Virus record (IMG/VR): IMGVR_UViG_3300037510_000159 | Span: 1-60,688 of that record | Direction: 5' to 3' (one strand) | DNA length: 60,688 nt | From: a virus | Lineage: Duplodnaviria > Caudoviricetes | Part shown: positions 1 to 60,688 of the stretch, piece after piece | Numbering within the stretch: position 1 is the stretch's first letter | Layout: the number at the start of each line of letters is the position of its first letter | Notes under the pieces: generated by a model | Database searches by the model: none | What the model saw: only the letters and a program-made list of their open reading frames with translations | What the model was told of the DNA's origin: nothing | Program-made: the position numbers and the translations under genes

Positions 1-338
1 CGGCGACATCGAGAAAATCAAATATCTTGACCCGCCTGGGGCTCCCCCCGGCTCCGACAATCGCCAATGCCGCAGTGTCGTAATTGCGATAGCCAATCGA
101 GCCGGCGGCGCTGTCGTCCCCTGCATTCTGTTTAAACCGCAACATGCGCCCCGAAAAGAAGCCGCGGTCTGTCGAAGGCCCGGCGTCGCCCGAGGAATAG
201 GTGTAGAAAGCCCCGCCGGTGGTGATGTCGCCCTGCACATTCAGCTGACCTCCGGCAATGACCGGAAGCCCGTTGCTGTTTAGCCAGAGCTGGGTAGTGC
301 TCTCGATATGGCTGTTGCCGTCGTCGTAAAGGCGCAGG
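1..338. repeat. Imperfect internal repeat of tail fibre gene, copy A (matches 60349-60686)
   Basis: 1-91 identical to 60349-60439 and 252-338 identical to 60600-60686; the middle is diverged. Confidence 0.9.
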
Positions 339-871
339 CTGGTGCCGCCCGGCCCCCACCAGAAGACCGACCCGGCGTTGTTGATGTTGGCGCTGCCGTT
401 TACCGCCAGGTTGCGCCCGACCACCGCATCGCCGAGATCGTTGACGGTGAACTTGTCGCTGCCGTTCGTAAACAACCGGGCCGTGCCGGCCTCGGTGTAG
501 AGCGCCCACAGCTCCGCGCCGGTGCGGTCCTGAAACCAATACTCGGCCGTGACGTAGACCCGCGGCGTATGCAGATCGCCCGTCATGGTGTCGCCGGCCA
601 GCTCGACATAGGGCGCGGCGGCGACCCCGGCTGCGACCGCGTGATCGACATACTCGGTCGTTGCGATGTAATTGTTGTTGCTGCCCGGCGGCTGCGTCGG
701 GGCGGTTATCAGGCCGCCAAGGGTCACGTCGGTGAAGAGATTTGTGATTGTGATTTTATGGCTCTCATACCCGGATACTGTAGTATTATCCGGGGCGGAT
801 ATCTCAATAAGTGAAGTTGCCGCAACGGGTGTCGGGATGTCAGGGAGTTCCGAGATCCGGAAGTAAGCCAT
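1..871 (-). CDS. Tail fibre protein, 5' part (runs off window start, continues at 60688)
   Basis: Manual translation from ATG 871 with GGAG RBS gives MAYFRISELPDIPTPVAATSLIEI..., open to position 1. N-terminus resembles tail fibre 54271-55602. Contains the YDDGNSHIE repeat unit also seen at the window end. Confidence 0.85.
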   Translation of the reverse strand, partial: MAYFRISELPDIPTPVAATSLIEISAPDNTTVSGYESHKITITNLFTDVTLGGLITAPTQPPGSNNNYIATTEYVDHAVAAGVAAAPYVELAGDTMTGDLHTPRVYVTAEYWFQDRTGAELWALYTEAGTARLFTNGSDKFTVNDLGDAVVGRNLAVNGSANINNAGSVFWWGPGGTSLRLYDDGNSHIESTTQLWLNSNGLPVIAGGQLNVQGDITTGGAFYTYSSGDAGPSTDRGFFSGRMLRFKQNAGDDSAAGSIGYRNYDTAALAIVGAGGSPRRVKIFDFLDVA

Positions 872-1063
872 CAATGTCTCCGCTGTTGTCGGTACATAAG
901 CATGGCGTCCGGAGGACGTTTCAGGTACGGTGCGGGCCGGGTTGGTGTCACAACCACCAGCCCAGCCCTGACCCCCATCCGCTTACAGGAGCGAATGATG
1001 GCTGATCCAGATATGCCCCCAGCGAGCGCCAGTGTCATCAGCCCCAAGCTGGGGCGCTAGTGC

Positions 1064-1687
1064 ATGGACTGGAATGATCCCGAGCAAGTGCGCGCCTATC
1101 AGCGCGAGTGGGCACGCCGAAAACGCGCGGCAAACCCAGAACATTATCGCGCAGCAGCGACCGCATCTCGCGCGGCAAACCCAGAAAAAGCACGCGAGCA
1201 ACTGCGCCGCTGGCGCGCGGCTAATCGCGAGAGAAAACGCGAGCTTGATCGACGGCAGTACGCGAAGGACATCGAAAAATCCCGCGCCCGGGTACTAGCC
1301 AGAAAGAAGCGTGACGCGGCCACGCTTGCGAAAAGGGCCGAGGAAAGGAGGCTGTGGCGGCAACGCAATCCTGGGAAAGCGAGAGCGATGTCACTCAGAA
1401 GCAGATTTGCGAAAGAGCAACGCACGCCGTCATGGGCGAACATCGATGAGATCAATCGGATCTACCTTGCGTGCCCACATGGAATGCACGTCGATCATAT
1501 TGTGCCGCTCAGGGGCATAACCGTGGACGGTTATAAAATAAGCGGCCTGCATGTGCCGTGGAATTTGCAGTATCTCACGCCTTTTGAGAATAAGAGTAAG
1601 AACAACCGCATGCGCCAGGAGGACACTATCATCGACCCGACGTACTTTACTGGTTGGCCTCGGCGAGCACGAAAGCCGTCACCGTAA
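1064..1687 (+). CDS. HNH endonuclease (free-standing, antisense to late genes)
   Basis: HVDHIVPL...GLHVPWNLQYLTPFENKSKNN motif after Arg-rich helical repeats; paralog of 53065-53850. Confidence 0.9.
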   Translation: MDWNDPEQVRAYQREWARRKRAANPEHYRAAATASRAANPEKAREQLRRWRAANRERKRELDRRQYAKDIEKSRARVLARKKRDAATLAKRAEERRLWRQRNPGKARAMSLRSRFAKEQRTPSWANIDEINRIYLACPHGMHVDHIVPLRGITVDGYKISGLHVPWNLQYLTPFENKSKNNRMRQEDTIIDPTYFTGWPRRARKPSP

Positions 1688-2051
1688 AGTATTGCCCGGC
1701 CGTTACCGTGGCCGCATCGGTTATCATGTCGCTGCCCGAGACGCCGGCCGATCCCTGAATGTCGCAGTTTGTGCCGCCGCTGTCGAAAATTCGCCAATAC
1801 GAGATTGTGCCAGATAAATCGCAGCTGATATCCTGCCAAGTTCCCAGCATTGATTTTTGCGCGCTGGCGGCGGCCCCCATCCAGTCAGCGGGCAAGTTTA
1901 CCGTTGCCAGCACGGTGTTGGCCCCGTCCGATGCGGCGCAGTCGACAGGTTTTGTCCCTGCGAAAATCCGCAGGATCGGGCTAGTGCCGAGCACTGTCTC
2001 GATCGTATCCAAGCGGGCGTTTCTTAAACGCATGGACATGCTCAGGGCCAA
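1647..2051 (-). CDS. Virion structural/tail-associated protein
   Basis: TTG start after GGAGG; MALS..LRNARLDTIETVLG..ILRIFAG N-terminus typical of small phage tail proteins. Confidence 0.7.
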   Translation of the reverse strand: MALSMSMRLRNARLDTIETVLGTSPILRIFAGTKPVDCAASDGANTVLATVNLPADWMGAAASAQKSMLGTWQDISCDLSGTISYWRIFDSGGTNCDIQGSAGVSGSDMITDAATVTAGQYFTVTAFVLAEANQ

Positions 2052-2098
2052 TTTGACCTCCTAACGATAACTCAAGTTGTTGCCTTGATGCGATTACG

Positions 2099-2275
2099 TC
2101 AGCCCCGAATGGGAAATCCAAATACGGCCAACCCCAAAAGGGTCAGTAGTACGAGCAGGTACAGCCCGCCGACCGGATAGAGCACCGGCCCGCTGCTGTC
2201 GGGCCACACGCGCCAGGCCAGGCCGAGCACGAGGGCCAGGAGCATCAACAACCAAAAGATGAATGAGAGGGTCAT
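2099..2275 (-). CDS. Small two-TM membrane protein (holin-like), 58 aa
   Basis: Manual translation MTLSFIFWLLMLLALVLGLAWRVWPDSSGPVLYPVGGLYLLVLLTLLGLAVFGFPIRG; ATGA overlap with upstream gene. Confidence 0.65.
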   Translation of the reverse strand: MTLSFIFWLLMLLALVLGLAWRVWPDSSGPVLYPVGGLYLLVLLTLLGLAVFGFPIRG

Positions 2276-4449
2276 TGCCGACCTCCATATGGCCCAAGAA
2301 GCGCTGCTCGCCCGCCCTCAAACCCTGCCAACCCGGCGCCGGCACCGATCCCGCCACCCATCAGGCGGGCGAGCTCCGCGTTCTGGGGCTCGCGCCGGTA
2401 GGCTTGCACGAGGGCGTCGAGGGAATTGAGTGCGTCCTGGCCGCGTGGCACCGTCAGGGCCTCCGCGACCTGCCGGTGCAGGTCGTCCTCCCGCGCCAGC
2501 TTGTCCTGAGGCGTGCGGCCAAAGACGAACTGCATGCTGCGCTGCCCGGCTTGCAGCGGCTTGCCTTCCATCAGGCTGCCGACAAGGCCGGGCTCGCTCG
2601 ACTGCCTCGCTGCTTCGGCCATCGCCGTGCGGCCGAACGTGCGCGAATTGGTCATCGTCTGAGCGTGCAGCTCGGCCGCGCGCGTGGCGCGCTCCAGCGC
2701 GCCGGAGAGCTCCATCGCCTCGTTGGGGCCGAGGATCGTCGTCATCTTGGTGCGGGCGGCCTGCGTGTTGAGCTTGCGCAATGCCTCCAGGCCCTGGCTC
2801 ACCTCCTGATCCGGCCGTGACGCGACCCACCTGGCGTTCGCCATTGCTTCGTCGATCTGCTCGCGCACGCCCTGCCGGATCGCGGTAAGCTCCGGCGTTG
2901 ACATGCCGTCCACCTCCTGCGCGACCTCGTCGCGGGTGACGCCGCGGCTCAGCATGTTTGATCCGTACTTGACGGCAGCGACGCGCGATATCGGGTCCGC
3001 GGCCGTGTCGAGCGCCGCCCCGTACTCCGGCACGAGCTGGCGCATCTGACGCCTGATATCGCCGGCAAGGTTGGTGTAGGCTCCCGAGAAATCCGTCCTG
3101 GCGCCCAATTGGCCGGCATCCTCTCCGGACACGGCCAGGGTCCGCAGCGCACGGGTGATATAGTCGAGCTGACGCACGTCAGGCGCCTGGCGCAGCGTCA
3201 CCGTGCCGTCGTCTGCGACGTCCACCAATATCTGCTGCGAGCGGTGCCCGCCGAGCTGCATCAGCTCGTTCGCCTTGGCGAACGCTTTGCCGGGAATGCG
3301 GTCGAGCTCGCCCAGCAGGGCCTGCCCCTCGGGCGAGGCGTAGTTGATCGGCGTGTTGTAGGCGGCGTCATACGCCGTCCCGCGCGCCGCCCTCGTGCTG
3401 TCGCGGATGTCGCCGATCACGGTCTGCTCGCCTTGCGGTGCGCCCAGCGTGCGGTCGAGCGTGCCGCGCAGGTTTTGCGTTTCGTCGTGCAGCCGGTCGT
3501 TGACGGCCTGCTGGGCGCGATTGGCTCCAGGCCCGGTGCGCGCTATCGCCGTGTCGAGTGCGCCCCCTGTCGCCAGGTTGGCGTCGGCCAGCATGGCGTT
3601 GGGGCCTCCTGACGCGATGCGGGCGGCGCCTGCGCCGGTCGTCGCCTCGTCAGGGTCGATCGTGCGCCTGAGGACGTCGCCGGCCTCCCGGCTCATGCCG
3701 CTCCTGTTCAAGGCGCGGGTAATGCCGAAATAGTCCAGCAGGTTGCGCGCGACCGATGATGCGCCCTGGACGACCGGCGGCACGGCGGCGCCGACCACGC
3801 CCCCGAGAGCGGCCCCGACCCCGCCCTGCTTCAGCCGGTCTTCGAGGCCCGATCCTGAGCCGAAGCCCTCGACGGCACCCGTCCCGGCGCCCACGCCAGC
3901 CCCTATAGCCATGCGCCCGGCCAGCGGCACGGCAGCCCCAGGTGCGGCCGCTCCTGCCGCAGCAAGCGGCGCAAGCGCCGGGGCCAGCCCCAGCGAGCCC
4001 AGTATCTGCGAAGCGATCGAGCGCTTCGGGTGCTCCTCGCGTTCCTGCGCCAGCTCCTGGCGCTGTGCCTCCTGGGCGAGATTGTAGGTGTCGCCGAAAG
4101 GCTTGCCCGACAGCATGCCGCGCAATCCCTTGGCGGCGGACACGGCCTCGTCGCCGTACCCCATCGTCAGGCCCTGGAAGGGCGGCGTCAGCGGCCGCAT
4201 CGACGCGAGGCCGTCGCCACTGTCACGACGTTCCGCCAGTCCCGCTGCGGCCAGGCTGCGCTGGTCGTTGTCCATGCCCTTGGTGTTGACCTCGGGCGAT
4301 CCGGTCGGCCCCACGACGTAGCTGCGGTCGGCGTCGTGGATGATGACGCCCTCGGGCGGCTGGTTGGCTTCCGCCTGCGCTACCGGGAATTGATCCCACT
4401 GGCCTGCCGGAGCTGCTGCCGCCGGGAACTGGTCCCAGTTGTCTGCCAT
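2272..4449 (-). CDS. Putative DNA ejection/internal virion protein
   Basis: 725 aa, Gly/Ala-rich hydrophobic segment, last of three large ORFs after tail connectors as in podoviruses. Confidence 0.65.
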   Translation of the reverse strand: MADNWDQFPAAAAPAGQWDQFPVAQAEANQPPEGVIIHDADRSYVVGPTGSPEVNTKGMDNDQRSLAAAGLAERRDSGDGLASMRPLTPPFQGLTMGYGDEAVSAAKGLRGMLSGKPFGDTYNLAQEAQRQELAQEREEHPKRSIASQILGSLGLAPALAPLAAAGAAAPGAAVPLAGRMAIGAGVGAGTGAVEGFGSGSGLEDRLKQGGVGAALGGVVGAAVPPVVQGASSVARNLLDYFGITRALNRSGMSREAGDVLRRTIDPDEATTGAGAARIASGGPNAMLADANLATGGALDTAIARTGPGANRAQQAVNDRLHDETQNLRGTLDRTLGAPQGEQTVIGDIRDSTRAARGTAYDAAYNTPINYASPEGQALLGELDRIPGKAFAKANELMQLGGHRSQQILVDVADDGTVTLRQAPDVRQLDYITRALRTLAVSGEDAGQLGARTDFSGAYTNLAGDIRRQMRQLVPEYGAALDTAADPISRVAAVKYGSNMLSRGVTRDEVAQEVDGMSTPELTAIRQGVREQIDEAMANARWVASRPDQEVSQGLEALRKLNTQAARTKMTTILGPNEAMELSGALERATRAAELHAQTMTNSRTFGRTAMAEAARQSSEPGLVGSLMEGKPLQAGQRSMQFVFGRTPQDKLAREDDLHRQVAEALTVPRGQDALNSLDALVQAYRREPQNAELARLMGGGIGAGAGLAGFEGGRAALLGPYGGRQ

Positions 4450-4451
4450 CG

Positions 4452-7199
4452 TCAGGGCCTCACGCGCCGGACGCCGTTCGGGTCAATGAAGTGCGTGCCG
4501 GGCGGCAGCTTCATCGCCTCCTCCGGTGTCTTTACCTGCGGCGGCGGCGCTGCCGGCGCTCCGGCACCCGTCCCCCCGGCCGGCGCGGCCGCCGCGGTGC
4601 CGCCCCCATTGGCCGCCTTGAGCTGCTCGCGCATGCTTTCCAGGGCATTGGTTTCGGCCACCGACAGCGGCGGCCCCAGCTTGGAGATGCGGTCGCGCGC
4701 CTCGAGCCAGTCCGGCATGTTGCCATTGCCGCGCGCCACCTCGCGATGGATCTGGGCCACCTGCCGGTCGTAGTCGTCGAGCCGTTTCCCGATGTCGATC
4801 GCCTTTCTCAGGCTTTCCGCCGAGTCCGTCATCAGAGGCAGGGCGGCGGAATACAATTCGCGCTCGTAGTTCGAGACGCTGCCCTGGCCCTTTGGCGCCG
4901 ACAGCAGCGCGAGGCGCTGCCCGGCCTGGCGGAAGAGCTCCTGATCCGGCAGGCCGTCGCCCTTGATGAAGCCGCCCTCCCGCAGCCAGCGCGTCCCGGC
5001 CATACGCATTTCGGCCGACGCGCCGGGCTGGAAGCCCTGCAGCGCGTTCGCCATCTGGCCGTAGATCTGGGTCCGGCGATTGGCGGCATCCTCTGCGGTG
5101 AAGGAGTCATCCATCGCCTTGATGCCGGCCTCGACCATCTTGACGCCGCCGGCGCCCTCGATCTTGGTCGTGACGTTCTGGGCGCCCGATTTGCGCCGCG
5201 CCTGATCCCAATCGAAAAAGCTCAGCGGAGCCTCGCCGCGCCCCCTCGTGTCGGCAAGGTAGGCGGCGTAGTCCTTCTGCTCGGTCGTCTGAGCCCCGCC
5301 CGTAATGGCCTGCCGGTAGCGCGCCGCCGCCGCAGTGTCTCCACGGCTCTCGGCATCCTTGGCCGCCGCCTCGAGCTGCACATTCGGGTTGCGGGTGTCG
5401 GGCAGGCCCTGACGCTTGACCGCGGCCCATTCCGGCGAGCCCGGCGTGTAGCCCGCTGCCCTCGCTGCGGCGGCGTCCTTTGCCTGCTCCGTAGCCGCCG
5501 CGGTCGGCCCGGCGTACTCGTATGCGCGCTGCGCCTCCATCGCCTTTTGCGCGTCTTTGATGTCCATCGTCGCCAGCTCGGCGATGTCGGCCGGCGGCGT
5601 GCGTCCGGACGCCCGGTACAGCGCGTCCAGCCGCTTGGCCCGCGCGATGCGGTCGGCCCACTCCTCGATCGTCGCGCCGGGAGCCGGCGTCTGCGCGCTG
5701 AGCTCGCGCTGCGGCGGAGCCCCCTGCGGTGCCGCTGGGCCGGGGCCGCCGCCGCCGAAATTGCCGCCGCCGCCAGTGTAGCCGGGGGCGCCCGGAGGGC
5801 CGGGCGGGACATCCGGCGCACGCGGCCGGAGGACGTCGCCCGGCGTCAGTTGCGCCATTTGCATCCCATCGGTGCCGGAAGCGTCGAGCGGGCCTGTTGG
5901 CCCCACATCGCCCTGCGCCCCCGGCGCCCCGGAGGCCGGCAACTCTGCCATGTACCCGGTTTTCTCGGCAGACGCGGCCGGGTCCGACGGCGGCTCGCCG
6001 CGCAATATCTGCTGCGCCCTGACCATATCACCGCGCCGGACGGCATCGTTGTAGCGCGCTTCCACGTCCATAGGTCCGGCCGGGCCGGGAGACGCCCCCT
6101 GATTGGCCCTACGCTCAGGCAGGCCATCGACAAACGGTGTCGGCAGCGAGGTGTCTGCCACGCTGCGGATCCTGGGGACCGGCCCTCCGCCGGAGCCGGC
6201 GCCGTCCAGCGAGGTGTCGGGCAGCTGCGGCAGACGTGAGCCTGTGTCATCAGGCGCGGAGCCGCCGCCGGCCACGTTAGTCCCGGCCTGCGTGTACTGG
6301 CTCAAGAGCTTAGGATAATACATCATCGCCGACCCGATGGTCGGCCAGCGCCCGCGCAATGCGCCGACCACGCGCGAGGTGTCGCCTGCCGCCAGGTCCG
6401 CCTCCAGATCGCGCCCGGTTTTCCGGGCATATTCGCTCTTCGCCAGCCGATCGAAGGCCGTGACTTGCGACTGCGGGCTGAAATCCGGCAGGTCCGGCGC
6501 GACCTCTTTCCATGTCGAGCCGGTGAACTGGAACGCCCCGGCCGCGGTGCTCGGCCCCTGCGGCCCCGGCTCCGGAATATTCGGATGCTGGGAATAGTCG
6601 TCAAACGGCACGCCGCCCTTCGGCGTGTACCGCACGTTGAACTTGCCGCCGCTCTCCGGTATCGCAACGCCCCTGGCGAGGGCTCGCATCCCTGGCGTCC
6701 ATGTCCCCGTGTACTGATCCACCTCGGCAGCGTCGCGCTTCGGCACAGGCGCTCCCGGCGGGGCATCCGGCGCCGGCGGCGGAGGCAGCATCGACACGCC
6801 CGCCGATCCGGGGCGCGAGCGCAACGGCGGCTCGGGCTTGCTGACCTCATCCAGCAGCGCCTTGTCGGCCGCTATCTTCGCCTGCGACGCCCTGGCCTCC
6901 TGCGCGTATTTGATAATCTCGGCCATCGTCAGCGCTTGCTTGGTCGTGTCCGGAGCAGCCTTCCTGGCCGCATCCAAACCATACCCGAGCGCTTCGCCAA
7001 ACCCGATCGGCACGGCCGACGGCCTGCCGGACTGCAACATCGATGCGCCAAACGCACCCAGCTGATCGAAAAACCGCTGCCGCTGCAGCGCCTGCATGTC
7101 GATCCGGCCATCGGGGCCGACCATGCCGGGCGCCATCAGCTGTAAAATTTGATTGGTGTCGATCTGCGGGTTTGTCGGGTCGAGCTGCGGATCAGCCAT
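4452..7199 (-). CDS. Ejection protein with lambda-type lysozyme (muramidase) domain
   Basis: 915 aa; IPESGG.FNV...STAAGAFQFTGSTW...DFSPQSQ lysozyme-like motif; Pro/Gly-rich linkers. Confidence 0.75.
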   Translation of the reverse strand: MADPQLDPTNPQIDTNQILQLMAPGMVGPDGRIDMQALQRQRFFDQLGAFGASMLQSGRPSAVPIGFGEALGYGLDAARKAAPDTTKQALTMAEIIKYAQEARASQAKIAADKALLDEVSKPEPPLRSRPGSAGVSMLPPPPAPDAPPGAPVPKRDAAEVDQYTGTWTPGMRALARGVAIPESGGKFNVRYTPKGGVPFDDYSQHPNIPEPGPQGPSTAAGAFQFTGSTWKEVAPDLPDFSPQSQVTAFDRLAKSEYARKTGRDLEADLAAGDTSRVVGALRGRWPTIGSAMMYYPKLLSQYTQAGTNVAGGGSAPDDTGSRLPQLPDTSLDGAGSGGGPVPRIRSVADTSLPTPFVDGLPERRANQGASPGPAGPMDVEARYNDAVRRGDMVRAQQILRGEPPSDPAASAEKTGYMAELPASGAPGAQGDVGPTGPLDASGTDGMQMAQLTPGDVLRPRAPDVPPGPPGAPGYTGGGGNFGGGGPGPAAPQGAPPQRELSAQTPAPGATIEEWADRIARAKRLDALYRASGRTPPADIAELATMDIKDAQKAMEAQRAYEYAGPTAAATEQAKDAAAARAAGYTPGSPEWAAVKRQGLPDTRNPNVQLEAAAKDAESRGDTAAAARYRQAITGGAQTTEQKDYAAYLADTRGRGEAPLSFFDWDQARRKSGAQNVTTKIEGAGGVKMVEAGIKAMDDSFTAEDAANRRTQIYGQMANALQGFQPGASAEMRMAGTRWLREGGFIKGDGLPDQELFRQAGQRLALLSAPKGQGSVSNYERELYSAALPLMTDSAESLRKAIDIGKRLDDYDRQVAQIHREVARGNGNMPDWLEARDRISKLGPPLSVAETNALESMREQLKAANGGGTAAAAPAGGTGAGAPAAPPPQVKTPEEAMKLPPGTHFIDPNGVRRVRP

Positions 7200-7209
7200 G
7201 ATCGCTCCT

Positions 7210-7644
7210 TTAGAGCCCGAGACCGCCGCCGCCGGTGCCGCCGCGCGACAGCTTGGCTTTCAGCAAGGCCAGCACCAGCGGGTCGAGGCCGCCCGCCTGG
7301 CCGCCGGTGGCGCCCTGCGCTGCCGTTGTCGGAAAGGGCTGCGGCGCATTGACGGTCGGATAGTGCATCGTCAGATTGCGCATCCCGCCGCCCGGCGACC
7401 CGGCACTACGCGCCTGCAGCGGGGCCACCTGGGCCTGTTGCAGCGTGTTGGCGCCTTGCTGACCGGCCTTTCCCAGGCCGCCCAGGGCGCTCCAAATGCT
7501 TGGCCCGGATGCGGCCGGGGCGGCATCGGGCGCCGTCGGATTGCCGGCCAGGTTTTGGTACAAAGGTTGGTCGGCCGGCGTGTTGCCGCCGGAGCCCGCC
7601 ATCAATTTGTACAGGTCGTCGTCGATGGGGTACGCCATTTTCAT
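7210..7644 (-). CDS. Hypothetical (probable internal virion) protein
   Basis: ATG 7644 overlaps upstream stop (ATGA); MKMAYPIDDDLYKLM...; Gly/Ala/Gln-rich. Confidence 0.6.
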   Translation of the reverse strand: MKMAYPIDDDLYKLMAGSGGNTPADQPLYQNLAGNPTAPDAAPAASGPSIWSALGGLGKAGQQGANTLQQAQVAPLQARSAGSPGGGMRNLTMHYPTVNAPQPFPTTAAQGATGGQAGGLDPLVLALLKAKLSRGGTGGGGLGL

Positions 7645-9512
7645 CGCCTCCGTGGCCGGATCGCACGCTCGTAGTCGACGCCCAGATAGCCGCTCGGCGT
7701 CCGCAGCACGGCGTCCGGGTGCAGGAGCGCCACGTCCTGCGCCATCAGCCCGACATGCGGGTCGACCTCGCCGTCTTCCCAGTTGTAGCGGTACTGATAA
7801 ATCGGCAGCCCGTTGTCGAGCTCGCCGATCGGCTCGATGTCGGTCTTGAGGCGCTCGTCCGAAAAACCGAAATAGGGCGCCAGGCTCCCTGCGGCCCCCG
7901 CGAGCGACGACACGCCGCCCAGCAGGCTCGAGCCCCAGTTGCTCTTGAGCGGCTGCTCGGTCGTCGACGTGCCGCTGATCGGTTGCCCGATCAGCTCGGC
8001 GTAGTTTTTCAGGTTGTACCAGTCGTCTTCGGCATTGCCGTAATACCTGTTGACGTCGTCGGTCACGCCGGCCTGGCCGTAGGAGGACAGGCCCTCGCCG
8101 CCCTTGATCAGCGAGCTCCACGGGTCGGTGTTGCCGGCGATGACGTTCCTGAATTGTCCCAGCGCATTGACGGCGGTGCTATTGCCCTGGTCGTAGCCTT
8201 TCTGCAGCGAGTCCAACGCTTTCTGCTTGGCGTCCAGGCTGGATGCGTCGAGCGCCCCGCTGGCCTTGTAGCCGGACAGCTGACCCTCCAACCCATAATT
8301 GGAGCCCGTGAGCTGGTTGCTGATGCCGGTATTGTATTGGCTGCCGAGAGCCGTCGAGGCGTCGTTCATCAGCCCGCGCTCGCGGCCCCATGCGGTGTCG
8401 GCCCCCGTCAGAGCGCTGTCCATGCGCCCGCGCTCGCTCGACCACGCCTGGTCGGCCTGGGAGGCGCCCTGGTTTTGCAGCGTCCGCTCGGCGCCGTAGG
8501 CTGAGCCCAGATTGGACGCAGCCGTGCCCATCAGGCCGCGCTCGGCGCCGTAGCTGCGCGATGCGTTGGCCGCATCCTGGCTCTGCAGCGTGCGCTCGGC
8601 GGCGTAGTTCTTGCCGTAGATGTCGCTCGCCAAACCCGAGAGCGTGGTGCCCAGGTTTTGCTCGTTCTGCGAGCGGGAGTTGGTCAGCGCCCCTGACCCG
8701 TAGCGGCCTGCTTTCTCGTAGGCGCTGTCGGCCTGCGGCGCTGTCGCGGTCTGGTATTTCCGCGCCACCTGATCCGCCGCGGTATTGTACATGCTGTCGA
8801 GGTACGGGTTGGAGTTGAGGTAGCGGCCCCCGCTCACGTCGTTCCAGTACCCGGTCGAGGGATCGGCGCCGAGGTAGGCGCCTGCCGCCGTTTGGTTGAA
8901 ATACTGATTTGCGGGATTGCTGTTGAGGAAGGCGCCCCCGCTCTGGGCGTCGTAGTAACCGGACGATGGGTTGGCGCCCAGGTACTGGCCCGCGCCGACG
9001 TTCGTCAGCCCCTGATAGCCGGGATTGCTGTTGAGGTAGCTGCCACTCGCCTCTCCGGTCAGGTAGCCGGTGCCGGGATTGCCCGATATCGCATTGTCGG
9101 TAGCGCTGTTGAGGCGATCGTAATAGGCGCCCTGGCCCGATCCCAGCGTCGAGAGCGCGCCGGACGTGTCGGCCATCCGCCCCTGCTCGGCCGTAGTGCC
9201 GTCGGCAATGCCGAGGTTTCGGAGGTAGGCGGGGGACTGCGTGACGCCGTAATTTCCATAGGCGGCGTCCTCAAAGATCTTGTTGCCCGCCGGGACGGTG
9301 TATTGCCCGGTATGGCCGTACACCGAGTTGTCCACCAACCCCTGATACCCGGCCTGCTCCCAAGGGCTTTGGTACAATGTCTGATTAGGGTCGTAGGTGA
9401 CCTTGTTGTTGGAGTAGAGATCCTGGGACTTTCCGAAAACGTCGTCCAAATAGCTCGAGTTGTACGGCGTGCTGTTGGTGGTTGTCGTCTGCTTGCCGGC
9501 GGATTTGGTCAT
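7641..9512 (-). CDS. Ejection/pilot-like protein with C-terminal peptidase S74-like chaperone domain
   Basis: Start MTKSAGKQTTT at TGATG overlap; C-terminal FSDERLKTDI..G..LPIYQYRY..VGLMAQDV; internal 18-19 aa repeats. Confidence 0.75.
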   Translation of the reverse strand: MTKSAGKQTTTTNSTPYNSSYLDDVFGKSQDLYSNNKVTYDPNQTLYQSPWEQAGYQGLVDNSVYGHTGQYTVPAGNKIFEDAAYGNYGVTQSPAYLRNLGIADGTTAEQGRMADTSGALSTLGSGQGAYYDRLNSATDNAISGNPGTGYLTGEASGSYLNSNPGYQGLTNVGAGQYLGANPSSGYYDAQSGGAFLNSNPANQYFNQTAAGAYLGADPSTGYWNDVSGGRYLNSNPYLDSMYNTAADQVARKYQTATAPQADSAYEKAGRYGSGALTNSRSQNEQNLGTTLSGLASDIYGKNYAAERTLQSQDAANASRSYGAERGLMGTAASNLGSAYGAERTLQNQGASQADQAWSSERGRMDSALTGADTAWGRERGLMNDASTALGSQYNTGISNQLTGSNYGLEGQLSGYKASGALDASSLDAKQKALDSLQKGYDQGNSTAVNALGQFRNVIAGNTDPWSSLIKGGEGLSSYGQAGVTDDVNRYYGNAEDDWYNLKNYAELIGQPISGTSTTEQPLKSNWGSSLLGGVSSLAGAAGSLAPYFGFSDERLKTDIEPIGELDNGLPIYQYRYNWEDGEVDPHVGLMAQDVALLHPDAVLRTPSGYLGVDYERAIRPRRR

Positions 9513-9931
9513 CACAGTATCCTTTGGAGCAGCACCCCGACCGGCTTGTAGCCAAAACGGCGCCAGCCGGCGCGGGTGGCGCCCGTCATTACGGTGCAGC
9601 GCTCGGCCCGCGCCATGTCGGTCGTCATCCGGTCGAGCTCGTGGACCCAGCGCCACAATTTGCGGCCCCCAATCCAGGGAATGCGGAACTCGCGCAGCAG
9701 CGGGTGCTCGATCACTTGGCTGATCGCCGCCATATCCACCGGGTCGGCCCGGTTGTCGGCATCAAACGCGATCCACAGCGTGCCCTTCTCGGCCAGTAGA
9801 TCGGCCAGGACGTGCTCGAGCCCGATCCGCGCCGGCTGCTCGCGCCGTATGGCGCCGTCGATCCACTTCGCCGCCCCGCGCCGCCATGCCTCCTCGACCA
9901 GCCTGGTCGGGACAGTGGAGACCACGATCAT
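9512..9931 (-). CDS. GNAT-like small protein of podovirus tail region
   Basis: LWIAFD..AAISQVIEHP...IPWIGG..W..TGATRAGWRRFG pattern; position just before the ejection proteins. Confidence 0.6.
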   Translation of the reverse strand: MIVVSTVPTRLVEEAWRRGAAKWIDGAIRREQPARIGLEHVLADLLAEKGTLWIAFDADNRADPVDMAAISQVIEHPLLREFRIPWIGGRKLWRWVHELDRMTTDMARAERCTVMTGATRAGWRRFGYKPVGVLLQRIL

Positions 9932-10182
9932 TTCAGGCGCGCGAAATGGCGCAACAAAGGTTGCGTGCGGGCCGGTTTCGGGCGAAAGTGGGGTTGCGCG
10001 CATCCCGCGCGCTGATGGGAATTAACCCATGAATTAGAAGAGGCGCCCCATTCCTGTGGCGCCCCAAATAACCGGCCAAAGCCGAAGGATCCGTGTCTAG
10101 CAAACCGATCCTCCGACAGGCCGGCGAATTTTGCAAGGGGTTTCTTGCCACAGGCGACGTGCGTCCTCTCGGAGCCGCCGGC

Positions 10183-10716
10183 ATGTTTACGATCACCGCC
10201 GTTCCCTTTGACGATTACGACGCCCTCGACATCGCCGACGGCCCACGCTGGCTGCTGGTGCGGCTGGCTCGCTACGCCGACCGCGAGGGGCGCTGCTTTC
10301 CCTCGATGCGGACCCTGGCAGCTGCCGCGAAGAAGTCGGTCGCGACCGTCTGTCGCTGGCTGAAGCGGCTCTTCGACCAAGGGTGTTTCACGCGGACCCG
10401 AAAAGCCGGTCGCGTCTACCACTACACGCTGGCCGAGACGTACCGGCTGCGCTGGCGGGAGCAGCCAAAACCGGCGGCGGCGGAGGGTGTTTCACCAGCC
10501 GTGAAACAGGGTGTTTCACACGGGGCAAGACAGGAAGCATATCCATCTAAGTATGAAGAAAAGCGCTCCAAATCAGGATTGGAGCAGGACGCACTGCCGC
10601 CGCCGGTCAACTGGGCTCCACGGCTGCGGAGCTGGGCGCACAGCCGCTTCTGGTTGCCGACCTGGGGGCCGCGCCCGAACGAGGCGGGCTGCTGGGCACC
10701 GCCCGGCCTGCTCTAG
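10183..10716 (+). CDS. HTH_36-type winged-helix protein (replication-initiator-like)
   Basis: LVRLARYADREGRCFPSMRTLA..KSVATVCRWLKRL; C-terminal W..WGPRP..GCWAP motif; internal GGGTGTTTCAC repeats. Confidence 0.7.
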   Translation: MFTITAVPFDDYDALDIADGPRWLLVRLARYADREGRCFPSMRTLAAAAKKSVATVCRWLKRLFDQGCFTRTRKAGRVYHYTLAETYRLRWREQPKPAAAEGVSPAVKQGVSHGARQEAYPSKYEEKRSKSGLEQDALPPPVNWAPRLRSWAHSRFWLPTWGPRPNEAGCWAPPGLL

Positions 10717-11048
10717 CCCATTATAATTGCGCGGAACACCATATCCCCGGCCGCGCTGGCCGGATGGTGGATCACGGCCCGCCCGCTCTCCGGCACAACC
10801 CACAGCCCGGCGGCGCGCGCCGCCGCAGCGGAAGCCGTCTCGGCCTCGAGGATGCACACGCTGTACATTCCGATGCGTTCGTCCGTCAGCACGGTGGACG
10901 AGGCCCCGGCCGTAAGCACGACCCGGCTCGTGCAGTTGGCCTTGCCTCTGAGCAGCAGGTTGACCGCCTGCGCCAGCTCGCGCAGCCACTGGTCCCAACG
11001 GCCGCTCGCGCGCCACTCCGATACGGGCGGGTAGCCGGGCGCAGTCAC
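10713..11048 (-). CDS. Hypothetical virion protein
   Basis: GTG start overlapping upstream stop; 111 aa in structural operon. Confidence 0.6.
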   Translation of the reverse strand: MTAPGYPPVSEWRASGRWDQWLRELAQAVNLLLRGKANCTSRVVLTAGASSTVLTDERIGMYSVCILEAETASAAAARAAGLWVVPESGRAVIHHPASAAGDMVFRAIIMG

Positions 11049-11257
11049 GAGCAGCGCTCGACGAGGAAGTCGAGCACCTGCGTGTAGGCGTCGAGGCTGC
11101 CGGCCTCGTACCCGTGCCCGTAGCCGCCCGGAGCGACCTTGCGAGCCGCATCCATCTCGCGCCGGGCTCGGGCAATCCGAAACTGCATCTCGGCCACGAC
11201 CAATTCGGCGCCGCGGGCCAGCGCCTCGGTATGCCTGATGCCGGGCTCGCTGATCAC
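11045..11257 (-). CDS. Hypothetical protein
   Basis: 70 aa ORF translationally coupled on both sides. Confidence 0.55.
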   Translation of the reverse strand: MISEPGIRHTEALARGAELVVAEMQFRIARARREMDAARKVAPGGYGHGYEAGSLDAYTQVLDFLVERCS

Positions 11258-11667
11258 GGCGGCGCCATCGCGACGACCTGAAACTCGCTCCCATCGTAAA
11301 ATGCCAGCACGACCTGGCCGGCTACGATGGCGCCCGCCGTCAAGCTATTCGGGCCGCGCCGCATCGGCTTGGCGCCCAGCCCGTTGATGGCGAGGCTCGT
11401 CGCGCCCGTGACCGTGAAGCCGGAGAAGAAGGTGTAGCAGTCCCCCACATTGTAAGAGACCGGCGCAACCGGGTAGGTCAGGGTCTGCGCGCTGGCCGTG
11501 CCGCCTGACGTCAGCGTGGCATTGGCGCGGTCATACCAGCGCTTCAGCGCCGCCATCATCTCGCGCGCCGCGTCGTTGACCCCTGACGGCACCATATTCT
11601 CCGGCCACCCGTCGGGCGGCGGGGCATTGTTGCTGGCCGCCACCGGCGACCAAGAGCGGACGTCCAT
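11254..11667 (-). CDS. Tail-associated protein (tail-fibre N-terminal-like domain)
   Basis: WS..AASN..PPDGWPENM.PSGVNDAAREMMAAL motif typical of alphaproteobacterial podophage tail proteins; GGAGG RBS. Confidence 0.7.
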   Translation of the reverse strand: MDVRSWSPVAASNNAPPPDGWPENMVPSGVNDAAREMMAALKRWYDRANATLTSGGTASAQTLTYPVAPVSYNVGDCYTFFSGFTVTGATSLAINGLGAKPMRRGPNSLTAGAIVAGQVVLAFYDGSEFQVVAMAPP

Positions 11668-11681
11668 TGGCGCCTCCCAGC

Positions 11682-11780
11682 GTCTCCTGACCCCTCATGG
11701 GGCTCGATCACTTGCCCGACGCGTCGCGGCTCCTGCGCTTGGTCGAGGGCATCTCCTGACCCCTCATGGGGCTCCATCGT
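11682..11780. CRISPR. Putative CRISPR mini-array (2 repeats, 1 spacer)
   Basis: 30-nt units at 11682-11711 and 11751-11780 share the identical core TCTCCTGACCCCTCATGGGGCTC with a CCCC-TCAT-GGGG hairpin; 39-nt spacer; intergenic; no cas genes. Confidence 0.55.
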
Positions 11781-11988
11781 ATCCCAGCGCTCTGGAGCGC
11801 TCGATCAGTGCCCTGCGCCGTGCGTAGTTGGCGTGACGGTGCTCGCGCTGCAGGCCCGGCAGATTGGCCGTCTCGTGCCAGTACGCGATCAGCTCGGTCT
11901 GCTGCTCGTCGGGCAGGGCGAGAAACCAGTGCATCCAGCGCCGGGTGATCTTGTCGCTGGCGTCGTCAGGCATCGCGGGAGGCATCAT
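11764..11988 (-). CDS. Hypothetical protein
   Basis: 74 aa ORF coupled to upstream tail gene. Confidence 0.5.
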   Translation of the reverse strand: MMPPAMPDDASDKITRRWMHWFLALPDEQQTELIAYWHETANLPGLQREHRHANYARRRALIERSRALGYDGAP

Positions 11989-13553
11989 CTGCGACCCGCC
12001 GGAATGATGTCGCCGTCGGACGTGTCCACCCCCTGGATGTGCTCAAAATCGGTCCCCGCCGGCAATCCCAAGCGAAACCGGATGTAGCGCCCGCTGGCCC
12101 ATTGCGGGCACGTCCCGTTTTCGTTCTCCCGCACCTTGGGCTCGTAGATCACCGGCAAGGACTGCAATTCCCGGTGCCCGGTTTCGATGGTCGCCTTCTG
12201 CCCGTCGGTCAGGGCTCGCGCCATGCGGACCAAGGCACGCCTGCCCGCCACCGGCTGCAGCTCGGCGGTCTCGCACAGCGGCGCCAGGTTTGGCCCCGCC
12301 ATATAGTTTAAACGGTGCTGCGCGTCGGTGCCGGCCAGGATCGAGCGCCCGCCGACCCAGTACCCGGCGTCGAGCGATGGCGTCAGCGTGTCGAGGTTGC
12401 CGACGGCGTCGAGCTGGTCGAGGCTGTATGTGCTGAAAAGCGAGCGCCCGATGGTCTCGAGCGGCGTCGCATCGAGCTCCCCATAGGACCAGCGCGCCAA
12501 GGCCCAGTTGTAGATCAGCAGCCGGTCGAGCATGCCATTGGCCGACTGCTTGGAGGCAAAACCCCACACGATCAGCTGCCGCGTCGGGTCGGTGGAGCCG
12601 ACGATCGAGTAGCGGTAATGCGGATCGACGGTGTCGAAAAACCAGCGGTCGACCTTGCCCGAGCCGATCGGCATCGCGCTGGCCCCATCGTGAGCATAAA
12701 AACCGTCCGACCCCAGGTAGTAGGCGACAGCGAAGATGCCGGCCTGCGTCCGGATATGGCGCGGCACGATCGACTGCGGCGCCATTGTGCCCGACGCCCC
12801 CTCGACGACGTCGAAGCTGAAGATCAGCGGCGAGCCCTGGTAGGTGATGCGGTAGATGCCGCGCTCGCAGAAGGCGATGCCGTGCGCGTTGCTGACCGGC
12901 CCGACGAGCCCGGTGATCGGCCCCAGATCCTGCTGCTCCAGATCCTGATAGTCGGACTGCAGCTGGACCGCGACGTCGGTGCCTGGCGTCGGCCAATTGG
13001 TCGGGTCGCCTATCGCCGACCACTGCAGGCGCGAGGGCAACCGCCCGTCGACCGGGTCGTCGAGATTGCCCAAGAACAGAAAATCGCGGATCACCGCCGC
13101 AAAGCGCGCCTTGGGCGCCGACGCAGCCAGGCTGGCGAAATGCGTGTCCACGCCGAGCAGCATCGACTGCACCGGGTCGGCGAGGTCGGTCGCCACCACC
13201 CTCGAGCCGAAACTGGTCATCGACCAGAAGCCCGCGCCGGGCGCCGGGCATGCGTAGGTGGCGCCTGACACGTCGGAGAAGGACGAGGCATTGCCGATCA
13301 GCCGGTACAGCTTGCTGGCGTCGCCCGCGAATATGTTGCCCTGGCCGTCGTCCCCGCGCACCGTGTACAGGCCCTGAACGCGCGCTCCCAGCGGCGCCGT
13401 GAACGGCACAGGCCCCGGCAACGGGCCGTAGCTCTGCTCGGTCAGCGGCACGACGTTTTTAACGAGCATGCTGTACTTGACAGTACCGGCCTCGCCGATC
13501 TGGCCCGTCGGAGGCTGGTCCGGCGTCCAATCCCCGACCGGAAACACCGGCAT
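11985..13553 (-). CDS. Tail tubular/nozzle (P22 gp10/T7 gp12-like) beta-propeller protein
   Basis: Start MPVFPVGDWTPDQP at TGATG overlap; 522 aa; RLQWSAIGDPTNW motif; follows adaptor. Confidence 0.75.
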   Translation of the reverse strand: MPVFPVGDWTPDQPPTGQIGEAGTVKYSMLVKNVVPLTEQSYGPLPGPVPFTAPLGARVQGLYTVRGDDGQGNIFAGDASKLYRLIGNASSFSDVSGATYACPAPGAGFWSMTSFGSRVVATDLADPVQSMLLGVDTHFASLAASAPKARFAAVIRDFLFLGNLDDPVDGRLPSRLQWSAIGDPTNWPTPGTDVAVQLQSDYQDLEQQDLGPITGLVGPVSNAHGIAFCERGIYRITYQGSPLIFSFDVVEGASGTMAPQSIVPRHIRTQAGIFAVAYYLGSDGFYAHDGASAMPIGSGKVDRWFFDTVDPHYRYSIVGSTDPTRQLIVWGFASKQSANGMLDRLLIYNWALARWSYGELDATPLETIGRSLFSTYSLDQLDAVGNLDTLTPSLDAGYWVGGRSILAGTDAQHRLNYMAGPNLAPLCETAELQPVAGRRALVRMARALTDGQKATIETGHRELQSLPVIYEPKVRENENGTCPQWASGRYIRFRLGLPAGTDFEHIQGVDTSDGDIIPAGRR

Positions 13554-14194
13554 CAGATGGTCCTCGGCATTTGCCAGTCGGGCCGCATCTGGATGCCGCC
13601 GCCGCCCCATCGCGCCTCGGCGTCGGATGCGATGATCGAGGACAGGGCCATATCGCGCCGCTTCATCCAGCCCGCCACGCGATCGTCGTTCGCGAGAAAC
13701 ATCTCGGCCTCGGTCAGCGCGCCGAACAGGTATGCGTCGGGATGGTTTGCCAGCAGCCAGTTGGTCGGCGCGGCGCCCGACAGCGGCATGATGCCCTGCA
13801 TGTAGCCGATCGTGATGACGGTCCCGGCGCCGGCCGGGTCGGACAGGCGCAACTTCAGCCCCTCGATCGTGAAATACTTGCCGGATGAAGGCGTCGATGC
13901 GGCCGCCGTCACCTGATCGGGCGCCAAATACCGCATGTTGATCTCGGGATCGGCACTGGTTGTGCGGATCGACCTGAGCTCGCGGAAGTCGAGCGGTAGG
14001 GGGACCGTCTTGGAGCCCTCGTCCGGCAGCAGCTCCGCCTCGGCCTCCTGCCAGCGCGTTTTGAGCACGCGGTCGGCATGCACCTCGAACAGCCGGACCA
14101 TATCCGGAATGTCGTTGCTGATCAGCAGGTCGCCCGGGCGGCCGAGAAACCGCAGCACAGTATTTCGGAGCTGCAGGAAGCTGCTGATCGCCAT
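13553..14194 (-). CDS. Head-tail adaptor protein
   Basis: VPLPLDF.ELRSI...TNWLLANHPDAYLFGAL.EA motif of podovirus adaptors. Confidence 0.8.
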   Translation of the reverse strand: MAISSFLQLRNTVLRFLGRPGDLLISNDIPDMVRLFEVHADRVLKTRWQEAEAELLPDEGSKTVPLPLDFRELRSIRTTSADPEINMRYLAPDQVTAAASTPSSGKYFTIEGLKLRLSDPAGAGTVITIGYMQGIMPLSGAAPTNWLLANHPDAYLFGALTEAEMFLANDDRVAGWMKRRDMALSSIIASDAEARWGGGGIQMRPDWQMPRTI

Positions 14195-14524
14195 TCAAAT
14201 CCACCCTGGCGCAGTGCGGAAAAACCGCAAATCGGGATCGTTCAAAAGCCTGTTCAACAGGGCCTCGTTACCCTTCTTCAGGGGATCGGCCCCGTAGCGC
14301 TGCTTGAAGATCTCGATCACGATCGGCGGGAAGCTCGCCACATGCTGCATGCTGCGGCTCGGCGTGTAGCCGCGGTCGTCGAGGTCATAGAGGCGCTTGT
14401 TGCGCTCGACGACGGGCTCGACGTCGGCCTCCATCTCGATCGTGTAGCGGCTCTCGTCGGCAGCGTCCTGAACGAGGTATTCGTCCCAGCCCGAGTGCTG
14501 GTCGAGAAGCAGGCGCTCCGTCAT
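14195..14524 (-). CDS. Conserved phage head-region protein
   Basis: DVEPVVERNK...HVASFP...LNDPDLRFFRT..G motif common upstream of adaptors. Confidence 0.65.
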   Translation of the reverse strand: MTERLLLDQHSGWDEYLVQDAADESRYTIEMEADVEPVVERNKRLYDLDDRGYTPSRSMQHVASFPPIVIEIFKQRYGADPLKKGNEALLNRLLNDPDLRFFRTAPGWI

Positions 14525-14528
14525 CGCA

Positions 14529-14975
14529 TCAGCCCGGCATGAAATAGCCGACGGTCACCGTCCACGGCCCGCCGGCGGTTGCCGGGGCTCCGGTCTCGGC
14601 ATAGCTCACGGTGATCGGCGTGTCGGTCGCCAGGGCCTGGTGCATCACGGCTCCGGCGGCCGGGAAATTTTGCGTCGCCGAGCCCGCCTTGACGCTTGTC
14701 TGGCCCATCAGCTCGACCCCGGTGCCATTGAAGAAGCCGACCGAGATCGTGGCCGTCGACCCGGCATTGCTGTCGGCTCGCCCCGACCAAGACAGGAACG
14801 CCGGGATGCCGCCGGCCGGGATGGTGCCGATGACTTTCGGCCCGACGTCGGTCGTCGTGATCTGGCCGCAGAACACGTTGAGGCCCTGGTTGGTCGGGTG
14901 GGCGTAGCCGATGCGGCGCCCGGCAAGGCGTGCCGACGCGCCGCCGCCCTGCTCGGGGCAGTGGATCACAGGCAT
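14529..14975 (-). CDS. Putative capsid decoration/cement protein
   Basis: 148 aa beta-rich, IGTIPAGG motif, downstream of capsid gene. Confidence 0.55.
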   Translation of the reverse strand: MPVIHCPEQGGGASARLAGRRIGYAHPTNQGLNVFCGQITTTDVGPKVIGTIPAGGIPAFLSWSGRADSNAGSTATISVGFFNGTGVELMGQTSVKAGSATQNFPAAGAVMHQALATDTPITVSYAETGAPATAGGPWTVTVGYFMPG

Positions 14976-14976
14976 A

Positions 14977-15300
14977 TTATTTGTCTCCCAAGATGCGGAT
15001 CTGCATGTTCTCGGCCATGCGCTCGGCGACCTTCCTGGGCACCTTGGCCTCCTCGCCGTCCCGCAGCGCCCGCTCGTGCGTCCAGGGGCGCGTGTCGACC
15101 ACGCACCGCACCAGCACCGTGTCGGCGAGATCGGCCTCGCTGAGCTCCATCACGTCAGGCGGCGTTGCCTCGATCGCGCGCATCAACTGCAGCGCATTCG
15201 GCCCCTCGACGCCGCGCGTCGCGAGCAGCTCGCTCTCCGCCTCGGTCATGTGAAATCCGCGGATCGGGGCATTGACCCGCCGCTGCTGGCCTTGTGCCAT
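14977..15300 (-). CDS. Hypothetical head-region protein
   Basis: 107 aa, AAGGA RBS, coupled to next gene. Confidence 0.6.
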   Translation of the reverse strand: MAQGQQRRVNAPIRGFHMTEAESELLATRGVEGPNALQLMRAIEATPPDVMELSEADLADTVLVRCVVDTRPWTHERALRDGEEAKVPRKVAERMAENMQIRILGDK

Positions 15301-15338
15301 GCTGTGTCCTTTAAAGAATAAGCAGGAGGGTCGGAGAC

Positions 15339-15587
15339 GTGGCCGAGCTACACGGGGGCCCGCACTACTACGTCGTGCTGTACGACCGGCGCACGGATCG
15401 CTGGTGTCGAATGATCGAGGTGCGCCCGCGCCTGCGAGATCAGGTGATCGAGGCGCTCGGCATCGAGCCGCTGGATTATGGAGAGATGGCGTTAGGCCCC
15501 GAGCAGCTCGGGACGCTCGCCGAGATCATGGATTTCACGCCCGACCTCGAACGCTTCGCCTACACTTTCGAGACGGTGCCGGGATGA
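15339..15587 (+). CDS. Hypothetical moron protein
   Basis: GTG start after GGAG; divergent from late genes; 82 aa. Confidence 0.6.
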   Translation: MAELHGGPHYYVVLYDRRTDRWCRMIEVRPRLRDQVIEALGIEPLDYGEMALGPEQLGTLAEIMDFTPDLERFAYTFETVPG

Positions 15588-15673
15588 TCGGGCTATAATA
15601 GAAACGCCGGCTGGGTGGGCCAGCCGGCGCCTGATCCGGCTGGGTAAACAGCCGGCCCTTGAGGAGCGCGCCG

Positions 15674-15748
15674 ATGAGGACGCATCGGAAGCTCCTGCTG
15701 CGGATCATGGTTATCTTGCGGATTACCGTCAAGATAGTCAGGGCGTAG
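15674..15748 (+). CDS. 24-aa basic/hydrophobic peptide
   Basis: TATAAT at 15594, two hairpins, GAGGAG RBS, MRTHRKLLLRIMVILRITVKIVRA, followed by a GC hairpin. Confidence 0.5.
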   Translation: MRTHRKLLLRIMVILRITVKIVRA

Positions 15749-15792
15749 CGGGTTGGGGCCAGCCTGGAGACGGGTTGGCCCCTTCCTCGATC

Positions 15793-16074
15793 CTACGTCG
15801 CCCCGCGGCTGGCGATGATCGCATTCGTCACCGCGGCGATCTGGGCTGCGGCCTCGGCGCGCTGAGCCCGAAACTCCTCCGCAAGATCCCGGCGCAGCGC
15901 GGCGCTGTCGGCCCGCATCTCGGTGCGCAGCGTCTGCATCTGCGCGCTGAGCGCGTCGAGCCTGTCCTCATGCCGATCGAGCCGCCTGTCGACCCGCGTG
16001 AACAGAAACGCGATGAAGCTGAAGCCGCCGATGATCAGCGCCGCCAGCGTCGCGAACACCGAAATGTCGGTCAT
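15793..16074 (-). CDS. Membrane-anchored coiled-coil protein
   Basis: N-terminal TM helix followed by heptad repeats. Confidence 0.65.
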   Translation of the reverse strand: MTDISVFATLAALIIGGFSFIAFLFTRVDRRLDRHEDRLDALSAQMQTLRTEMRADSAALRRDLAEEFRAQRAEAAAQIAAVTNAIIASRGAT

Positions 16075-16553
16075 GGCGGAAACCAGTCGCCGAGCACCTG
16101 CTCAGGCGTGTACCGGGCCGCACGCAGCGCCGCCTCGGTGTCGCCGCCAACCTCGCCGTGCTCCCGCATGTCCTCGATCGCGCGCTTGCCCGCCTTGGAC
16201 ATTTCCTGCGCCAGGACAGGCTCCACCTGGCTCCGCAGGCTCGGGCTGTCGGTCAACAGGTCGTCGACCTGCTTGCGCCCGTCGCGGATCGAGTTGCGCC
16301 ACCTCAGGTCGTAGCTCGCTACGACCGAGCTGCGCGGATCACTGGCCGGGGAAAACTGCAGCTTGAGCAAGTGCCGGACGATCCGGAAAATCTGGCTGCG
16401 CAGGGCAGTCCGTTGCGACACGCCCACGCTCTCGATCTCCTCGGCAATGTGCTCCCAATCAAGCGGCAGGTTGGTCCCGGTCCTGGCCGCATCGCGCAGC
16501 TTCTCGGCCTGCTCCGCGGCCCAGGCGGCGACGTCGGTGTCACGGCCGGTCAT
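16071..16553 (-). CDS. DUF29 family protein
   Basis: D..AWAAEQA..LR...LDWEHIAEEIESVG...HLLKLQF...WRNSI signature; ATGA overlap. Confidence 0.85.
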   Translation of the reverse strand: MTGRDTDVAAWAAEQAEKLRDAARTGTNLPLDWEHIAEEIESVGVSQRTALRSQIFRIVRHLLKLQFSPASDPRSSVVASYDLRWRNSIRDGRKQVDDLLTDSPSLRSQVEPVLAQEMSKAGKRAIEDMREHGEVGGDTEAALRAARYTPEQVLGDWFPP

Positions 16554-16798
16554 GTGAACAGGCGCGCGAACGCGAAGGCGGCGGCAAACAAAGCCGCACC
16601 CGCAGTTACGCTGGACACGACCAGCACCCACGGCGCCATGCCGATCTCCTGGCGGACCCGGTTGTGCTGCGCCAGGGTCAGGTCGGTGCGAGCCAGAATG
16701 TCGTTTATGCTGACGCGCGCCTGATCGTGCTGCGCCAGCATAAGATCGATGCGCGCAATCTTCTCGCGAATATCGAGCGCGGAGGTTGTGTCGCTCAT
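16550..16798 (-). CDS. Small coiled-coil protein with C-terminal TM
   Basis: 82 aa; APWVLVVSSVTAGAALFAA tail. Confidence 0.65.
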   Translation of the reverse strand: MSDTTSALDIREKIARIDLMLAQHDQARVSINDILARTDLTLAQHNRVRQEIGMAPWVLVVSSVTAGAALFAAAFAFARLFT

Positions 16799-17487
16799 AC
16801 GACGTGCCTCCAGAGCCTGCCGGCGCTGATGGCCTTGATGGTGTTGATCGACATGCCGTAGCGCTCGGCATAGACCGCCAGCGTCTCCTTGTGGGACCGG
16901 ATCTCGCGCACCGCAGCCTCAGTGAGCCGCGACCGCGGATTGTCCTCTCCCCTCAGGTTAGTCTCAGGCTTGCCGTGATACTTGCGGATGGAAGGCCGCT
17001 TATTGACGGCCTGCTCGGCATGTGTCGCCCAGGTACAGTTGGCGGCTGAATAGCCGAGGGCATTATCCAATCGCTCGATCGTGTGCTGCTCAGTCGGCGG
17101 ATCACCCATGTCGCGATAGAAGGCATCGAAGGATGCCGCCCATTCATCGCTGACCGTGACGCCGGCGCCGCCGTACCGCGCGAAATTAACGGCCTTCGGG
17201 TCGAGACAGCGGGTCCGCATTGCGAGCCATGCGCGATAGACACGGGTCCGCTGGCCCTTTTTTGCCTGCCCGTGGCGGGTATTCATTAACCCCGGCATGT
17301 CCTGCCGCCAGCAGCCGCAGGATTTGGTTTTCCCGCTCTTCAGAAACGAGCCGTAAACGACGACACGCTTGCCGCAGTCGCAAAGGCACTGCCATGCGGC
17401 GTGCCGGTTGATCGACCCGGCGCGCTCCTCCACAAGGAGCCGTCCGTATCGCTCCCCCGATCGCAATTCTGTAGCTGGCCTTGGCAT
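16795..17487 (-). CDS. Free-standing HNH-type homing endonuclease
   Basis: GERYGRLLV..WQCLCDCG..KSCGC, W.AMR.RC, YGGAGV.V..EW, HTIERLDN..GYS..NC.WAT motifs plus C-terminal HTH. Confidence 0.85.
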   Translation of the reverse strand: MPRPATELRSGERYGRLLVEERAGSINRHAAWQCLCDCGKRVVVYGSFLKSGKTKSCGCWRQDMPGLMNTRHGQAKKGQRTRVYRAWLAMRTRCLDPKAVNFARYGGAGVTVSDEWAASFDAFYRDMGDPPTEQHTIERLDNALGYSAANCTWATHAEQAVNKRPSIRKYHGKPETNLRGEDNPRSRLTEAAVREIRSHKETLAVYAERYGMSINTIKAISAGRLWRHVV

Positions 17488-17493
17488 TTCGCA

Positions 17494-17533
17494 TCTCCCG
17501 ATATAATGGCAACGAGGCCATTATATCGAGAGA
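17494..17533 (-). promoter_or_regulatory. Hairpin overlapping RBS of endonuclease gene, containing TATAAT
   Basis: Perfect 12-bp inverted repeat CGATATAATGGC/GCCATTATATCG (17499-17510/17517-17528) extending into the GGGAG RBS. Confidence 0.6.
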
Positions 17534-17590
17534 CACATGTCCCTAATCTACGTCAATTTGACGCAGGCGGAACGGAACGTAGCTCAGAAA

Positions 17591-17661
17591 CTAAAGCAGA
17601 TCCGCGACGACCGCGAGCCCAGCCTCGTTCCTCACTTCCAAAGTGTACTCGGTTACCATAT
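17591..17661 (-). CDS. Major capsid protein exon 3
   Basis: (Y)MVTEYTLEVRNEAGLAVVADLL* completes the SU10/DUF5309-type capsid C-terminus in frame after splicing. Confidence 0.85.
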
Positions 17662-17941
17662 CAGGAATGTTATCGCGCGGCTCTTTATCCGTGCTTCTGC
17701 CGCTCACACGGCAGCTCAGACTATATCAGCACCTCATTGCCGATCCTGGCAGTGAGGGCCGGGCGCTCGTGGGCCGATTATTCTTTCGTCACGGCCTAGT
17801 CGTTGGACCTTCCGCATCCCTGGCGCTTGCGCGTTACATATGCGGCTTGGCTGCTGATTGCCCTCGGCATTACCCGGTGGGGTTTCCCAGCAATTCACCC
17901 GGTTATTCGACAGGCGTCGCCGCCTGAAGGGCCAATGGTTT
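17662..17941 (-). mobile_element. Group I intron 2 (280 nt, no ORF)
   Basis: Exon ends in U, intron ends in G; P AATTGCTGGGAAA, Q AATCAGCAG, R CAACGACTA, S GATATAGTCT; ACCAT can pair with 3' exon ATGGT (P10). Confidence 0.9.
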
Positions 17942-18674
17942 AGCCTTTCTCGCTATCTCCAGTCACCGCCAGGTCGATGGTCTTCAACGGCCGCAGTGAA
18001 GAGAGGGCGAGCAGGGACGTGTCGAGAAGGTGAACTTCCCGGTCACGTTGGAAGCGGTTGGCGACGACTTTGTGCGTACCGAAATCCGAGCGATAGATCT
18101 CGATGTTGGTCATCAGACGTGCGTCGGAAGTGTCTTGCACCCTTTGCACGTTGCCGGTGAATTTACTGATATTCACCTTGTTGCTGGGACCGCACATGAT
18201 CAGGTCGATCTCGCCGCCCTGCGTCCACGCCGCCTGTATCTGCCCCGTCACCAGGGCCTCGGTCAGCGCACGCTGCGTGCCATCCTGAACTGCAGCGGCA
18301 GCGCCGCCATTGGCTCCGGTGGCGCCGCGTGACGTGTTGGTCGCGTACCATTGAATAAGCGACCGCAGCACGCGGGGGGTTGTGCTGTTACCAGCATTCG
18401 GCACAACATTGTTGTTGTGGATCAGCACGAACTCCATGTCCCTGCGGATCTCTTTGTTTCTTTTTGTAAGCTGGTAAACGATCTCGCGGCGGCGCCCGGC
18501 AGTATTAACTGCATTTTGCGTGCCCGAGATCACACAGTTTTTCGAGGAAATCTGGCAGCGATTGCCAAGCCTCGTCGTCGGCGTCACGGTCTGGAAGAAC
18601 CCGGCCGTGCCGCTGTCGTCACCTTCAAGCTGCGCGTTTGGACCCGCAGCAGCAAGTTGATCGCTCTGCCACTC
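17942..18674 (-). CDS. Major capsid protein exon 2
   Basis: EWQSDQL..NAQLEGDD..RLGNRCQI..SGTQ..KEIRRDME..YRSDFG..NRF..LAVTGDSEK, an SU10-type (DUF5309) capsid. Confidence 0.9.
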
Positions 18675-18972
18675 CAAGGGAGCTGTTACTTCGGCGCCGC
18701 GATTAAGCGCCTCTGACCATCATAAACGATGGCGGCCCGTCATTTCTGCGGGCTCTCCGGCTCTCACCGGAGGTCGGGCTCTATCATCATCCCCCGCCGA
18801 GCGGAGGCGTCCGACATATAGTCTCTGAGGGTCCGGCTAATGTACCCAGCCGTCTTCCCTGCTGATTGCCCATTGTAACATCCGGCCGATTGTCACTGCT
18901 TTCGCGAGTACGGACGGCTTTAGGGGTTTCCAGCAAATAGTCGGATTTTACATGCACAAGTGGACTTTATTT
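18675..18972 (-). mobile_element. Group I intron 1 (298 nt, no ORF)
   Basis: CAU|AAAU 5' site with P1 partner GTGCATG; P TTGCTGGAAA, Q AATCAGCAGG, R TCAGAGACTA; terminal G before GAG TGG; CCACT can form P10. Confidence 0.9.
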
Positions 18973-19116
18973 ATGCATGACAGCGGTAGCTTTGTTCTTG
19001 CTGATCGCGTCCTGAAAGGGGGTATCTACAGGACTTATAAGGTAAATTTGATCAGCCAGGTCTTCCCTGTTCCCGACGGCAGAGAAGGTAAGAAACGCGT
19101 TTTGTTGGATAGCCAT
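18973..19116 (-). CDS. Major capsid protein exon 1 (spliced product 315 aa)
   Basis: MAIQQNAFLTFSAVGNREDLADQIYLISPVDTPF..KATAVMH joins EWQ in frame. Confidence 0.9.
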
Positions 19117-19124
19117 GATCAGCC

Positions 19125-20270
19125 CTAGATCTGGGACAAGATCGCGTCGATGCGCACGTCCAGTGGCTGGCGCGGATCGCGTCCAAGTTTGCGCATGGCA
19201 TTGCGCTGTGGGCGGGCTGCTTGGCCTGTGTTTCCTTCGCTGTTGCCCGGCGAGGCCGCAAGGCGCGGCGTCGGGGCCTGACGCTTGTCCGCAGTCGCTT
19301 GGCGGGCTGCGGTGCGCTGTGCCTGAGTAGTGGTTTGCTGTGCCACCATCTCGTGGTACTTGCGCGCGTCCTCGAACGCTTTTGCCACCCGTGCGTCGCG
19401 TATGACGGCGACGTCGGCCGGCTTAAACCCGTATTGCTTAACCGCGAAAGCTCGAACTATGTCGAGGCCCTCTTTCGCCTTTTGAAGGGTTTCGGCTTGG
19501 TCTTTTCCGTGCCACTCGGGCATGGATTGGACGAGCTTGATGCCCTCCTGGGCCAGCTTCTCGTGAGTTATTTGCGCGTCGATCGCATCGCGTTGCTTGA
19601 CGGCGGCGTCGAAATGCGCCCGGCGCTGTTGGTAAGCAAACCAGAGTTGTTGCGTTCCGGCAGGGTCTTCTGCTGCCGCTTTTGTCCAATCCAAATTCTG
19701 GCCTGCGGTCAGAACGGGATCAAACTGCTCAGCTAAGGAAATGTAGGTTGTAGCCTGCTCCACATAGCGTTGCCGCTCTTGTCGTGTCGCCTGGACCTCG
19801 GGCTCAAAAGCCTGTCGGACCTCGGCGAATGCGGACTGAAGCCGGCGGACCTCACCGTCACGTTGTCCCTCCCGCGAGCGGATGTACTCCTGGGTCGCAC
19901 GAGGGAGCTTCTGCCAGTGCTCGGCCTGCTCTTTGTCCCAAAACGGCGGCGGCTCGATGGGCGGACCTGCGTCCGGCTCGGGCTTTTCGTCGTCTTCTTC
20001 GTCGCTGGGCTGATCTTCCTCAGGTGCGACGTCAGCATCCCCGGCTTCTGCCGGGGCCTGATCCTGCTCTTCGTCTTCAGCGGCGCCATCGCCTTTCGGC
20101 TTGTCGTCCAGCTTGTCGACGATGTTATCCACCAAGGCGTCGAGGCCGCCGCCGCCCATGATGTCGGCCGCTCCATTATCGGAGTGGCACAAAGAGGGCG
20201 GGCAATAGTCGAGCGGCAACTCAGGGCGATGCAAAGCTTCGCCCGACCCCAAAAGGAGGCGTTTAAACAT
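19125..20270 (-). CDS. Capsid scaffolding protein
   Basis: Acidic N-terminus, PPFWDKE..W.KLP motif, coiled coil; directly upstream of capsid gene. Confidence 0.8.
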   Translation of the reverse strand: MFKRLLLGSGEALHRPELPLDYCPPSLCHSDNGAADIMGGGGLDALVDNIVDKLDDKPKGDGAAEDEEQDQAPAEAGDADVAPEEDQPSDEEDDEKPEPDAGPPIEPPPFWDKEQAEHWQKLPRATQEYIRSREGQRDGEVRRLQSAFAEVRQAFEPEVQATRQERQRYVEQATTYISLAEQFDPVLTAGQNLDWTKAAAEDPAGTQQLWFAYQQRRAHFDAAVKQRDAIDAQITHEKLAQEGIKLVQSMPEWHGKDQAETLQKAKEGLDIVRAFAVKQYGFKPADVAVIRDARVAKAFEDARKYHEMVAQQTTTQAQRTAARQATADKRQAPTPRLAASPGNSEGNTGQAARPQRNAMRKLGRDPRQPLDVRIDAILSQI

Positions 20271-20308
20271 TCCTGTCGTCCGTGTGTTATACTAAGGGGA
20301 GTTTAACG

Positions 20309-20668
20309 ATGGAGAAGCAGATGGCTGACGCAGGTTTTGAAACGCCCGCGCTCAACGACAAAGGCCGCGAGGCGGCGGCCAAGATCACAACCGCGTTCGA
20401 CCGGCTAATCGATGAGGTGGACCCGTATTGCTACTCGGGCTCACACTGGGACCGGGCCAAGCGGAGGATGGAGGAGGCGTGCGGCCTGGCGCTCCGGTCT
20501 GCCTCACTCAACCCGGCCAATCAGGAGGACGCGCTCGAGGCCGGTCGCGCGGAGGCGCGGCGTGCGGCGACGGCGGCGCTGGAGAAAAGCTCGGCCGAGC
20601 CCGAGGGGACGGTGGAGATGCTGCTCCCGCCCGAGGGAGCGGGCCGGGCTCAGACGCGGACGACCTAA
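20309..20668 (+). CDS. Acb2/Tad1-like helical protein (divergent), antisense moron
   Basis: F...LNDKG...A.KI..AFD.L...C..G..W..AK.RMEEAC..A pattern; own extended -10 TGTTATACT and AAGGGGA RBS. Confidence 0.5.
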   Translation: MEKQMADAGFETPALNDKGREAAAKITTAFDRLIDEVDPYCYSGSHWDRAKRRMEEACGLALRSASLNPANQEDALEAGRAEARRAATAALEKSSAEPEGTVEMLLPPEGAGRAQTRTT

Positions 20669-20759
20669 ACAATCGAGTTTCCCCAAGCCTGCCGGTGGAC
20701 CGTAGCCGCTTAGGGGAAAGCCAGGGGCGTCCGGTCCACCTTGGCGCCCCTGGCACCTA

Positions 20760-21173
20760 TCAGACGACCGGGTCGCGGCCGTAGCGGTCGCGGTGCTCCC
20801 TCTCGCGCTCGAGATCCCTGATCCTGTCGGCGGCCAATTCGCCGCCGGCGATCAACAATTCGAGTTGAATATAAAATTCCTTCAGCAGGTCGAGCTTGAG
20901 GCGCAGGAGCTGCAGCCGGTCAGGGTCGCGGACGTCGGAGAGCTCCCAGGCGTTGTTGAGGAGCTGGCGCATTTGCCCTAGCGCCCACTGCAGCACCTCG
21001 TCCTCGAGCAGCCGCTTGGCGGCCTGGCCGCGGGCGACGGCGCTCTCGAGCTGGTCGCCGGCCGCGCGCATCTCGTGCGGCTCGATGCGCCACTGCGGCG
21101 CCGGCAGCTCGGGCTCCGGCCTGAGGCGCGGCGGCGGCAGGTGCGCCCACAGCCACACCAGCCACGCGGGCAT
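20760..21173 (-). CDS. Conserved small protein of portal-scaffold region
   Basis: RGQAAKRLLEDEVL..A...L...W..S motif. Confidence 0.65.
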   Translation of the reverse strand: MPAWLVWLWAHLPPPRLRPEPELPAPQWRIEPHEMRAAGDQLESAVARGQAAKRLLEDEVLQWALGQMRQLLNNAWELSDVRDPDRLQLLRLKLDLLKEFYIQLELLIAGGELAADRIRDLEREREHRDRYGRDPVV

Positions 21174-21249
21174 TAGATAAAAACCGTAGCGATGCCGCGC
21201 CGAAACAGGGCGGTTTGTGCTATCATTGTGCCCCTTTGAGAGGTGCGAG

Positions 21250-21534
21250 ATGGACGAAACAACCGGCCGGGAAGAGGTGCTGGAGCTGATCCGCGAGCGC
21301 GGTTATCTGTGCCGGCTTGAGAACACCGATGCGTGGTGGATCGCTACCGATCGGCCGCCCGAGGATCTCCCCGAGGCTTGGGACGAAACTGCGGAAATCG
21401 CTTCCGGCGACGCCCGCTCGTTGATCGACGCCGGAGCGCTCAAAGAGCAGCGCCGGTACTCACTTGACGGAGGTACGCTCGTCATCGTCTTTGCTCCCGC
21501 CCATCAGGGCGGCGGCCCCTCCGGCGGAGAGTAG
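21250..21534 (+). CDS. Hypothetical acidic moron protein
   Basis: GAGG RBS and TGTGCTATCAT -10-like element; convergent overlap with 21460-22803. Confidence 0.55.
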   Translation: MDETTGREEVLELIRERGYLCRLENTDAWWIATDRPPEDLPEAWDETAEIASGDARSLIDAGALKEQRRYSLDGGTLVIVFAPAHQGGGPSGGE

Positions 21535-22803
21535 AGGGAACTCTTTCCGCAGGACGCTGCGCTGGAATACCTGCTCCGGCGTCAATCCCATGATCGAAGC
21601 CGTGCGCCGGACGCGCTCTTCCAGCGTGCCGATCGCCGGCGTCGTCCCCGAGAGGTCGGTGCCCTTAAAATACTCCGGCACGCCAACCCAGGTCGTCGAC
21701 TGCATCTGCGCCGGCTCCATCCCGAGCTCTTTTGCCAACGGCTGGTGGAAGTTGTTTTCGATGTAGCCATAGAGCGAGGTGGGATCGACGGCTTCCATAG
21801 CCGCACCGCCCTTGGTCTTCATGCCCATCGCCCGCAGATCGCGGACATCGACCGTCGGCACTGACCAGTTGCCTACGAGGTTTTGCGCCATTGACGTCGG
21901 CTTCGGGTTGGTCAGGGGATACTGGTTGCCGATCGTGACGCGATCCGGCTGCAGCAGATTTTCGATATTCTGAATGTGCATCGGGAAATTCTTGTAACCC
22001 GGCGGCGCCGACGACGTCGGCACCCAGTTGAACTGGGTTGTGCTGCCCTCTCGATACTTCTTGACCAGCTCCGGCAGCGGCTTGCCTTCCGCCAGCAAAT
22101 TCTCGAAATAGGAGCCCTGCTTGATATTCTGCGGGAAGTCGGTCCGCGGGGATGTCGCCGACCACATATTCATATTTGAGCGCCACTTGGCGTCGCCTGC
22201 CTGCTCGCCAAACTCGCCGATATAGCGCTCGCGAAGAGGGAAGGTATTCCACCACCCGAGCGTGTTCTGGTCGCCGCCAACCTCGCGCCCCGTCTTCAAG
22301 ACCGCCTTGTACTGCTCCCTCATCGCAGGGTCTTCAATCTGCGACTTGGCCCAGTCGGGCACGCCTTTGGCCGGCGGCGGCATCCGCTCGACCGGCTCCT
22401 GCGGCACGTCGGGCCGCTCGGTAAGACGCGAGTAATCGAACAGCGGCGTTTCGGTGCCCTTGCCGATATTCGGCGCCGGCAGATCGGAGCGCGCCGCAGA
22501 CGGCGCCTTGGGCGTCTTAGTCCCGAGACCGCCGCCGCTGACGCCCATCGCGACATTGGTTGCGGCATCGATCTGGCTCGGGTCTTTTGCCATCGCGACC
22601 GCGTTCTCGCGCGGGCTCAGCTCCGGGTTCCACCCATAGGCGCCCATCAGGCTGGCGAGCCCCTGCTGCAGGTAGTCTCCGGACGCGACATCGCGCCCGT
22701 AGCCCCCGACCACCGGCTCCATCGCCTGCGACGAGGCGGCAGCGCCGGCAGCTTCCGGGTCGTCGCCCAGGATCGAGCGCAGCCAGGAGGGTAGGATTGC
22801 CAT
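21460..22803 (-). CDS. Effector-like protein B: shared N-terminus plus glycosylase-like (DUF7178-like) domain
   Basis: First 88 aa paralogous to 22807-24054; W..SATSP..N..PK...QNL.G...TVD...Y..LA.ELG..PAQ.Q..W pattern. Confidence 0.55.
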   Translation of the reverse strand: MAILPSWLRSILGDDPEAAGAAASSQAMEPVVGGYGRDVASGDYLQQGLASLMGAYGWNPELSPRENAVAMAKDPSQIDAATNVAMGVSGGGLGTKTPKAPSAARSDLPAPNIGKGTETPLFDYSRLTERPDVPQEPVERMPPPAKGVPDWAKSQIEDPAMREQYKAVLKTGREVGGDQNTLGWWNTFPLRERYIGEFGEQAGDAKWRSNMNMWSATSPRTDFPQNIKQGSYFENLLAEGKPLPELVKKYREGSTTQFNWVPTSSAPPGYKNFPMHIQNIENLLQPDRVTIGNQYPLTNPKPTSMAQNLVGNWSVPTVDVRDLRAMGMKTKGGAAMEAVDPTSLYGYIENNFHQPLAKELGMEPAQMQSTTWVGVPEYFKGTDLSGTTPAIGTLEERVRRTASIMGLTPEQVFQRSVLRKEFPLLSAGGAAALMGGSKDDDERTSVK

Positions 22804-22806
22804 CGG

Positions 22807-24054
22807 CTACTGCTCCCCGCCTTGCATGATCCCGGCGTAAGGGCTCGAGGCTGCCGCAGTGCCGGCCCCGAGCGTGCCCAGGAGGCCGTACTTGCGCAGG
22901 ATCTCGATCAGATGGTCGTTGCCGGGGAAGGTCACGAAATTGCTGGTCGTATTTTCGCTTTCCCATTTCGCCAAATCCACTTTGGCTTGATCTCGCATCG
23001 CTTGCGACACGCTGGGATCGTTCATTATTTTACGATTGATCGAAATTTGGCCCGGCACGACACGCGAGCTCTGGTCGAGGTAGCGGATGCCGGGGATGTC
23101 TGCCGCGCGGAGGGCCTCGGACGCCTGCCTACTGTAAGGCCGTCCCGTAAGGTCGAAGGAAAGCCCGCTGTAGAGCGTGTTGCCCGTAACCGGCCCGATG
23201 TCGACGCCATACGACGTCCGCGTCGGCTCTTGATACGGCAATGACGAAAGCATCCCTCTTACCGCTTTGCGGCGAGATCCGGACAGCCTGTCGAGGATCT
23301 CCGGCTGGGCGTTCAGCGGCTTGTCCCAATCGAGAAACCGCTGCGGGTCGGCGTTGATGTTGACTTCGTACATGCTGCCGGCCGGCGTTAGCTTCGCTCC
23401 CTTGTCCTGCCATTCTCCAAGCACACGGATGGCGTTCTCCATGTCTTTCCTGGCCGTGCCGGTTGGAGTATCTGGTACAGCTTCATATCCACTGCGCAAT
23501 GTTTTCAACGCACTCGCATAGGGCGCGGATGATTGCATATCGGCCGCATTTTCCAGATGCGCGAGAGCTATATATTCCGGGGAGCCCCGCGCCGGGACGA
23601 GCTTCTGGTCGCCGATCTGAATTGCCGTCTGGCTGAGACCATCCCGATAGCTCCGCGCCACCGGCTCGTGCTCCGCAAAATAAAGACCCGTTCCATACGC
23701 TTGGCCTCCCTCGCCGGAGCCGATCTTGCTGCTATCAAAGCGGTCGAAGCTGTGCGGGCTGCCGTGATAGGCCCGGATCGCGCCAGGCCCGACGCCCATC
23801 GCGACGTTGGTCGCCGTGTCGAGCTGGCTCGGGTCTTTTGCCATCGCAACCGCGTTCTCGCGCGGGCTCATCTCCGGATCCCACCCGTAGGAGCCCATCA
23901 GGCTGGCGAGCCCCTTCTGCAGGTAGTCTCCGGACGCGACATCGCGCCCGTAGCCCTCGATCGCCGGCTCCATTGCGCTCGACGCCTGCGCTGCGCCCTC
24001 ACCCTCCGGATCGTCGCCCATCAGCGACGCGAGCCAGGAGCGCAGATCGGCCAC
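22807..24054 (-). CDS. Effector-like protein A: shared N-terminus plus ADP-ribosyltransferase-like domain
   Basis: AYHGSPHSFDRFDSSKIGSGEGGQAYGTGLYFAE motif of polyvalent-protein ART domains. Confidence 0.7.
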   Translation of the reverse strand: MADLRSWLASLMGDDPEGEGAAQASSAMEPAIEGYGRDVASGDYLQKGLASLMGSYGWDPEMSPRENAVAMAKDPSQLDTATNVAMGVGPGAIRAYHGSPHSFDRFDSSKIGSGEGGQAYGTGLYFAEHEPVARSYRDGLSQTAIQIGDQKLVPARGSPEYIALAHLENAADMQSSAPYASALKTLRSGYEAVPDTPTGTARKDMENAIRVLGEWQDKGAKLTPAGSMYEVNINADPQRFLDWDKPLNAQPEILDRLSGSRRKAVRGMLSSLPYQEPTRTSYGVDIGPVTGNTLYSGLSFDLTGRPYSRQASEALRAADIPGIRYLDQSSRVVPGQISINRKIMNDPSVSQAMRDQAKVDLAKWESENTTSNFVTFPGNDHLIEILRKYGLLGTLGAGTAAASSPYAGIMQGGEQ

Positions 24055-24057
24055 CGG

Positions 24058-26754
24058 CTACAGCTCCATCTGCGGTGCCGGTTGCGCCTGCGCCCGGGCC
24101 GCGGTTGCCGCAATGTCCGCGTTGGCCTTGGCGACGTCGATCTCGCGCTTGACCTGGGCATCTCGCATGTCGTCCGCGGCCTCGTGCTGAGCCCGCATGC
24201 TCTCGATGTCGGCCTGCGCCTGCGCCCGGGTCATCTCGAGCCGCATCTCGTGCTCGGCGCGGCGCTGGTTGAGCTCCATCTCGAGCTGCGCCTTCTGGCG
24301 CTGGGCGTCCAGCTCGGCCTGCAGCTTGGCCTGACCCATCTGGGCCTCGAGCTGGGCCTTCTGCTGCATCGTGTGCGCGTCGAGCTGCGCCTTCTGCATC
24401 TGGATCTGGCCGTCGATCTGCGCCTTCTGCTGCTGCACTTGGATCTGCGCCTGCGCCAGGGCCATCGTCGGGTCGGGCTTGTCGGGCGGCGGCGGGTGCG
24501 ACGGCGGCGCGGATGGGTCGGCGTAGTACGGATCCACCGTCCCGAGCCCGGTGTACTCGACCAATTTTTTCAGCTTCGCGTGCAAGTGCTCGGCATAGAG
24601 AAGCGGCCCGTTGAGGCCCTGCTGAAATGTTATGATTTTCTCGTCGAGGGCCAGCATCGCCAGGATGTTCTTGCCGAGCCGCTCCTGGCTCCCGGTGCCG
24701 AGCCCGACGGTCACCGTCATCAGCATCCCGGTATCCCACTCGCGCGGGTTTATCTCGACATACTGCCCGCCGATCTTCTCCATCGTCGGCTTCTTGCGAT
24801 GCATGCTTTCGAGCTTGAGGATTAACCTCATCGCGCGCTTGTATCCGGTCTCGGCGAAATTCCTGGCGATAAACCGGATGCGCTCTTTTGTGCTGTCGTC
24901 GACCAGCATCGCGCCGGTCGCCGTGTCGGTGTACGCGTTGTTCAATACATCGGCGCCGGGGCCTTGTGCGAAGCGGCGCAGCCCGGTGCGTACCTCGCGC
25001 ACCGAGTCCATCATCGCGATCATCGTGTAGGCGTCGGCCGCCACCGGCAATGTCGGGATCGCCTGCATCGCGTCGGCCGGGTTGCCGGTGATCCGCACGA
25101 TGCCGCCCGGCCGCCGGGTCACGAGGTCGTCGATCGTGACCCTGGCCGGGTCGACGGCCAACTGCGGCGCGTTGGCGTTGTAGACCGTGTCCAAGGCGCC
25201 GCGGACCAAAACGCTCTTGATCTCCTGAATGTCGGAGACCTTCTCGGTCAACGACCCGCCCCAGAAAGCGTGCGGCTCCGGGTACGGCGTCAGCGAGCAG
25301 AACGGGTTGTCGTCGACCTCCTCGTTCTGCAAAATCAAGTCCGCGCCGTCGCTCTCGCCGGCCGACACGACGGCACGCATCTCGGCATAGCCGTCGCCGT
25401 CGTAATCACACCGGATAAAAGCCTCGACGACCCACACGCGCCGGCGGGTCTCGTCAAATTCCTCGCCGTCCTCGTCGCCCTGGTCCTGATCGGCGTAGCG
25501 GTCGATCCGCGCGATGTCGCCGGTGGCGTGGCCTCCGGGCAGCGCCATGATCTCGTCCGCGAAATCCGGAAAGCGTTGCGCCAGCTCGCCGACCGGCTGC
25601 AGGTAGCGGTGCGCGGTGAACCCGTTGCCCTCGAGCTTGGAGCTGCGCGCCGAGATCAGGAACTCGTCAAGCGGCACCGCGGCGATGCGGATGCGGCCCT
25701 CCATGTTGGTCCGCCGCACGACCATGTCGTGGACCTGCGGCCCCCCATTTGGCGCCAAGGGGGGCGCCATTTGGGGCGGCATGGCCTGCGGGCCCGGCCC
25801 CAGCGGTCCCGGCGGCATCATCCCTGGCGGCATGGCCGGGCCTGGAGCCGCACCATCCGGGGGAGGAACAGGTGGCGGCCCCGCGCTCGGTTGGGGACCG
25901 GGCGGCCCAGCCATGCCTGGCGGCGGGCCTTGCGGCCCAGGAGGCGGCCCCATTGGCATCGAGCCCGGGGGCATCGAGCCCGGGGGCATCGAGCCCGGGG
26001 GCATCGAGCCCGGGGGCATCGAGCCCGGGGGCATCATGCCTTGCGGGGGCATTCGAGGGGGCGGAGGTGCGCCGGGAGGCCCGGCACCGTTTAAACGCGG
26101 TCCCGGCATACCCGGGGGCATGCCCGGCGGCGGCACCATCATCCCGTCCGGCGGTCCCTGCGGCACCATGCCGGCGAGCCCGGCCACGATCATTGCGGCC
26201 TGCGCCTGCGGATCCGGACGCGATTGGAGATCGACGATCTCGACGTCTTCTTCCTCCGCCAGCATCTGCGCCGACAGGTCGGAGAGGTCGCGATAAACTT
26301 CGCGCGTCACCTTTGGTGTATCATCCCACCAGATCTTAATGATGCCGTTCTTGAAGCGCAGCGCGTCGTGCATCCAGGCATAGCTCGTCAGATACCCGTC
26401 GTCGCTCTTTCTCCAGCATCGATTAACGTATTCGGTGGCCTGGTCAGCTTGTGCGCAGCGCTTGCTGACCTCATCCGCCGGCATGTTGTAGTAGATATTC
26501 GGCTCGAACCTGCAAATCTCGGCCGTGGTCTCGAAGATCTCCATCAGAGCCGGCATGCTCTGGTCGATCGCCTCCGCCACGTCGCGGCTGACGACCTGGC
26601 TGCGCCCCTTGACCTCCGAACCCAGCGGGTCGCCGCGGTAATACCGCAGCGCGTTGATGCGGCTCGTTGCCAGCGACGAGCTGTTGTCGCCGCCTGCCGC
26701 CGCAATCTGCGCCGACAGCAGCGAGCACAGCGTCATGTCGTCCATCTTGGGCAT
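24058..26754 (-). CDS. Portal protein (P22-like) with Pro/Gly/Met-rich insertion
   Basis: ALRYYRGDP..EVKGRSQVVSRDV, DALRFKNGIIKIWWD, CDYDGDG.AE, TATGA motifs; Gln-rich coiled-coil C-terminus. Confidence 0.9.
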   Translation of the reverse strand: MPKMDDMTLCSLLSAQIAAAGGDNSSSLATSRINALRYYRGDPLGSEVKGRSQVVSRDVAEAIDQSMPALMEIFETTAEICRFEPNIYYNMPADEVSKRCAQADQATEYVNRCWRKSDDGYLTSYAWMHDALRFKNGIIKIWWDDTPKVTREVYRDLSDLSAQMLAEEEDVEIVDLQSRPDPQAQAAMIVAGLAGMVPQGPPDGMMVPPPGMPPGMPGPRLNGAGPPGAPPPPRMPPQGMMPPGSMPPGSMPPGSMPPGSMPPGSMPMGPPPGPQGPPPGMAGPPGPQPSAGPPPVPPPDGAAPGPAMPPGMMPPGPLGPGPQAMPPQMAPPLAPNGGPQVHDMVVRRTNMEGRIRIAAVPLDEFLISARSSKLEGNGFTAHRYLQPVGELAQRFPDFADEIMALPGGHATGDIARIDRYADQDQGDEDGEEFDETRRRVWVVEAFIRCDYDGDGYAEMRAVVSAGESDGADLILQNEEVDDNPFCSLTPYPEPHAFWGGSLTEKVSDIQEIKSVLVRGALDTVYNANAPQLAVDPARVTIDDLVTRRPGGIVRITGNPADAMQAIPTLPVAADAYTMIAMMDSVREVRTGLRRFAQGPGADVLNNAYTDTATGAMLVDDSTKERIRFIARNFAETGYKRAMRLILKLESMHRKKPTMEKIGGQYVEINPREWDTGMLMTVTVGLGTGSQERLGKNILAMLALDEKIITFQQGLNGPLLYAEHLHAKLKKLVEYTGLGTVDPYYADPSAPPSHPPPPDKPDPTMALAQAQIQVQQQKAQIDGQIQMQKAQLDAHTMQQKAQLEAQMGQAKLQAELDAQRQKAQLEMELNQRRAEHEMRLEMTRAQAQADIESMRAQHEAADDMRDAQVKREIDVAKANADIAATAARAQAQPAPQMEL
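25956..26035. repeat. 5 x 15-bp tandem repeat (MPPGS) in portal
   Basis: GCATCGAGCCCGGGG repeated five times exactly. Confidence 0.95.
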
Positions 26755-26797
26755 GGGCGATGGCGCCTCTATAATCTGTGGGACGGACGGAGGAGAG

Positions 26798-26956
26798 ATG
26801 CGCGCAGCGCCAAAACCAGTCGTGTTCAGCGAGCCCGAACTGGAGGAGCTGAAACGGCTCCTCCTGCGGGAGCTTGAGCAGCGCGGCTGCGCCGCTGACC
26901 CCGCGGCCACAACCGCTCTGTTCAAGCTGGTGGAAGCGGCAAGGGTGAGGGAGTAA
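26798..26956 (+). CDS. Hypothetical protein, first gene of antisense operon
   Basis: TATAAT at 26770 and GGAGGAG RBS; 52 aa. Confidence 0.6.
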   Translation: MRAAPKPVVFSEPELEELKRLLLRELEQRGCAADPAATTALFKLVEAARVRE

Positions 26957-26959
26957 CCA

Positions 26960-27697
26960 ATGGGCGAAAGCAAACGACGCAACCTTGCGGCTCAGGTCCA
27001 AACTCGTTTGGACCGACCACATTGCCCGGTACACCCGAGCATCGCCCAGATCGAGGCGCCGGCCCGCATCCGCCGGCTCCGGCTCGACCACCGCGGCTTC
27101 CCGGTGCCCTGGTTCGTGGCATGGGTCGACGGCAAGGCGGATCACCGCATCATCGACACACCCAAGCTCGTGTCGGCCATAAAGCAGCGCCTGTGCTGGA
27201 CGTGCGGCGAGCCGCTGGGCAAGACCTACGCTTTCCTCATCGGCCCGATGTGCGCCGTCAACCGGGTCATCTCCGAGCCGCCGTCCCATCGCGAATGCGC
27301 CGAGTATGCGGTGGCGGCGTGCCCGTTTCTGTCGCGGCCGGAAGCGCACCGCCGCACCGCCGGCATGCCGAACGTCGACCTGGCCTGGGCCGCGGGCAAC
27401 GGCTTGAAGCGCAATCCCGGCGTTACCTGCCTCTGGATCACCCGCTCCTACAAGCCGTTCCGCGTGCCCGGCAACAGCCACGGCAACGCTGGGATCCTGT
27501 TTGAGCTGGGGCCGCCGATCGAAACCGTGTGGTACGCCCTGGGCCGGCGCGCGAGCCATCAGGAGGTCGCCAGCGCGCTCTACTCCGGCCTGCCGGCGCT
27601 GATCGAGGTCGCGCACGAGGAAGGCCGCGAGGCCGAGGACGCTCTCGCCGGCATGGTCGCCGCCGCGATGCCGCTGCTGCCGGCGGCGGCATCATGA
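26960..27697 (+). CDS. Conserved phage Cys/His-rich protein
   Basis: GFPVPWFV..LCWTCGEPL..FLIGPMC.VNR.ISEPPSHRECAEYA..ACPFL. Confidence 0.75.
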   Translation: MGESKRRNLAAQVQTRLDRPHCPVHPSIAQIEAPARIRRLRLDHRGFPVPWFVAWVDGKADHRIIDTPKLVSAIKQRLCWTCGEPLGKTYAFLIGPMCAVNRVISEPPSHRECAEYAVAACPFLSRPEAHRRTAGMPNVDLAWAAGNGLKRNPGVTCLWITRSYKPFRVPGNSHGNAGILFELGPPIETVWYALGRRASHQEVASALYSGLPALIEVAHEEGREAEDALAGMVAAAMPLLPAAAS

Positions 27698-28056
27698 ACA
27701 GCACGCCACCGACCCCGCTGCTTGTGCCGGAAGCGAGGGTCGACTGCGGCGCGTGCCGCGCCTGCTGCTATCAGGCCGTCGTGCTCGCCGACGAGGAGGT
27801 CGGGTACGAAGTCGAGACGCTCGCGACGGCGCAGGGGCCATTCCGCTTCCTGCAGCGGCGCGACGACGGAGCCTGCGTCTATCTGACGGCGGAGGGCTGC
27901 AGCATCCACGCCAACCGGCCCGCGGTCTGCCGTCGCTTTGACTGCGGAGGCTGGTATCCGACGGTGCCGAGATCTATGCGCAAGTACATCGCGCGGCACG
28001 GCACCCAGCAGGACCGGCGGATGCTGCGCGAGGGCCGCAGGAGGGCCACGCGATGA
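27694..28056 (+). CDS. YkgJ/CxxCxxCC zinc or Fe-S cluster protein
   Basis: CGACRACC...GACVYL..GCSIH.NRP.VCR.FDC. Confidence 0.85.
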   Translation: MNSTPPTPLLVPEARVDCGACRACCYQAVVLADEEVGYEVETLATAQGPFRFLQRRDDGACVYLTAEGCSIHANRPAVCRRFDCGGWYPTVPRSMRKYIARHGTQQDRRMLREGRRRATR

Positions 28057-28253
28057 TGCGCAAGACAGCCAACATCGACATCCGCGTCGAGCCCGAGCTC
28101 ATCGAGCGGCTCGACGCTTGGCGAGCCCAGCAGCGCGTGCCGCCGAGCCGGTCGGCAGCCGTCGTCTATATGCTCGAGCATTTCCTCGATAGCGACGCGA
28201 CCGCGAACGCTTCGAGAAACTGCGCAGGAAAATGGCAGGTGTCCGATGAATAA
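28053..28253 (+). CDS. Ribbon-helix-helix regulator
   Basis: [17 protein letters not shown]...PSRSAAV. Confidence 0.7.
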
Positions 28254-28647
28254 ACCGATCATTTGCGTCGATTTTGATGGCGTTATTCATTCTTACGAGC
28301 GCGGTTGGCAAGAGGGCAAAATCTACGGGACCGTAGTTCCTGGGTTTTTTGAGTGGGTCGAGCGCGTCCGCGATCATTTCAAGATCGTAATCTACTCGTC
28401 TCGGTCCAAGACCGATGACGGCGTGACAGCTATGGGGCTTTGGCTGCACGAGCAGCGCAATGCTTGGATCAAGGCCGGCGGCGAACGCAATCCGACCGAA
28501 GTGCTCGAAATGGAGTTCGCGCACGAGAAGCCACCAGCGTTCCTGACGATCGATGATCGCGCGATCCGATTTGAGGGTGATTGGAGCGCCCCGGAACTTG
28601 CCCCTACGGCACTGCGCGACTTCAAACCGTGGATGCAGCGAGCCTGA
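28246..28647 (+). CDS. HAD-superfamily phosphatase-like protein
   Basis: [10 protein letters not shown] (DxD), IYSSR, KPPA..IDDRA motifs. Confidence 0.8.
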
Positions 28648-28703
28648 CGGGTAGTCAAATATATAATTCCCATGTATTACGGGCATCGCAAGGAGGCGCC
28701 GTG

Positions 28704-28901
28704 ATGGCTGAGACCGTCACGCCCTACACGCTCTGGTGCCACCAGCACGCCGTCACACACGCGCATTGCCCGGACGGGTGTGAGCATCCCCAGCCCTTCG
28801 TCGACCCGGCAGGCTTGCTCCTGTGCGGTCGGTGCGCGGCTGTCTACGGCGAGCGCACCGTCATGGTGCCCTGCACGCCGGAGGTCTGCGGTGATGAGTG
28901 A
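28704..28901 (+). CDS. Small Cys/His-rich protein
   Basis: AAGGAGG RBS; HCPDGCEHP..CGRC. Confidence 0.6.
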   Translation: MAETVTPYTLWCHQHAVTHAHCPDGCEHPQPFVDPAGLLLCGRCAAVYGERTVMVPCTPEVCGDE

Positions 28902-29127
28902 CGACAGCGCGGGGCGGCGCGCGCGGCCGTCGCGCTGTATTACGGAGCCCGCAATGCCTGACGACGAGGCGGTCCACTTCGTCTGCTCGGAATGCGGTCG
29001 CCGGATTATCCAGATATGCGGCCCCGATCCCGCGAGCCGTTTCAACCTGTGCGCCGCCTGCATCACGCTACCGGGCTGGCACACCATCCCCGAGCTCCGC
29101 GAGCGGCTCGACCCGGAGGAAGCATGA
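28894..29127 (+). CDS. Small zinc-finger protein
   Basis: CSEC...CAAC. Confidence 0.5.
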   Translation: MSDDSAGRRARPSRCITEPAMPDDEAVHFVCSECGRRIIQICGPDPASRFNLCAACITLPGWHTIPELRERLDPEEA

Positions 29128-29456
29128 CAGGACAGCGCGTTTGGATCGCCCAGGTAATGTGCCAACACCGGCATACGGTCCTCGCCGGCGCCGCCGTAGC
29201 GGCCGACAGGCGCAAGGCAGTCCCCGCGGCCGTCGTCCCGCTGCGCGAGGCGCTCGACCGGCTGGTCGCGGCCGGCACGATAAATCCCTGGTGCGGGATA
29301 TGCGGGGCGCCGCGCGAGACGTGGAAGGTCGATCTCGGCCGCACGGCATTCCGCACGCTTGAGGAGGCGACGCCAGCGTTGGCCGAGATCCAGCAGCAAA
29401 ACCTGCTGGCCCAGGCCATCATGGGCGGGCATCCGGGGCCGGGAAAGCTCAATTAA
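29124..29456 (+). CDS. Hypothetical zinc-binding protein
   Basis: GGAGG RBS, ATGA overlap; C.HRH..INPWCGICG. Confidence 0.6.
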   Translation: MTGQRVWIAQVMCQHRHTVLAGAAVAADRRKAVPAAVVPLREALDRLVAAGTINPWCGICGAPRETWKVDLGRTAFRTLEEATPALAEIQQQNLLAQAIMGGHPGPGKLN

Positions 29457-29867
29457 CGAGCCCGGCGGGACACTGCCGGGACACTCTGGCGATAAACCCG
29501 AGAGTTTCTGCGGGGTGTTTCCGCCTTCGTAGGGCGTTGACGGAGAGAAGGCGCCGCAGGGCAGGGCGGCGCGCACGCCTTTTCGATCCCCGGCTAGCTC
29601 AGGGCCTAGCCCCGCAAACGCGATTTAGTAACGCACAAAAAGCGCTGTGGTTGCCATAAATTTGGCTCAAATCAATAGCGATACAGGTTGCCGCCGGGCC
29701 GGCGATGCGGTAGGGGCCGGCTATGGTACACTTTCTCGTCTGCGTGGCTTACTTCGTCGCCGCCTGGATCTTCATCTGCCACCACCAAGAGTGGCTGCGC
29801 AAGCTGAGCCAGCGCGGCAAATAGCGCCGACCGGCGCCCGCACCTCAACGCCGCATGGCCGCCTCCA

Positions 29868-31631
29868 TCAGTCTGCGGCCAGCTTGCGCTTGCCCGCCTC
29901 GACGCGCTGTATTTGCTGCCCCAGCCATTTAATGACCGGGACGGCCATACTGTTACCCAACGCTTTGTACTTATTGCCATCCGCCGCGGGTTTGTTGCGG
30001 TAGGTGACGTCCAGCCAGTCGTCAGGAAATCCCTGCAATCTACAACATTCTTTTGGGGTTAGCCTGCGCACCGACATGCCTTGCCGGACGCCTTGCTGGA
30101 TGTTGCTGCCGTCGTGGGGCGGGTGCGCCTGAAGCGTCGGGTAGACCGGCCGCTCCCACGCATAGCCGTTGGATTGCTCGCTCGCGGTGAAGGCAACCGC
30201 CGGCCCGCCTCCGGTGATGTTGGCGATGCCGTCATCGCGGTACTCAAGATCGTGACTGTCGCCCCGCCCGCGAATGGCGAGGGTGAGGACAGCCGGCGTG
30301 CGCTCGACGCCCAGCGTCATAAACACGTCTTCGCTGTTCGGCCCGCCTGCGCTGTTCTTCCAATCCACCGCGAGCACATGCGGCACGGCGTTGGGGCAGA
30401 CCCCGCGCTCCTCGCCCATCCCGCCGGATTGCAGCGACATGGCCACGGCGTCCGTGGTGCCATTGCGGAGGTCTACCGCCACCAGCGGCGCCCCGCGCCC
30501 GGTCCCGTCCTGGCTGGCATCGAACCCGTCGGCGCGCAGGGTGTGGGGTACGAGCAGATTTTCATCAATCGGATTGTTGGCGTGGCCGTCGATGAGCAGG
30601 GGCGTGGCGATAAGCGTGGCTTCCTTACTTCCCGAGCCAGCCGACATATCGCGCAGGCCGGTCGCGACCTCCGCGTCGTTCCACCAACCTTGGCCGGTGT
30701 TGTTGAAGGCGACCGCGTGCGCCGCCCCGCTGTCGAGCGTCGGGGCAATCCCCTCGCTGACGTTGAAGCCGGGATCGCGCAGCCTGACCCGTCCCTCGGC
30801 GTCAGGCGACGGCGTCCTGGCCTCGCCGGAGCGGGCAGCGTCGGAGCGGATACCGTAGGCGACGGCGTGCTGCTTGCCAGCGGAGCCGGCGACCTGATGG
30901 TCAAACGTGATCAGGCTGTCGGCGGTGTCGGCGTCGTTGCGGTATCCGCTGCCGCCTGCAGGGCGGCTTGCAGTTGGCCGGGCAATTCTTTGCCCCGCTT
31001 CGCGGCGCGGCGCAGGATCCCCGAGCACGCTTTCGCCGACAGGAAATAACGCGGATGCACAATCCCAGTTTCCAGCACCTCGTGAAGCGACGACAAACAC
31101 ACGTCGTCTCCGCTGGGGGACGCCGAAAAATTGCGCGTCGAGGATGCGCCAGGCCGCCGTCCTTTTTGGCCCAGCAGCCACACCCGCGTTTGACCAGCGC
31201 TGTCCCGCATCCGGAACGAGGGGTCCGTCCGATCCGACCAATCGCCCCAGAAAGTGTCCGAAGCTGTTGTCGGCCATCGAGAGCCAGCCGGGGACGTTTT
31301 CGGTGAGGGACCATTCAGGGTCGAGGCGATCGAGGGCCTCAACGTAGGCGAGACTGAGGTTGCCACGCGGGTCCGATAGCCCGCCGCGGTTTCCGGCAAC
31401 GGAAAATCCCTGGCAGGGTGGCCCTCCAACAACAACGGCAACAGGCTCAACTGCACGCCAATCCACCTTTGTGACGTCGCCCAGATTTGGCGTTTGCGGG
31501 TAATGGTGCGCCAGGACGGCGCAGGCGAACGGGTCCACCTCGGCCACCCAGGCACAGCTCCAACCGAGCGGAATCCAGGCCGCGCTCGCCGCCTCTATGC
31601 CGCTGAAGAGCGACCCGAAACGCAGCGTCAA
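29868..31631 (-). CDS. dcm: C5 cytosine DNA methyltransferase
   Basis: Motif I SLFSGI, IV GGPPCQGFS, VI ENVPG, VIII QRRRRVF, IX RRLTPKEC.RLQGFP, X KALGNS; long variable region. Confidence 0.92.
   Translation of the reverse strand: MTLRFGSLFSGIEAASAAWIPLGWSCAWVAEVDPFACAVLAHHYPQTPNLGDVTKVDWRAVEPVAVVVGGPPCQGFSVAGNRGGLSDPRGNLSLAYVEALDRLDPEWSLTENVPGWLSMADNSFGHFLGRLVGSDGPLVPDAGQRWSNAGVAAGPKRTAAWRILDAQFFGVPQRRRRVFVVASRGAGNWDCASALFPVGESVLGDPAPRREAGQRIARPTASRPAGGSGYRNDADTADSLITFDHQVAGSAGKQHAVAYGIRSDAARSGEARTPSPDAEGRVRLRDPGFNVSEGIAPTLDSGAAHAVAFNNTGQGWWNDAEVATGLRDMSAGSGSKEATLIATPLLIDGHANNPIDENLLVPHTLRADGFDASQDGTGRGAPLVAVDLRNGTTDAVAMSLQSGGMGEERGVCPNAVPHVLAVDWKNSAGGPNSEDVFMTLGVERTPAVLTLAIRGRGDSHDLEYRDDGIANITGGGPAVAFTASEQSNGYAWERPVYPTLQAHPPHDGSNIQQGVRQGMSVRRLTPKECCRLQGFPDDWLDVTYRNKPAADGNKYKALGNSMAVPVIKWLGQQIQRVEAGKRKLAAD
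30911..31555 (-). CDS. Nested out-of-frame ORF in methyltransferase (beta-subunit-like); start uncertain
   Basis: +1 frame open; SSLHEVLE..HPRYFLSAKACSGILRRAAKRGKELP..LQAAL reads as real protein. Confidence 0.5.
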   Translation of the reverse strand: MPGWPRWTRSPAPSWRTITRKRQIWATSQRWIGVQLSLLPLLLEGHPARDFPLPETAAGYRTRVATSVSPTLRPSIASTLNGPSPKTSPAGSRWPTTASDTFWGDWSDRTDPSFRMRDSAGQTRVWLLGQKGRRPGASSTRNFSASPSGDDVCLSSLHEVLETGIVHPRYFLSAKACSGILRRAAKRGKELPGQLQAALQAAADTATTPTPPTA

Positions 31632-31831
31632 CGCCCGTACACCGAGCGCCTGACGATCTGGATGGCGTGGTTGCCGAGGGTCACGGTGCGCGTCTCGCCG
31701 GCCGCGTCGGCCCACCTGACCTCGCCGGTCGCATCGTCGGCCAGCGTCAGCTTGCCCTTGCCCTCGACAGAGGCGAAGCTGTCCAGCCGCACCGCGCTGT
31801 AGTTGCGCGCCGCCTCGCCATCGACGCGCAT
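31628..31831 (-). CDS. Hypothetical protein
   Basis: AGGAGG RBS; 67 aa; TTGA overlap with dcm. Confidence 0.65.
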   Translation of the reverse strand: MRVDGEAARNYSAVRLDSFASVEGKGKLTLADDATGEVRWADAAGETRTVTLGNHAIQIVRRSVYGR

Positions 31832-31946
31832 GGCGGCCTCCTGAGCGTTTAAACGGTAGCGGATTTGCGGTTTTGCGGTTTCGCGGCTAAGCTGCGCGCG
31901 GGGTCCGGACGCTAGGCATGGCGCCGGCTCGTAGGAGCGGAAAGCG

Positions 31947-31986
31947 GCCCCGTCCTGGCTGGCAACCCAGGGCGGGGCTTTTCTTT
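31947..31986 (+). terminator. Rho-independent terminator
   Basis: GCCCCGTCCTGG/CCAGGGCGGGGC stem plus TTTTCTTT. Confidence 0.6.
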
Positions 31987-32035
31987 GCCCGCGCCTCGCG
32001 CTAAGCTGGCGCGTGCATTGATCAAGATCAGACTT

Positions 32036-32073
32036 AGCCCCGCCGGGCGTCAAAACCCGGCGGGGCTTTCTTT
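32036..32073 (+). terminator. Rho-independent terminator
   Basis: AGCCCCGCCGGG/CCCGGCGGGGCT perfect stem plus TTCTTT. Confidence 0.65.
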
Positions 32074-32479
32074 ATGCCCGCCTGGGCTGCTCATGCACGG
32101 CCTTGCGGTACTCCGGATTGTCGGTCAACGGGTCGATCTTCTGCTCGGGCATTCGGTTGCGTGCCCGCTCCTCGCGCGCCTTGGCCTCCTGGGCCTCGAC
32201 CGCAGCCGCCTCGTTTGGCGACTGTTGCGGCGTGTCGTCGAGGTGGCCGGGATTGCCGTGCGCGCTCGGCTGGTGGATCGGGTTGAGCGGCGATGCGCCG
32301 GGCTTGGAGCCGTCTTCGTTGCGGGTCGGCACGATCGGCTTCTGCGCGTCCGCGCCAGGCCCGTCCTGCTTGCCGTTGCCCTGCGCGTTGGCCTGGCGAC
32401 CCGCCTGGTCGGCTCGGCGCTGGTCCTCCGCGATCCGCTTCTGCTCGTCAGCGTTCTTGTGCTCGGTCGATGTCTGCAT
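32072..32479 (-). CDS. Low-complexity hydrophilic protein
   Basis: GGAGGG RBS; 135 aa, Gln/Pro/Ala-rich. Confidence 0.6.
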   Translation of the reverse strand: MQTSTEHKNADEQKRIAEDQRRADQAGRQANAQGNGKQDGPGADAQKPIVPTRNEDGSKPGASPLNPIHQPSAHGNPGHLDDTPQQSPNEAAAVEAQEAKAREERARNRMPEQKIDPLTDNPEYRKAVHEQPRRA

Positions 32480-32570
32480 GAGGCCCTCCGGTCCAGGGCC
32501 AAGCATGCTTGGCCCGAAGCCTCCCCCTGATCCGTAAACACCCGGAGGGCGAAATTAGCGCTTGCCCTTG

Positions 32571-32789
32571 CTAGTCTGAGGCAAAAGTGAGGGCCTTGAC
32601 CGCCCACATTTGCGCGGTCTGCGCCTCGGTTATCGCGACCGAGAACAGCCGCGCCCGCTCGCTACGATCGTCGCCGCGCGCCTCGTTGCAAAGGTCGATG
32701 ATCTCGGCATACAGACGCTTGACGCGATCCACGCCCGGATTGGCCGACGGGTTGAAGCTGAGCCCCACGGCCCTCTCGCCATACGTCAT
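32571..32789 (-). CDS. Acb2/Tad1-like nucleotide-sponge family protein
   Basis: GERAVGLSFNPS...V..K..A..ID...R..SVAITEAQTAQMWAVKALT signature. Confidence 0.7.
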   Translation of the reverse strand: MTYGERAVGLSFNPSANPGVDRVKRLYAEIIDLCNEARGDDRSERARLFSVAITEAQTAQMWAVKALTFASD

Positions 32790-32950
32790 CGGCCCTTGCC
32801 CTTGCCTTTGCCCTTGAGCAGGCCGGGATAGGCGCCCGTGGCCGCCTTGCTCGCGGCGCCGGACGGCATCTTGGGCGAGGTCGGCTTGGGCTGCGCCGGC
32901 ATCTTGGGCGAGGGCGGCGGCTTGCCGAAACGCATCGAGCCTGTCCGCAT
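32786..32950 (-). CDS. Small Lys/Pro-rich protein
   Basis: AAGGAG RBS; SPKMP repeated; ATGA overlap. Confidence 0.5.
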   Translation of the reverse strand: MRTGSMRFGKPPPSPKMPAQPKPTSPKMPSGAASKAATGAYPGLLKGKGKGKGR

Positions 32951-33044
32951 GGCTGTCTCCTTACAACTGGCCGACATTGAGAGCGCCCGTAAAATCCAAG
33001 CCTGCTAACAGCTTGTCGGGGAGCCCTGTCCGGATAGCGGGAAA

Positions 33045-33230
33045 TTATGCCGATTTCATATCGGGCTTGTGCAGGCGAGCCCGCAGCTCGACGACCTCGA
33101 GCTCGAGGCGCTTCACGTCGAGCCGGAGCTGGTCGATCGCCGCGGACATCTGCCGGATATGCTCGTGCATGCCCTGGTTGCCGTTGACATTGGCGTACAG
33201 CCGCTCAAGCGGCATATCGGCATCAGGCAC
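33045..33230 (-). CDS. Small coiled-coil protein
   Basis: 61 aa, coupled to terL stop. Confidence 0.5.
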   Translation of the reverse strand: MPDADMPLERLYANVNGNQGMHEHIRQMSAAIDQLRLDVKRLELEVVELRARLHKPDMKSA

Positions 33231-35389
33231 TAAACGATCCCCCGGTCGTCATACACAATCGGCCGCGTCATGGCCTCGTCGTCCGAGCGCAGGTTGGCGA
33301 GAGCCAGGTAGCGCCAGGCGTCGCTGTTGCTAACAAGGATCCCGTTTGCCTGATAGCACGCGTGGTTTACGACGGTAAGGTCGTACACCCACGTTGCGCC
33401 CTCTGCGCTGGCGCAGGTTTTCAGCTTTGCAATTCGGGTGGCACCACTTGGCAAGCGTAGGATAAGGCGAAAGAAACGGCTGGCCGCACTGCTGGCAGAT
33501 GCACTCGTGCCAAACCCTGTGCTCCCAAGCGCGGCGGCCATTCTCTTGGTGCCATTCCAGCCCCTCCGGGCTCGCGTGCCATTCAGCAGCCCGCTGAAGC
33601 GCCAGGGCGCTTGGCGGCGGAAGCGGCTTGGCCGCATAGTTCTCACGAGAGTGCAGGCTTCGATGGGCGCGCCGCTCGATGCACTGAAGGTTATCGATGG
33701 CGTTGTTAAGAGAATTGCCATCCTTGTGATGGATCTGACAGCCTTCCGGTATAGGCCCGTAGTGGCTTTCCCACATTGCCCGGTGGAGATAGATCGTTGG
33801 CCGACTGAGCGGCGCTCTGCGCGGCCCTGTCCGCACATAATAGCCGCCCGAAAGCCAGTATTTGTTGCCCTCAAACACCACGATATGAGCCGGATCGTCC
33901 ATTCATCGCCCCTAAATACCCCGTCTGAGTATCTTAGGGCAGATGCTTCGATAAAGCCACGATTTGTCAGCACTTTATGCTCTCGTGAACAGCGAATTTG
34001 CCGCCCGTCGGCGAGGTCGATCTCCACCAACTCCGCAATCTGCTTTACCGGGCCGGCATGGCTCACGCGAGAATGCCCGCAAGGTGTCCATACGCTATCG
34101 CCTGCCAGCACCTCAGCGATCGGCCGCAGCCCCGCATCCGTCAATACGAGCGCATCCGCCGTCAGACACGCGTGGCTCGCCCAGTCGTGTAGAGGCCGAT
34201 CGTGGAATGCCTTGCGCCGGTCGTCCCACTCGCGCCGGTAGTTGCGCAGGCAGTTGACGCCGCGCTCGGTCGGCGCCTCGTCAAACCAGGCGCGGGCCAG
34301 CAGCAGCCTGCCGGCGTTGATGCCGTCAGCAACGCTCGAGGGCGGCAGGATGCGCGTGCGACGCAGCCCGAGGCTGCACAGCGTCTCCTCGCGCGTCCGC
34401 CCGGTGCCCAGCTCCTTGGCCGCAGCATCGTGCGGCAGGATGTGCTCGCCCCAGCGGCAGTCCCACTTGTCGAGCTCCTTGGCGTACCACTCCAGGCCGA
34501 CGCCCGAGTTCTGGATGTAGCCGACGACCCTGATCTGCATCCCGACGACCTGCACCAGCCAGATCGCGGTGTCGTCGCCGATCCCCAGATCCCAGGCCGT
34601 ATGCACCGGGTAGCCTGGGTCGAGCGGCACCGGGCAGATGCGATGCTCGGCGTCGATCTTCTCGAATTGTGGGCCAAAGTAACCGCCAATGACGCCGGCG
34701 TCGAAAGAGCAGAGATACTCCTGAGCGTAGCGGTTTTGCCCGTCCTCAGGGCCATACTCCTTGATCATGTCGGCCCGCTCGGAGGCCAGCTGCTCCGCGG
34801 TGAAAACGCTCGTGTCCTGAGCGCTCAGCAGCTCGACAAACCAGTCCGGATCGCGTTTGTGGGCGTCGAAGAAGGTGCTGCCGTGGTTGCGGCCCCTGGG
34901 CGTGTAGACGAATAAGGCCCAGCCTTGGTTTTCCAGCAACATCGGCCGGATGAAGGCCCAGGCGCTGGGGTTGGCGAGCGCCCACTCGCTGAAGACCACG
35001 CCCGCCGGCGCAGATCCCACTAAACTGTCGTAATTGTCCGACCCGGCGAGCTGGTACACGGACCCGTTGCGGAAACGGATCATCATCTCGTTTTCGAGGG
35101 TCGTTTCCCGCAGCGCAAGCGGGAACGCCTCGTCTATCCGGCGCTTGCCGGTGTGGGCGTCGACCGCAGTCCAGATCGCCTTGCGCGCCTGCGCTTGCTC
35201 TGGAAGCAAATGCCAGTAATTGGCGACCCTCATATGAGCCGCGACAGCTATGTGATGAAGAGCAACGGCATCTTTCCCCGAGCGCCTATGCCAAACAGCG
35301 ATGGCACGCTTGCCGCCGCCCTCCAGATAGCGCCACAAGGGCTTCTGGTAGCTCCTGGGACGCCACTGGTGCGGTAAGACCAGCTCCAT
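33230..35389 (-). CDS. terL: Terminase large subunit (intein-containing precursor; 438 aa after splicing)
   Basis: WHRRSGKD Walker A, VVFSEW Walker B, YTPRGRNH, AWDLGIGDDT nuclease and HDWASHA-SDAWRY motifs. Confidence 0.95.
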   Translation of the reverse strand: MELVLPHQWRPRSYQKPLWRYLEGGGKRAIAVWHRRSGKDAVALHHIAVAAHMRVANYWHLLPEQAQARKAIWTAVDAHTGKRRIDEAFPLALRETTLENEMMIRFRNGSVYQLAGSDNYDSLVGSAPAGVVFSEWALANPSAWAFIRPMLLENQGWALFVYTPRGRNHGSTFFDAHKRDPDWFVELLSAQDTSVFTAEQLASERADMIKEYGPEDGQNRYAQEYLCSFDAGVIGGYFGPQFEKIDAEHRICPVPLDPGYPVHTAWDLGIGDDTAIWLVQVVGMQIRVVGYIQNSGVGLEWYAKELDKWDCRWGEHILPHDAAAKELGTGRTREETLCSLGLRRTRILPPSSVADGINAGRLLLARAWFDEAPTERGVNCLRNYRREWDDRRKAFHDRPLHDWASHACLTADALVLTDAGLRPIAEVLAGDSVWTPCGHSRVSHAGPVKQIAELVEIDLADGRQIRCSREHKVLTNRGFIEASALRYSDGVFRGDEWTIRLISWCLRATNTGFRAAIMCGQGRAERRSVGQRSISTGQCGKATTGLYRKAVRSITRMAILLTTPSITFSASSGAPIEACTLVRTMRPSRFRRQAPWRFSGLLNGTRARRGWNGTKRMAAALGSTGFGTSASASSAASRFFRLILRLPSGATRIAKLKTCASAEGATWVYDLTVVNHACYQANGILVSNSDAWRYLALANLRSDDEAMTRPIVYDDRGIV
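33326..34168 (-). mobile_element. Intein (281 aa) in terL nuclease domain
   Basis: Block A CLTADALVLT..G.RPI.EV..GD.V, block B IRCSREHKVLT, blocks F/G VYDLTV..H.Y.ANGILVSN followed by Ser+1. Confidence 0.92.
33330..33902 (-). CDS. HNH homing endonuclease nested out-of-frame within the intein
   Basis: ATG after AGGGG; YLHRAMWESHYGPIPEGCQIHHKDGNSLNNAIDNLQC HNH motif plus CQQC..CHPNC zinc finger. Confidence 0.88.
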   Translation of the reverse strand: MDDPAHIVVFEGNKYWLSGGYYVRTGPRRAPLSRPTIYLHRAMWESHYGPIPEGCQIHHKDGNSLNNAIDNLQCIERRAHRSLHSRENYAAKPLPPPSALALQRAAEWHASPEGLEWHQENGRRAWEHRVWHECICQQCGQPFLSPYPTLAKWCHPNCKAENLRQRRGRNVGVRPYRRKPRVLSGKRDPC

Positions 35390-35441
35390 CGACCGTCAGC
35401 CTCCCCGGCTCAGTGCAGCGTGTCCTGGGCCGGCAGCCCGG

Positions 35442-35813
35442 TCAGCGTCGCCCAGGAGGGAGCGGTTTGCCGCCGCCAAGCGGGTCGAGCACCCATCCGT
35501 AGGGCTCGACGTACACCCACTGGAAACCGGGAGCGGCCGGCATTTCGGGCGGCAGCTCGATCGGGTGCGTCGGGTAAACAGGCAGAAAAATGGGATGCTC
35601 GGGATGGACGCCGTCGATCGCGCCGGGCGGCACGATGACGATCGGATGCTCGGGTCGAGGCTGATCGGTCGGCGGCGAGATGTCCGGATAGGGCGGCGCA
35701 ACCCCGCCCCAGGTGCCGAGCGGCGACACCACTCCGGTTACGACGCAGGGCTGCGGCGGCCCCCCGTCGATGCTGATCGTCCCAGTGACCATTACGGCTG
35801 TCGGTGTTGGCAT
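35442..35813 (-). CDS. Proline-rich protein
   Basis: AGGAGG RBS, TATAAT upstream; P(E/T)HPI repeats. Confidence 0.65.
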   Translation of the reverse strand: MPTPTAVMVTGTISIDGGPPQPCVVTGVVSPLGTWGGVAPPYPDISPPTDQPRPEHPIVIVPPGAIDGVHPEHPIFLPVYPTHPIELPPEMPAAPGFQWVYVEPYGWVLDPLGGGKPLPPGRR

Positions 35814-35946
35814 CGTGATCCTCCTTATTATAGGGGCAATGAGCGTCGCTCTGGGGCAGGGCCTAGCGCGACCGAGACACGCTGTCGGCCGGATGGCGGA
35901 AAGCCTGGGCTTTGCGCTGTCGCAGAACGTCGGATCAGCCCTTTTG

Positions 35947-36156
35947 CTACGACTGTCGCGCTACGTCTTTGCGCTGATGCAACAGGTAACGGCGCCGCAC
36001 GGCCCTGGGGCTTGTGCTCGGCGGCCGTCCCATCGGCGGCTCGCAGATCGTCCGCACCGTGGCCGCCATCGTGTCAACCGACATTTGGGGATGTCGCCTG
36101 ATGTCGGCGGCCAGGCCGTCGAGCTGCAGCCTCTGCTTGGAGCTCAGCTTACTCAT
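35947..36156 (-). CDS. Hypothetical protein
   Basis: Overlaps terS stop; short. Confidence 0.35.
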   Translation of the reverse strand: MSKLSSKQRLQLDGLAADIRRHPQMSVDTMAATVRTICEPPMGRPPSTSPRAVRRRYLLHQRKDVARQS

Positions 36157-36565
36157 CGGGCGCGTCACCGAGCCCCTGCACTATCTTAATAGTGAGCGAG
36201 CCGGTGCTGTCGACGCCGAGCCTGTCGCCGTACTTGCGCGGCAATAGCTTCGACGCCGCCCACTTGCGCGTGTCGATCGCCAACCTGGCGGCATGCACGG
36301 CCGGCGACGACTCGCGTTCGCCGGCGACGCTGTCAGCGATGCTGATCATCTCGTCGACGTAGCGCTCGGTTTGTTGCTCGCGCGCGCGGACGTAGAGCGG
36401 CAGGAAATTTCCTTCTTCCCGAGCCAGCCAAAACCGCACGGTGCGCTCCGACGGCATGCTCTCGTCGCGGCAGATAGCGACCAGGCTTTGCCCATCGGCG
36501 ATGCGCTCGCAGATTTCCGCGGCAATCTCATCGGTATATGAGCTCGGCCGCCCTCTCTGAGCCAC
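36149..36565 (-). CDS. terS: Terminase small subunit (Sf6 gp1-like)
   Basis: GRPSSYTDEIAAEICERIADGQSL..IC....MPS..TV..W; IDTRKWAASKLLPRKYGD. Confidence 0.9.
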   Translation of the reverse strand: MAQRGRPSSYTDEIAAEICERIADGQSLVAICRDESMPSERTVRFWLAREEGNFLPLYVRAREQQTERYVDEMISIADSVAGERESSPAVHAARLAIDTRKWAASKLLPRKYGDRLGVDSTGSLTIKIVQGLGDAPDE

Positions 36566-36696
36566 GTTAGCGCCCGTAAGTCATTGCGTTGCCTCGCATT
36601 TTGCGTCGAGAAAAAAACTTCAGAAAATCTCTTGCTGCGTCACTTGATAGTCGATAATCGACTACCATCTATCATCTCGTAGCAAGGAGAGATGCG

Positions 36697-36864
36697 ATGT
36701 TGTTGACCGGACTGATCTACACCCGCCGCGCTGCCCTGACGCTGGCCTCGCAGCTCAACGACGAGGACGACGACTGGACCTACGAGGTGGAGCCGACGCC
36801 GGATGGCGAGCAGGCCCGCGTCGCGGTGTACGACGAAGAGGATTTGTTCGTCGGGTATTTGTAG
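36697..36864 (+). CDS. Small acidic protein, 55 aa
   Basis: AAGGAG RBS; manual translation MLLTGLIYTRRAAL...EDLFVGYL. Confidence 0.65.
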   Translation: MLLTGLIYTRRAALTLASQLNDEDDDWTYEVEPTPDGEQARVAVYDEEDLFVGYL

Positions 36865-36903
36865 CAACGGGCGGCGGCTGCCGTCCACACAAGGAGAGAT
36901 GCG

Positions 36904-37071
36904 ATGACCTACGAACAAGCGCTGCGCACTGTCGACCACCTGAAGGAAGCCTTTCGGCGTGTCGCGCCTGACAGCAGGGAATTGACCTCGCTGGTGCAGG
37001 TCTGCGAGCACCTCGAGGCTGGCCTGCAGGAGGGGCTGGTGCAGGACGAGCCCAGGTGGATCGACCGATGA
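36904..37071 (+). CDS. Small protein, 55 aa
   Basis: AAGGAG RBS; MTYEQALRTVDHLKEAF... Confidence 0.6.
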   Translation: MTYEQALRTVDHLKEAFRRVAPDSRELTSLVQVCEHLEAGLQEGLVQDEPRWIDR

Positions 37072-37346
37072 GCGACCCGCGCAACCTGACGCTGGAGCGC
37101 GTCAACCGCCTGACCCAGGCGATGGCCGACCTGATGGAGAGCCACGCCGCGCAGGGCCGCATGACGACACGGCTGCTGACGGAGATGAACGATCACATGG
37201 CGTCGATCGACGTGACGCTGTCCGCGCTGCGCCAGGACATGCGCGATCTGGCGAGCGAGCAGATCCTGCTCGGCAACCGGGTCGAGGAGGGTCTGGCGAG
37301 GGCGTTGCGTGCCAACGCTCGCATCGACGAGATGGAGCAGCCCTGA
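37068..37346 (+). CDS. Coiled-coil protein
   Basis: ATGA overlap; heptad repeats. Confidence 0.6.
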   Translation: MSDPRNLTLERVNRLTQAMADLMESHAAQGRMTTRLLTEMNDHMASIDVTLSALRQDMRDLASEQILLGNRVEEGLARALRANARIDEMEQP

Positions 37347-37465
37347 GACGACAACGCCGGCCTGGACATGCATATCCGGGCCGGCGTTGCGTTGATTGAG
37401 AGATGCGAAGCTGTCAATCCCGGCCAACATGGTGCATCGAGGCGCCGCTGTCGAGGAGAGATGCA

Positions 37466-37762
37466 ATGGACGAGGCACTGACCGGCCCCGAGCTGCGCGC
37501 CGAGCTCGAGCGGCTCGGCATATCGCGCGCCGAGTTTGCCCGGATCTGCGGCGTGCAGTGGAAGGCGGTGAATTTTTGGGGCATGGATGCGGATGATCCA
37601 AAAGCCCTGCCGGTACCGCAATACGCCGTCACGATCGTGCGGCTGCTGCGCGAAAACCTGAGGCTCAAGCTGCGCGTGGCGGCGCTGGAGCACAAAGCCG
37701 ATATGCTCGATGAGCTTGAAGAGCGGCTGCGCGGCCGGATCAGAGCGCCTGCAGAGGTGTAG
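37466..37762 (+). CDS. HTH DNA-binding protein
   Basis: LTGPELRAELERLGISRAEFARICGV..KAV..W; GAGGAG RBS. Confidence 0.75.
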   Translation: MDEALTGPELRAELERLGISRAEFARICGVQWKAVNFWGMDADDPKALPVPQYAVTIVRLLRENLRLKLRVAALEHKADMLDELEERLRGRIRAPAEV

Positions 37763-37872
37763 CCACCGGCAGCTCTGCTACCCTGACACAAACCTTGTGT
37801 TTGTCGATTTGGCCTTGTCAAGCACAATCTGTTGTGGCGAAGAAAATACCTGGGCGGAAAAATTTCGCCCAG

Positions 37873-38454
37873 CTATGCCAGCTTGAACACCCGCTCGAGG
37901 ATCGCCAGGGCGCCGACGATGGCGCCTTTGACGACGGCCGGGTTGAGCGGCCTGTCCTGCCAGCCCTCCCGCACGCCGAATTGCGCCATCGAGCAGCCCA
38001 GCCCGAGGACGTACCACAGCGCCAGCCCGGCTGCCGACTTGCCGCCCCCGACGGCATCGAGCGCGGCGTTGATCTGGCGCCTGGCCCATTCGCTCTGGGC
38101 CGAGAGGGCATCGTACACGCCGGCTCCGTGCGCCAGCACCCGGCCCGGGTCCGCGGCCTTCAGCACGTCCAGCGCAGCCAGGCGAAAGATCCGCTGAAAT
38201 TCCAGGCCCGCCGCGTGCTCGCCGCGGGTTATGTGCCCGGCCTCCTCCCACTCTGCCAAGAGCTCCTGCACTCGCCACGGCCGCCCGATATCGCCGTGCG
38301 CGTCCTGCGTCTGGCCTTCGTCTCGCGTCGCCCGGCCCTGGCGGCGCAGCTCCCGTGTCGGCCCCTCCCGCTCGGTATCGGCGCGCTCGCGCTCGATGAT
38401 CGCCGTCAGGGTCGGTGCCCTTGGTCGCCGGTACTGCGGCTTGCGGTGTTTCAG
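37873..38454 (-). CDS. DUF6456-like late transcription activator (possible CTG start)
   Basis: G.IT..EHAAG..F, L.YVLGLG.S..F...GW, G...GAL..L motifs; frame open to CTG 38454 behind GAGGGGG; position upstream of terS. Confidence 0.6.
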   Translation of the reverse strand: MKHRKPQYRRPRAPTLTAIIERERADTEREGPTRELRRQGRATRDEGQTQDAHGDIGRPWRVQELLAEWEEAGHITRGEHAAGLEFQRIFRLAALDVLKAADPGRVLAHGAGVYDALSAQSEWARRQINAALDAVGGGKSAAGLALWYVLGLGCSMAQFGVREGWQDRPLNPAVVKGAIVGALAILERVFKLA

Positions 38455-38537
38455 GAAGATCCCCCTCGACGCTAGGGCCGTTCTCGTGACCGTACAGTGC
38501 GGTCTAGCTCGACCCGCCTCATACCACCAGAAAACTG

Positions 38538-38927
38538 CTAGAGGCTATCCACGCGCTCTCCAGCGCCGACAGAGGGCATGTCTGCGGGTAGTGGTGCCGT
38601 CTCCTCCCGTCGCCGAGCGATGGCGGCATCGTACAGCGCCAAGACATCCCGCTTCCGCGTGCGCCGGGCGTCGTTGAGCTCCATGACGGAAGGTGCCCTG
38701 CCTCGACCCAGCAGCGAGCTGATCCAGGGCAGCGCGTCGGCGAGCAGGCATGCAGCCGCAATCTCGGTGGAGCTGCGCGCATACTCGTCGTCGTCCGATC
38801 CCGGCGAGTAGATCGCTCCCAAGGCGCAGACCGCTCCCCCCTTGCGGTAGTCGCCCTTGCACCACCCGTGCGGCCTGGCGATCTTGCCGCGGCCCTCGAG
38901 CAACAATTCGAGCACGTCATCGTGCAT
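38538..38927 (-). CDS. DUF6197-like protein
   Basis: GWCKG...CALGAI...ND..RT..DVLALYD.AI. Confidence 0.65.
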   Translation of the reverse strand: MHDDVLELLLEGRGKIARPHGWCKGDYRKGGAVCALGAIYSPGSDDDEYARSSTEIAAACLLADALPWISSLLGRGRAPSVMELNDARRTRKRDVLALYDAAIARRREETAPLPADMPSVGAGERVDSL

Positions 38928-38937
38928 GGTGGCCTCC

Positions 38938-39255
38938 TCAGTTGACGCTCGTGGTTGTGCCTGCGCCCTCGAGCAGCTCCGCGATCCAATCGCGCCAGGC
39001 CCTGATCAGCCAAGGCAGCGCGTCCGCCACCACGTCCTCGTCGTCGGCGTCGAGCTCGCACCCCTGGGGATCTGGGACGCCGCCGCACAGCAGGATCGCG
39101 CTGGTCATCGCGAGAGCCATCATCGCCGTCGCGTTCTGCTTGCCTTCGATCAGCCTGATCATCTCGCTGGCAATACGCCGCGCCTCCCGCAGGTCGGCCG
39201 TGCGCCCGATGGTGCGCGCCATCGCAATGGCCTCGTCGAGGCTGGGATCGCTCAT
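38938..39255 (-). CDS. Hypothetical protein
   Basis: Coupled ORF MSDPSLDEAIAM. Confidence 0.55.
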   Translation of the reverse strand: MSDPSLDEAIAMARTIGRTADLREARRIASEMIRLIEGKQNATAMMALAMTSAILLCGGVPDPQGCELDADDEDVVADALPWLIRAWRDWIAELLEGAGTTTSVN

Positions 39256-39524
39256 TCCGCCGCCCCCGCCCTGACGATCCGCGCCATGTCGGTCGCGATG
39301 GACGCGATGCCGGCCAGCACGGTCGCGGTATCCTCGTCCTCGTCGCGACCGCGCTTGCTCCCCGCAACGGCCAGCGCCACCGTGATCATCGCCACGGCAA
39401 GCGCGGCGTTGGCGAGCCGCTCGCCCGTCAGGACCAGGCACATCTGCTTCGCCAGCATTTCCGCCTTGGCGTCATCGCCCGCGCCGCGGATGGCATCGAG
39501 AAACTCGTCGAGATCGTCCGACAT
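39252..39524 (-). CDS. Hypothetical protein
   Basis: GGAG RBS; 90 aa. Confidence 0.55.
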   Translation of the reverse strand: MSDDLDEFLDAIRGAGDDAKAEMLAKQMCLVLTGERLANAALAVAMITVALAVAGSKRGRDEDEDTATVLAGIASIATDMARIVRAGAAE

Positions 39525-39527
39525 CGG

Positions 39528-39932
39528 CTACTCCGCCGCCGACACGAAGCGCCAGTAGCGCTCGGCCGCGCTGATCGCGTCGCCATCGGGATGGGGCTGG
39601 TGCTCCAGCGCGAGGCGCAGGCATTCGAGGCGAAGCTGCGGGGCCGGGTCCGGCGGTTTGGCCGCTGCGGGATATGACCAGCTTCCGCCGAGCACGAGCT
39701 TCTCGATCTCCGCGACGGTGACCCTGCCGCAGTTTTCCAGCGCTAGCAGCCCCCACGATCCGAGCGCCCGGATCTCCTCCGCGGTTTTCAGCCCGGCGCG
39801 TGCCAGTACCCAGCAGGCCCTGCCGCTGAGCCCGTGGCGCCGCCAGTACGTTTCCAGATCATTCCAGCCGCGGACCATGTCCTCAGGGGACGGGTGGGGC
39901 GCCACGGGAGCCGTCGCCTTGAGGTACTCCAT
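39528..39932 (-). CDS. RNA polymerase alpha-CTD-like domain protein
   Basis: LSGRACWVLARAGLKT.EEI....LL.LENCGRVTVAEI resembles the alpha-CTD HhH pattern. Confidence 0.65.
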   Translation of the reverse strand: MEYLKATAPVAPHPSPEDMVRGWNDLETYWRRHGLSGRACWVLARAGLKTAEEIRALGSWGLLALENCGRVTVAEIEKLVLGGSWSYPAAAKPPDPAPQLRLECLRLALEHQPHPDGDAISAAERYWRFVSAAE

Positions 39933-39935
39933 CGG

Positions 39936-40112
39936 CTACTCCGCCGCCCGTCGCCCGGTCGGGCGAAGCTGTGCGATCACGCTTTCGGCACGCAGCAGCT
40001 CTCGCTCCTTGGCTTTGGCGATCTGGCGCAGTTGCTCGTCGGCGAACAGGGACAGGCTGTCGGCGATGCTCTCCAGCGCCTTGGCGATGCGCTTGGCGGT
40101 GTCCTCGGTCAT
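39936..40112 (-). CDS. Hypothetical protein
   Basis: GGGGAG RBS; MTEDTAKRIAKALESIADSL. Confidence 0.55.
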   Translation of the reverse strand: MTEDTAKRIAKALESIADSLSLFADEQLRQIAKAKERELLRAESVIAQLRPTGRRAAE

Positions 40113-40148
40113 ACGGTCTCCCCGCAAGGTTGTCCTGCTGCGGCCGTA

Positions 40149-40295
40149 GCCCGATAGCCCGATAGCCCCCCTAAGATCGGGGGATAAAACGGGCTGCCCG
40201 ATAGCCCATTTATCCCCCTTAGGGGGGATAGGGTTATCGGGCAGGAACGGGTTACCCGATAGCTGCCCGATAGATTTGATGCTATCGGGCAGCTC
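40149..40295. repeat. CCCGATAG direct and inverted repeats; candidate replication origin
   Basis: At least five CCCGATAG copies plus inverted (C/T)TATCGGG copies directly after the helicase gene. Confidence 0.55.
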
Positions 40296-41910
40296 ATGAC
40301 GGCCGTTTTCCCTGGTTGACGCGCAACCCCATCTGCTTCTCTCCGCGCAAGGGATTGACGTACTCTTCGGCGTAAAGGACGCCGTTTTCGATCCACGTCC
40401 GGACGATCTCGCGGCACTGCTTTTCGGTCTTATCGGGGCTGTACTTCTGCACGATAGTCCAAGCGGCATTTTCCTTGGCCCGGCCGCCGGCCGAATAGCG
40501 TCTGCCGTCCTCCATTCCGGCCTCGATGTCGTCGAGGGCTCGGTTGAGGTCACTGTTGCGCAGCCCGTCCCAGGTTTTGGGCGGCGTCCACGGCACGGCG
40601 GCGGCAACCTGTTCGCGGTTGGCGAGGGTATAGACGGCCTTCTGAAACCACCTCGCCTCGCTGATCGCGGCGTAGCTTTGCCTGGCATCATCGAGCCTGA
40701 TGTAGCCCTCGCGGGTTTCGCGGTCGGTATCGATACCGAGGGCCTCGGCGTCCTCCTTGCTCATCGTCGTCAGGGTCAGCGCCACCCGAGTTGCACCGAT
40801 GGTGGCGGATGCGCCGCGCGATGCGTCGATGTCGCCCGGAGTGACCGAGCCCTTGCGGGTGTGGTGCAGGATTACGACCGCGACGTTGAACTCCTTCGCC
40901 AACTCGCGGAATGAACTGACGACGGCGCGCATGGCCGTATTGTCGTTCTCCATCGCCGTGTGCAGTTCAGCGAGAGGGTCGACGATCAGCATGTCGGGCG
41001 TGTACTCGCGCAACAGGACGCGCAATACGGCAAGAGCCGGGCTCTCGATGATCGTGCCGGTCTGGCTGTCGACGACAAACAGCGTGCCGATGCGGAGCGG
41101 GCCGGTCCTGATCACCTTGCCGCGTATGTCGTCGGGGCAGGCGCCGAACTGGCGCAGCGTGGCCGACAGCCTGCGCCGCTGCTCGTCTCCGTCATCCTCG
41201 CAGTTGTAGACGGCAACCTTGCCCGGCTTCCTGGGGCGGAAGTCGCTGTGCGGGCGGCCCAGCGCGACAGAACACGCCCATGCCAACATCAGCGAGGATT
41301 TCATGGCCGATGGCGGCCCGGAGAGGATCGTGACGCCGCCGCGCAGAGCAAACCCAGGCGCTACCCAGGCGCGCACCGGGATGTCTTCCTCTTTCCAAGA
41401 GCCGTCATCGACCCACAGCGCGGAGGGCGCGCTGCTTTCCGCGGTCTGCCTGATCTCGGCTTGCAGGCGAGAGAATGCATCGGCGAGGTCGCCGGTGGGA
41501 TTGCCTGCGGCCGCCATGAAGTCATTGCAGCTTTGGATACCCGCGCGCCTTTGAAAGGCGTTCAGGATTATGTCGACGTAGGACGGCAGAAACGCCCCGG
41601 CGACGGCGTCGGGGATCAATGTCTTGACGTATTGCGCCGCGCCACCGTGGCCGCTGAGGATTTCCTCCTCGCCAAGCACGTCCTTGATGAGGACGACGTC
41701 GACCGGCTTGCCGCCGCGCAGGAGTGTGCCGATCGCATTGAATATGCGGCCATGCACGGGAAACCCGAAATGCTGCGGCTGGAGGCGGGCCGCCGCAATC
41801 TCATACAGAGCCGGGTTGATCACGCAGGCTCCAATCACTCCCCTCTCTGCATCGGAGCTCATCGGCATTTGCCGTTCGGCGCTGGGGAATTGGTAGACAT
41901 TTTCAGGCAT
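40294..41910 (-). CDS. DnaB N-terminal domain fused to AAA_25/RepA-type helicase
   Basis: AERGVIGA..L.P.HF..HG.IF (DnaB-N); GPPSAMKS Walker A, LIVDPL Walker B, ILHHTRK, SRGASA. Confidence 0.85.
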   Translation of the reverse strand: MPENVYQFPSAERQMPMSSDAERGVIGACVINPALYEIAAARLQPQHFGFPVHGRIFNAIGTLLRGGKPVDVVLIKDVLGEEEILSGHGGAAQYVKTLIPDAVAGAFLPSYVDIILNAFQRRAGIQSCNDFMAAAGNPTGDLADAFSRLQAEIRQTAESSAPSALWVDDGSWKEEDIPVRAWVAPGFALRGGVTILSGPPSAMKSSLMLAWACSVALGRPHSDFRPRKPGKVAVYNCEDDGDEQRRRLSATLRQFGACPDDIRGKVIRTGPLRIGTLFVVDSQTGTIIESPALAVLRVLLREYTPDMLIVDPLAELHTAMENDNTAMRAVVSSFRELAKEFNVAVVILHHTRKGSVTPGDIDASRGASATIGATRVALTLTTMSKEDAEALGIDTDRETREGYIRLDDARQSYAAISEARWFQKAVYTLANREQVAAAVPWTPPKTWDGLRNSDLNRALDDIEAGMEDGRRYSAGGRAKENAAWTIVQKYSPDKTEKQCREIVRTWIENGVLYAEEYVNPLRGEKQMGLRVNQGKRPS

Positions 41911-42213
41911 GGCTCGACCTTTGGTTGCAGAGCAACCCGCGATCGGGGGCCGTGAGCCAGGCGCACCTTTCCTGTGGCAAGACGACGCTTGCAAAAAGGC
42001 GCGAGGTCTGAGAGGATCGCTTTGGAACAAGACGATCTTCCCGGCTCTCGCCGGTATGCATGGCCCGCTTTTCCGAGCGGGCTTTTGCTATTCTGGGGGT
42101 ACTCTCCAGAACGGAGCCGGGTGCAGCCCCGGCCGCCCCAGAATACGCGTAGACGCGCGGTTGTGGAAAATATTTCACAGCGCGCCCTCCAAAAAACGTA
42201 CTTACATTCGCGA

Positions 42214-42426
42214 TCATCGGGGCGGCCCCCTGGCCGGGACGTGCTCGCCCTGCTCGATCGCATCGGCAATGTGCCGGTAGTAATCCGGCGCCGTGCTGTT
42301 TTGGCTCATCGCCAGAAGCCCGGCTTGCTCGCGCAGCCACGCGACGATGTTGGCGCGCTCGATCGCGGCGATGCTGTCGCGATAGCCGACCTGGCGGTTG
42401 CGGCTGTAGTTGTAGCCCTGGCTCAT
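42214..42426 (-). CDS. Hypothetical protein
   Basis: ERANIVAWLR..IADAIE.GEH motif; coupled. Confidence 0.55.
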   Translation of the reverse strand: MSQGYNYSRNRQVGYRDSIAAIERANIVAWLREQAGLLAMSQNSTAPDYYRHIADAIEQGEHVPARGPPR

Positions 42427-42689
42427 GCCGAGCCCGCGCGTTCGTGTTCCGGCGCCGGCGCCGGACCCGGCATGTCGACTGCCTGACCCGTGATTTCGCT
42501 CAGCTCGCGTTTGATCGCGTCCGAGAAAATCTGAATGAAGGCGCCCTTCGCCTCTTGGCTTGCAGTGACGATCGTCATGCGGATCGATCCGAGAAGGACC
42601 GCGTTGTCCGGCCCGGTGCCGAAGTACACGTTCCACCACTCACCCTCGACGCGAAACATGACGCGTCCGACTGTTTCTTCTCGTTTCAT
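42423..42689 (-). CDS. Conserved phage protein
   Basis: GRV.FRVEGEWWN.Y...LLGSIRM...APEHERAG. Confidence 0.65.
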   Translation of the reverse strand: MKREETVGRVMFRVEGEWWNVYFGTGPDNAVLLGSIRMTIVTASQEAKGAFIQIFSDAIKRELSEITGQAVDMPGPAPAPEHERAGSA

Positions 42690-42810
42690 GGCGGCGCCCT
42701 CGCCAGCAGCCAGGCGATCATCATCTCGCGCAGCGGCAGCCAGGCGTCGGCCTTCGCGGCGCGCAGCCAGGCGACGTGCTCGTCGGCGACGAGGACGACC
42801 TCGGCGCGGG

Positions 42811-43005
42811 TCATCGCCGCTCCCGCCAGAGGTGCCGCAGCCCGCCATCGAGCAGCTCGCGCGCCAGGCGGATCGCCTGCAGCGGCTCCAGCGTGGCCGT
42901 GGTGAGCGACGGCGGGTCGATCGCATAAACCGCCAGGTACAGATGCGTGCCATCGTCGGTGACGACGGCGCGGTCGCTCGTGGGGCTGCTTGCCGATGCG
43001 GTCAT
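42811..43005 (-). CDS. Hypothetical protein
   Basis: 64 aa, coupled ORF. Confidence 0.5.
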   Translation of the reverse strand: MTASASSPTSDRAVVTDDGTHLYLAVYAIDPPSLTTATLEPLQAIRLARELLDGGLRHLWRERR

Positions 43006-43169
43006 TGTCCGCCCTCGCCGCTCAGCGGCAGCGGGTGCCGCCGGTTGGCATCACGATAGGCCCGCACCCGCGCCTGCTCGGCCATCTCGCGACGCCGGAT
43101 CGCCAGCCACAGGCGCCAGTTCCCGGCGTAGTCCAGCTCCTCCCAATCCTCGGGCAGGTCGTCGTTCAT
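43002..43169 (-). CDS. Hypothetical protein
   Basis: GGAGG RBS; ATGA overlap. Confidence 0.5.
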   Translation of the reverse strand: MNDDLPEDWEELDYAGNWRLWLAIRRREMAEQARVRAYRDANRRHPLPLSGEGGQ

Positions 43170-43603
43170 AGCGCTGCCTCCGGCAGCGGTCGCATCTCGC
43201 GCGGCGGCAGAAACGCCACCCGCTCGTGCCTGGTGCAGTAGGGCCGGTCGAGGCCGGCGGTGCGCGCGGCACAAAACCCGAAATCGGCCTCACCGGGATC
43301 GCCGTGCGGCCAGACGCAATTTCCGCTGGGTGGAAAAACATTGAGTTTCACACCCACGCGCCGCGGCCTCCTGCGGCCGCCCGTCGGCTCGCGCGCCAGC
43401 TTCAGCCGGGTGCGATGCACCTGGCCCATCACGGCGTTCCGCGACACGCCCAGCTCGATCGCGATGGCGTTCGCAGTCAGCCCCGCGTCGACCAGCTCGA
43501 CGAGCCGGTCGCGATTGGCCGCCCACCACGCCTTGCGCTCGGTGAGCCAAGGACCGCGGGCGGGGCCGAAGCGGCCTGCTATGTCGCCCTTCGTCTCAGC
43601 CAC
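43166..43603 (-). CDS. gcrA: GcrA cell-cycle regulator homolog
   Basis: GLTA.AIA.ELGVSRNAVMGQVHR HTH and C.WP.GDP....F.FC......PYC..H C-terminus. Confidence 0.85.
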   Translation of the reverse strand: MAETKGDIAGRFGPARGPWLTERKAWWAANRDRLVELVDAGLTANAIAIELGVSRNAVMGQVHRTRLKLAREPTGGRRRPRRVGVKLNVFPPSGNCVWPHGDPGEADFGFCAARTAGLDRPYCTRHERVAFLPPREMRPLPEAAL

Positions 43604-44295
43604 AAAGCCATCCCTAATAGGGCGCCGCCCATCACCGCGAGAGAGCTCGGCTCGCTCACCGCGACCGCGCTCTTGATCTCGGTCTGACCGCGATTGAGGA
43701 GCGTCGCCCCGGCAGTCAATGTCCCGATGGCCTGCTCGGTCATGCTGAAGAGCGCGCCGTCGCTCACCGGCCCCGACCCGTTGTGGCTGAAGCTGTCGGC
43801 CAGCAGCACCGCAGTCGAGGTGAAGGTGTCGATCAGGCTGCCCGGCGTGTCGCCGGCCGCGCCGGCCCCCTGCGTGTTGGCCGGATCATTGTACCAGTTG
43901 AGCGTGATCGTGCTCCCGATGGCGTTCTGCCACACGCCCGATCCGGCCGTCGCGAATTGTGTTACCGGCCCGATAAAGCCATTGTCGCCGACCGTGACCG
44001 TTACCGGGATGCTGGCACCAGTGGTGTTGACAACACTCAGCGAGCTTGTGTTGAGGATGTCGAGCGAGGCGCTTTTGGTACTGGTCTGAATGCTGCCGTT
44101 GACCTCGACCCCATTGATGACCTGATCGGCAAGCTGCAACGTGCCGACGGCTGGGTTGATGTCGCACCCGGTGTTGTCGATGCAAAGGCCGGTTGTGCCG
44201 CCGAAGTCGTAGGCAAGCTGCAGCACGGCATGAGACGGCCCAGACATGGCAATAAGAGAAGCCAGGGACGCCGCGGCAACTACAAGTGTACGCAT
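43579..44295 (-). CDS. Secreted PEP-CTERM-like surface protein
   Basis: Signal peptide ending SHA; C-terminal VSEPSSLAVMGGALLGMALWLRRR (motif, TM, Arg cluster). Confidence 0.8.
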   Translation of the reverse strand: MRTLVVAAASLASLIAMSGPSHAVLQLAYDFGGTTGLCIDNTGCDINPAVGTLQLADQVINGVEVNGSIQTSTKSASLDILNTSSLSVVNTTGASIPVTVTVGDNGFIGPVTQFATAGSGVWQNAIGSTITLNWYNDPANTQGAGAAGDTPGSLIDTFTSTAVLLADSFSHNGSGPVSDGALFSMTEQAIGTLTAGATLLNRGQTEIKSAVAVSEPSSLAVMGGALLGMALWLRRRAT

Positions 44296-44309
44296 ATCTA
44301 TCTCCTTTG

Positions 44310-44699
44310 CTAGTACAAACCACCCAAGCTGCATTCGACGTCGGCCCAGTCGTAGGCGACGAGGTAGCCGACGCCGGCCGCGTCGCAGCGCTGTTTAAAC
44401 GCCTTCTGCTCCGGCGACAGGCGGCCCTTGGGCTTGCGGCCAAACAGGTCGTTCGAGGCCGGGCGCTTCAGCTCGACGCACAGCGCGCCCTTGGCGCCGA
44501 GCAGCACGAGGTCCGGCGCACCCGGCGTCAGCATGCCGTCCGACTTCATGCGGGCGACGATGCGGGCAACCAGCGTCCGCTCCTGCTCGTCGCGCGATGG
44601 GATCCACAGGCCGTTGACGCTCGATATCGCCACCACCGGGTAGCGGTTGAGGCGATAGAGGATATCGGTCTGCAGGCTGCGCTCGAGCTGCGTGGTCAT
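44310..44699 (-). CDS. VRR-NUC domain nuclease
   Basis: G..PGAPDL....CVELK....GRLSPEQK.F. Confidence 0.85.
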   Translation of the reverse strand: MTTQLERSLQTDILYRLNRYPVVAISSVNGLWIPSRDEQERTLVARIVARMKSDGMLTPGAPDLVLLGAKGALCVELKRPASNDLFGRKPKGRLSPEQKAFKQRCDAAGVGYLVAYDWADVECSLGGLY

Positions 44700-44878
44700 G
44701 CGGCTCTCCCGCGCAGCGTGCCGAGCGCGCGAAGCTCGAACGCGTGGTCGACGATTATCCGCGCCAGGTCGTGGTCCGTCACTTCAGGCTCGCCAATCAG
44801 GTCCAGCGCCCTCAGCAGCGCTGCCTGTGCCGTGCGTATGCGCTTGGTCTGCAGGGCGCGCTCGAGCTGGGTGCTCAT
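44696..44878 (-). CDS. Hypothetical protein sharing N-terminus with VRR-NUC gene
   Basis: MSTQLERALQT versus MTTQLERSLQT. Confidence 0.5.
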   Translation of the reverse strand: MSTQLERALQTKRIRTAQAALLRALDLIGEPEVTDHDLARIIVDHAFELRALGTLRGRAA

Positions 44879-45222
44879 GCACATGGCCTCCACACCGTCA
44901 GCCCGGCGGCCTCGGCACGGCGCACCAGATCTTCCGTCCCTTTGCCGCCCGGAAAAGCGACGACGCCGTCCGCCTTGCCCTCGTCGATCATCTCCTGATT
45001 GCGGATCGGTCCCGCACGCCTGCCGTGCTCGTCCCACTGCGCCGGGTACGACCCGCACGGGACGCCGCGCTCGTCAGCCCATTGCCAGGCGAGGTAGTCG
45101 GCACCGTCCGCGACGCCCTGGATCAGGAAGTCGATGCCGCGCTTGGCGTGCAGCCGATCGAGCGCCGTGTACACGGCGGCACGGTCGCGGTAGTTGCGCC
45201 CGCCGCAGACGATCACCCGCAT
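44875..45222 (-). CDS. DUF2493/YspA SLOG-family protein
   Basis: MRVIVCGGRNY...G.A.GAD..A..WA...AGPIRNQEM...VVAFPGGKGT. Confidence 0.9.
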   Translation of the reverse strand: MRVIVCGGRNYRDRAAVYTALDRLHAKRGIDFLIQGVADGADYLAWQWADERGVPCGSYPAQWDEHGRRAGPIRNQEMIDEGKADGVVAFPGGKGTEDLVRRAEAAGLTVWRPCA

Positions 45223-45527
45223 CGGTCGGGCTCCCGCGCCGTGAGGCGAGCCTCGACCCCAACGCCGCCAGAAACCGCATCCACAAAATCGGCGGCAACA
45301 CGCATCGCGCGATCGAGTGAAAATTCGTCGAACACCCGATCGACTTCGCTATATCCAATATCACTATCGGGATAGTTGAGTGTAGCCGTTGCCATTGCCG
45401 CGAATTTGGACGCATAAAACATTAGTCTTACACACGGGCGACCGTCATCTGTACTGTCTTTGAATACAAGAAACTGTCCCATGTCGGCGGTTTCAAATAT
45501 CTTTGAAAATGATTTGATTTCGCTCAT
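45213..45527 (-). CDS. Hypothetical protein (lower GC)
   Basis: GGAGG RBS; MSEIKSFSKIF. Confidence 0.55.
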   Translation of the reverse strand: MSEIKSFSKIFETADMGQFLVFKDSTDDGRPCVRLMFYASKFAAMATATLNYPDSDIGYSEVDRVFDEFSLDRAMRVAADFVDAVSGGVGVEARLTAREPDRCG

Positions 45528-45841
45528 GCGGCCGCCTCCGCAACCTTGGCTTCCCAGTATTTGCAGCTCGAGCTCGAGGCGTAGATGGTGGGCAGCCCGC
45601 GCCACCAATTCCGGTCGACGCCACGGTCCATCAGGCTGACGCCCCGCCCGCGGTGCTCGATCCACCTGGCGCACCGGCCGCGTCGTTCGTCACTGGCCGG
45701 CAGGAACGCGGCGCAGCTCGCGCATGTCGTGTCCGCCGGGCCTGTCCCCGCGAAGTGGTACATCGCCGGGAACTGGCGCGGGCCGAGGCTCAGCTTGACG
45801 ATGTACTCCGCCCGGGGAGCGTAGAGGGGCGCGGCGTTCAT
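45524..45841 (-). CDS. Cys-containing hypothetical protein
   Basis: FAGTGP..TCASC...C...CKYW. Confidence 0.6.
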   Translation of the reverse strand: MNAAPLYAPRAEYIVKLSLGPRQFPAMYHFAGTGPADTTCASCAAFLPASDERRGRCARWIEHRGRGVSLMDRGVDRNWWRGLPTIYASSSSCKYWEAKVAEAAA

Positions 45842-47226
45842 AACGACGCGCGCGCCGCCAAACGCGGCTCGAGCGCTGCCATCAGATGCTTTGCGATACG
45901 CACGCCGATCGGCTCGAACCGGATTTCGAGCTGCGGATCGCTCTCTTCCCGCCCCACCTCGAAGAGGATGACGCCGATGATCATTATCGCCAGGGCCACG
46001 ATCCTGTCGTCCTTGTGATGCACCAGTTGCGCCAGTTTCGGATTGTCCGGCGACAGGTTCACGCGAGCCGGCCGCCCCGGCTCGAACCAGCCCAGGCCGT
46101 TCTCGTCGTTGCGCCCCTCAAACGTGATCAACAGCCTGTCGTTTTGCGGGCGTCGGGTGCGGGCTGGGCCGCCAGGGTCCGACTTGGCGGCATCGACTTC
46201 GCCGGAGGGCGAGCGTCGACCCTTTTTGCCGGACGGCTCCTCTTTCCCCTTCTGCTTGTGGGGCCGCGCCGCGGCGATGCTGTCCGGCAGCAACTCGTTG
46301 ACCAACTCCCCGATCGCCATCACCCGCGTCTCCATCGAGACGTTGCCGCACTTCTGCAGGATGGGCTGCAAGGCCGCCGCGACCGCTTCCTCCAGCTCGT
46401 CGCGCTGGCTTTCGTCGGTGATGCCTTCCTTGTAGGCGCTGAGCGCCCACCTGTAGCCGCCGAGCTGGACACGGGCGAACAGGTTGGACAGGCCCGTAAA
46501 CCCGCCGCACCCAAAGGTGGAGAGCGGCATGACGATGCGGTGCCCGTACCCGATGTTGACCCGGTTCAGCTTCGAGGGCTGCGCCAGGAGCCCGCCGCGC
46601 AGCGTGGCGCTGCGACCCTCGCCGAACTGAAAGCTGTGCTCGACCACCTCATTCATCGGCGGATCGGCCAAGACCGGCACCGGGATGCCATTGACCGTGA
46701 TCGTCCTGCCCTCGGCCAGCGCTGGGTAGAAGCGCTGCGCGAGGTCGTCGATCAGCCGCTCCAGCGTGTACCGCACGAGCGGCCGCAGCCCGGTCAGCGT
46801 GATGACCGTCCCGGTTGGCGTCCCGACGACAAAGGGCAGCCTGACCGGCTCCTCGATCGTCCACCCGTCGCGCAGCACCTCGCGCCAATCCACCTGCGCC
46901 GTGAAGCAGCCATCGGCGGATATCGAGCGGACGGTCATTTCGTTGGCGACATTGACCGCCTGCGCCGTGATGCCGACGCCGAACCGGCCCAGCTTGGTGC
47001 TGGTGAGCTGCGCGTGATCGCCCAGCGTGAACAGTGCCGGGAAATTCTTCAGCGCAACGCCGATCCCGTCATCGACAAAGCCGATCGCGTCGCGCGATAT
47101 CGTGATCGAGACGCTGCGCGCCCCGGCATCGAACGAATTGTCGACAGCCTCGCTGCACAGCCTGACGACGTCGCCCCGCTCGGCGCGGATCGAAAACAGA
47201 AAGCGCGGCTTGGGACCGATGTTCAT
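45838..47226 (-). CDS. GHKL/MORC-type ATPase
   Basis: EAVDNSFDA, DDGIG, GRFGVG and GT.I motifs. Confidence 0.85.
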   Translation of the reverse strand: MNIGPKPRFLFSIRAERGDVVRLCSEAVDNSFDAGARSVSITISRDAIGFVDDGIGVALKNFPALFTLGDHAQLTSTKLGRFGVGITAQAVNVANEMTVRSISADGCFTAQVDWREVLRDGWTIEEPVRLPFVVGTPTGTVITLTGLRPLVRYTLERLIDDLAQRFYPALAEGRTITVNGIPVPVLADPPMNEVVEHSFQFGEGRSATLRGGLLAQPSKLNRVNIGYGHRIVMPLSTFGCGGFTGLSNLFARVQLGGYRWALSAYKEGITDESQRDELEEAVAAALQPILQKCGNVSMETRVMAIGELVNELLPDSIAAARPHKQKGKEEPSGKKGRRSPSGEVDAAKSDPGGPARTRRPQNDRLLITFEGRNDENGLGWFEPGRPARVNLSPDNPKLAQLVHHKDDRIVALAIMIIGVILFEVGREESDPQLEIRFEPIGVRIAKHLMAALEPRLAARASL

Positions 47227-47792
47227 GCGGCCTGCCTCCGCCCTTCCTCGAGGTCGTCGATCTGCAGGCGCACCAGGGCGAGGTACTCGTTCTGCTCCTC
47301 GGTGCTGAGCTGGCGCATCACCGCCACGATCTGCCGCCGGGTTTCGATCGTGCGCCGCTCGACCAGGGCGCGGCCTGTGAGGATCGGCGGCGGCACCGTC
47401 TCCTCCTTGGGCGGCTTGAGCTGCGCGATGTCCTTGCGCTCCATGCCGGCGTGGATGATCCCGCTGTCGATGCCCTGCTGGAACTCCTCGTCGGTCAGGC
47501 GGGTGAGGGCGTAGAGGGTCACCCATGCGGCCGGGAGTTTCTCATGGGAAACTTCCAAGAGCCGCGGGTCGGCCGCGATCTTCATCAGCTTGCTGACGGT
47601 GCCCCTGCTGAACCCCAGCAGGTTCTTGTCCTGCACCATCCGCCAGAACTCTTTCGTGCCTAGCTCCTCGCGGGCGTTGTTCAGCTCGAGCCCGACGGCG
47701 ATGATGCCGGCCACGTTGTCCTGCCACTTCCCGCGGATCCGCTCGGCCCACTCTTCCGGCGTGCGCGCGTTGAGGATGCGCGGCGCCGTCAT
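47223..47792 (-). CDS. DUF3102-like DNA-binding protein
   Basis: IIAVGLEL..A..L....F..MV....FS..T..KLMKIA...LP.AW.TLY.L. Confidence 0.65.
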   Translation of the reverse strand: MTAPRILNARTPEEWAERIRGKWQDNVAGIIAVGLELNNAREELGTKEFWRMVQDKNLLGFSRGTVSKLMKIAADPRLLEVSHEKLPAAWVTLYALTRLTDEEFQQGIDSGIIHAGMERKDIAQLKPPKEETVPPPILTGRALVERRTIETRRQIVAVMRQLSTEEQNEYLALVRLQIDDLEEGRRQAA

Positions 47793-47932
47793 CGCACGCC
47801 CCCGAAGTCGAGCACGTCGAAGTCGGCCGCCTTACCGATGCGCCCCAGCGCCTCGAGCTCCTGCTGTGCGGCAGCCACAGGGCGAAGCGAGCTTCGCCCG
47901 ATCTGGTCCTTGAGGCGCAGCCGGGCGATCAT
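47789..47932 (-). CDS. Small hypothetical protein, 47 aa
   Basis: ATGA overlaps at both ends. Confidence 0.4.
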   Translation of the reverse strand: MIARLRLKDQIGRSSLRPVAAAQQELEALGRIGKAADFDVLDFGGVR

Positions 47933-48438
47933 ATCGTCCCGCCCTGGTGCCATTGGCGCTTTGCGGCGAGGTAAACTTCATGCGCTTCGTTTGCCGTAGC
48001 GAAATTGCCTAGATAAACCTGTCTGCCGCCGACCTTTATTCGGGCAGTGAATGTCCTAGCCTGGCATACTGGACTAACTCCGAGAAAGCCGCTTGCGTTA
48101 TTTCGTTGCGCGCGTTTTTGGTTTTGCTGATTTTCTATCTTGGTCGCTTCACGAAGGTTAGAGAAACGATTGTTTCTCCGATTGCCGTCTATGTGATCGA
48201 TATCCATAGACGGCCATTCTCCCCGGACGTAAAGGAAGGCGAGCCTATGCGCCAGGTACAGCTTGCCGTTGATCGCAAGCTGTATGTACCCATCCTTCCG
48301 CTTGCCGCCAGCGAGAGTTCCAGCCGCCCTGCCGCCAGCAGAAACCAATCGCCAAAACTCCCCCGTTTCCTCGTTGTATGAGTACAGTCGTTTAAGCTCG
48401 TGAGCTAATAGGCCGTTCGCGCGCGGCTCGGTGGACAT
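47929..48438 (-). CDS. HNH-AP2 homing endonuclease
   Basis: YLAHRLAF....WP..IDHIDGNRRNNRFSNLREAT plus SG.LGV..ARI...YLG.F.T..EA AP2 domain. Confidence 0.9.
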   Translation of the reverse strand: MSTEPRANGLLAHELKRLYSYNEETGEFWRLVSAGGRAAGTLAGGKRKDGYIQLAINGKLYLAHRLAFLYVRGEWPSMDIDHIDGNRRNNRFSNLREATKIENQQNQKRAQRNNASGFLGVSPVCQARTFTARIKVGGRQVYLGNFATANEAHEVYLAAKRQWHQGGTI

Positions 48439-48447
48439 CGGCCGCCC

Positions 48448-48705
48448 CTACTCGAATGCGAAGTGCGGCTTCTCCGGCTTCCGGCGCAACAGGCGCCGCT
48501 CGGCCTCGTCGAGGCCCCGGCGCAGCGCGGCAATGACCTGCCTCGCCTCCTCCTCGCTATACTCGTAGTTGGCGGCCGACAGGTTGCCGAGACTGGCAAG
48601 CCCGGCGAGCACCCGCTGCGTTCGCTTCGCGGCCAGGCGGCGAAACTTGTCGTTGCGGTTTTCCCCAAGAGGCGGCTCCGGCCGTATACGCACGGGATCA
48701 GACAT
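48448..48705 (-). CDS. Conserved small protein
   Basis: KFRRLA.KRT..VL..L..LGNLS..NYEYS; GGGAGG RBS. Confidence 0.7.
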   Translation of the reverse strand: MSDPVRIRPEPPLGENRNDKFRRLAAKRTQRVLAGLASLGNLSAANYEYSEEEARQVIAALRRGLDEAERRLLRRKPEKPHFAFE

Positions 48706-48888
48706 TGCGGGCCTCCCCAGCTCAGCGACTCGCGCTATGCGCGCGGCGGTTATTGCGGATAATCCATGATGGCGAAAAAACGCCGCGGCCCTCGACGGAA
48801 ACTGAGGATGTTGCGTTACTCGACATATCGGCGGCACACTGATGGCGTGGCGCGACAGTCGGTTGGATGCCATGCCCATGAGCCAACG

Positions 48889-49137
48889 TCATGACGGCGG
48901 CTCCGTGCAGGGATACGGCGCCAGCTTCGGAGGTGCATGGGCATGCTCCGGCGGCGACCAGATATCGGGGCGTATATGATCCAGGGGAATCCCAAGGAGC
49001 CCGCTGATGCGGAGGGCTGCATAAATCGGGACACGGCGGCGCCGCCAGCCGCAGACCGTGCTGTGGCTGACGCCGACCAGTCTGGCGAGCTTGACAGTAC
49101 CACCGGCGCGGAAGACGAGATCTTCGACGCTAAGCAT
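48889..49137 (-). CDS. Cro/YdaS-like HTH regulator
   Basis: AGG..KLARLVGVSHSTV.GW..VP...I....GIP...IRPDIW; divergent from repressor. Confidence 0.8.
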   Translation of the reverse strand: MLSVEDLVFRAGGTVKLARLVGVSHSTVCGWRRRRVPIYAALRISGLLGIPLDHIRPDIWSPPEHAHAPPKLAPYPCTEPPS

Positions 49138-49161
49138 GGGTTAAGTGTCGAAGATCTCGAC
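49114..49161. promoter_or_regulatory. Two 15-bp operator-like palindromes (GTCGA-N5-TCGAC)
   Basis: GACGAGATCTTCGAC 49114-49128 and GTCGAAGATCTCGAC 49147-49161 at the cro/cI junction; related GTCGATAATGTCAAC at 50261-50275. Confidence 0.55.
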
Positions 49162-49236
49162 GCCACAGGTCAAGCGGGAAGCGACGCGGCATCGGAAAAA
49201 GATCCGCCGCCCTTGCCGGCCGACGCCACGCTTGGC

Positions 49237-49719
49237 ATGCGGCTCAGGTGGCTGCGCCAGTGCCGCGGGCAATACGTCGCCGAGACGGCGGGAGATCTGG
49301 GGCTCAGCCGGACGACCGTGTCGACATGGGAGCGCGACGGCTCGGAGCCGAACGTCGAGTGGCTGGTCACTCTGGCGCGGTATTATGGTGTGTCGGTCGA
49401 TTGGCTGACGTCCGGCGAAGGCGTGCCGGCCCTGCCGCCGCAGACGCCCGACGAGGCCGAGATGCTGTCGCTGTTCCGTCGCGTCAGGCGGCGCAACGCC
49501 CGGCAGGAGCTACTCTCGCGGGGCAAGGATCTGGCGCACACGATCGAGGCGCGCGGCGATTGGGTCACCCGTCCCTGGACGATCCTGCAGGCGGGCAGTA
49601 AAGGTAAGCGCAGAGAAACTGCCGCAGCCAACAGGTCTTCAGATCCAAACGGAGACTTATCCGCTCCCGCCGGACCTGCAGCGCCGCTCCGGAAACGCGG
49701 TCGGCCTCGCCGCAATTAA
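49237..49719 (+). CDS. CI-like XRE repressor (start uncertain)
   Basis: RLRWLR...A.DLGLSRTTVSTWERD.SEP....L..LA.YYGVSVDWL.SGEG. Confidence 0.75.
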   Translation: MRLRWLRQCRGQYVAETAGDLGLSRTTVSTWERDGSEPNVEWLVTLARYYGVSVDWLTSGEGVPALPPQTPDEAEMLSLFRRVRRRNARQELLSRGKDLAHTIEARGDWVTRPWTILQAGSKGKRRETAAANRSSDPNGDLSAPAGPAAPLRKRGRPRRN

Positions 49720-49834
49720 ATGTATCCTAAATACACAACTGGCGAGAAATAAATTAATTTATCATAAATACGACATAGAAACTTCCGTGTGCCGGCTGCT
49801 TGTGTAAAATTACCTCTCGAGGTCCGACGCATGG

Positions 49835-50176
49835 GTGAGAGTTGCTGTGATGCCGCCAAGCCACGATGCCTTCCGTGCGGAGGCGCTCTTGCTTCAAACC
49901 CCCGCTTCGGCAGAAGACCCTCCTCCGGCAGACCTGCACTTTTTGATCTGCCGGAAAGCGTGCAGCCCCGGCGATCTGGCGGATTATGCCCACGAGCTCG
50001 ATCCGGCCGTGCTGTGGAAAATCGAAGACAATCTCGCCGAGCGTCTGCGCCGGACACCGCAAACCGAGCGGCACGGTGCTACCTACCTCCGCATGCGTGT
50101 CCTGAAGCATGTCATCTCGGCCCGCCTCACATTCGAGGTGCTGGGCGTGCCCCAGGACGAGGACGCCGTCCTGTAA
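49835..50176 (+). CDS. Hypothetical protein
   Basis: 113 aa ORF with coding-like composition. Confidence 0.5.
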   Translation: MRVAVMPPSHDAFRAEALLLQTPASAEDPPPADLHFLICRKACSPGDLADYAHELDPAVLWKIEDNLAERLRRTPQTERHGATYLRMRVLKHVISARLTFEVLGVPQDEDAVL

Positions 50177-50313
50177 TTCAAAGCCGCGCCGGCCCGGATC
50201 AATACAGTTTTAATAAAATAGATTGCGACGGAGTTATCGTCGTTTTTCTTGATGAAAAGCGTCGATAATGTCAACATGCTCTCCGGCGCCACACCGGCGC
50301 CAGGAGAGATGCG

Positions 50314-50622
50314 ATGTCCCAACCCCAAACGAAATTGCCACTGGACAGGATCCTGGCCGGCGGGTCGATCGAAGGTTACGACCTGCTGCCCGCTTTCGGC
50401 CACGCCATCTGCAAGGCCGAGGAATGGGTCGGAAACGACTTCACACTCGAATGCACCATGCACGGCTGGGCTGTGCGCTACCGCACCGGCACCAGCTATC
50501 GGCACACGCTGCTCGACCACGGCCGCCTGTACTTCCGTTGCCCCGAGGACGCCATCGCCGCGCTCGCCGCGCTGGCCGACACAAACCGCGCCAAGGCCGC
50601 CGCCGAGGAGCTCGCGCTATGA
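50314..50622 (+). CDS. Hypothetical early protein
   Basis: AGGAG RBS. Confidence 0.65.
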   Translation: MSQPQTKLPLDRILAGGSIEGYDLLPAFGHAICKAEEWVGNDFTLECTMHGWAVRYRTGTSYRHTLLDHGRLYFRCPEDAIAALAALADTNRAKAAAEELAL

Positions 50623-50792
50623 GGCGGCCTTGGACAGAGGCAGACGACGACGTGCTCGAGGAGCTGCTCACCGAGCACGATTACCTGTCCTGCAAGCTCG
50701 GCAAGCTCGAGCGGCGGATCCACACGCTCAGGGAGCTGCGCGGCAATCCCGAGCTGCGGGAGCTCGACTCCGATTACTGGGCAGGGAGGTAG
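50619..50792 (+). CDS. Small hypothetical protein
   Basis: ATGA overlap; MRRPWTEADDD. Confidence 0.55.
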   Translation: MRRPWTEADDDVLEELLTEHDYLSCKLGKLERRIHTLRELRGNPELRELDSDYWAGR

Positions 50793-50798
50793 AGCGCC

Positions 50799-51746
50799 AT
50801 GAGCGCCATAACCATCACCAGCACGGAGCAATGGCTCGCCCTGCGCCAGCAGCACATCTGCGGATCTGAAATAGCGCCCATGCTCGGCGAGAGCGAGCGC
50901 ATGACCCCCTTCGAGCTCTTCTTATTGAAGAGCGGGATGCTCGAGGCGCCTGACTACTCCGACAACGAGTACGTCTTCTGGGGCCAATGCCTGGAGCCCG
51001 CAATCGCGCGCGGCGTCGAGCTCAAAACCGGGTGGAAAGTCGAGAAGGCCAATGTCTTCTATTCCGACCTTCCCGATTGCCCGCTTGGCGGCACGCCGGA
51101 TTACTTCATCGAGGATCCGGAGCGCGGCCTCGGCGTGCTCGAGATCAAAAATGTTGAGAGCTTTATGTGGAAACGCTGGGGCAACGAAATGCCCCTATCG
51201 TTCCAGCTCCAGCCGCAGATTTACTGCGGCCTGTCAGGCTGCTCATGGGCGCTGACAGCGGCGCTGATTGGTGGAAACCGCCTCGAGCTCGTCATGCACG
51301 AGGCCCGGCCGCGCACGATGGAAATCGTTCGCGAGCGCGTGTCGGCCTTCTGGCAGGCGATCGTCGACAACAAGCCCCCTGCCGCCGACTACACCCGCGA
51401 CGCCGACGCCATCGCGCGGCTCCACCGCTCGGTCGAGGCCGGCAAGGTGATCGACATGAGCGAGTCAAACCGCCTGCCGGAGCTGTGCGCCGAGTACCAG
51501 CGTGCAGCGGCCGCCAAGGGCGTCGAGGACAAGGCCCGCAAGGCCGCCCAGGCCGAGATCCTGACCATCATCGGAGACGCCGAGACCGTCATCTGCGGCG
51601 ACCTCACGATCAAGGCCGCAGAGGTCAGAGGCGTGCCGGACAGGATCATCAGCCAGGCCGATGTCGGCACAATCATCAAGGGCCGCTCGGGTTATCGCGG
51701 GCTTCACGTGAGCAAACGCAAGACAAAGGAACAGGTAGCAGCATGA
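50799..51746 (+). CDS. YqaJ/lambda-exonuclease family recombination nuclease
   Basis: WLALR...I.GSE...G..LEP...GGTPD...LEIK...Q.Q.Y. Confidence 0.9.
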   Translation: MSAITITSTEQWLALRQQHICGSEIAPMLGESERMTPFELFLLKSGMLEAPDYSDNEYVFWGQCLEPAIARGVELKTGWKVEKANVFYSDLPDCPLGGTPDYFIEDPERGLGVLEIKNVESFMWKRWGNEMPLSFQLQPQIYCGLSGCSWALTAALIGGNRLELVMHEARPRTMEIVRERVSAFWQAIVDNKPPAADYTRDADAIARLHRSVEAGKVIDMSESNRLPELCAEYQRAAAAKGVEDKARKAAQAEILTIIGDAETVICGDLTIKAAEVRGVPDRIISQADVGTIIKGRSGYRGLHVSKRKTKEQVAA

Positions 51747-52993
51747 GCGACGTCGCCGTAATCGAAAACCCGTTCGGCATGACCCGGGCTCAGCCGCAGG
51801 CCGGCGCCCTGGTGTCCGTCGAGCAGCAGCGCGCCATCGCCGAGGTCCAGGCGCGGATGATAATCGCCCGCGCAAACCCGCGCGACCCGATGCACTGCAT
51901 GGACCTGATCCTGCGCGATTGCACCCGCCCCGCCCTGGCCGAGGCCGCCCTCTACCAGTTTGCCAGAGGCGGCTCCTCGATCAGCGGACCCTCGATCCGC
52001 CTGATGGAGGCCGTCGCACAGCGCTGGGGTAATATCGCCAGCGGCATCAAGGAGATCAGCCGACACAACGGCTCCAGCGAGTGCGTTGCCTACGCCTGGG
52101 ATTTGGAGTCGGGCTATTACGATGAGAAGCAGTTTCAGGTCCGGCACTGGCGCGACACGCGCGGCGGCGGCCAGATGCTCAAGGACGAGCGGGATATTTA
52201 TGAGTTAATCGCGAATATGGGCCAGCGCCGCAAACGCGCATGCCTGCAGGCCGTGATCCCCGGCGAGGTCGTCGAGGCGGCCGCAGCTCAGTGCGAGCAG
52301 ACCTTGAAGGCCAGCGCGGACACCTCGCCCGAGGCCATGAAGAAGCTGTTCGATGCGTTTAAACAGTTTGGCGTTTCGCGCGAGCAGATCGAGGCCCGCT
52401 GCCAATGCCGGGCCGAGGCCATCCGCCCGGCGCAGATCGTCCAGCTCCGCAAAATCTACGCGAGCCTCAAGGACGAGATGAGCTCGCCCGCCGATTGGTT
52501 TCAGCCGGCCCCAACGCCGGCCAAGGCCAACGGCGGCGGAAACGGCGGCGCCACTGGGCTCGACCGCTTCGAGCAGATCCACAGCCAAGCCGCGGAGCCC
52601 AGGTCGGAGCAGGGCTCCGACCGACCCCATGACCCGGAGACGGGCGAGATCATCGAACAGGCGCCTCCCAACGCGCCTGCCCTCGCCGGCAACCCCCCTG
52701 CCGCAGCGCCAGGAACGGCCCGAAGCGCTGCGACGGTGCCGGCGAGGGAACCCAAACCGCGCGCCAGGGACGAAGCCTGGTGGAATGCCGAGCGTGTCAC
52801 GGTCGCCGGCAAGACCGGCACGGAGTTCCAGGCAGGGATGCACGAGCGCACCCGCGAAGCCCGCAACTGGGCGGAGATCGAGCGCCTCAGAGACGACAAC
52901 GGCGATCGGATCGATACCCTCGACAAGGCCACGAAGGAGGCCGTGCTGAGCGAGCTTGCAAACCGGGAGAAAGAGCTGCGCGCCAGCGCCTGA
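51743..52993 (+). CDS. Putative ssDNA-annealing recombinase
   Basis: RAIAEVQA....A..NPRD..Y...RGG..I.GPSIRL.E...WGN..AWDLE; adjacent to YqaJ. Confidence 0.75.
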   Translation: MSDVAVIENPFGMTRAQPQAGALVSVEQQRAIAEVQARMIIARANPRDPMHCMDLILRDCTRPALAEAALYQFARGGSSISGPSIRLMEAVAQRWGNIASGIKEISRHNGSSECVAYAWDLESGYYDEKQFQVRHWRDTRGGGQMLKDERDIYELIANMGQRRKRACLQAVIPGEVVEAAAAQCEQTLKASADTSPEAMKKLFDAFKQFGVSREQIEARCQCRAEAIRPAQIVQLRKIYASLKDEMSSPADWFQPAPTPAKANGGGNGGATGLDRFEQIHSQAAEPRSEQGSDRPHDPETGEIIEQAPPNAPALAGNPPAAAPGTARSAATVPAREPKPRARDEAWWNAERVTVAGKTGTEFQAGMHERTREARNWAEIERLRDDNGDRIDTLDKATKEAVLSELANREKELRASA

Positions 52994-53064
52994 TATAATC
53001 GGCAGCGAGGCAGCGTGTCAGCGCCGCCTCACCGCCTGACCAAGCCAGCGCAGGAGCCGCTAGG

Positions 53065-53850
53065 ATGGCTGACCCCACTGTACCGACCGACGATGCCGCC
53101 GAGAAGCGGCGTGCGGCCAAGCGCGAATACGATCGGCTATACTATATAAAAAACCGAGAACGTATTCTTATTGCCAATAAACAATACAGCAAAAACAACC
53201 CTGAGAAAAATCGGATACGTAGTAGAAGATACAGAGACAAAAATAAAGACCTGATACGCGCTCGCGTTCGCTCTCACTATCAAGCAAACCGCGAGGATAT
53301 CCTAAACCAGAAAAAATTAGAAAGGGCAAAAGACCCCGAAAAGTTTCGTGCTCAAACTCGTCGCTACCAAAACGAGAACCGCGAAAAATTCCGCGCGATC
53401 GTGCGCGGGTCCATGCGCCGATGGCGTGCCCGTGACGGCAACTATGATAAGGAGCTTGCCGATTTTCGGCGTCGATACGCCGAGAACCCAGAGAAATATC
53501 GAGCTTACGTAGACGCGTGGCAGCAGGCAAACCCAGGCCGGAAGCGGGCACACGGGATAAATCGCCTACATAGAATAGAACAACGAACGCCCGCCTGGGT
53601 TGATTGGGACGAAATAAACACAGTTTATGCAAAGTGCCCCACTGATATGCACGTCGATCATATCGTGCCGATCGTCGGGCGTACCATCGAGGGATATAAG
53701 GTCAGTGGGCTGCATGTGCCCTGGAACCTGCAGTACTTAACGCCTGACGAAAACATGAAGAAGCACAACCGAATGCGAGCAGAAGACCACGCCCTTGCCG
53801 GCGAACCTGTTTTTGCCGTTCGGCGGCAGCTAAGTCTCTTTGATGATTGA
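53065..53850 (+). CDS. HNH endonuclease (paralog of 1064-1687)
   Basis: HVDHIVP...SGLHVPWNLQYLTPDENMKKHN; lower GC; own TATAAT at 52994. Confidence 0.9.
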   Translation: MADPTVPTDDAAEKRRAAKREYDRLYYIKNRERILIANKQYSKNNPEKNRIRSRRYRDKNKDLIRARVRSHYQANREDILNQKKLERAKDPEKFRAQTRRYQNENREKFRAIVRGSMRRWRARDGNYDKELADFRRRYAENPEKYRAYVDAWQQANPGRKRAHGINRLHRIEQRTPAWVDWDEINTVYAKCPTDMHVDHIVPIVGRTIEGYKVSGLHVPWNLQYLTPDENMKKHNRMRAEDHALAGEPVFAVRRQLSLFDD

Positions 53851-53910
53851 CAAAAAGTGCGATTGTCGCACGTGAAAACCTACGGTTGATTTCCGTAGAT
53901 CCCAGACACT

Positions 53911-53950
53911 AAAAAGCGCCCCCGCCGGCCAGGCAGGGGCGCTCTCTTTT
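53911..53950. terminator. Bidirectional terminator between convergent arms
   Basis: AAAAAGCGCCCC...GGGGCGCTCTCTTTT. Confidence 0.65.
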
Positions 53951-53956
53951 GGGACG

Positions 53957-54274
53957 CTATTTCGCGGGCGGCGCTGGGAGCCTCGCTCCTACGGCACTGC
54001 CGATCGCGCTGCCGGCGATCCCGGCCAGGGCCGCGATGGCGGCCGTCCGGTCAATCTGCGATGCCATGCCGAGCACGCCTATGAGGGGCACCGACAGCAG
54101 CAACACGATAAGCCGGGCGATCGTTTGGCCCACCAGGGCGGCCTGCAGGGCGCGCGAGGCCAGCTCGGGATCGCGCCTGCCTGCCAGCGCCACCATGCCA
54201 GCCACGAGCAGAAACAGGGTCACGAGGACAAACGACGCCGGCCAGGCGAATGCGGCCAGCGTGCCCTCGCTCAG
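53957..54274 (-). CDS. Multi-TM membrane protein (holin-like); start uncertain
   Basis: Three hydrophobic segments; last gene of late arm. Confidence 0.5.
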   Translation of the reverse strand: MSEGTLAAFAWPASFVLVTLFLLVAGMVALAGRRDPELASRALQAALVGQTIARLIVLLLSVPLIGVLGMASQIDRTAAIAALAGIAGSAIGSAVGARLPAPPAK

Positions 54275-55602
54275 TGTCGGCGGCTCCGGGCGGGGCTCGG
54301 TTGCGGCTCGTCTTTGCCGCCTTCCAGCGCCGTGACCTTGGCCGACAGCACTTCCACCTTTGCTATAAGCTCCTGCACGCCGGCCCACAGGACGGCAGTT
54401 AATTCATGGTAGGCGAGAGCCTGCTGTCCCGGTTTCTCGCCGGCAATCCAGCCGCCGAAATCCTTCCCCATCACGTTCTGAACTTGCGGCGCAAGAAATC
54501 CCCAATGTGTCTTTTCGGTTTCTGTGCCTGCTTTCCACTTGTAGGTTTTTGGCGACAGGGCCGCCACTGCCGCAAGAGCATTTGCGGGAGCGTCCTTGAT
54601 GTCGGTTTTCAGCGCCGGGTCGGATGCGTTAACGAAAGCGTAGCTCGAAACTTGATTAAAACTCCGCCCAAGCCCGCCCAATCCATAAGTGTTATCTGTG
54701 GAAGGGAACGCAGACTGATAAATATAAAAGCCGCCGTTAGCTTTGAGGTGCATCTGTCCCGCAACGCCGCCGGGAACGGCGTTTCCGTATACAACGATAT
54801 TCGGTCCAATCGCAGCGTCGTTGAACCCGAACGTGCCGCCATCCGTTGTTATGTCGGTGCCGATATAGTAATTCGGCGAATATGCAGTAACCGCCATAAG
54901 AAACCGCGACGGATCGACTTGCATCAACGTATTGCCGCTGCGGTCAACGAACAGGTGGGTATTTTGTTGATAGACGTTAGAAGACAATCCGGGACTGCCG
55001 CCGAGATAGAACGTAGGAACGCCACTATTGTCGTAAACCTTGTTATATCCGGCGTTTAGTGCATCGTTGACCGCGTGGACAACACCATTCAGCCGCAGTG
55101 CATTGCTGCCTGCGATGAGCAAATTGCCGTTAATCGTAAGATCACCGCCGAGCGAACCGCCCGAGAGGGGAAGGTAAGACCCCACGGCTGCTTGTACGAA
55201 CTGGCACGTTGCAAGCTGCGTCGTGTTGGTCAGTGGCCCCGCAGTGGGAGCGGCAGGAAGCCCGGTGAACGTAGGCGAGGCGAGCGGAGCCGCCCCGAGG
55301 CCCGCCAGCAGCGCGGCGTTGTTGGCGGCAGAGATGCCCGTTCCGCCGTTGGAGAGCGCAACCGGCGTCGTCAGGCTAAGCGTCACGTCGCCCGTCGGCC
55401 CGCCGCCGGTCAGCCCGGCGCCCGCCGTGACCGAGGTGATGTCGCCGCCACCACCCACCAAGGCCAGCAGGTTGGCAACGCTGTACCGCTTGGTATCATA
55501 TCCGGTCGGCGACGTCGCGTTGGCGACGGCCATCTCGATCAGCGACGTGCCGGCGATCGGCAACGTCCCTGCCGCCATGTCGGATATTCGTATTCGCGCC
55601 AT
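54271..55602 (-). CDS. Tail fibre with C-terminal peptidase S74 chaperone
   Basis: APLASPTFTG.P.APT..TQLAT fibre motif; SDPALKTDI..WGFLAPQV..L..GVQEL chaperone. Confidence 0.85.
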   Translation of the reverse strand: MARIRISDMAAGTLPIAGTSLIEMAVANATSPTGYDTKRYSVANLLALVGGGGDITSVTAGAGLTGGGPTGDVTLSLTTPVALSNGGTGISAANNAALLAGLGAAPLASPTFTGLPAAPTAGPLTNTTQLATCQFVQAAVGSYLPLSGGSLGGDLTINGNLLIAGSNALRLNGVVHAVNDALNAGYNKVYDNSGVPTFYLGGSPGLSSNVYQQNTHLFVDRSGNTLMQVDPSRFLMAVTAYSPNYYIGTDITTDGGTFGFNDAAIGPNIVVYGNAVPGGVAGQMHLKANGGFYIYQSAFPSTDNTYGLGGLGRSFNQVSSYAFVNASDPALKTDIKDAPANALAAVAALSPKTYKWKAGTETEKTHWGFLAPQVQNVMGKDFGGWIAGEKPGQQALAYHELTAVLWAGVQELIAKVEVLSAKVTALEGGKDEPQPSPARSRRH

Positions 55603-55648
55603 CAGATCCGGCTCCTATAGCGTTAGCTTAAATCCGAAGCGTCTCTGC

Positions 55649-55677
55649 TTGACCCGCCCGCGCCCGCTTTCCATGAT
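55649..55677 (+). promoter_or_regulatory. Sigma70-like promoter, antisense to tail genes
   Basis: TTGACC-N17-CATGAT. Confidence 0.55.
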
Positions 55678-55683
55678 CGCCCT

Positions 55684-55908
55684 GTTGGGTACCGCCAGGA
55701 GGGCGGGAACGAGGCGAAAGCCTGAAAGCGAGTGGAGACTGTGTGAGACCTGCGGGATTGAGGTTTCTGCTACGACGCAGAGTAAAATCCCGATAGGGAG
55801 CAATCCCGTGGGCAGTAGTCGTTGAAGCTACGAATGGTGTTGAGCCGCAAGGCGAAGTGCTAACTCCGAGTCCGAAATCCGGATGCTCGCCACACCTCGG
55901 TGGCTCCC
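55684..55908 (+). ncRNA. Putative structured non-coding RNA, unknown family
   Basis: Nested long-range stems and three GNRA tetraloop hairpins downstream of a promoter; no credible ORF. Confidence 0.6.
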
Positions 55909-56294
55909 TATGCTACGACGCGCAGCGGCACGCGCCGCGCTGCCGGATGCACAATCGCTGGGTGGAGAGTGCCCCAGCCGACCAAGATCGTCTCAATAGC
56001 TTGAAACGCGTCGTAGACTTTCAGCTCGTGCCGGTAATTGCCGGCCAAAGCCCTGGTGTCGTCAGGGTCGAGGTGGATCACGATCTGGCCGCCGACGACG
56101 TCCAGCATCTCGATCTGGGTCGGGTCGTCGCTGGTCTTGACGACCGTCGCCGAGACGGCGTTGACGTCGCCCAGGGTCCAGATCAACGTCGCGTCAGTCA
56201 GATCGAGGGGCAGCCCGTCATAGCCCAGCACGGCAATGAACAGGTCGATGTCGTCGCCCGCCCAGCCCTGGAAGTCTTGCCCCGTCTCTGCCAT
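55908..56294 (-). CDS. BppU-like/Ig-like tail-associated protein
   Basis: GDD..L...V...G.PLDLT.A...I.L.P.DT..L.G.Y.HEL. Confidence 0.65.
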   Translation of the reverse strand: MAETGQDFQGWAGDDIDLFIAVLGYDGLPLDLTDATLIWTLGDVNAVSATVVKTSDDPTQIEMLDVVGGQIVIHLDPDDTRALAGNYRHELKVYDAFQAIETILVGWGTLHPAIVHPAARRVPLRVVA

Positions 56295-57736
56295 CAGGCT
56301 GCCCTCGTTTTCCGGAAATCCGATCGTGCGATGAGCTGCGGCCGCGCCCGGCTGGCGGTGAGGTAGTGCCGCTCGCCGACATGCGTGCGCAGGGTCGCGG
56401 TCAGGACGGCGACGGTGGCGCCGCCGATCAGCTGGTGCTGCAGGATGCGGTCGTCGGGCTCGCCAATGGCATCAAGCCCGGGCCTCCACCATTGCTCGGT
56501 AACCCGCGGCAGATAGTCCTGTGTCGGATCCGGGTGAGGCGTCGAGGGCGAGCGCTCCGTGACGCGGACGTACAGCCCTTCGACATAGGCGTGGACCTCG
56601 AGCCGCCCGGTAAACGCCGCGACGGTCGCCGGCGCCAAGGTTGCATTGACCGTGGCCGTCGTCTCGATCGGCAGCGTCTGCTCGATGTACCGGGGCGCGC
56701 TCGTCTCGGTCGCGCGCTCCTGGTTGTCCTCCGTGTACCGCTCGCTGTACGCATCATCGTCGAGGGAGCCGCGCGCCACCAGCGCGGCCGGCGCAAGCGT
56801 CTGCGAGAGGCTGCTCCTGATCGGCACACGGGCCGATGAGGTGAGCGTTGCGGGAGCCAGGGTCCGCGAGAGGCTGGCGTGCAATGGCGCCGGCGCCGAG
56901 GCCGCAGGCCGCAGGATCTCCCGCACCAGGCCCTGCACCAGCAGCCGATTTGACCCGACGCCGGGTGCTCCAATTACCTCGCGCACCAAGCCCTGGACTT
57001 GGAGCACGCCCGTAGATGTGCCGATTGTTTCGCGTGCAAGCCCTTGTGCGAGTAACGTGGAGAAGTGGTCGGTGTCAGGGAATGCGTCGGTTGGAGGTGT
57101 AAACGCACCCGCGTACCGGGCAACACCTTTGGTGATCCGCAGATCGTCTATCTGCCCTAGTGAGCCTGCATTGGTGTTCCCGTTGTTGCCGATTGACAGT
57201 GAGCGAGTGCTGGCAAAGAGTGTCGCGGCTACGGTAGCCGACCCGATTACCGCGCCCCCGGCATAGACCCGCAACACATTACTTGCGTCGCGGTCAACCG
57301 CGATATGCACCCAGGTATTGAGGGTTGGCGTATAACTCCCGCTGACCGACGGGGTATCGGTCCCGGTTGTGCTGTAATTAAATATTAGGTTGCTGCCGTT
57401 GAACCCGAACCACCAGCCTAGATTTGTAGTGGCAGCCCATTGTCCTACCAGACTTCGCAAGCCGGTATTGACGGATGGCCTGACCCATGCCTCAACCGTG
57501 AACTGCCCCGCGCCAAAATTGAAATCTGTAACGACTGGAGTGGTTACTTGGGCTGAAGCATTGGTTACGTCTAACGATCCGGCTCCCCACTTCGACTGCG
57601 ATCTGGATACTTTTGCAGTCGCTACGCCCGACAGGGCGTGGGCAGACAGCGAGCTGTCCAGGGGAGTCGTGGACCCGTCCGCGTCATCAAAATGGACGAG
57701 CAGGCCGACGCTTGAGAAGTTTAGGTCGATCGCCAT
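56294..57736 (-). CDS. LamG/concanavalin A-like domain tail protein
   Basis: LLVHFD..DGST, FTVEAWV, W.HIAV.R, GQIDDLRITKGVARY..FTPPT. Confidence 0.85.
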   Translation of the reverse strand: MAIDLNFSSVGLLVHFDDADGSTTPLDSSLSAHALSGVATAKVSRSQSKWGAGSLDVTNASAQVTTPVVTDFNFGAGQFTVEAWVRPSVNTGLRSLVGQWAATTNLGWWFGFNGSNLIFNYSTTGTDTPSVSGSYTPTLNTWVHIAVDRDASNVLRVYAGGAVIGSATVAATLFASTRSLSIGNNGNTNAGSLGQIDDLRITKGVARYAGAFTPPTDAFPDTDHFSTLLAQGLARETIGTSTGVLQVQGLVREVIGAPGVGSNRLLVQGLVREILRPAASAPAPLHASLSRTLAPATLTSSARVPIRSSLSQTLAPAALVARGSLDDDAYSERYTEDNQERATETSAPRYIEQTLPIETTATVNATLAPATVAAFTGRLEVHAYVEGLYVRVTERSPSTPHPDPTQDYLPRVTEQWWRPGLDAIGEPDDRILQHQLIGGATVAVLTATLRTHVGERHYLTASRARPQLIARSDFRKTRAA

Positions 57737-59256
57737 TACGAGGCCACGCTAACGCCGCCCTTGGCGGCATTAGCACCCGATAGTGTCCACGCCACCCCCG
57801 TGGCCGGGTCCGTGTCAAAATAGCTGGCTTGCCACTGCGATGTAGTAGCGAGTCCCTGACTTGGTGACGAGCCGGTTGTATCAGTCGCCGCGCTTTTGAC
57901 GTTGAAGCTCGCTGTCCTGGCCCCGGCATCGGACTTAGACACAAAGCCTTTGACGGCCATGCCAAATATCGTTGACGGGTTTGTGGAGAGCGCCGGAAAA
58001 GTGAATAAGTCCTCCTGGCCCACCGTTGAGCTGTGGGTTTGCGAAGCCGCCGTACCGAGCGGTGGGTTGCGTCCGACTGCCGCCCAATTTGCTGCCGAGC
58101 CGGTGCAGTTGCCCCATATCAACCAAGTCGGCTGCCCCGTCGTCATGCCCGATAGCGGCCCAGCCGGTGCTCCACTCGTGTAGGTGTTCGCTTTCTTTTG
58201 GCCTAAATTCGTAGTCGCATCGTATTGCTGCAAGACGACGGACGTGTCGGTAATAAGCCCCATCCAGTACGACTGCCCGGCCGTAACCGTCTGCGGCGTG
58301 ACCAGCGTTCCGGTCAACGTTGAGCCGCTGGTGCAGCCGACAACCTCATTACCGCTCGACAAAAGCGATCCGATCGAGCCGCTGCTGTCGGCGTACAAAA
58401 CAGCCTTGGATTTCACCGTGGCACTGGTCGCTCCCGGCACCACCGAGATCGAGTTGAGGGTGCGGGTGATGTCGGCCGTAAAGCGCACCAGATAGATGAA
58501 ATTCGCACCCGGCGCGTTAGTGGCTGCGTTGGCTCGCGCTACGCCGTTCGGTGAAATCCCCGCAGGCAGGACGATGTCGCCGTCGTTCGCGAACTGGGTC
58601 TGGTTGTCGCCATTCACGAACTGAGTTTCAATGACCGGGTTGGAGGTCAACAGTGCTGAATTGTACGCCGGCTGCGTCGGATCGAGGACGATCAAATCGT
58701 CAAGCGTGAAGAAGTTGCCGGTGCCGCTGATCGAGGCCGCGTTTATTATGGTGACGTTTGCTTGGGCGTTGTTCGTGTTTCCGGTGCCGCTATATAGCAG
58801 TGTACCGTCCAAATTCACGGTGTAAAGACCAACACCGGCCCCGCCAAGTGTAACATCCCAACTTAACACATGCGTCGAGTTCGCGGCAATAGACCCGCCG
58901 CCGGTAATAATCGCGCCGCCGGCATTGCCGGTGCGTATATTGATGACACCGCTTAACTCGATCGTGATTGAAAAAGCTGCCGTGCCGAGATTACTTTGAA
59001 ATACGAAGTTGTTCCCCCCGCCGGCCTGCGGGACCGAAAACCGAACGGAGCCGGCGATCCGGGTCAATGATACGCCAAGGTTTTTGGTGATCGTGGCGGC
59101 TGTGCCGATCCTGTATGCGTAACCCGTCGAACTGAGGCCGGCGACAAGCGTGCCTGAGCCGCCAAGCTGCGAGGTCCATTGGGTCAGGATATTTGGCGTG
59201 GCACCCGGCGGGCCGTACACGTCGAAGCCGTCGGTGAAAATTAAGGGAGATGGCAT
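57736..59256 (-). CDS. Beta-rich virion/tail protein
   Basis: IFTDGFD.Y N-terminus, DDL.V.D, and DP.TG.AWT C-terminal motifs. Confidence 0.7.
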   Translation of the reverse strand: MPSPLIFTDGFDVYGPPGATPNILTQWTSQLGGSGTLVAGLSSTGYAYRIGTAATITKNLGVSLTRIAGSVRFSVPQAGGGNNFVFQSNLGTAAFSITIELSGVINIRTGNAGGAIITGGGSIAANSTHVLSWDVTLGGAGVGLYTVNLDGTLLYSGTGNTNNAQANVTIINAASISGTGNFFTLDDLIVLDPTQPAYNSALLTSNPVIETQFVNGDNQTQFANDGDIVLPAGISPNGVARANAATNAPGANFIYLVRFTADITRTLNSISVVPGATSATVKSKAVLYADSSGSIGSLLSSGNEVVGCTSGSTLTGTLVTPQTVTAGQSYWMGLITDTSVVLQQYDATTNLGQKKANTYTSGAPAGPLSGMTTGQPTWLIWGNCTGSAANWAAVGRNPPLGTAASQTHSSTVGQEDLFTFPALSTNPSTIFGMAVKGFVSKSDAGARTASFNVKSAATDTTGSSPSQGLATTSQWQASYFDTDPATGVAWTLSGANAAKGGVSVAS

Positions 59257-59267
59257 ATGTTGACCCC

Positions 59268-59504
59268 TTATGCCTCATGCCCGGCCTGGATCGCGCCCGC
59301 CCCATTCGGCCGCGGTGCAGCAGCCGCCGAGCCGGCACCGCCGGCCCGCTCTTGGTGCCCATGGGCAGCCTGCTCGGTGATCGCCCCGATCAGCGGCGCC
59401 ACGACCCGGTACGGCCCCTCTGCGAGCACGCCGAGCAGCACATTCCATTGCTGCGCCTGCAGCACGATTGTGATCGGCGCGGTTGCTTCGATCGGCTCTT
59501 GCAT
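59268..59504 (-). CDS. Small tail-fibre-associated protein
   Basis: L.AQQWNVLL..L.E.PYRVVAPLI; TGATG overlap with tail fibre. Confidence 0.6.
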   Translation of the reverse strand: MQEPIEATAPITIVLQAQQWNVLLGVLAEGPYRVVAPLIGAITEQAAHGHQERAGGAGSAAAAPRPNGAGAIQAGHEA

Positions 59505-60688
59505 CACTTTTTGGTCTCCTTTGTGCGGGCCTCGACGGCCTCCAGGCGCTCCGCGATCTCTTTCAGGCTGTTGATCACGGCATAGACTAATTCGCCGGCG
59601 AACAGCACGCCGATATCTTTTGTTTCGCCGCCGAGAGTGAATTGTGTTTTGCCGCAAATCTCGGGGAGATGAGGCAACACTTCATCGACCATAAGCCCGC
59701 GACGAGGCGCCGATGGCTCGTCCTCCGTTGCGTATGGAGTGCCGGCAACATAACGATAGGTAACCGGCCGCAAATTTCTGATGGCTTCAAGGCCCCGAGT
59801 ATAGGGCTCGACGTCCTGCTTGATGGCCGGGTCCGATGCCGATCCCCAATCGCCTCCCCAGCAATAACAAACGCCATTTGCGTCAGCCCAGAACACCGCT
59901 TTGTTGGCGCTCCGATCAACAATCGCATAACTATCGGTATAAACAAAGCTCGCCAGGACATCGACCTCCCATACCCGCCTGCCGTTATTGAGAGCGATGC
60001 CCGTGTCGCCAGCCCCGTCACGCTTATAGAAAACCGCCGCCGTCGTTCTTTCGCTTGTGTGATCGACTTCGATGTACGATCCGAAATAGCCGTACCCATT
60101 TGGCACATAGACATTGGCATTGCTTCTGAAATCGCCGACCGTCGTGTAGCCGGCGACGGTCGCCCCGCCGTAGATGTCCACCTGGCCGCCAAACCTGGCG
60201 AGCTGCCCGCTGCTTTGCAGCCACAGCGTGGTCACGCCTTCGATATGGCTGTTGCCGTCGTCGTAGATCGCCAGCGTGCTCGATTGCCCGGCACGCTGAA
60301 ACAATATCTGGTAGTTGATATTCAACGTGCTGCCGTAGTATCCGCCGCCGGCGACATCGAGAAAATCAAATATCTTGACCCGCCTGGGGCTCCCCCCGGC
60401 TCCGACAATCGCCAATGCCGCAGTGTCGTAATTGCGATAACCAATCGAGCCGGCGGCGCTGTCGTCTCCGGCATTCTGTTTGAAGCGCCACACGCGCCCG
60501 CTGAAGAAGCCCCGGTCTGTCGAGGGGCCGGCATCGCCCGACGAATAGGTGTAGAAGTTTTGGTAAGCGATGACGTCGGTCTGCGCAAGAAACTGCCCGC
60601 CGGCAATGACCGGAAGCCCGTTGCTGTTTAGCCAGAGCTGGGTAGTGCTCTCGATATGGCTGTTGCCGTCGTCGTAAAGGCGCAGGTT
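59504..60688 (-). CDS. Tail fibre protein, 3' part with peptidase S74 chaperone
   Basis: Frame open from 60688 (NLRLYDDGNSHIE...); SDPAIKQDV..GL.AI..LRPV.YRY..GLM..E..INSLKE. Confidence 0.85.
   Translation of the reverse strand, partial: NLRLYDDGNSHIESTTQLWLNSNGLPVIAGGQFLAQTDVIAYQNFYTYSSGDAGPSTDRGFFSGRVWRFKQNAGDDSAAGSIGYRNYDTAALAIVGAGGSPRRVKIFDFLDVAGGGYYGSTLNINYQILFQRAGQSSTLAIYDDGNSHIEGVTTLWLQSSGQLARFGGQVDIYGGATVAGYTTVGDFRSNANVYVPNGYGYFGSYIEVDHTSERTTAAVFYKRDGAGDTGIALNNGRRVWEVDVLASFVYTDSYAIVDRSANKAVFWADANGVCYCWGGDWGSASDPAIKQDVEPYTRGLEAIRNLRPVTYRYVAGTPYATEDEPSAPRRGLMVDEVLPHLPEICGKTQFTLGGETKDIGVLFAGELVYAVINSLKEIAERLEAVEARTKETKK
60349..60686. repeat. Imperfect internal repeat of tail fibre gene, copy B
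   Basis: Aligns to 1-338; a further partial YDDGNSHIE copy lies about 411 bp away at about 60241. Confidence 0.9.

Follow-up and report, generated by a model that had tools for sequence, protein, structure and literature searches.

Two ORF-less group I introns interrupt a predicted SU10/DUF5309-type major capsid gene in an uncultured phage

A close described counterpart of the locus analysed here is the capsid intron of mycobacteriophage LittleE, whose splicing Pope et al. (2013, PMC3706429) demonstrated with RT-PCR and with N-terminal sequencing through the junction. [quoted passage not shown] Among the main texts covered, these are the only capsid introns in the literature; the supplements of PMC12880540 and of the PMC11835236 database could list more. 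The available passages of PMC9769974, PMC8557907, PMC3888941 and PMC10914365 contain nothing on capsid introns, and the text of the intron database paper (PMC11835236) mentions neither phage nor capsid. [quoted passage not shown] The available text of PMC6669764 cites two introns that lie in late-transcribed genes of Lactobacillus phage JCL1032. The passages of PMC12880540 describe Jug jumbo phages in which group I introns, short ones of about 206 nt, split essential genes into two or three fragments; stand-alone HNH genes are numerous there, and metatranscriptome reads support splicing for 37 of 76 introns. For the LUZ24 intron, spliced and unspliced reads are both reported, and the same passages cite condition-dependent splicing in T4 (PMC10914365).

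Our window is the whole of a 60,688-nt metagenomic record, estimated to be about 71% complete, from an uncultured soil-type phage. Its SU10-type head module contains a capsid gene at 17591-19116 on the minus strand; upstream of it lie an SU10 portal gene (PF23899, 525 bits) and a scaffold gene, and the portal, scaffold and tail genes around it are intact. The sole long ORF at the capsid locus (17940-18677, 245 aa) corresponds to exon 2, as the initial annotation had observed when it proposed that the gene is split into three exons. Comparative sequence analysis confirmed that two group I introns interrupt the capsid gene, and placed them exactly where they had been proposed (Table 1).

Table 1. 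Coordinates of the features of the interrupted capsid locus within the window
Feature	Position	Strand	Remarks
Capsid exon 1	18973..19116	-	codons 1-48; ATG 19116-19114; 3' end ...CAT
Group I intron 1, ORF-less, 298 nt	18675..18972	-	RF00028 64.3 bits, core 18755-18972; limits from join and homolog alignment
Intron 1 internal guide sequence GUGCAUG	18951..18957	-	P1 with last 7 nt of exon 1, U·G at splice site
Intron 1 P10 partner CCACUU	18958..18963	-	pairs with first 6 nt of exon 2
Capsid exon 2	17942..18674	-	codons 49-292 and base 1 of codon 293
Group I intron 2, ORF-less, 280 nt	17662..17941	-	RF00028 70.6 bits
Intron 2 internal guide sequence (GGCC.CUU...)	17926..17933	-	pairs with ...GAA.GGCU of exon 2, U·G at splice site; Rfam P1 alignment
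Capsid exon 3	17591..17661	-	codon 293 bases 2-3 to codon 315; TAG stop 17593-17591
Empty intron site, between D22 and Q23 (GAT/CAA)	19050..19051	-	occupied in L083 and several more distant capsid genes
Very stable hairpin, capsid-endonuclease spacer	17491..17536	-	3' arm holds GGGAG Shine-Dalgarno-like motif of endonuclease gene
Free-standing endonuclease-like gene, 230 aa	16795..17487	-	starts 103 nt downstream of capsid stop

When the three exons are joined, they form a 948-nt reading frame of 315 codons and a stop, restored without frameshift or internal stop. The exons tile the Pfam SU10_MCP profile (PF17236) contiguously over positions 5-291 of 292: exon 1 covers positions 5-43 (30.2 bits) and exon 2 positions 44-269 (211.3 bits), both above the cut-off of 24.1 bits, and exon 3 covers positions 271-291 with 16.6 bits, which by itself is below that cut-off. 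PHROG 1328, a major head protein family, is likewise tiled contiguously by the three exons, exon 1 included. A search with exon 2 returned 811 homologs at E ≤ 0.001. We then have the alignment to intron-less capsids that the initial annotation had named as a check: against full-length homologs of 311-318 aa, the joined protein is contiguous, with zero gaps at both junctions in 14 of 14 cases, and exons 1 and 3 align to the N-termini and C-termini, respectively. The nearest homolog (P0002, 75% identity) matches the joined protein residue for residue across both junctions. The predicted 315-aa product is an SU10/DUF5309-type major capsid protein. GenBank phages include no close relative, as exon 2 is at most 43% identical to their capsids and all 15 matches listed are in a single piece. 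The insertion sites lie within invariant capsid motifs, namely H48-E49-W50, D288/K291 and the N16-Y25 block.

The inserts themselves are recognized as group I introns. The covariance-model search, a second check suggested beforehand, matched Rfam RF00028 on the minus strand at 17697-17951 (70.6 bits, E = 6e-16) and at 18755-19049 (64.3 bits, E = 5e-14), both above the gathering score of 50 bits, and found no further group I match in the whole record even at E ≤ 1. The group I core that had been recognized beforehand in both introns was borne out by Rfam and by relatives, in which compensatory change maintains the core helices P3-P8 with the P3/P7 pseudoknot. Both introns follow a U at exon position -1 and end in a terminal G (omega-G), exactly as previously annotated; with a slash at each splice site, the boundaries read ..CAT/AAAT...CTTG/GAG.. 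for intron 1 and ..GGCT/AAAC...CCTG/ATATGG.. for intron 2. At 298 and 280 nt, with listed internal ORFs of 30-94 aa, neither has room for an endonuclease gene. The two introns are unrelated-looking. Intron 1 is without P2 and without a helix between the 5' strand of P7 and the 3' strand of P3, and carries 3' extension hairpins beyond the Rfam model, while intron 2 possesses both P2 and, in the place where intron 1 lacks a helix, a hairpin. Their matches in GenBank phages are confined to short stretches of the core in introns of other genes. It is hardly conceivable that these inserts are instead inteins or are skipped by translational bypassing or programmed frameshifts: stops occur in all three frames of both, they score as group I RNA with covariation, and the exon 2/exon 3 junction changes frame in mid-codon. 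Nothing specific favors such a route, beyond a weak sign that the terminase may hold an intein-like insert.

The Rfam alignment of intron 1 misplaces its 5' part into exon 1, and its 5' third has a low posterior probability; we therefore took the intron's limits from the protein alignment and the U/G rule. The P1 and P10 pairings proposed for this intron are selective. Its 7-bp P1 duplex (-8.5 kcal/mol) is equalled by only 16 of the 941 8-mers in the spliced mRNA, and its P10 (-8.2 kcal/mol) by 21 of 941. Homologous introns occupy the identical codon in four other capsid genes (L083, L222/L241, L248 and L217; L241, identical to L222, was left out). All five sequences have U at -1 and a terminal G, all 35 P1 cells are paired, and 3 of the 7 P1 pairs change on both sides. 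The guide sequence thereby follows codon changes in the exon across relatives, with exon/guide combinations of AUGCAU with GUGCAU, UACCAU with GUGGUA and CUGCAU with GUGCAG. We counted P1, P10, P3 and P7 on a splice-site-anchored MAFFT alignment. RNAalifold, run on a separate alignment in which the 10-nt 5' exon is scrambled, predicted 69 pairs, 11 of them compensatory, and independently predicted P10, where a C-G pair becomes U-A in two of the five sequences. Compensatory changes fall in P3, P6a, P8 and the P9 extensions, and P4, P5 and P6 are invariant. In P7, the guanosine-binding helix, the conserved G-C pair is kept; next to it, the window and L083 have A·C where three relatives have A-U, and the C is carried by only 2 of 46 family members.

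For intron 2, the same two pairings have energies at chance level. As many as 192 of 941 spliced-mRNA 8-mers form a duplex as good as P1 (-8.2 kcal/mol), which is thus not selective alone, and 484 of 941 pair as well as or better than P10. Consequently, what fixes the boundaries of intron 2 is the protein alignment, together with the U/G rule and Rfam's alignment of P1. Structure is conserved across its family of 11 members and 10 helices, from which L123 was left out for its unalignable 3' end. Paired cells amount to 97.7%, compared to 80.0% in shuffles, and 32 of 47 pairs are compensatory, compared to 11.7 ± 2.1 in shuffles (reached by 0 of 500) and 2-5 in slid controls. The terminal G is present in 11 of 11 members, and all five P7 pairs are canonical and invariant across the family. 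The terminal hairpin has an A·C mismatch in the window and A-U in L083. A suspected second, intron 2-like intron in L248 (1111-1174) did not score in Rfam at E ≤ 0.001, and we do not claim it.

The two A·C mismatches (P7 of intron 1, terminal hairpin of intron 2) and the estimated incompleteness of the record would fit a capsid pseudogene decaying in a defective phage or remnant, with one or both introns catalytically dead. We consider this reading very improbable when the window is compared to L083, a 92%-identical phage on an independent contig that carries both introns. The two versions of exon 2 differ at 54 codons synonymously and at only 1 non-synonymously, a mark of strong purifying selection which suggests that both phages need the capsid protein and would have to splice. 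Furthermore, neither phage has lost either of the two introns that bear the mismatches, compensatory pairs account for two of the eight differences in intron 2, the exons join cleanly, and the adjoining portal, scaffold and tail genes are intact.

The same comparison bears on the age of the introns. Intron 1 differs from its L083 counterpart at 1 of 298 positions (99.7% identity) and intron 2 at 8 of 280 (97.1%), while exons 1 and 3 are 79-80% identical and 26 of the 130 fourfold sites in exon 2 differ (20%). We infer that the introns were exchanged between related phages far more recently than the surrounding genes diverged. The near-identity could alternatively reflect purifying selection on the ribozymes rather than recent lateral transfer or gene conversion, as ribozyme cores are constrained and P4, P5, P6 and P7 are invariant across the family; we judge this unlikely. 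Relatives of intron 1 at the same site, called functional, are only 73-76% identical, with varying loops and peripheral hairpins, which indicates that most positions are free to vary. Because the intron tolerates 24-27% divergence, constraint alone does not explain a single difference in 298 nt next to an exon with 20% of its fourfold sites changed. Flanking-exon identity is already reduced no more than about 14 nt away from intron 1, and a co-conversion tract of that length is short for homing driven by an endonuclease.

The distribution of these introns is patchy. Capsid loci are uninterrupted in 74 of 80 related viral loci, and presence or absence is polymorphic at fixed sites, the same ones being occupied in L083, L222, L248 and L217. 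A further site is empty in the window. There, L083 has (in its nucleotides 1-128) the 3' portion of an intron that is related to intron 2, with the final G directly before CAA ATC TAC; relatives have breaks at capsid profile positions ~20-23, and 5' junctions at this third site read ..GAT/TAA (L114) and ..AAT/TAA (L101). Intron relatives in L090 and L015 carry internal endonuclease ORFs, unlike the introns of the window.

This distribution also bears on whether the introns have been co-opted as regulators, so that capsid production would be gated by splicing efficiency, which could respond to GTP level, temperature or translation, and selection on the phage would keep them. If the most abundant late protein requires two splicing steps, these would indeed offer an obvious control point, and the LUZ24 reads and the condition-dependent T4 splicing cited above (PMC10914365) are compatible with one. 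We nonetheless regard co-option as quite unlikely: besides the predominance of intron-free relatives, the 92%-identical phages differ in intron content (two in the window versus at least three in L083), as expected of dispensable parasites, and the sequence carries no sign of a sensor.

The gene directly downstream of that for the capsid may encode a homing enzyme that acts in trans, as suggested by its sequence. ORF 16795-17487 matches PHROG 374, 'HNH endonuclease' (E = 1.2e-56), and four further endonuclease PHROGs, with no Pfam family at E ≤ 0.01. Relatives with 36-40% identity adjoin intron cores in L133, L160, L264 and L268. The gene is 89% identical in L083, and it has thus diverged with the genome, not with the introns. 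The spacer separating it from the capsid gene is 95% identical between the two phages, and its hairpin (-33.7 kcal/mol, z = -7.0) is more stable than any of 200 shuffles. In the 'collaborative homing' of cyanophage psbA, an ORF-less intron is found with an adjacent free-standing homing endonuclease. The placement of an endonuclease gene beside an interrupted gene resembles that layout, which we offer as a lead.

Overall, we consider it very probable that the capsid gene harbors two selfish ORF-less group I introns, recently exchanged between phages, and that only the doubly spliced mRNA encodes the capsid. The identity of the introns, their boundaries, the restored frame, the conserved structure and the patchy distribution are observed directly; splicing itself, the recent transfer and any role of the endonuclease are what these observations suggest. 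The proposed mechanism would proceed as follows. The capsid gene would be transcribed, probably on one RNA with the scaffold gene that precedes it. Once folded into a group I core, each intron would form P1 by pairing its guide with the end of the preceding exon, and U·G would lie at the cleavage site. An external guanosine would cut there, after which the intron's terminal G and P10 would direct the joining of the exons. The 315-aa protein would then be encoded by the doubly spliced mRNA only, and capsid output would depend on splicing, as follows logically from the predicted gene structure. The introns would be mobile and selfish, and no part of the capsid itself, with lineages that repeatedly occupy conserved capsid motifs. 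Lacking their own endonuclease genes, they most likely spread by recombination during co-infection, and the downstream free-standing endonuclease gene may help them spread in trans.

Interrupted capsid genes are common among related environmental phages, and these intron lineages often sit in capsid genes. We drew samples using the core motifs of the two introns, a biased sampling scheme, and annotated 140 flanking ORFs. For 34 of the 140, the top annotation was a major head protein (from at least 10 PHROG capsid families), compared to 7 for DNA polymerase and 2 for ribonucleotide reductase. The SU10/DUF5309 capsid family has introns at seven or more distinct sites, all in conserved motifs, and single capsid-type genes carry up to four (L118) or six introns (L153). 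A control sample, drawn with an Rfam-consensus motif, had 0 of 82 non-redundant flanks matching a PHROG major head protein at E ≤ 1e-8, compared to 31 of 140 in our own samples with that same threshold. When 14 control flanks were re-examined with Pfam, RNA polymerase Rpb1 accounted for 7, NCLDV major capsid proteins for 6 and a LAGLIDADG endonuclease for 1. The control is therefore drawn largely from giant eukaryotic viruses rather than phages, and the capsid preference is neither confirmed nor refuted by it. The main niche of both lineages in environmental tailed phages may be late structural genes, chiefly that for the major capsid protein, and not those of nucleotide metabolism, although we lean slightly against so general a statement. 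If it were true, capsid genes would hold a large stock of ribozymes that has been overlooked, and the main marker gene of phages would be systematically fragmented by gene callers. The tally questions the preference stated in the passages of PMC12350094, and its biased sampling does not settle the matter.

The locus has several implications. If no capsid is made unless two ribozymes both work, virion yield would depend on how the RNA folds. Annotation is affected as well: gene callers recover just a 245-aa fragment from this locus, and pieces of 100 aa from relatives that have four to six introns. Such fragmentation undercounts and mis-clusters the marker gene most used in phage taxonomy and ecology. 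Lastly, a guide that tracks codon changes at a fixed capsid site, introns that would be far younger than their host gene and an extra intron in a 92%-identical phage provide a natural system for studying how ORF-less introns move.

Landthaler and Shub are said to have described, in 1999, three group I introns within a single gene of Staphylococcus phage Twort. Twort differs from the window in its host and intron lineages. Compared to the classic T4 and SPO1 introns, those of the window belong to the same ribozyme class and also interrupt a conserved motif of an essential phage gene; according to the passages of PMC3706429 and PMC12350094, the classic introns differ by residing in genes of nucleotide metabolism and replication and by often carrying their own endonuclease. 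The contrast that the initial annotation drew with these DNA-metabolism introns is fair, but capsid-gene group I introns were already in print, in LittleE and Tuc2009 (passages of PMC3706429), and the arrangement is therefore not new in kind. The examples in the passages of PMC12880540 on Jug phages are terL, nrdD and DNA polymerase, with no capsid intron among them. Tuc2009 differs in having a single intron and a low-GC Gram-positive host (as cited in PMC3706429). LittleE shares with the window a group I-type intron in a tailed-phage major capsid gene, an exon-end U and an intron-end G, and intron-less alleles in close relatives. Free-standing HNH genes elsewhere in its genome parallel the HNH-like candidate beside the capsid gene of the window. 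LittleE differs in having one 819-bp intron with a LAGLIDADG-type endonuclease gene, another capsid family and an actinobacterial host (passages of PMC3706429). The window, in comparison, has two short ORF-less introns in an SU10/DUF5309-type capsid gene, with splicing predicted from sequence.

A single frame represents the capsid gene in the minus-strand ORF list of the window (60,688 nt, G+C 64.7%, completeness estimate ~71%); the initial annotation had read this gene as three exons and two group I introns, encoding a 315-aa SU10/DUF5309-type capsid. Both Rfam group I matches there exceed the gathering score of 50 bits, and no further group I match was found in the whole record, even at E ≤ 1; the Rfam alignment wrongly sets the opening third of intron 1 within exon 1, where its posterior probabilities are low. 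As proposed, removing the two introns joins 144 + 733 + 71 nt into a 948-nt open frame of 315 codons plus stop. The three exons match Pfam SU10_MCP at profile positions 5–43, 44–269 and 271–291 (of 292) and likewise match PHROG 1328 (major head protein). The suggested alignment to full-length homologs (311–318 aa) was gap-free at both junctions in 14 of 14, and the residues spanning both junctions are shared between the window and its closest homolog (75% identity). The annotated splice boundaries were also recovered, with U as the last base of each 5′ exon and G as the last base of each intron. Because a one-base shift of either boundary violates the U rule, the G rule or the protein, the observation is confirmed to the base. 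The group I introns are genuine, and the initial interpretation is sound in intron identity and exact boundaries.

Coordinates of features in the window and in capsid loci of other contigs
Feature	Coordinates	Strand	Details
Capsid gene	17591–19116	minus	
Exon 1	18973–19116	minus	
Intron 1	18675–18972	minus	
Exon 2	17942–18674	minus	
Intron 2	17662–17941	minus	
Exon 3	17591–17661	minus	
Listed ORF	17940–18677	minus	245 aa
Group I match (Rfam)	18755–19049	minus	64.3 bits
Group I match (Rfam)	17697–17951	minus	70.6 bits
Portal	24058–26982		upstream of capsid gene; PF23899, 525 bits
Scaffold	19125–20270		upstream; ends 8 nt before capsid ATG; PHROG 3927
Endonuclease-like ORF	16795–17487		230 aa; 103 nt past capsid stop; PHROG 374 'HNH endonuclease', E 1e-56
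Hairpin	17491–17536	minus	20 bp; −33.7 kcal/mol, z −7.0
Terminase large subunit ORF	33230–35389	minus	719 aa
C-5 cytosine methyltransferase ORF	29868–31715	minus	615 aa
L118 split gene	841–2695		
L153 split gene	200–2408		
L009 split capsid gene	1685–2520		
L009 tRNA-Thr(CGU)-like gene	2286–2356		
L090 split head gene	754–2486	minus	
L015 capsid gene interruption	3230–3920		
L089 capsid-like matches	916–3722	both	~916–1828 plus; 3722–2791 minus

A core motif scan and blastn located homologs of intron 1 at the identical codon (…H/E-W-Q…) in four other SU10-type capsid genes: L083, a ~92%-identical relative on another metagenome contig (298 nt), L222, identical to L241 (274 nt), L248 (256 nt) and L217 (255 nt). 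When the five sequences were aligned from the splice site, P1 was paired in 35/35 cells and changed on both sides in 3 of 7 pairs, indicating that the guide sequence follows codon changes in the exon. The cleavage-site U·G and the terminal G were invariant, while P10 contained one C-G to U-A change and P3 two compensatory pairs. On a tool alignment of the family, RNAalifold predicted P10 unaided and a total of 69 pairs, including 11 compensatory ones. When every 8-mer of the spliced mRNA (941 in all) was compared, only 16 equalled the true 5′ exon in pairing with the guide region and only 21 matched the strength of the true 3′ exon in P10. The P1 and P10 pairings first drawn for intron 1 are therefore both selective and supported by compensatory changes in relatives. 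P7 shows one flaw: beside its conserved G-C pair, the window and L083 carry A·C where three relatives carry A-U, and this C occurs in only 2 of 46 non-redundant family members.

For intron 2, the family alignment starts at P3, runs to the 3′ end and comprises eleven introns of several capsid genes; locus L123 was left out and the P7 pseudoknot added. The data supports a conserved fold (97.7% of 469 cells paired, compared to 80.0 ± 1.1% when shuffled and 28–42% with slid partners), with two-sided changes in 32 of 47 pairs (11.7 ± 2.1 when shuffled, 0/500 reaching the observed count; 2–5 when slid). The annotated P1 and P10 of this intron can both be drawn, but their energies are no better than chance (192/941 and 484/941 8-mers as good). 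In its terminal hairpin, the window copy is mismatched (A·C) at a pair that is A-U in L083.

The case for working ribozymes is built on comparison between sequences. Apart from RNA folding, exon 2 of the window and L083 differ by 54 synonymous codons and only 1 non-synonymous codon, which argues that both phages depend on the capsid protein and hence would depend on splicing of its gene.

The capsid gene is part of an SU10-type head module, with virion and tail genes downstream. No promoter-like site was found between scaffold and capsid, so the two are likely co-transcribed. The endonuclease-like ORF matches no Pfam family; its Shine-Dalgarno-like GGGAG lies within the 3′ arm of the hairpin, just upstream of the ATG at 17487. 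The capsid–endonuclease spacer is 95% conserved in L083, above both flanking genes, and the hairpin may serve translational control of the endonuclease or be a transcript-end structure. The plus strand of the capsid region contained no ORF with any match and no Rfam match. Elsewhere in the window, the terminase ORF matches terminase at residues 5–392 and Intein_splicing weakly at residues 440–688 (26.9 bits, under the 35.8 cut-off), and may carry an intein. The methyltransferase ORF has an unexplained insert of >200 aa between its two family-matching parts (residues ~30–256 and ~492–611).

The window and L083 share ~92% identity over ~3.1 kb, with both introns at the same sites. Identity was 297/298 for intron 1 and 272/280 for intron 2, compared to 673/733 for exon 2 (26/130 fourfold sites differing), 72/90 for the aligned part of exon 1 (67/86 on a longer alignment), 56/71 for exon 3 and 618/693 for the endonuclease gene; flanking exon identity drops within ~14 nt of intron 1. 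Because intron 1's functional relatives share just 73–76% identity with the window copy, constraint alone cannot explain this near-identity, and recent exchange of the introns would be the better reading. At the start of L083 are the terminal 128 nt of a third intron, kin to intron 2, and the final G of this third intron directly precedes the Q-I-Y codons; the window has an uninterrupted GAT/CAA at this site. Single uninterrupted matches were obtained for 74 of 80 related capsid loci of viruses; 2 were interrupted (L009, L015) and 4 were cut by locus ends or had divergent N-termini. L083 was the only interrupted one of seven metagenome capsid loci. In the protein alignment, the three insertion sites of the window and L083 all fall within blocks that vary little or not at all. 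Kin of the downstream endonuclease (36–40% identity) adjoin intron cores in four other loci. Because the divergence of the endonuclease gene follows that of the genome rather than that of the introns, we can only hypothesize that it moves them.

Two genes homologous to each other, in L118 and L153, contain four and six RF00028 introns above the gathering score, within 1.9 and 2.4 kb, and exons of only ~25–150 aa. The final exon of each matches PHROG 1357, major head protein (E 3e-9 in L118, 2e-4 in L153), and the two final exons share 76% identity.

Several other arrangements were observed. The SU10-type capsid of L009 is divided into residues 1–31, an 18-residue mini-exon and the rest; RF00028 matches neither of the two inserts, even at E ≤ 10. 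The second insert starts 4 nt past the position of intron 1 in the window and resembles the intron 1 family in its P1 logic, in its conserved 3′ tail and in having a P7-like strand; with a tRNA-like gene at the would-be P6 tip (Rfam tRNA 58.3 bits; ARAGORN), it looks like a tRNA nested in a group I-like intron. In L090, an intron with intron 2's core and 3′ hairpin interrupts the gene for a major head protein outside the SU10-type family (PHROG 9953, matched at profile positions 3–92 and 94–328) and contains a 219-aa endonuclease-like ORF (PHROG 5046; weak LAGLIDADG_3). The L015 capsid, SU10-type, is broken near residue 238 by ~700 nt with a 165-aa ORF (PHROG 5046, E 1e-4) and a sub-threshold group I match (33.8 bits). 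Matches on both strands of metagenome contig L089 suggest a pair of divergent capsid-like genes, one on each strand.

The core motifs of introns 1 and 2 occur in 71 and >114 stretches of the viral collection, respectively. A local HMM of the SU10-type capsid placed this family beside the intron at 24 of 185 loci; the breaks fall near profile positions 20–23, 31, 48–51, 54, 111–120, 241–244 and 290. At 140 non-redundant occurrences, we annotated whichever flanking ORF was longer with PHROG; these motif-based samples are biased because the motifs derive from capsid introns. Of the 140 ORFs, 34 encode major head proteins (≥10 PHROG capsid families), 34 endonucleases, 7 scaffold or head assembly proteins, 7 DNA polymerases, 5 Rpb1-like proteins (phrog_25354), 4 tape measures, 4 tail sheaths, 4 transposases (PHROG 506 / 2577; L097, L228, L242, L259), 2 ribonucleotide reductases, 2 ATPases, 1 terminase and 9 other proteins, and 27 had no hit. 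A second sample, from an Rfam-consensus motif, contained 0/82 PHROG head proteins; it consists mostly of giant-virus contigs, with Rpb1 and NCLDV capsid genes as hosts, and thus says nothing decisive on capsid preference in phages. NCLDV major capsid genes adjoin intron core motifs in six giant-virus loci (L286, L297, L298, L299, L302, L353). RNA polymerase Rpb1 genes on giant-virus contigs also adjoin such motifs, and four of these Rpb1 flanks (L291, L334, L338 and L352) show weak Intein_splicing matches as well.

No close relative was found among GenBank phages. A search of the main texts of open-access papers found none that describes introns as widespread, or as several per gene, in the capsid genes of tailed phages. 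Twort reportedly has several introns within one phage gene. Capsid-gene group I introns are already published, and the window adds another instance: PMC3706429 describes experimentally proven splicing in the capsid gene of LittleE and cites a capsid-gene intron in Tuc2009. Short introns cut essential genes of Jug phages into 2–3 pieces beside stand-alone HNH genes (PMC12880540), and a 2025 paper still describes a preference of phage group I introns for nucleotide-synthesis and DNA-metabolism genes (PMC12350094). The window is of greater interest as a lead to intron lineages that often occupy capsid genes than as a single instance.

Follow-up and report, generated by a model that had tools for sequence, protein, structure and literature searches.

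The 305-nt gap (55603-55907) between two minus-strand tail genes of a 60,688-base IMG/VR virus record, which is analysed here at its full length and called the window, probably holds a stand-alone gene for a structured non-coding RNA of ~187 nt. The RNA is encoded on the plus strand, opposite the surrounding late tail genes, and appears from sequence comparison to be an undescribed, movable phage RNA. The initial annotation had proposed a promoter-driven, multi-junction, plus-strand non-coding RNA, antisense within the tail module, in a gap of ~300 bp. The gap is present as described, and the core of this proposal is supported by a homologue search, in which three homologous sequences keep the fold with 13 compensatory pair changes. 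The coordinates of all features are listed in Table 1.

Table 1. Features of the tail module, the inserted cassette and the predicted RNA, in window coordinates
Feature	Position	Strand	Evidence or remark
506-aa protein	57736-59256	-	tail module
480-aa Laminin_G_3 baseplate-like protein	56294-57736	-	tail module
128-aa tail-module gene	55908-56294	-	stop codon 55908-55910; upstream of insertion; 81% identity to L006/L007 homologues
Vestigial fibre start, copy 1: GTG + 7 codons (VASIRISD, 55870-55893), spacer, old SD GGGAGCC	55870-55907	-	directly past 128-aa stop; local alignment to L006 junction
Structured RNA, 187 nt, five-helix junction closed by P1	55684-55870	+	RNAalifold consensus, pair counts, single-sequence MFE, covariance model (202-226 bits)
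P1: GUUGGGU with ACUCCGA	55684-55690 with 55863-55869	+	RNAalifold, three sequences
P2: CCGCC-AGGAG-GGCGG, loop AGGAG	55692-55706	+	RNAalifold
P3: GNRA-capped hairpin	55712-55723	+	RNAalifold
Long irregular arm	55727-55829	+	RNAalifold
Bistable tip	55754-55807	+	both folds 100% paired in 3/3 sequences
Tip segments: a GGGAUU; b AAUCCC; c GGGA; d AAUCCC	a 55754-55759; b 55786-55791; c 55796-55799; d 55802-55807	+	
Inner hairpin UCUGC/GCAGA	55766-55781	+	inside tip
P7 arm	55835-55862	+	RNAalifold
Sigma-70-type promoter TTGACC-N17-CATGAT	55649-55677	+	predicted; 9/12 consensus matches
Cassette left end	55610-55647	.	reverse complement of SD GGAGCC (55610-55615) for next minus-strand gene; conserved spacer with AAATCCGAA (55630-55638)
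Functional fibre start, copy 2: first 8 codons, MARIRISD	55579-55602	-	duplicated gene start
Tail-fibre gene, 443 aa, C-terminal Peptidase_S74 chaperone domain	54271-55602	-	downstream of cassette

Results

The gap is an insertion next to a relic of the old fibre start

The window (64.7% G+C; CheckV completeness 71%) encodes an SU10-type major capsid protein and portal, a small terminase, a DnaB-like helicase, a C5 methylase and a GcrA-like regulator. The GcrA-like gene presumably hints at an alphaproteobacterial host; the GcrA Pfam model also matches an archaeal control genome. The public runs that contain the window stretch are soil and rhizosphere metagenomes, and no RNA dataset is listed among 20 of them. 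When four DNA runs are compared with the gap, only low-depth pieces are found, all of which are identical there, and no natural variation is seen. Two group I introns are present elsewhere in the window, with 70.6 and 64.3 bits against the RF00028 covariance model.

The tail module that contains the gap runs on the minus strand of the window. Two loci with the 128-aa protein, L006 and L007, which are identical to each other except for 4 of 1065 bases, were obtained from a metagenome scan. Both are gapless: directly past the stop codon of the 128-aa gene come GGAGCC, four bases and the ATG of the fibre gene. Because these loci lack the gap, it represents an insertion of 291 nt in the window (55579-55869, by comparison with L006). 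The extra bases consist of one base, a block of 259 nt (55610-55868), a spacer of 7 nt and a repeat of the first eight codons of the fibre gene. The ancestral junction is retained at 55870-55913, according to the local alignment to the uninterrupted L006 junction. It contains copy 1 of the fibre start, which reads GTG GCG AGC ATC CGG ATT TCG GAC on the minus strand and differs from L006 at 3 of 24 bases. The similarity to L006 stops after copy 1 and restarts at the codon following the eighth codon of the functional fibre gene. Copy 2 differs from L006 at 5 of 24 bases, every one of which is a synonymous third position. Recoding of the functional start was considered for this difference and rejected, because 31 of 150 bases differ gene-wide, so that the 5 differences represent general divergence only. 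The N-terminal ~95 residues of the fibre protein are conserved with L006, and the remainder is divergent. The distal part of the fibre gene is lower in GC.

At the right junction of the insertion, CGGA occurs both in old codons 7-8 and where the block ends. The insertion probably arose, as far as can be judged from the sequence, by recombination with a donor that carried the cassette and a related fibre start, by which the old start would have been left as a relic. A short target-site duplication does not fit this site, because the duplicated stretch is a gene start of ~44 nt instead. An element derived from a MITE or an IS was likewise rejected, because no terminal inverted repeat is seen at 55610-55868 and each record has one copy.

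Homologues of the gap in other phages

The homologues were reached through the open frame on the minus strand of the gap, whose translation was used to search a protein collection. A spurious ORF of 82 aa, P0001, matches the translated gap with 72% identity over 39 residues, and its part upstream of this match resembles the window in another reading frame. This switch of the frame is a mark of conserved non-coding DNA. When P0001 was used as a query in IMG/VR, four loci, L022-L025, were found, which represent two distinct soil phages. L022, L023 and L024, which show no difference in 8198 bases, come from G001 (43 kb, 96% complete), and L025 comes from G002, a record of 20.8 kb. Pattern scans built from conserved blocks return the same four contigs; the second scan also returns L033-L035, which were rejected as members because they are chance matches inside a low-GC coding gene. 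When 1.84 billion representative proteins were searched by HMMER with the spurious ORF of G001, three clusters, P0001, P0002 and P0003, were obtained, all of which track the window in shifting frames. These clusters indicate that at least three further members exist. All alignment statistics given below rest on three distinct DNA sequences, which are those of the window, L022 and L025.

Other searches did not extend this set. The window, L022 and L025 versions have no match in DNA searches of GenBank phages, a DNA search of PLSDB plasmids gives no match, and a tblastn search of GenBank phages with P0001 gives none. A 22-mer taken from the long-arm tip has no match in IMG/VR. A 20-mer matches three loci in GTDB genomes and an 18-mer matches 11 loci in IMG/VR, and these matches are confined to the word and were dismissed as chance. 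The neighbouring proteins were also used as anchors in IMG/VR. The 128-aa protein finds two distant loci, of which the one inspected, L002, has no gap; the 480-aa protein finds two partial matches; and the fibre N-terminus finds none in 51 candidates. The word TTGACCCGCC is not enriched in the window, with 9 matches against 6.4 expected. A protein search with the spurious ORFs of translated 'empty' gaps can thus recover RNA homologues that are missed by DNA word searches.

The conserved block spans from GGCTCC to TAACTCCG and is 259 nt long in the window (55610-55868), 264 nt in G001 and 266 nt in G002. The similarity among the three phages ends at both edges of this block, and none is detected beyond them. 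On the plus strand, the block consists, in this order, of the complement of a Shine-Dalgarno (SD) sequence, a spacer with AAATCCGAA, CTTGAC, a spacer of 17 nt, a -10 hexamer, 6-7 bases and the RNA. GGCTCC is invariant and the spacer that follows it is homologous in the window, L022 and L025. Since the cassette carries the SD sequence for the next minus-strand gene, its insertion leaves the downstream gene translatable.

The sites of the cassette in G001 and G002 are not homologous to that in the window and lie in structural modules. In G001, the element follows head genes (major head protein, phrog_212), and after it come ORFs of 70 and 627 aa and a tail protein. In G002, its neighbour on one side is an endolysin-like protein of 232 aa and on the other a 99-aa ORF, which is followed by a virion structural protein. 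The three phages have only a handful of proteins in common, and a conserved partner gene, such as a reverse transcriptase or an RNA-guided nuclease, is not obvious among these shared proteins. One copy per record is found in three of the four records searched. The different neighbours in the other phages and the empty site in L006 and L007 indicate that the cassette moves independently. On this sequence evidence, the cassette is regarded as a horizontally moving non-coding RNA 'moron' and as an independent unit. The flanking genes are opposite in strand to the RNA in all three phages; this antisense orientation may have been inherited with the SD sequence of the cassette, rather than independently selected.

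Statistics of the window sequence and comparison with known families

The plus strand of 55688-55908 folds with an MFE of -85.0 kcal/mol (z -2.09), which is reached by 6 of 200 shuffled sequences, and the minus strand with an MFE of -72.5 kcal/mol (z -1.54), which is reached by 14 of 200. The z scores range from -2.0 to -2.1 for the plus strand (4-7 of 200 shuffles as good) and from -1.3 to -1.5 for the minus strand. The plus strand therefore folds better than its shuffled controls, but only modestly, and this difference is not decisive alone. The three GNRA hairpins that the initial annotation assigned to the plus strand are all present there and none is present on the minus strand; however, the loop of GCC-GCAA-GGC is not of the GNRA type in the other two sequences. 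At least three GNRA hairpins per 221 nt occur at 28 of 6048 sampled window-strand positions. Except for the gap and a group I intron, these GNRA-rich runs coincide with listed long ORFs, such as the YqaJ-like gene at ~51100. Enrichment of GNRA hairpins was therefore not accepted as decisive evidence, because the same count is also reached in stretches covered by long ORFs. These modest z scores and hairpin counts make the sequence alone suggestive, not decisive, and it is the homologues that are decisive.

No Rfam family matches the gap at the gathering thresholds, and none matches it at E <= 1 when 48000-60688 is searched. When both strands of 55500-56050 are searched at E <= 10, only two lncRNA models are reported, with E values of 3.4 and 9.2, far under the gathering score of 50 bits. 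The homologue sequences L037 and L038 have no match in Rfam 15 at E <= 1. This comparison of the window and the homologues with Rfam agrees with the earlier statement that the family is not a recognised one. A group I intron was rejected for the gap, because RF00028 does not match 55500-56050 even at E <= 10 and because the RNA lies on the strand opposite the genes. In the full-text literature on phage structured and antisense RNAs, as far as its accessible parts go, nothing resembling this RNA is found, and an unnamed motif could escape such a search.

The RNA forms a conserved five-helix junction on the plus strand

The consensus of the three sequences predicts a five-helix junction, in which P2, P3, the long irregular arm and the P7 arm are enclosed by P1. 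Of its 62 pairs, which give 183 cells in the alignment, 178 cells (97.3%) are standard pairs. Compensatory changes are found in 13 of the 62 pairs, as compared with 5.9 ± 1.7 in column shuffles, and none of 500 shuffles reaches 13, although this test is formally weak with three sequences. In six controls in which the pairing was slid, 33-50% of the cells pair and 0-2 pairs are compensatory. The compensatory pairs are distributed over P2 (1), P3 (2), the long arm (3 + 2), the inner hairpin (2) and P7 (2 + 1). P1 and the 3-bp P4 are invariant, have no compensatory pairs and rest on the predicted consensus. The nucleotides of the junction are invariant in this consensus, and two GNRA loops are conserved in the RNA. 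The P3 loops are GAAA, GCAA and, when the extra U·G pair of L025 is counted, GCAA.

The strand of the RNA is indicated by its pairs. The pair cells include 41 G·U and no A·C, as had been anticipated from the G-U pairs of the window, and 97.3% of the cells pair when read on the plus strand, as compared with 74.9% when read on the minus strand. This result indicates that the RNA is read on the plus strand.

A covariance model built from the alignment finds one copy each in the window record, G001 and G002 (202-226 bits) and none in G003, the fourth record searched. When folded singly, the trimmed RNA of the window (-67 kcal/mol, z -2.1) and the G001 copy (z -1.4) both take up the consensus architecture. 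For the G002 copy (z -1.9), the architecture is present in the centroid structure and absent from the MFE structure. The CUCC at the 3' end has two alternative partners, the AGGAG loop of P2 and, in the long arm, GGAGA; the latter pairing is used in the MFE structure of L025.

Several helices drawn by the initial annotation, CCTGC/GTGGG, TCTGC/GCAGA, AGGC-GAAA-GCCT, GGGA-GCAA-TCCC and GGGATT/AATCCC, are retained in the homologues. Several of its long-range helices are not. The 3' partners of the proposed closing stem, CCGCC..GAGG/CCTCGGTGG, and of GCGAGT/GCTCGC both lie within 55885-55904, which is the vestigial fibre start. This copy 1 (55870-55907) is located outside the conserved RNA and is not conserved in G001 or G002. 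The CCGCC pairs locally with GGCGG instead, and a compensatory change in L025 is found in this helix. The CTCC of the proposed GGAG/CTCC helix is the 3' strand of P1 in the consensus. Three of the proposed long-range helices are artefacts that stem from the duplication of the gene start. The length must also be corrected: the RNA does not extend over ~220 nt to 55908, but covers ~187 nt (55684-55870).

The gap does not encode a conserved protein. The indels inside the RNA among the homologues are of 2, 2 and 1 nt and rule out any frame common to them on either strand. A small protein gene was rejected, because the alignments of P0001 and P0003 to the window switch between two or three frames. 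On the minus strand, the gap has an ORF of 62 codons (55615-55803) and a 3-base GC periodicity. On the plus strand, a micro-ORF of 9-10 codons (AUG...UAA) in P7 is in frame in all three sequences; it has no SD sequence and only its Met and one Lys are conserved, and it was discarded as a by-product of the constraints on the RNA. Compensatory pairs together with a reading frame that is not conserved are the features of a structured non-coding RNA gene, and they are found here in three sequences only.

The tip of the long arm can adopt two folds

The tip of the long arm can form two mutually exclusive folds. In one of them, a pairs with d, which extends the CCUGC/GUGGG helix, and b pairs with c. 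In the other, which is that drawn by the initial annotation, a pairs with b and c pairs with d. The c:d loop of the latter fold is of the GNRA type in all three sequences (GCAA, GAGA and GCAA). In L022, the last base of a is changed from U to C, and this change is matched by a change from A to G at the start of both b and d. These three sequences give a hint of selected bistability of the tip.

A predicted promoter precedes the first base pair

The promoter that had been proposed on the plus strand, TTGACC-N17-CATGAT, is present, and its -35 box and the key positions of its -10 box are invariant, while its spacer is divergent. CTTGAC (55648-55653) is found in all three sequences. The spacer is 17 nt long in all three, and only 3 of its 17 columns are invariant. 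The -10 hexamers are CATGAT, GACTGT and GATAGT, in which A2 and T6 (A55673 and T55677) are invariant. The distance from the end of this hexamer to P1 is 6-7 nt in the three sequences. Two hexamers that are separated by a distance within 16-18 nt and are conserved against a variable spacer are consistent with a sigma-70-type promoter. A promoter scan calls the site in the window and L025 (2 of 3); L022, with GACTGT, is below the threshold. In 54000-58000, two promoter-like sites are found, of which this site is one, as compared with 0.9 expected. The predicted transcription start would be the first base of P1, and the promoter would be of the host type that is used with sigma-70. An intrinsic terminator is not found 3' of the RNA in the window, L022 or L025.

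Discussion

The product of this RNA gene is tentatively proposed, at somewhat less than even confidence, to be a stable, trimmed and trans-acting RNA, which would be made by host RNA polymerase and would bind a factor through its fold. According to this proposal, host RNA polymerase would make the RNA independently of late transcription. The transcript would be trimmed back to P1 and would persist as a compact, stable particle. The RNA would then act in trans through its three-dimensional fold by binding a host or phage factor, and would be more than a mere antisense strand.

A cis-antisense regulator or insulator is a doubtful alternative, but one with an appreciable probability. In this case, the promoter would fire towards the upstream late gene and into its 3' end, and the collision of transcription, or the formation of a duplex followed by RNase III cleavage, would delay or uncouple the late genes, with the fold being mainly stabilising. 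The late polycistronic mRNA contains, in its intergenic part, a sequence to which the RNA is fully complementary. In all three phages, the structural genes on either side lie on the strand opposite the element, and since no terminator follows it, transcripts would continue into the upstream gene. Antisense RNAs opposite structural genes are described for lytic Pseudomonas phages in the available part of PMC10914365. However, neither a five-way junction in which the bases are invariant nor GNRA loops and G·U-specific pairs are needed for such a role, the conservation halts at the end of P1 and is absent from the antisense part, and the upstream genes differ among the phages. A riboswitch-like sensor, in which the junction and the bistable tip would bind a small molecule or an ion and would switch antisense transcription, is quite improbable. 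In favour of such a sensor, the two ends of the RNA pair to close the junction, the junction nucleotides are invariant, and both of the exclusive folds of the tip are preserved. The bistability is, however, derived from three sequences, and no Rfam riboswitch family matches. The RNA was not assigned to the riboswitches, because no co-oriented gene is located downstream on the plus strand, and the conservation ends at the 3' strand of P1, so that no conserved expression platform is present past it.

The remaining two explanations are both very improbable. If the block acted on the minus strand and served the downstream gene as a 5' leader, a site of processing or a gene for a small protein, the features of the plus strand would be incidental. 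The SD sequence of the next minus-strand gene is indeed inside the conserved block, and the minus strand has the 62-codon ORF at 55615-55803 and the 3-base GC periodicity. This explanation is largely refuted, because 41 of the 183 pair cells become A·C mismatches on the minus strand, the frame is not kept (indels of 2, 2 and 1 nt; frame changes of P0001 and P0003), and the minus-strand fold is weaker. The block might otherwise be a functionless recombination scar of a tail-fibre swap that is conserved only through recency. A duplicated gene start and junction microhomology are found at the site, and the lower GC content of the distal fibre gene would agree with a swap. Such a scar is unlikely, because the block is common to phages that share few other genes, is located beside different genes in them, and has its substitutions concentrated as compensatory pairs.

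The proposed trans-acting RNA can be compared with known phage RNAs and related concepts. Few phage-encoded structured RNAs with a conserved fold are known, and most of them have no known role. ROOL and GOLLD RNAs occur in phages and are the subject of a cryo-EM preprint. The RNA in the gap resembles these orphan RNAs in that it is phage-borne, has an elaborate non-coding fold, is recognised by covariation and has no known function. It differs from them in its far smaller size (187 nt), in its conserved, predicted promoter of the sigma-70 type, in its antisense position inside late operons and in having no Rfam match. The pRNA of phi29 is a phage-encoded RNA of about 170 nt that has its own promoter and acts in trans through its fold. 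The RNA in the gap is similar to it in size and in having its own predicted promoter; in contrast, it has no match in the Rfam scan, belongs to a phage with an SU10-type capsid and portal lineage, and shows no link to packaging. The lysine riboswitch has a five-way-junction architecture. A multi-helix junction closed by P1, conserved junction bases and alternative pairings are common to both RNAs, but a regulated co-oriented gene, a conserved expression platform and an Rfam match are missing from the RNA in the gap.

Two further systems resemble the cassette in its promoter or its orientation. The PeSL cassettes of T4-type phages consist, according to the available part of PMC2839356, of a sigma-70-like early promoter and a simple terminator stem-loop, and occur in many copies per genome that are shuffled by recombination between copies. 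As far as that part describes them, they and the cassette in the gap are both small and non-coding, combine a sigma-70-like promoter with RNA structure, and are tied to insertion, deletion or replacement differences between related phages. The cassette in the gap, unlike the PeSL cassettes in this description, is single-copy, has a five-helix junction with covariation and lacks a terminator. It was not assigned to mobile regulatory cassettes of the PeSL type, because its promoter is followed by no terminator-like site and it is single-copy. In PAK_P3, LUZ19 and other lytic phages, antisense RNAs with defined starts are produced opposite late or structural genes, according to the accessible text of PMC10914365. 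They are described in that text as transcripts and not as conserved structured families, whereas the conservation of the RNA in the gap ends with the folded domain. From these sequence comparisons, the RNA is rated as a new family that is a member of none of these nearest concepts, and the chance that its activity is genuinely new is modest.

The anatomy of this RNA is unusually clear, with a putative promoter, transcription predicted to begin at the first paired base, closure of both ends by P1, a pair of GNRA loops and a tip with two states. The evidence for its movement is direct, because the site is empty in the nearest relatives and the neighbours are different in the other phages. It is unlikely, but conceivable, that the RNA represents a new functional class of phage RNAs, in which a compact, bistable and GNRA-braced five-way junction is carried between unrelated soil phages by a cassette with a promoter and an SD sequence, and works as a ribozyme, as a switch triggered by a ligand or a protein, or as a decoy against a host defence or factor. 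The RNA is a tractable candidate for a new RNA activity that may play a part in the conflict between phage and host or in late-gene control.

Reading frames in and beside the RNA gene

A micro-ORF, AUG...UAA, of 9-10 codons is found in the P7 arm of the structured RNA and at the equivalent place in the two homologous loci, L022 and L025. Its frame is kept in all three homologues, the sole indel there being of 3 nt. No SD is visible for this micro-ORF, and the residues common to the homologues are only the Met and one Lys. On the opposite strand, the relic fibre start, a vestigial copy of the tail-fibre gene start beside the cassette, retains both its SD and its GTG codon. This GTG opens a 21-codon frame, VASIRISDSELALRLAAQHHS and then a stop, which extends into the RNA gene.

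The protein cluster P0002 is the most divergent homologue among the spurious ORFs derived from the cassette homologues. Its N-terminus, WLPIATAPKDGT..., resembles a real protein start and is followed by the RNA-derived part. In the source of P0002 the RNA element thus seems to lie directly against a true protein-coding gene.

Features elsewhere in the record

A second TTGACCCGCC word lies upstream of the SD and GTG start of an 82-aa ORF, in a region mostly of minus-strand genes, and may be another host-type promoter. Two further genes of the phage, for a GcrA-like regulator and for a C5 cytosine methylase, may point to the group of its host and to control through methylation.

The record ends, 1-338 and 60349-60686, form a near-repeat, in which 301 of the 338 bases are identical. 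The repeat lies inside two fibre-like ORFs and is not an assembly overlap. The ends are either paralogous fibre segments or a diverged terminal redundancy.

Positions of the features discussed
Feature	Position	Strand	Remark
P7 micro-ORF	55831-55860	+	
21-codon frame opened by the relic fibre start	55828-55893	-	
TTGACCCGCC word up to the GTG start	15272-15340	+	
82-aa ORF	15339-15587	+	
GcrA-like regulator	43166-43603	-	
C5 cytosine methylase	29868-31715	-	
Fibre-like ORF	2-874	-	
Fibre-like ORF	59504-60688	-	
Group I intron (RF00028)	17697-17951	-	70.6 bits
Group I intron (RF00028)	18755-19049	-	64.3 bits
Capsid-matching ORF	17940-18677		SU10 major capsid protein model positions 44-269
HNH/endonuclease VII-like, free-standing	53065-53850	+	low-GC patch (44-52% G+C)
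HNH/endonuclease VII-like, free-standing	47929-48438	-	
719-aa ORF	33230-35389	-	intein splicing domain match, sub-threshold
tRNA-Pro(CGG)	33792-33884	-	ARAGORN; 93 nt, unusually long

Introns and other possible selfish elements

Because the capsid-matching ORF is flanked on either side by group I introns, the capsid gene appears to be interrupted by two self-splicing introns. The plus-strand endonuclease gene adjoins the tail-fibre gene, just beyond its 3' end. The tRNA-Pro(CGG) call falls within the 719-aa ORF on the same strand; either this call or the intein-like match may be wrong, or the locus may be composite. The free-standing endonuclease genes, introns and intein-like match together suggest that this genome is colonised by selfish elements.
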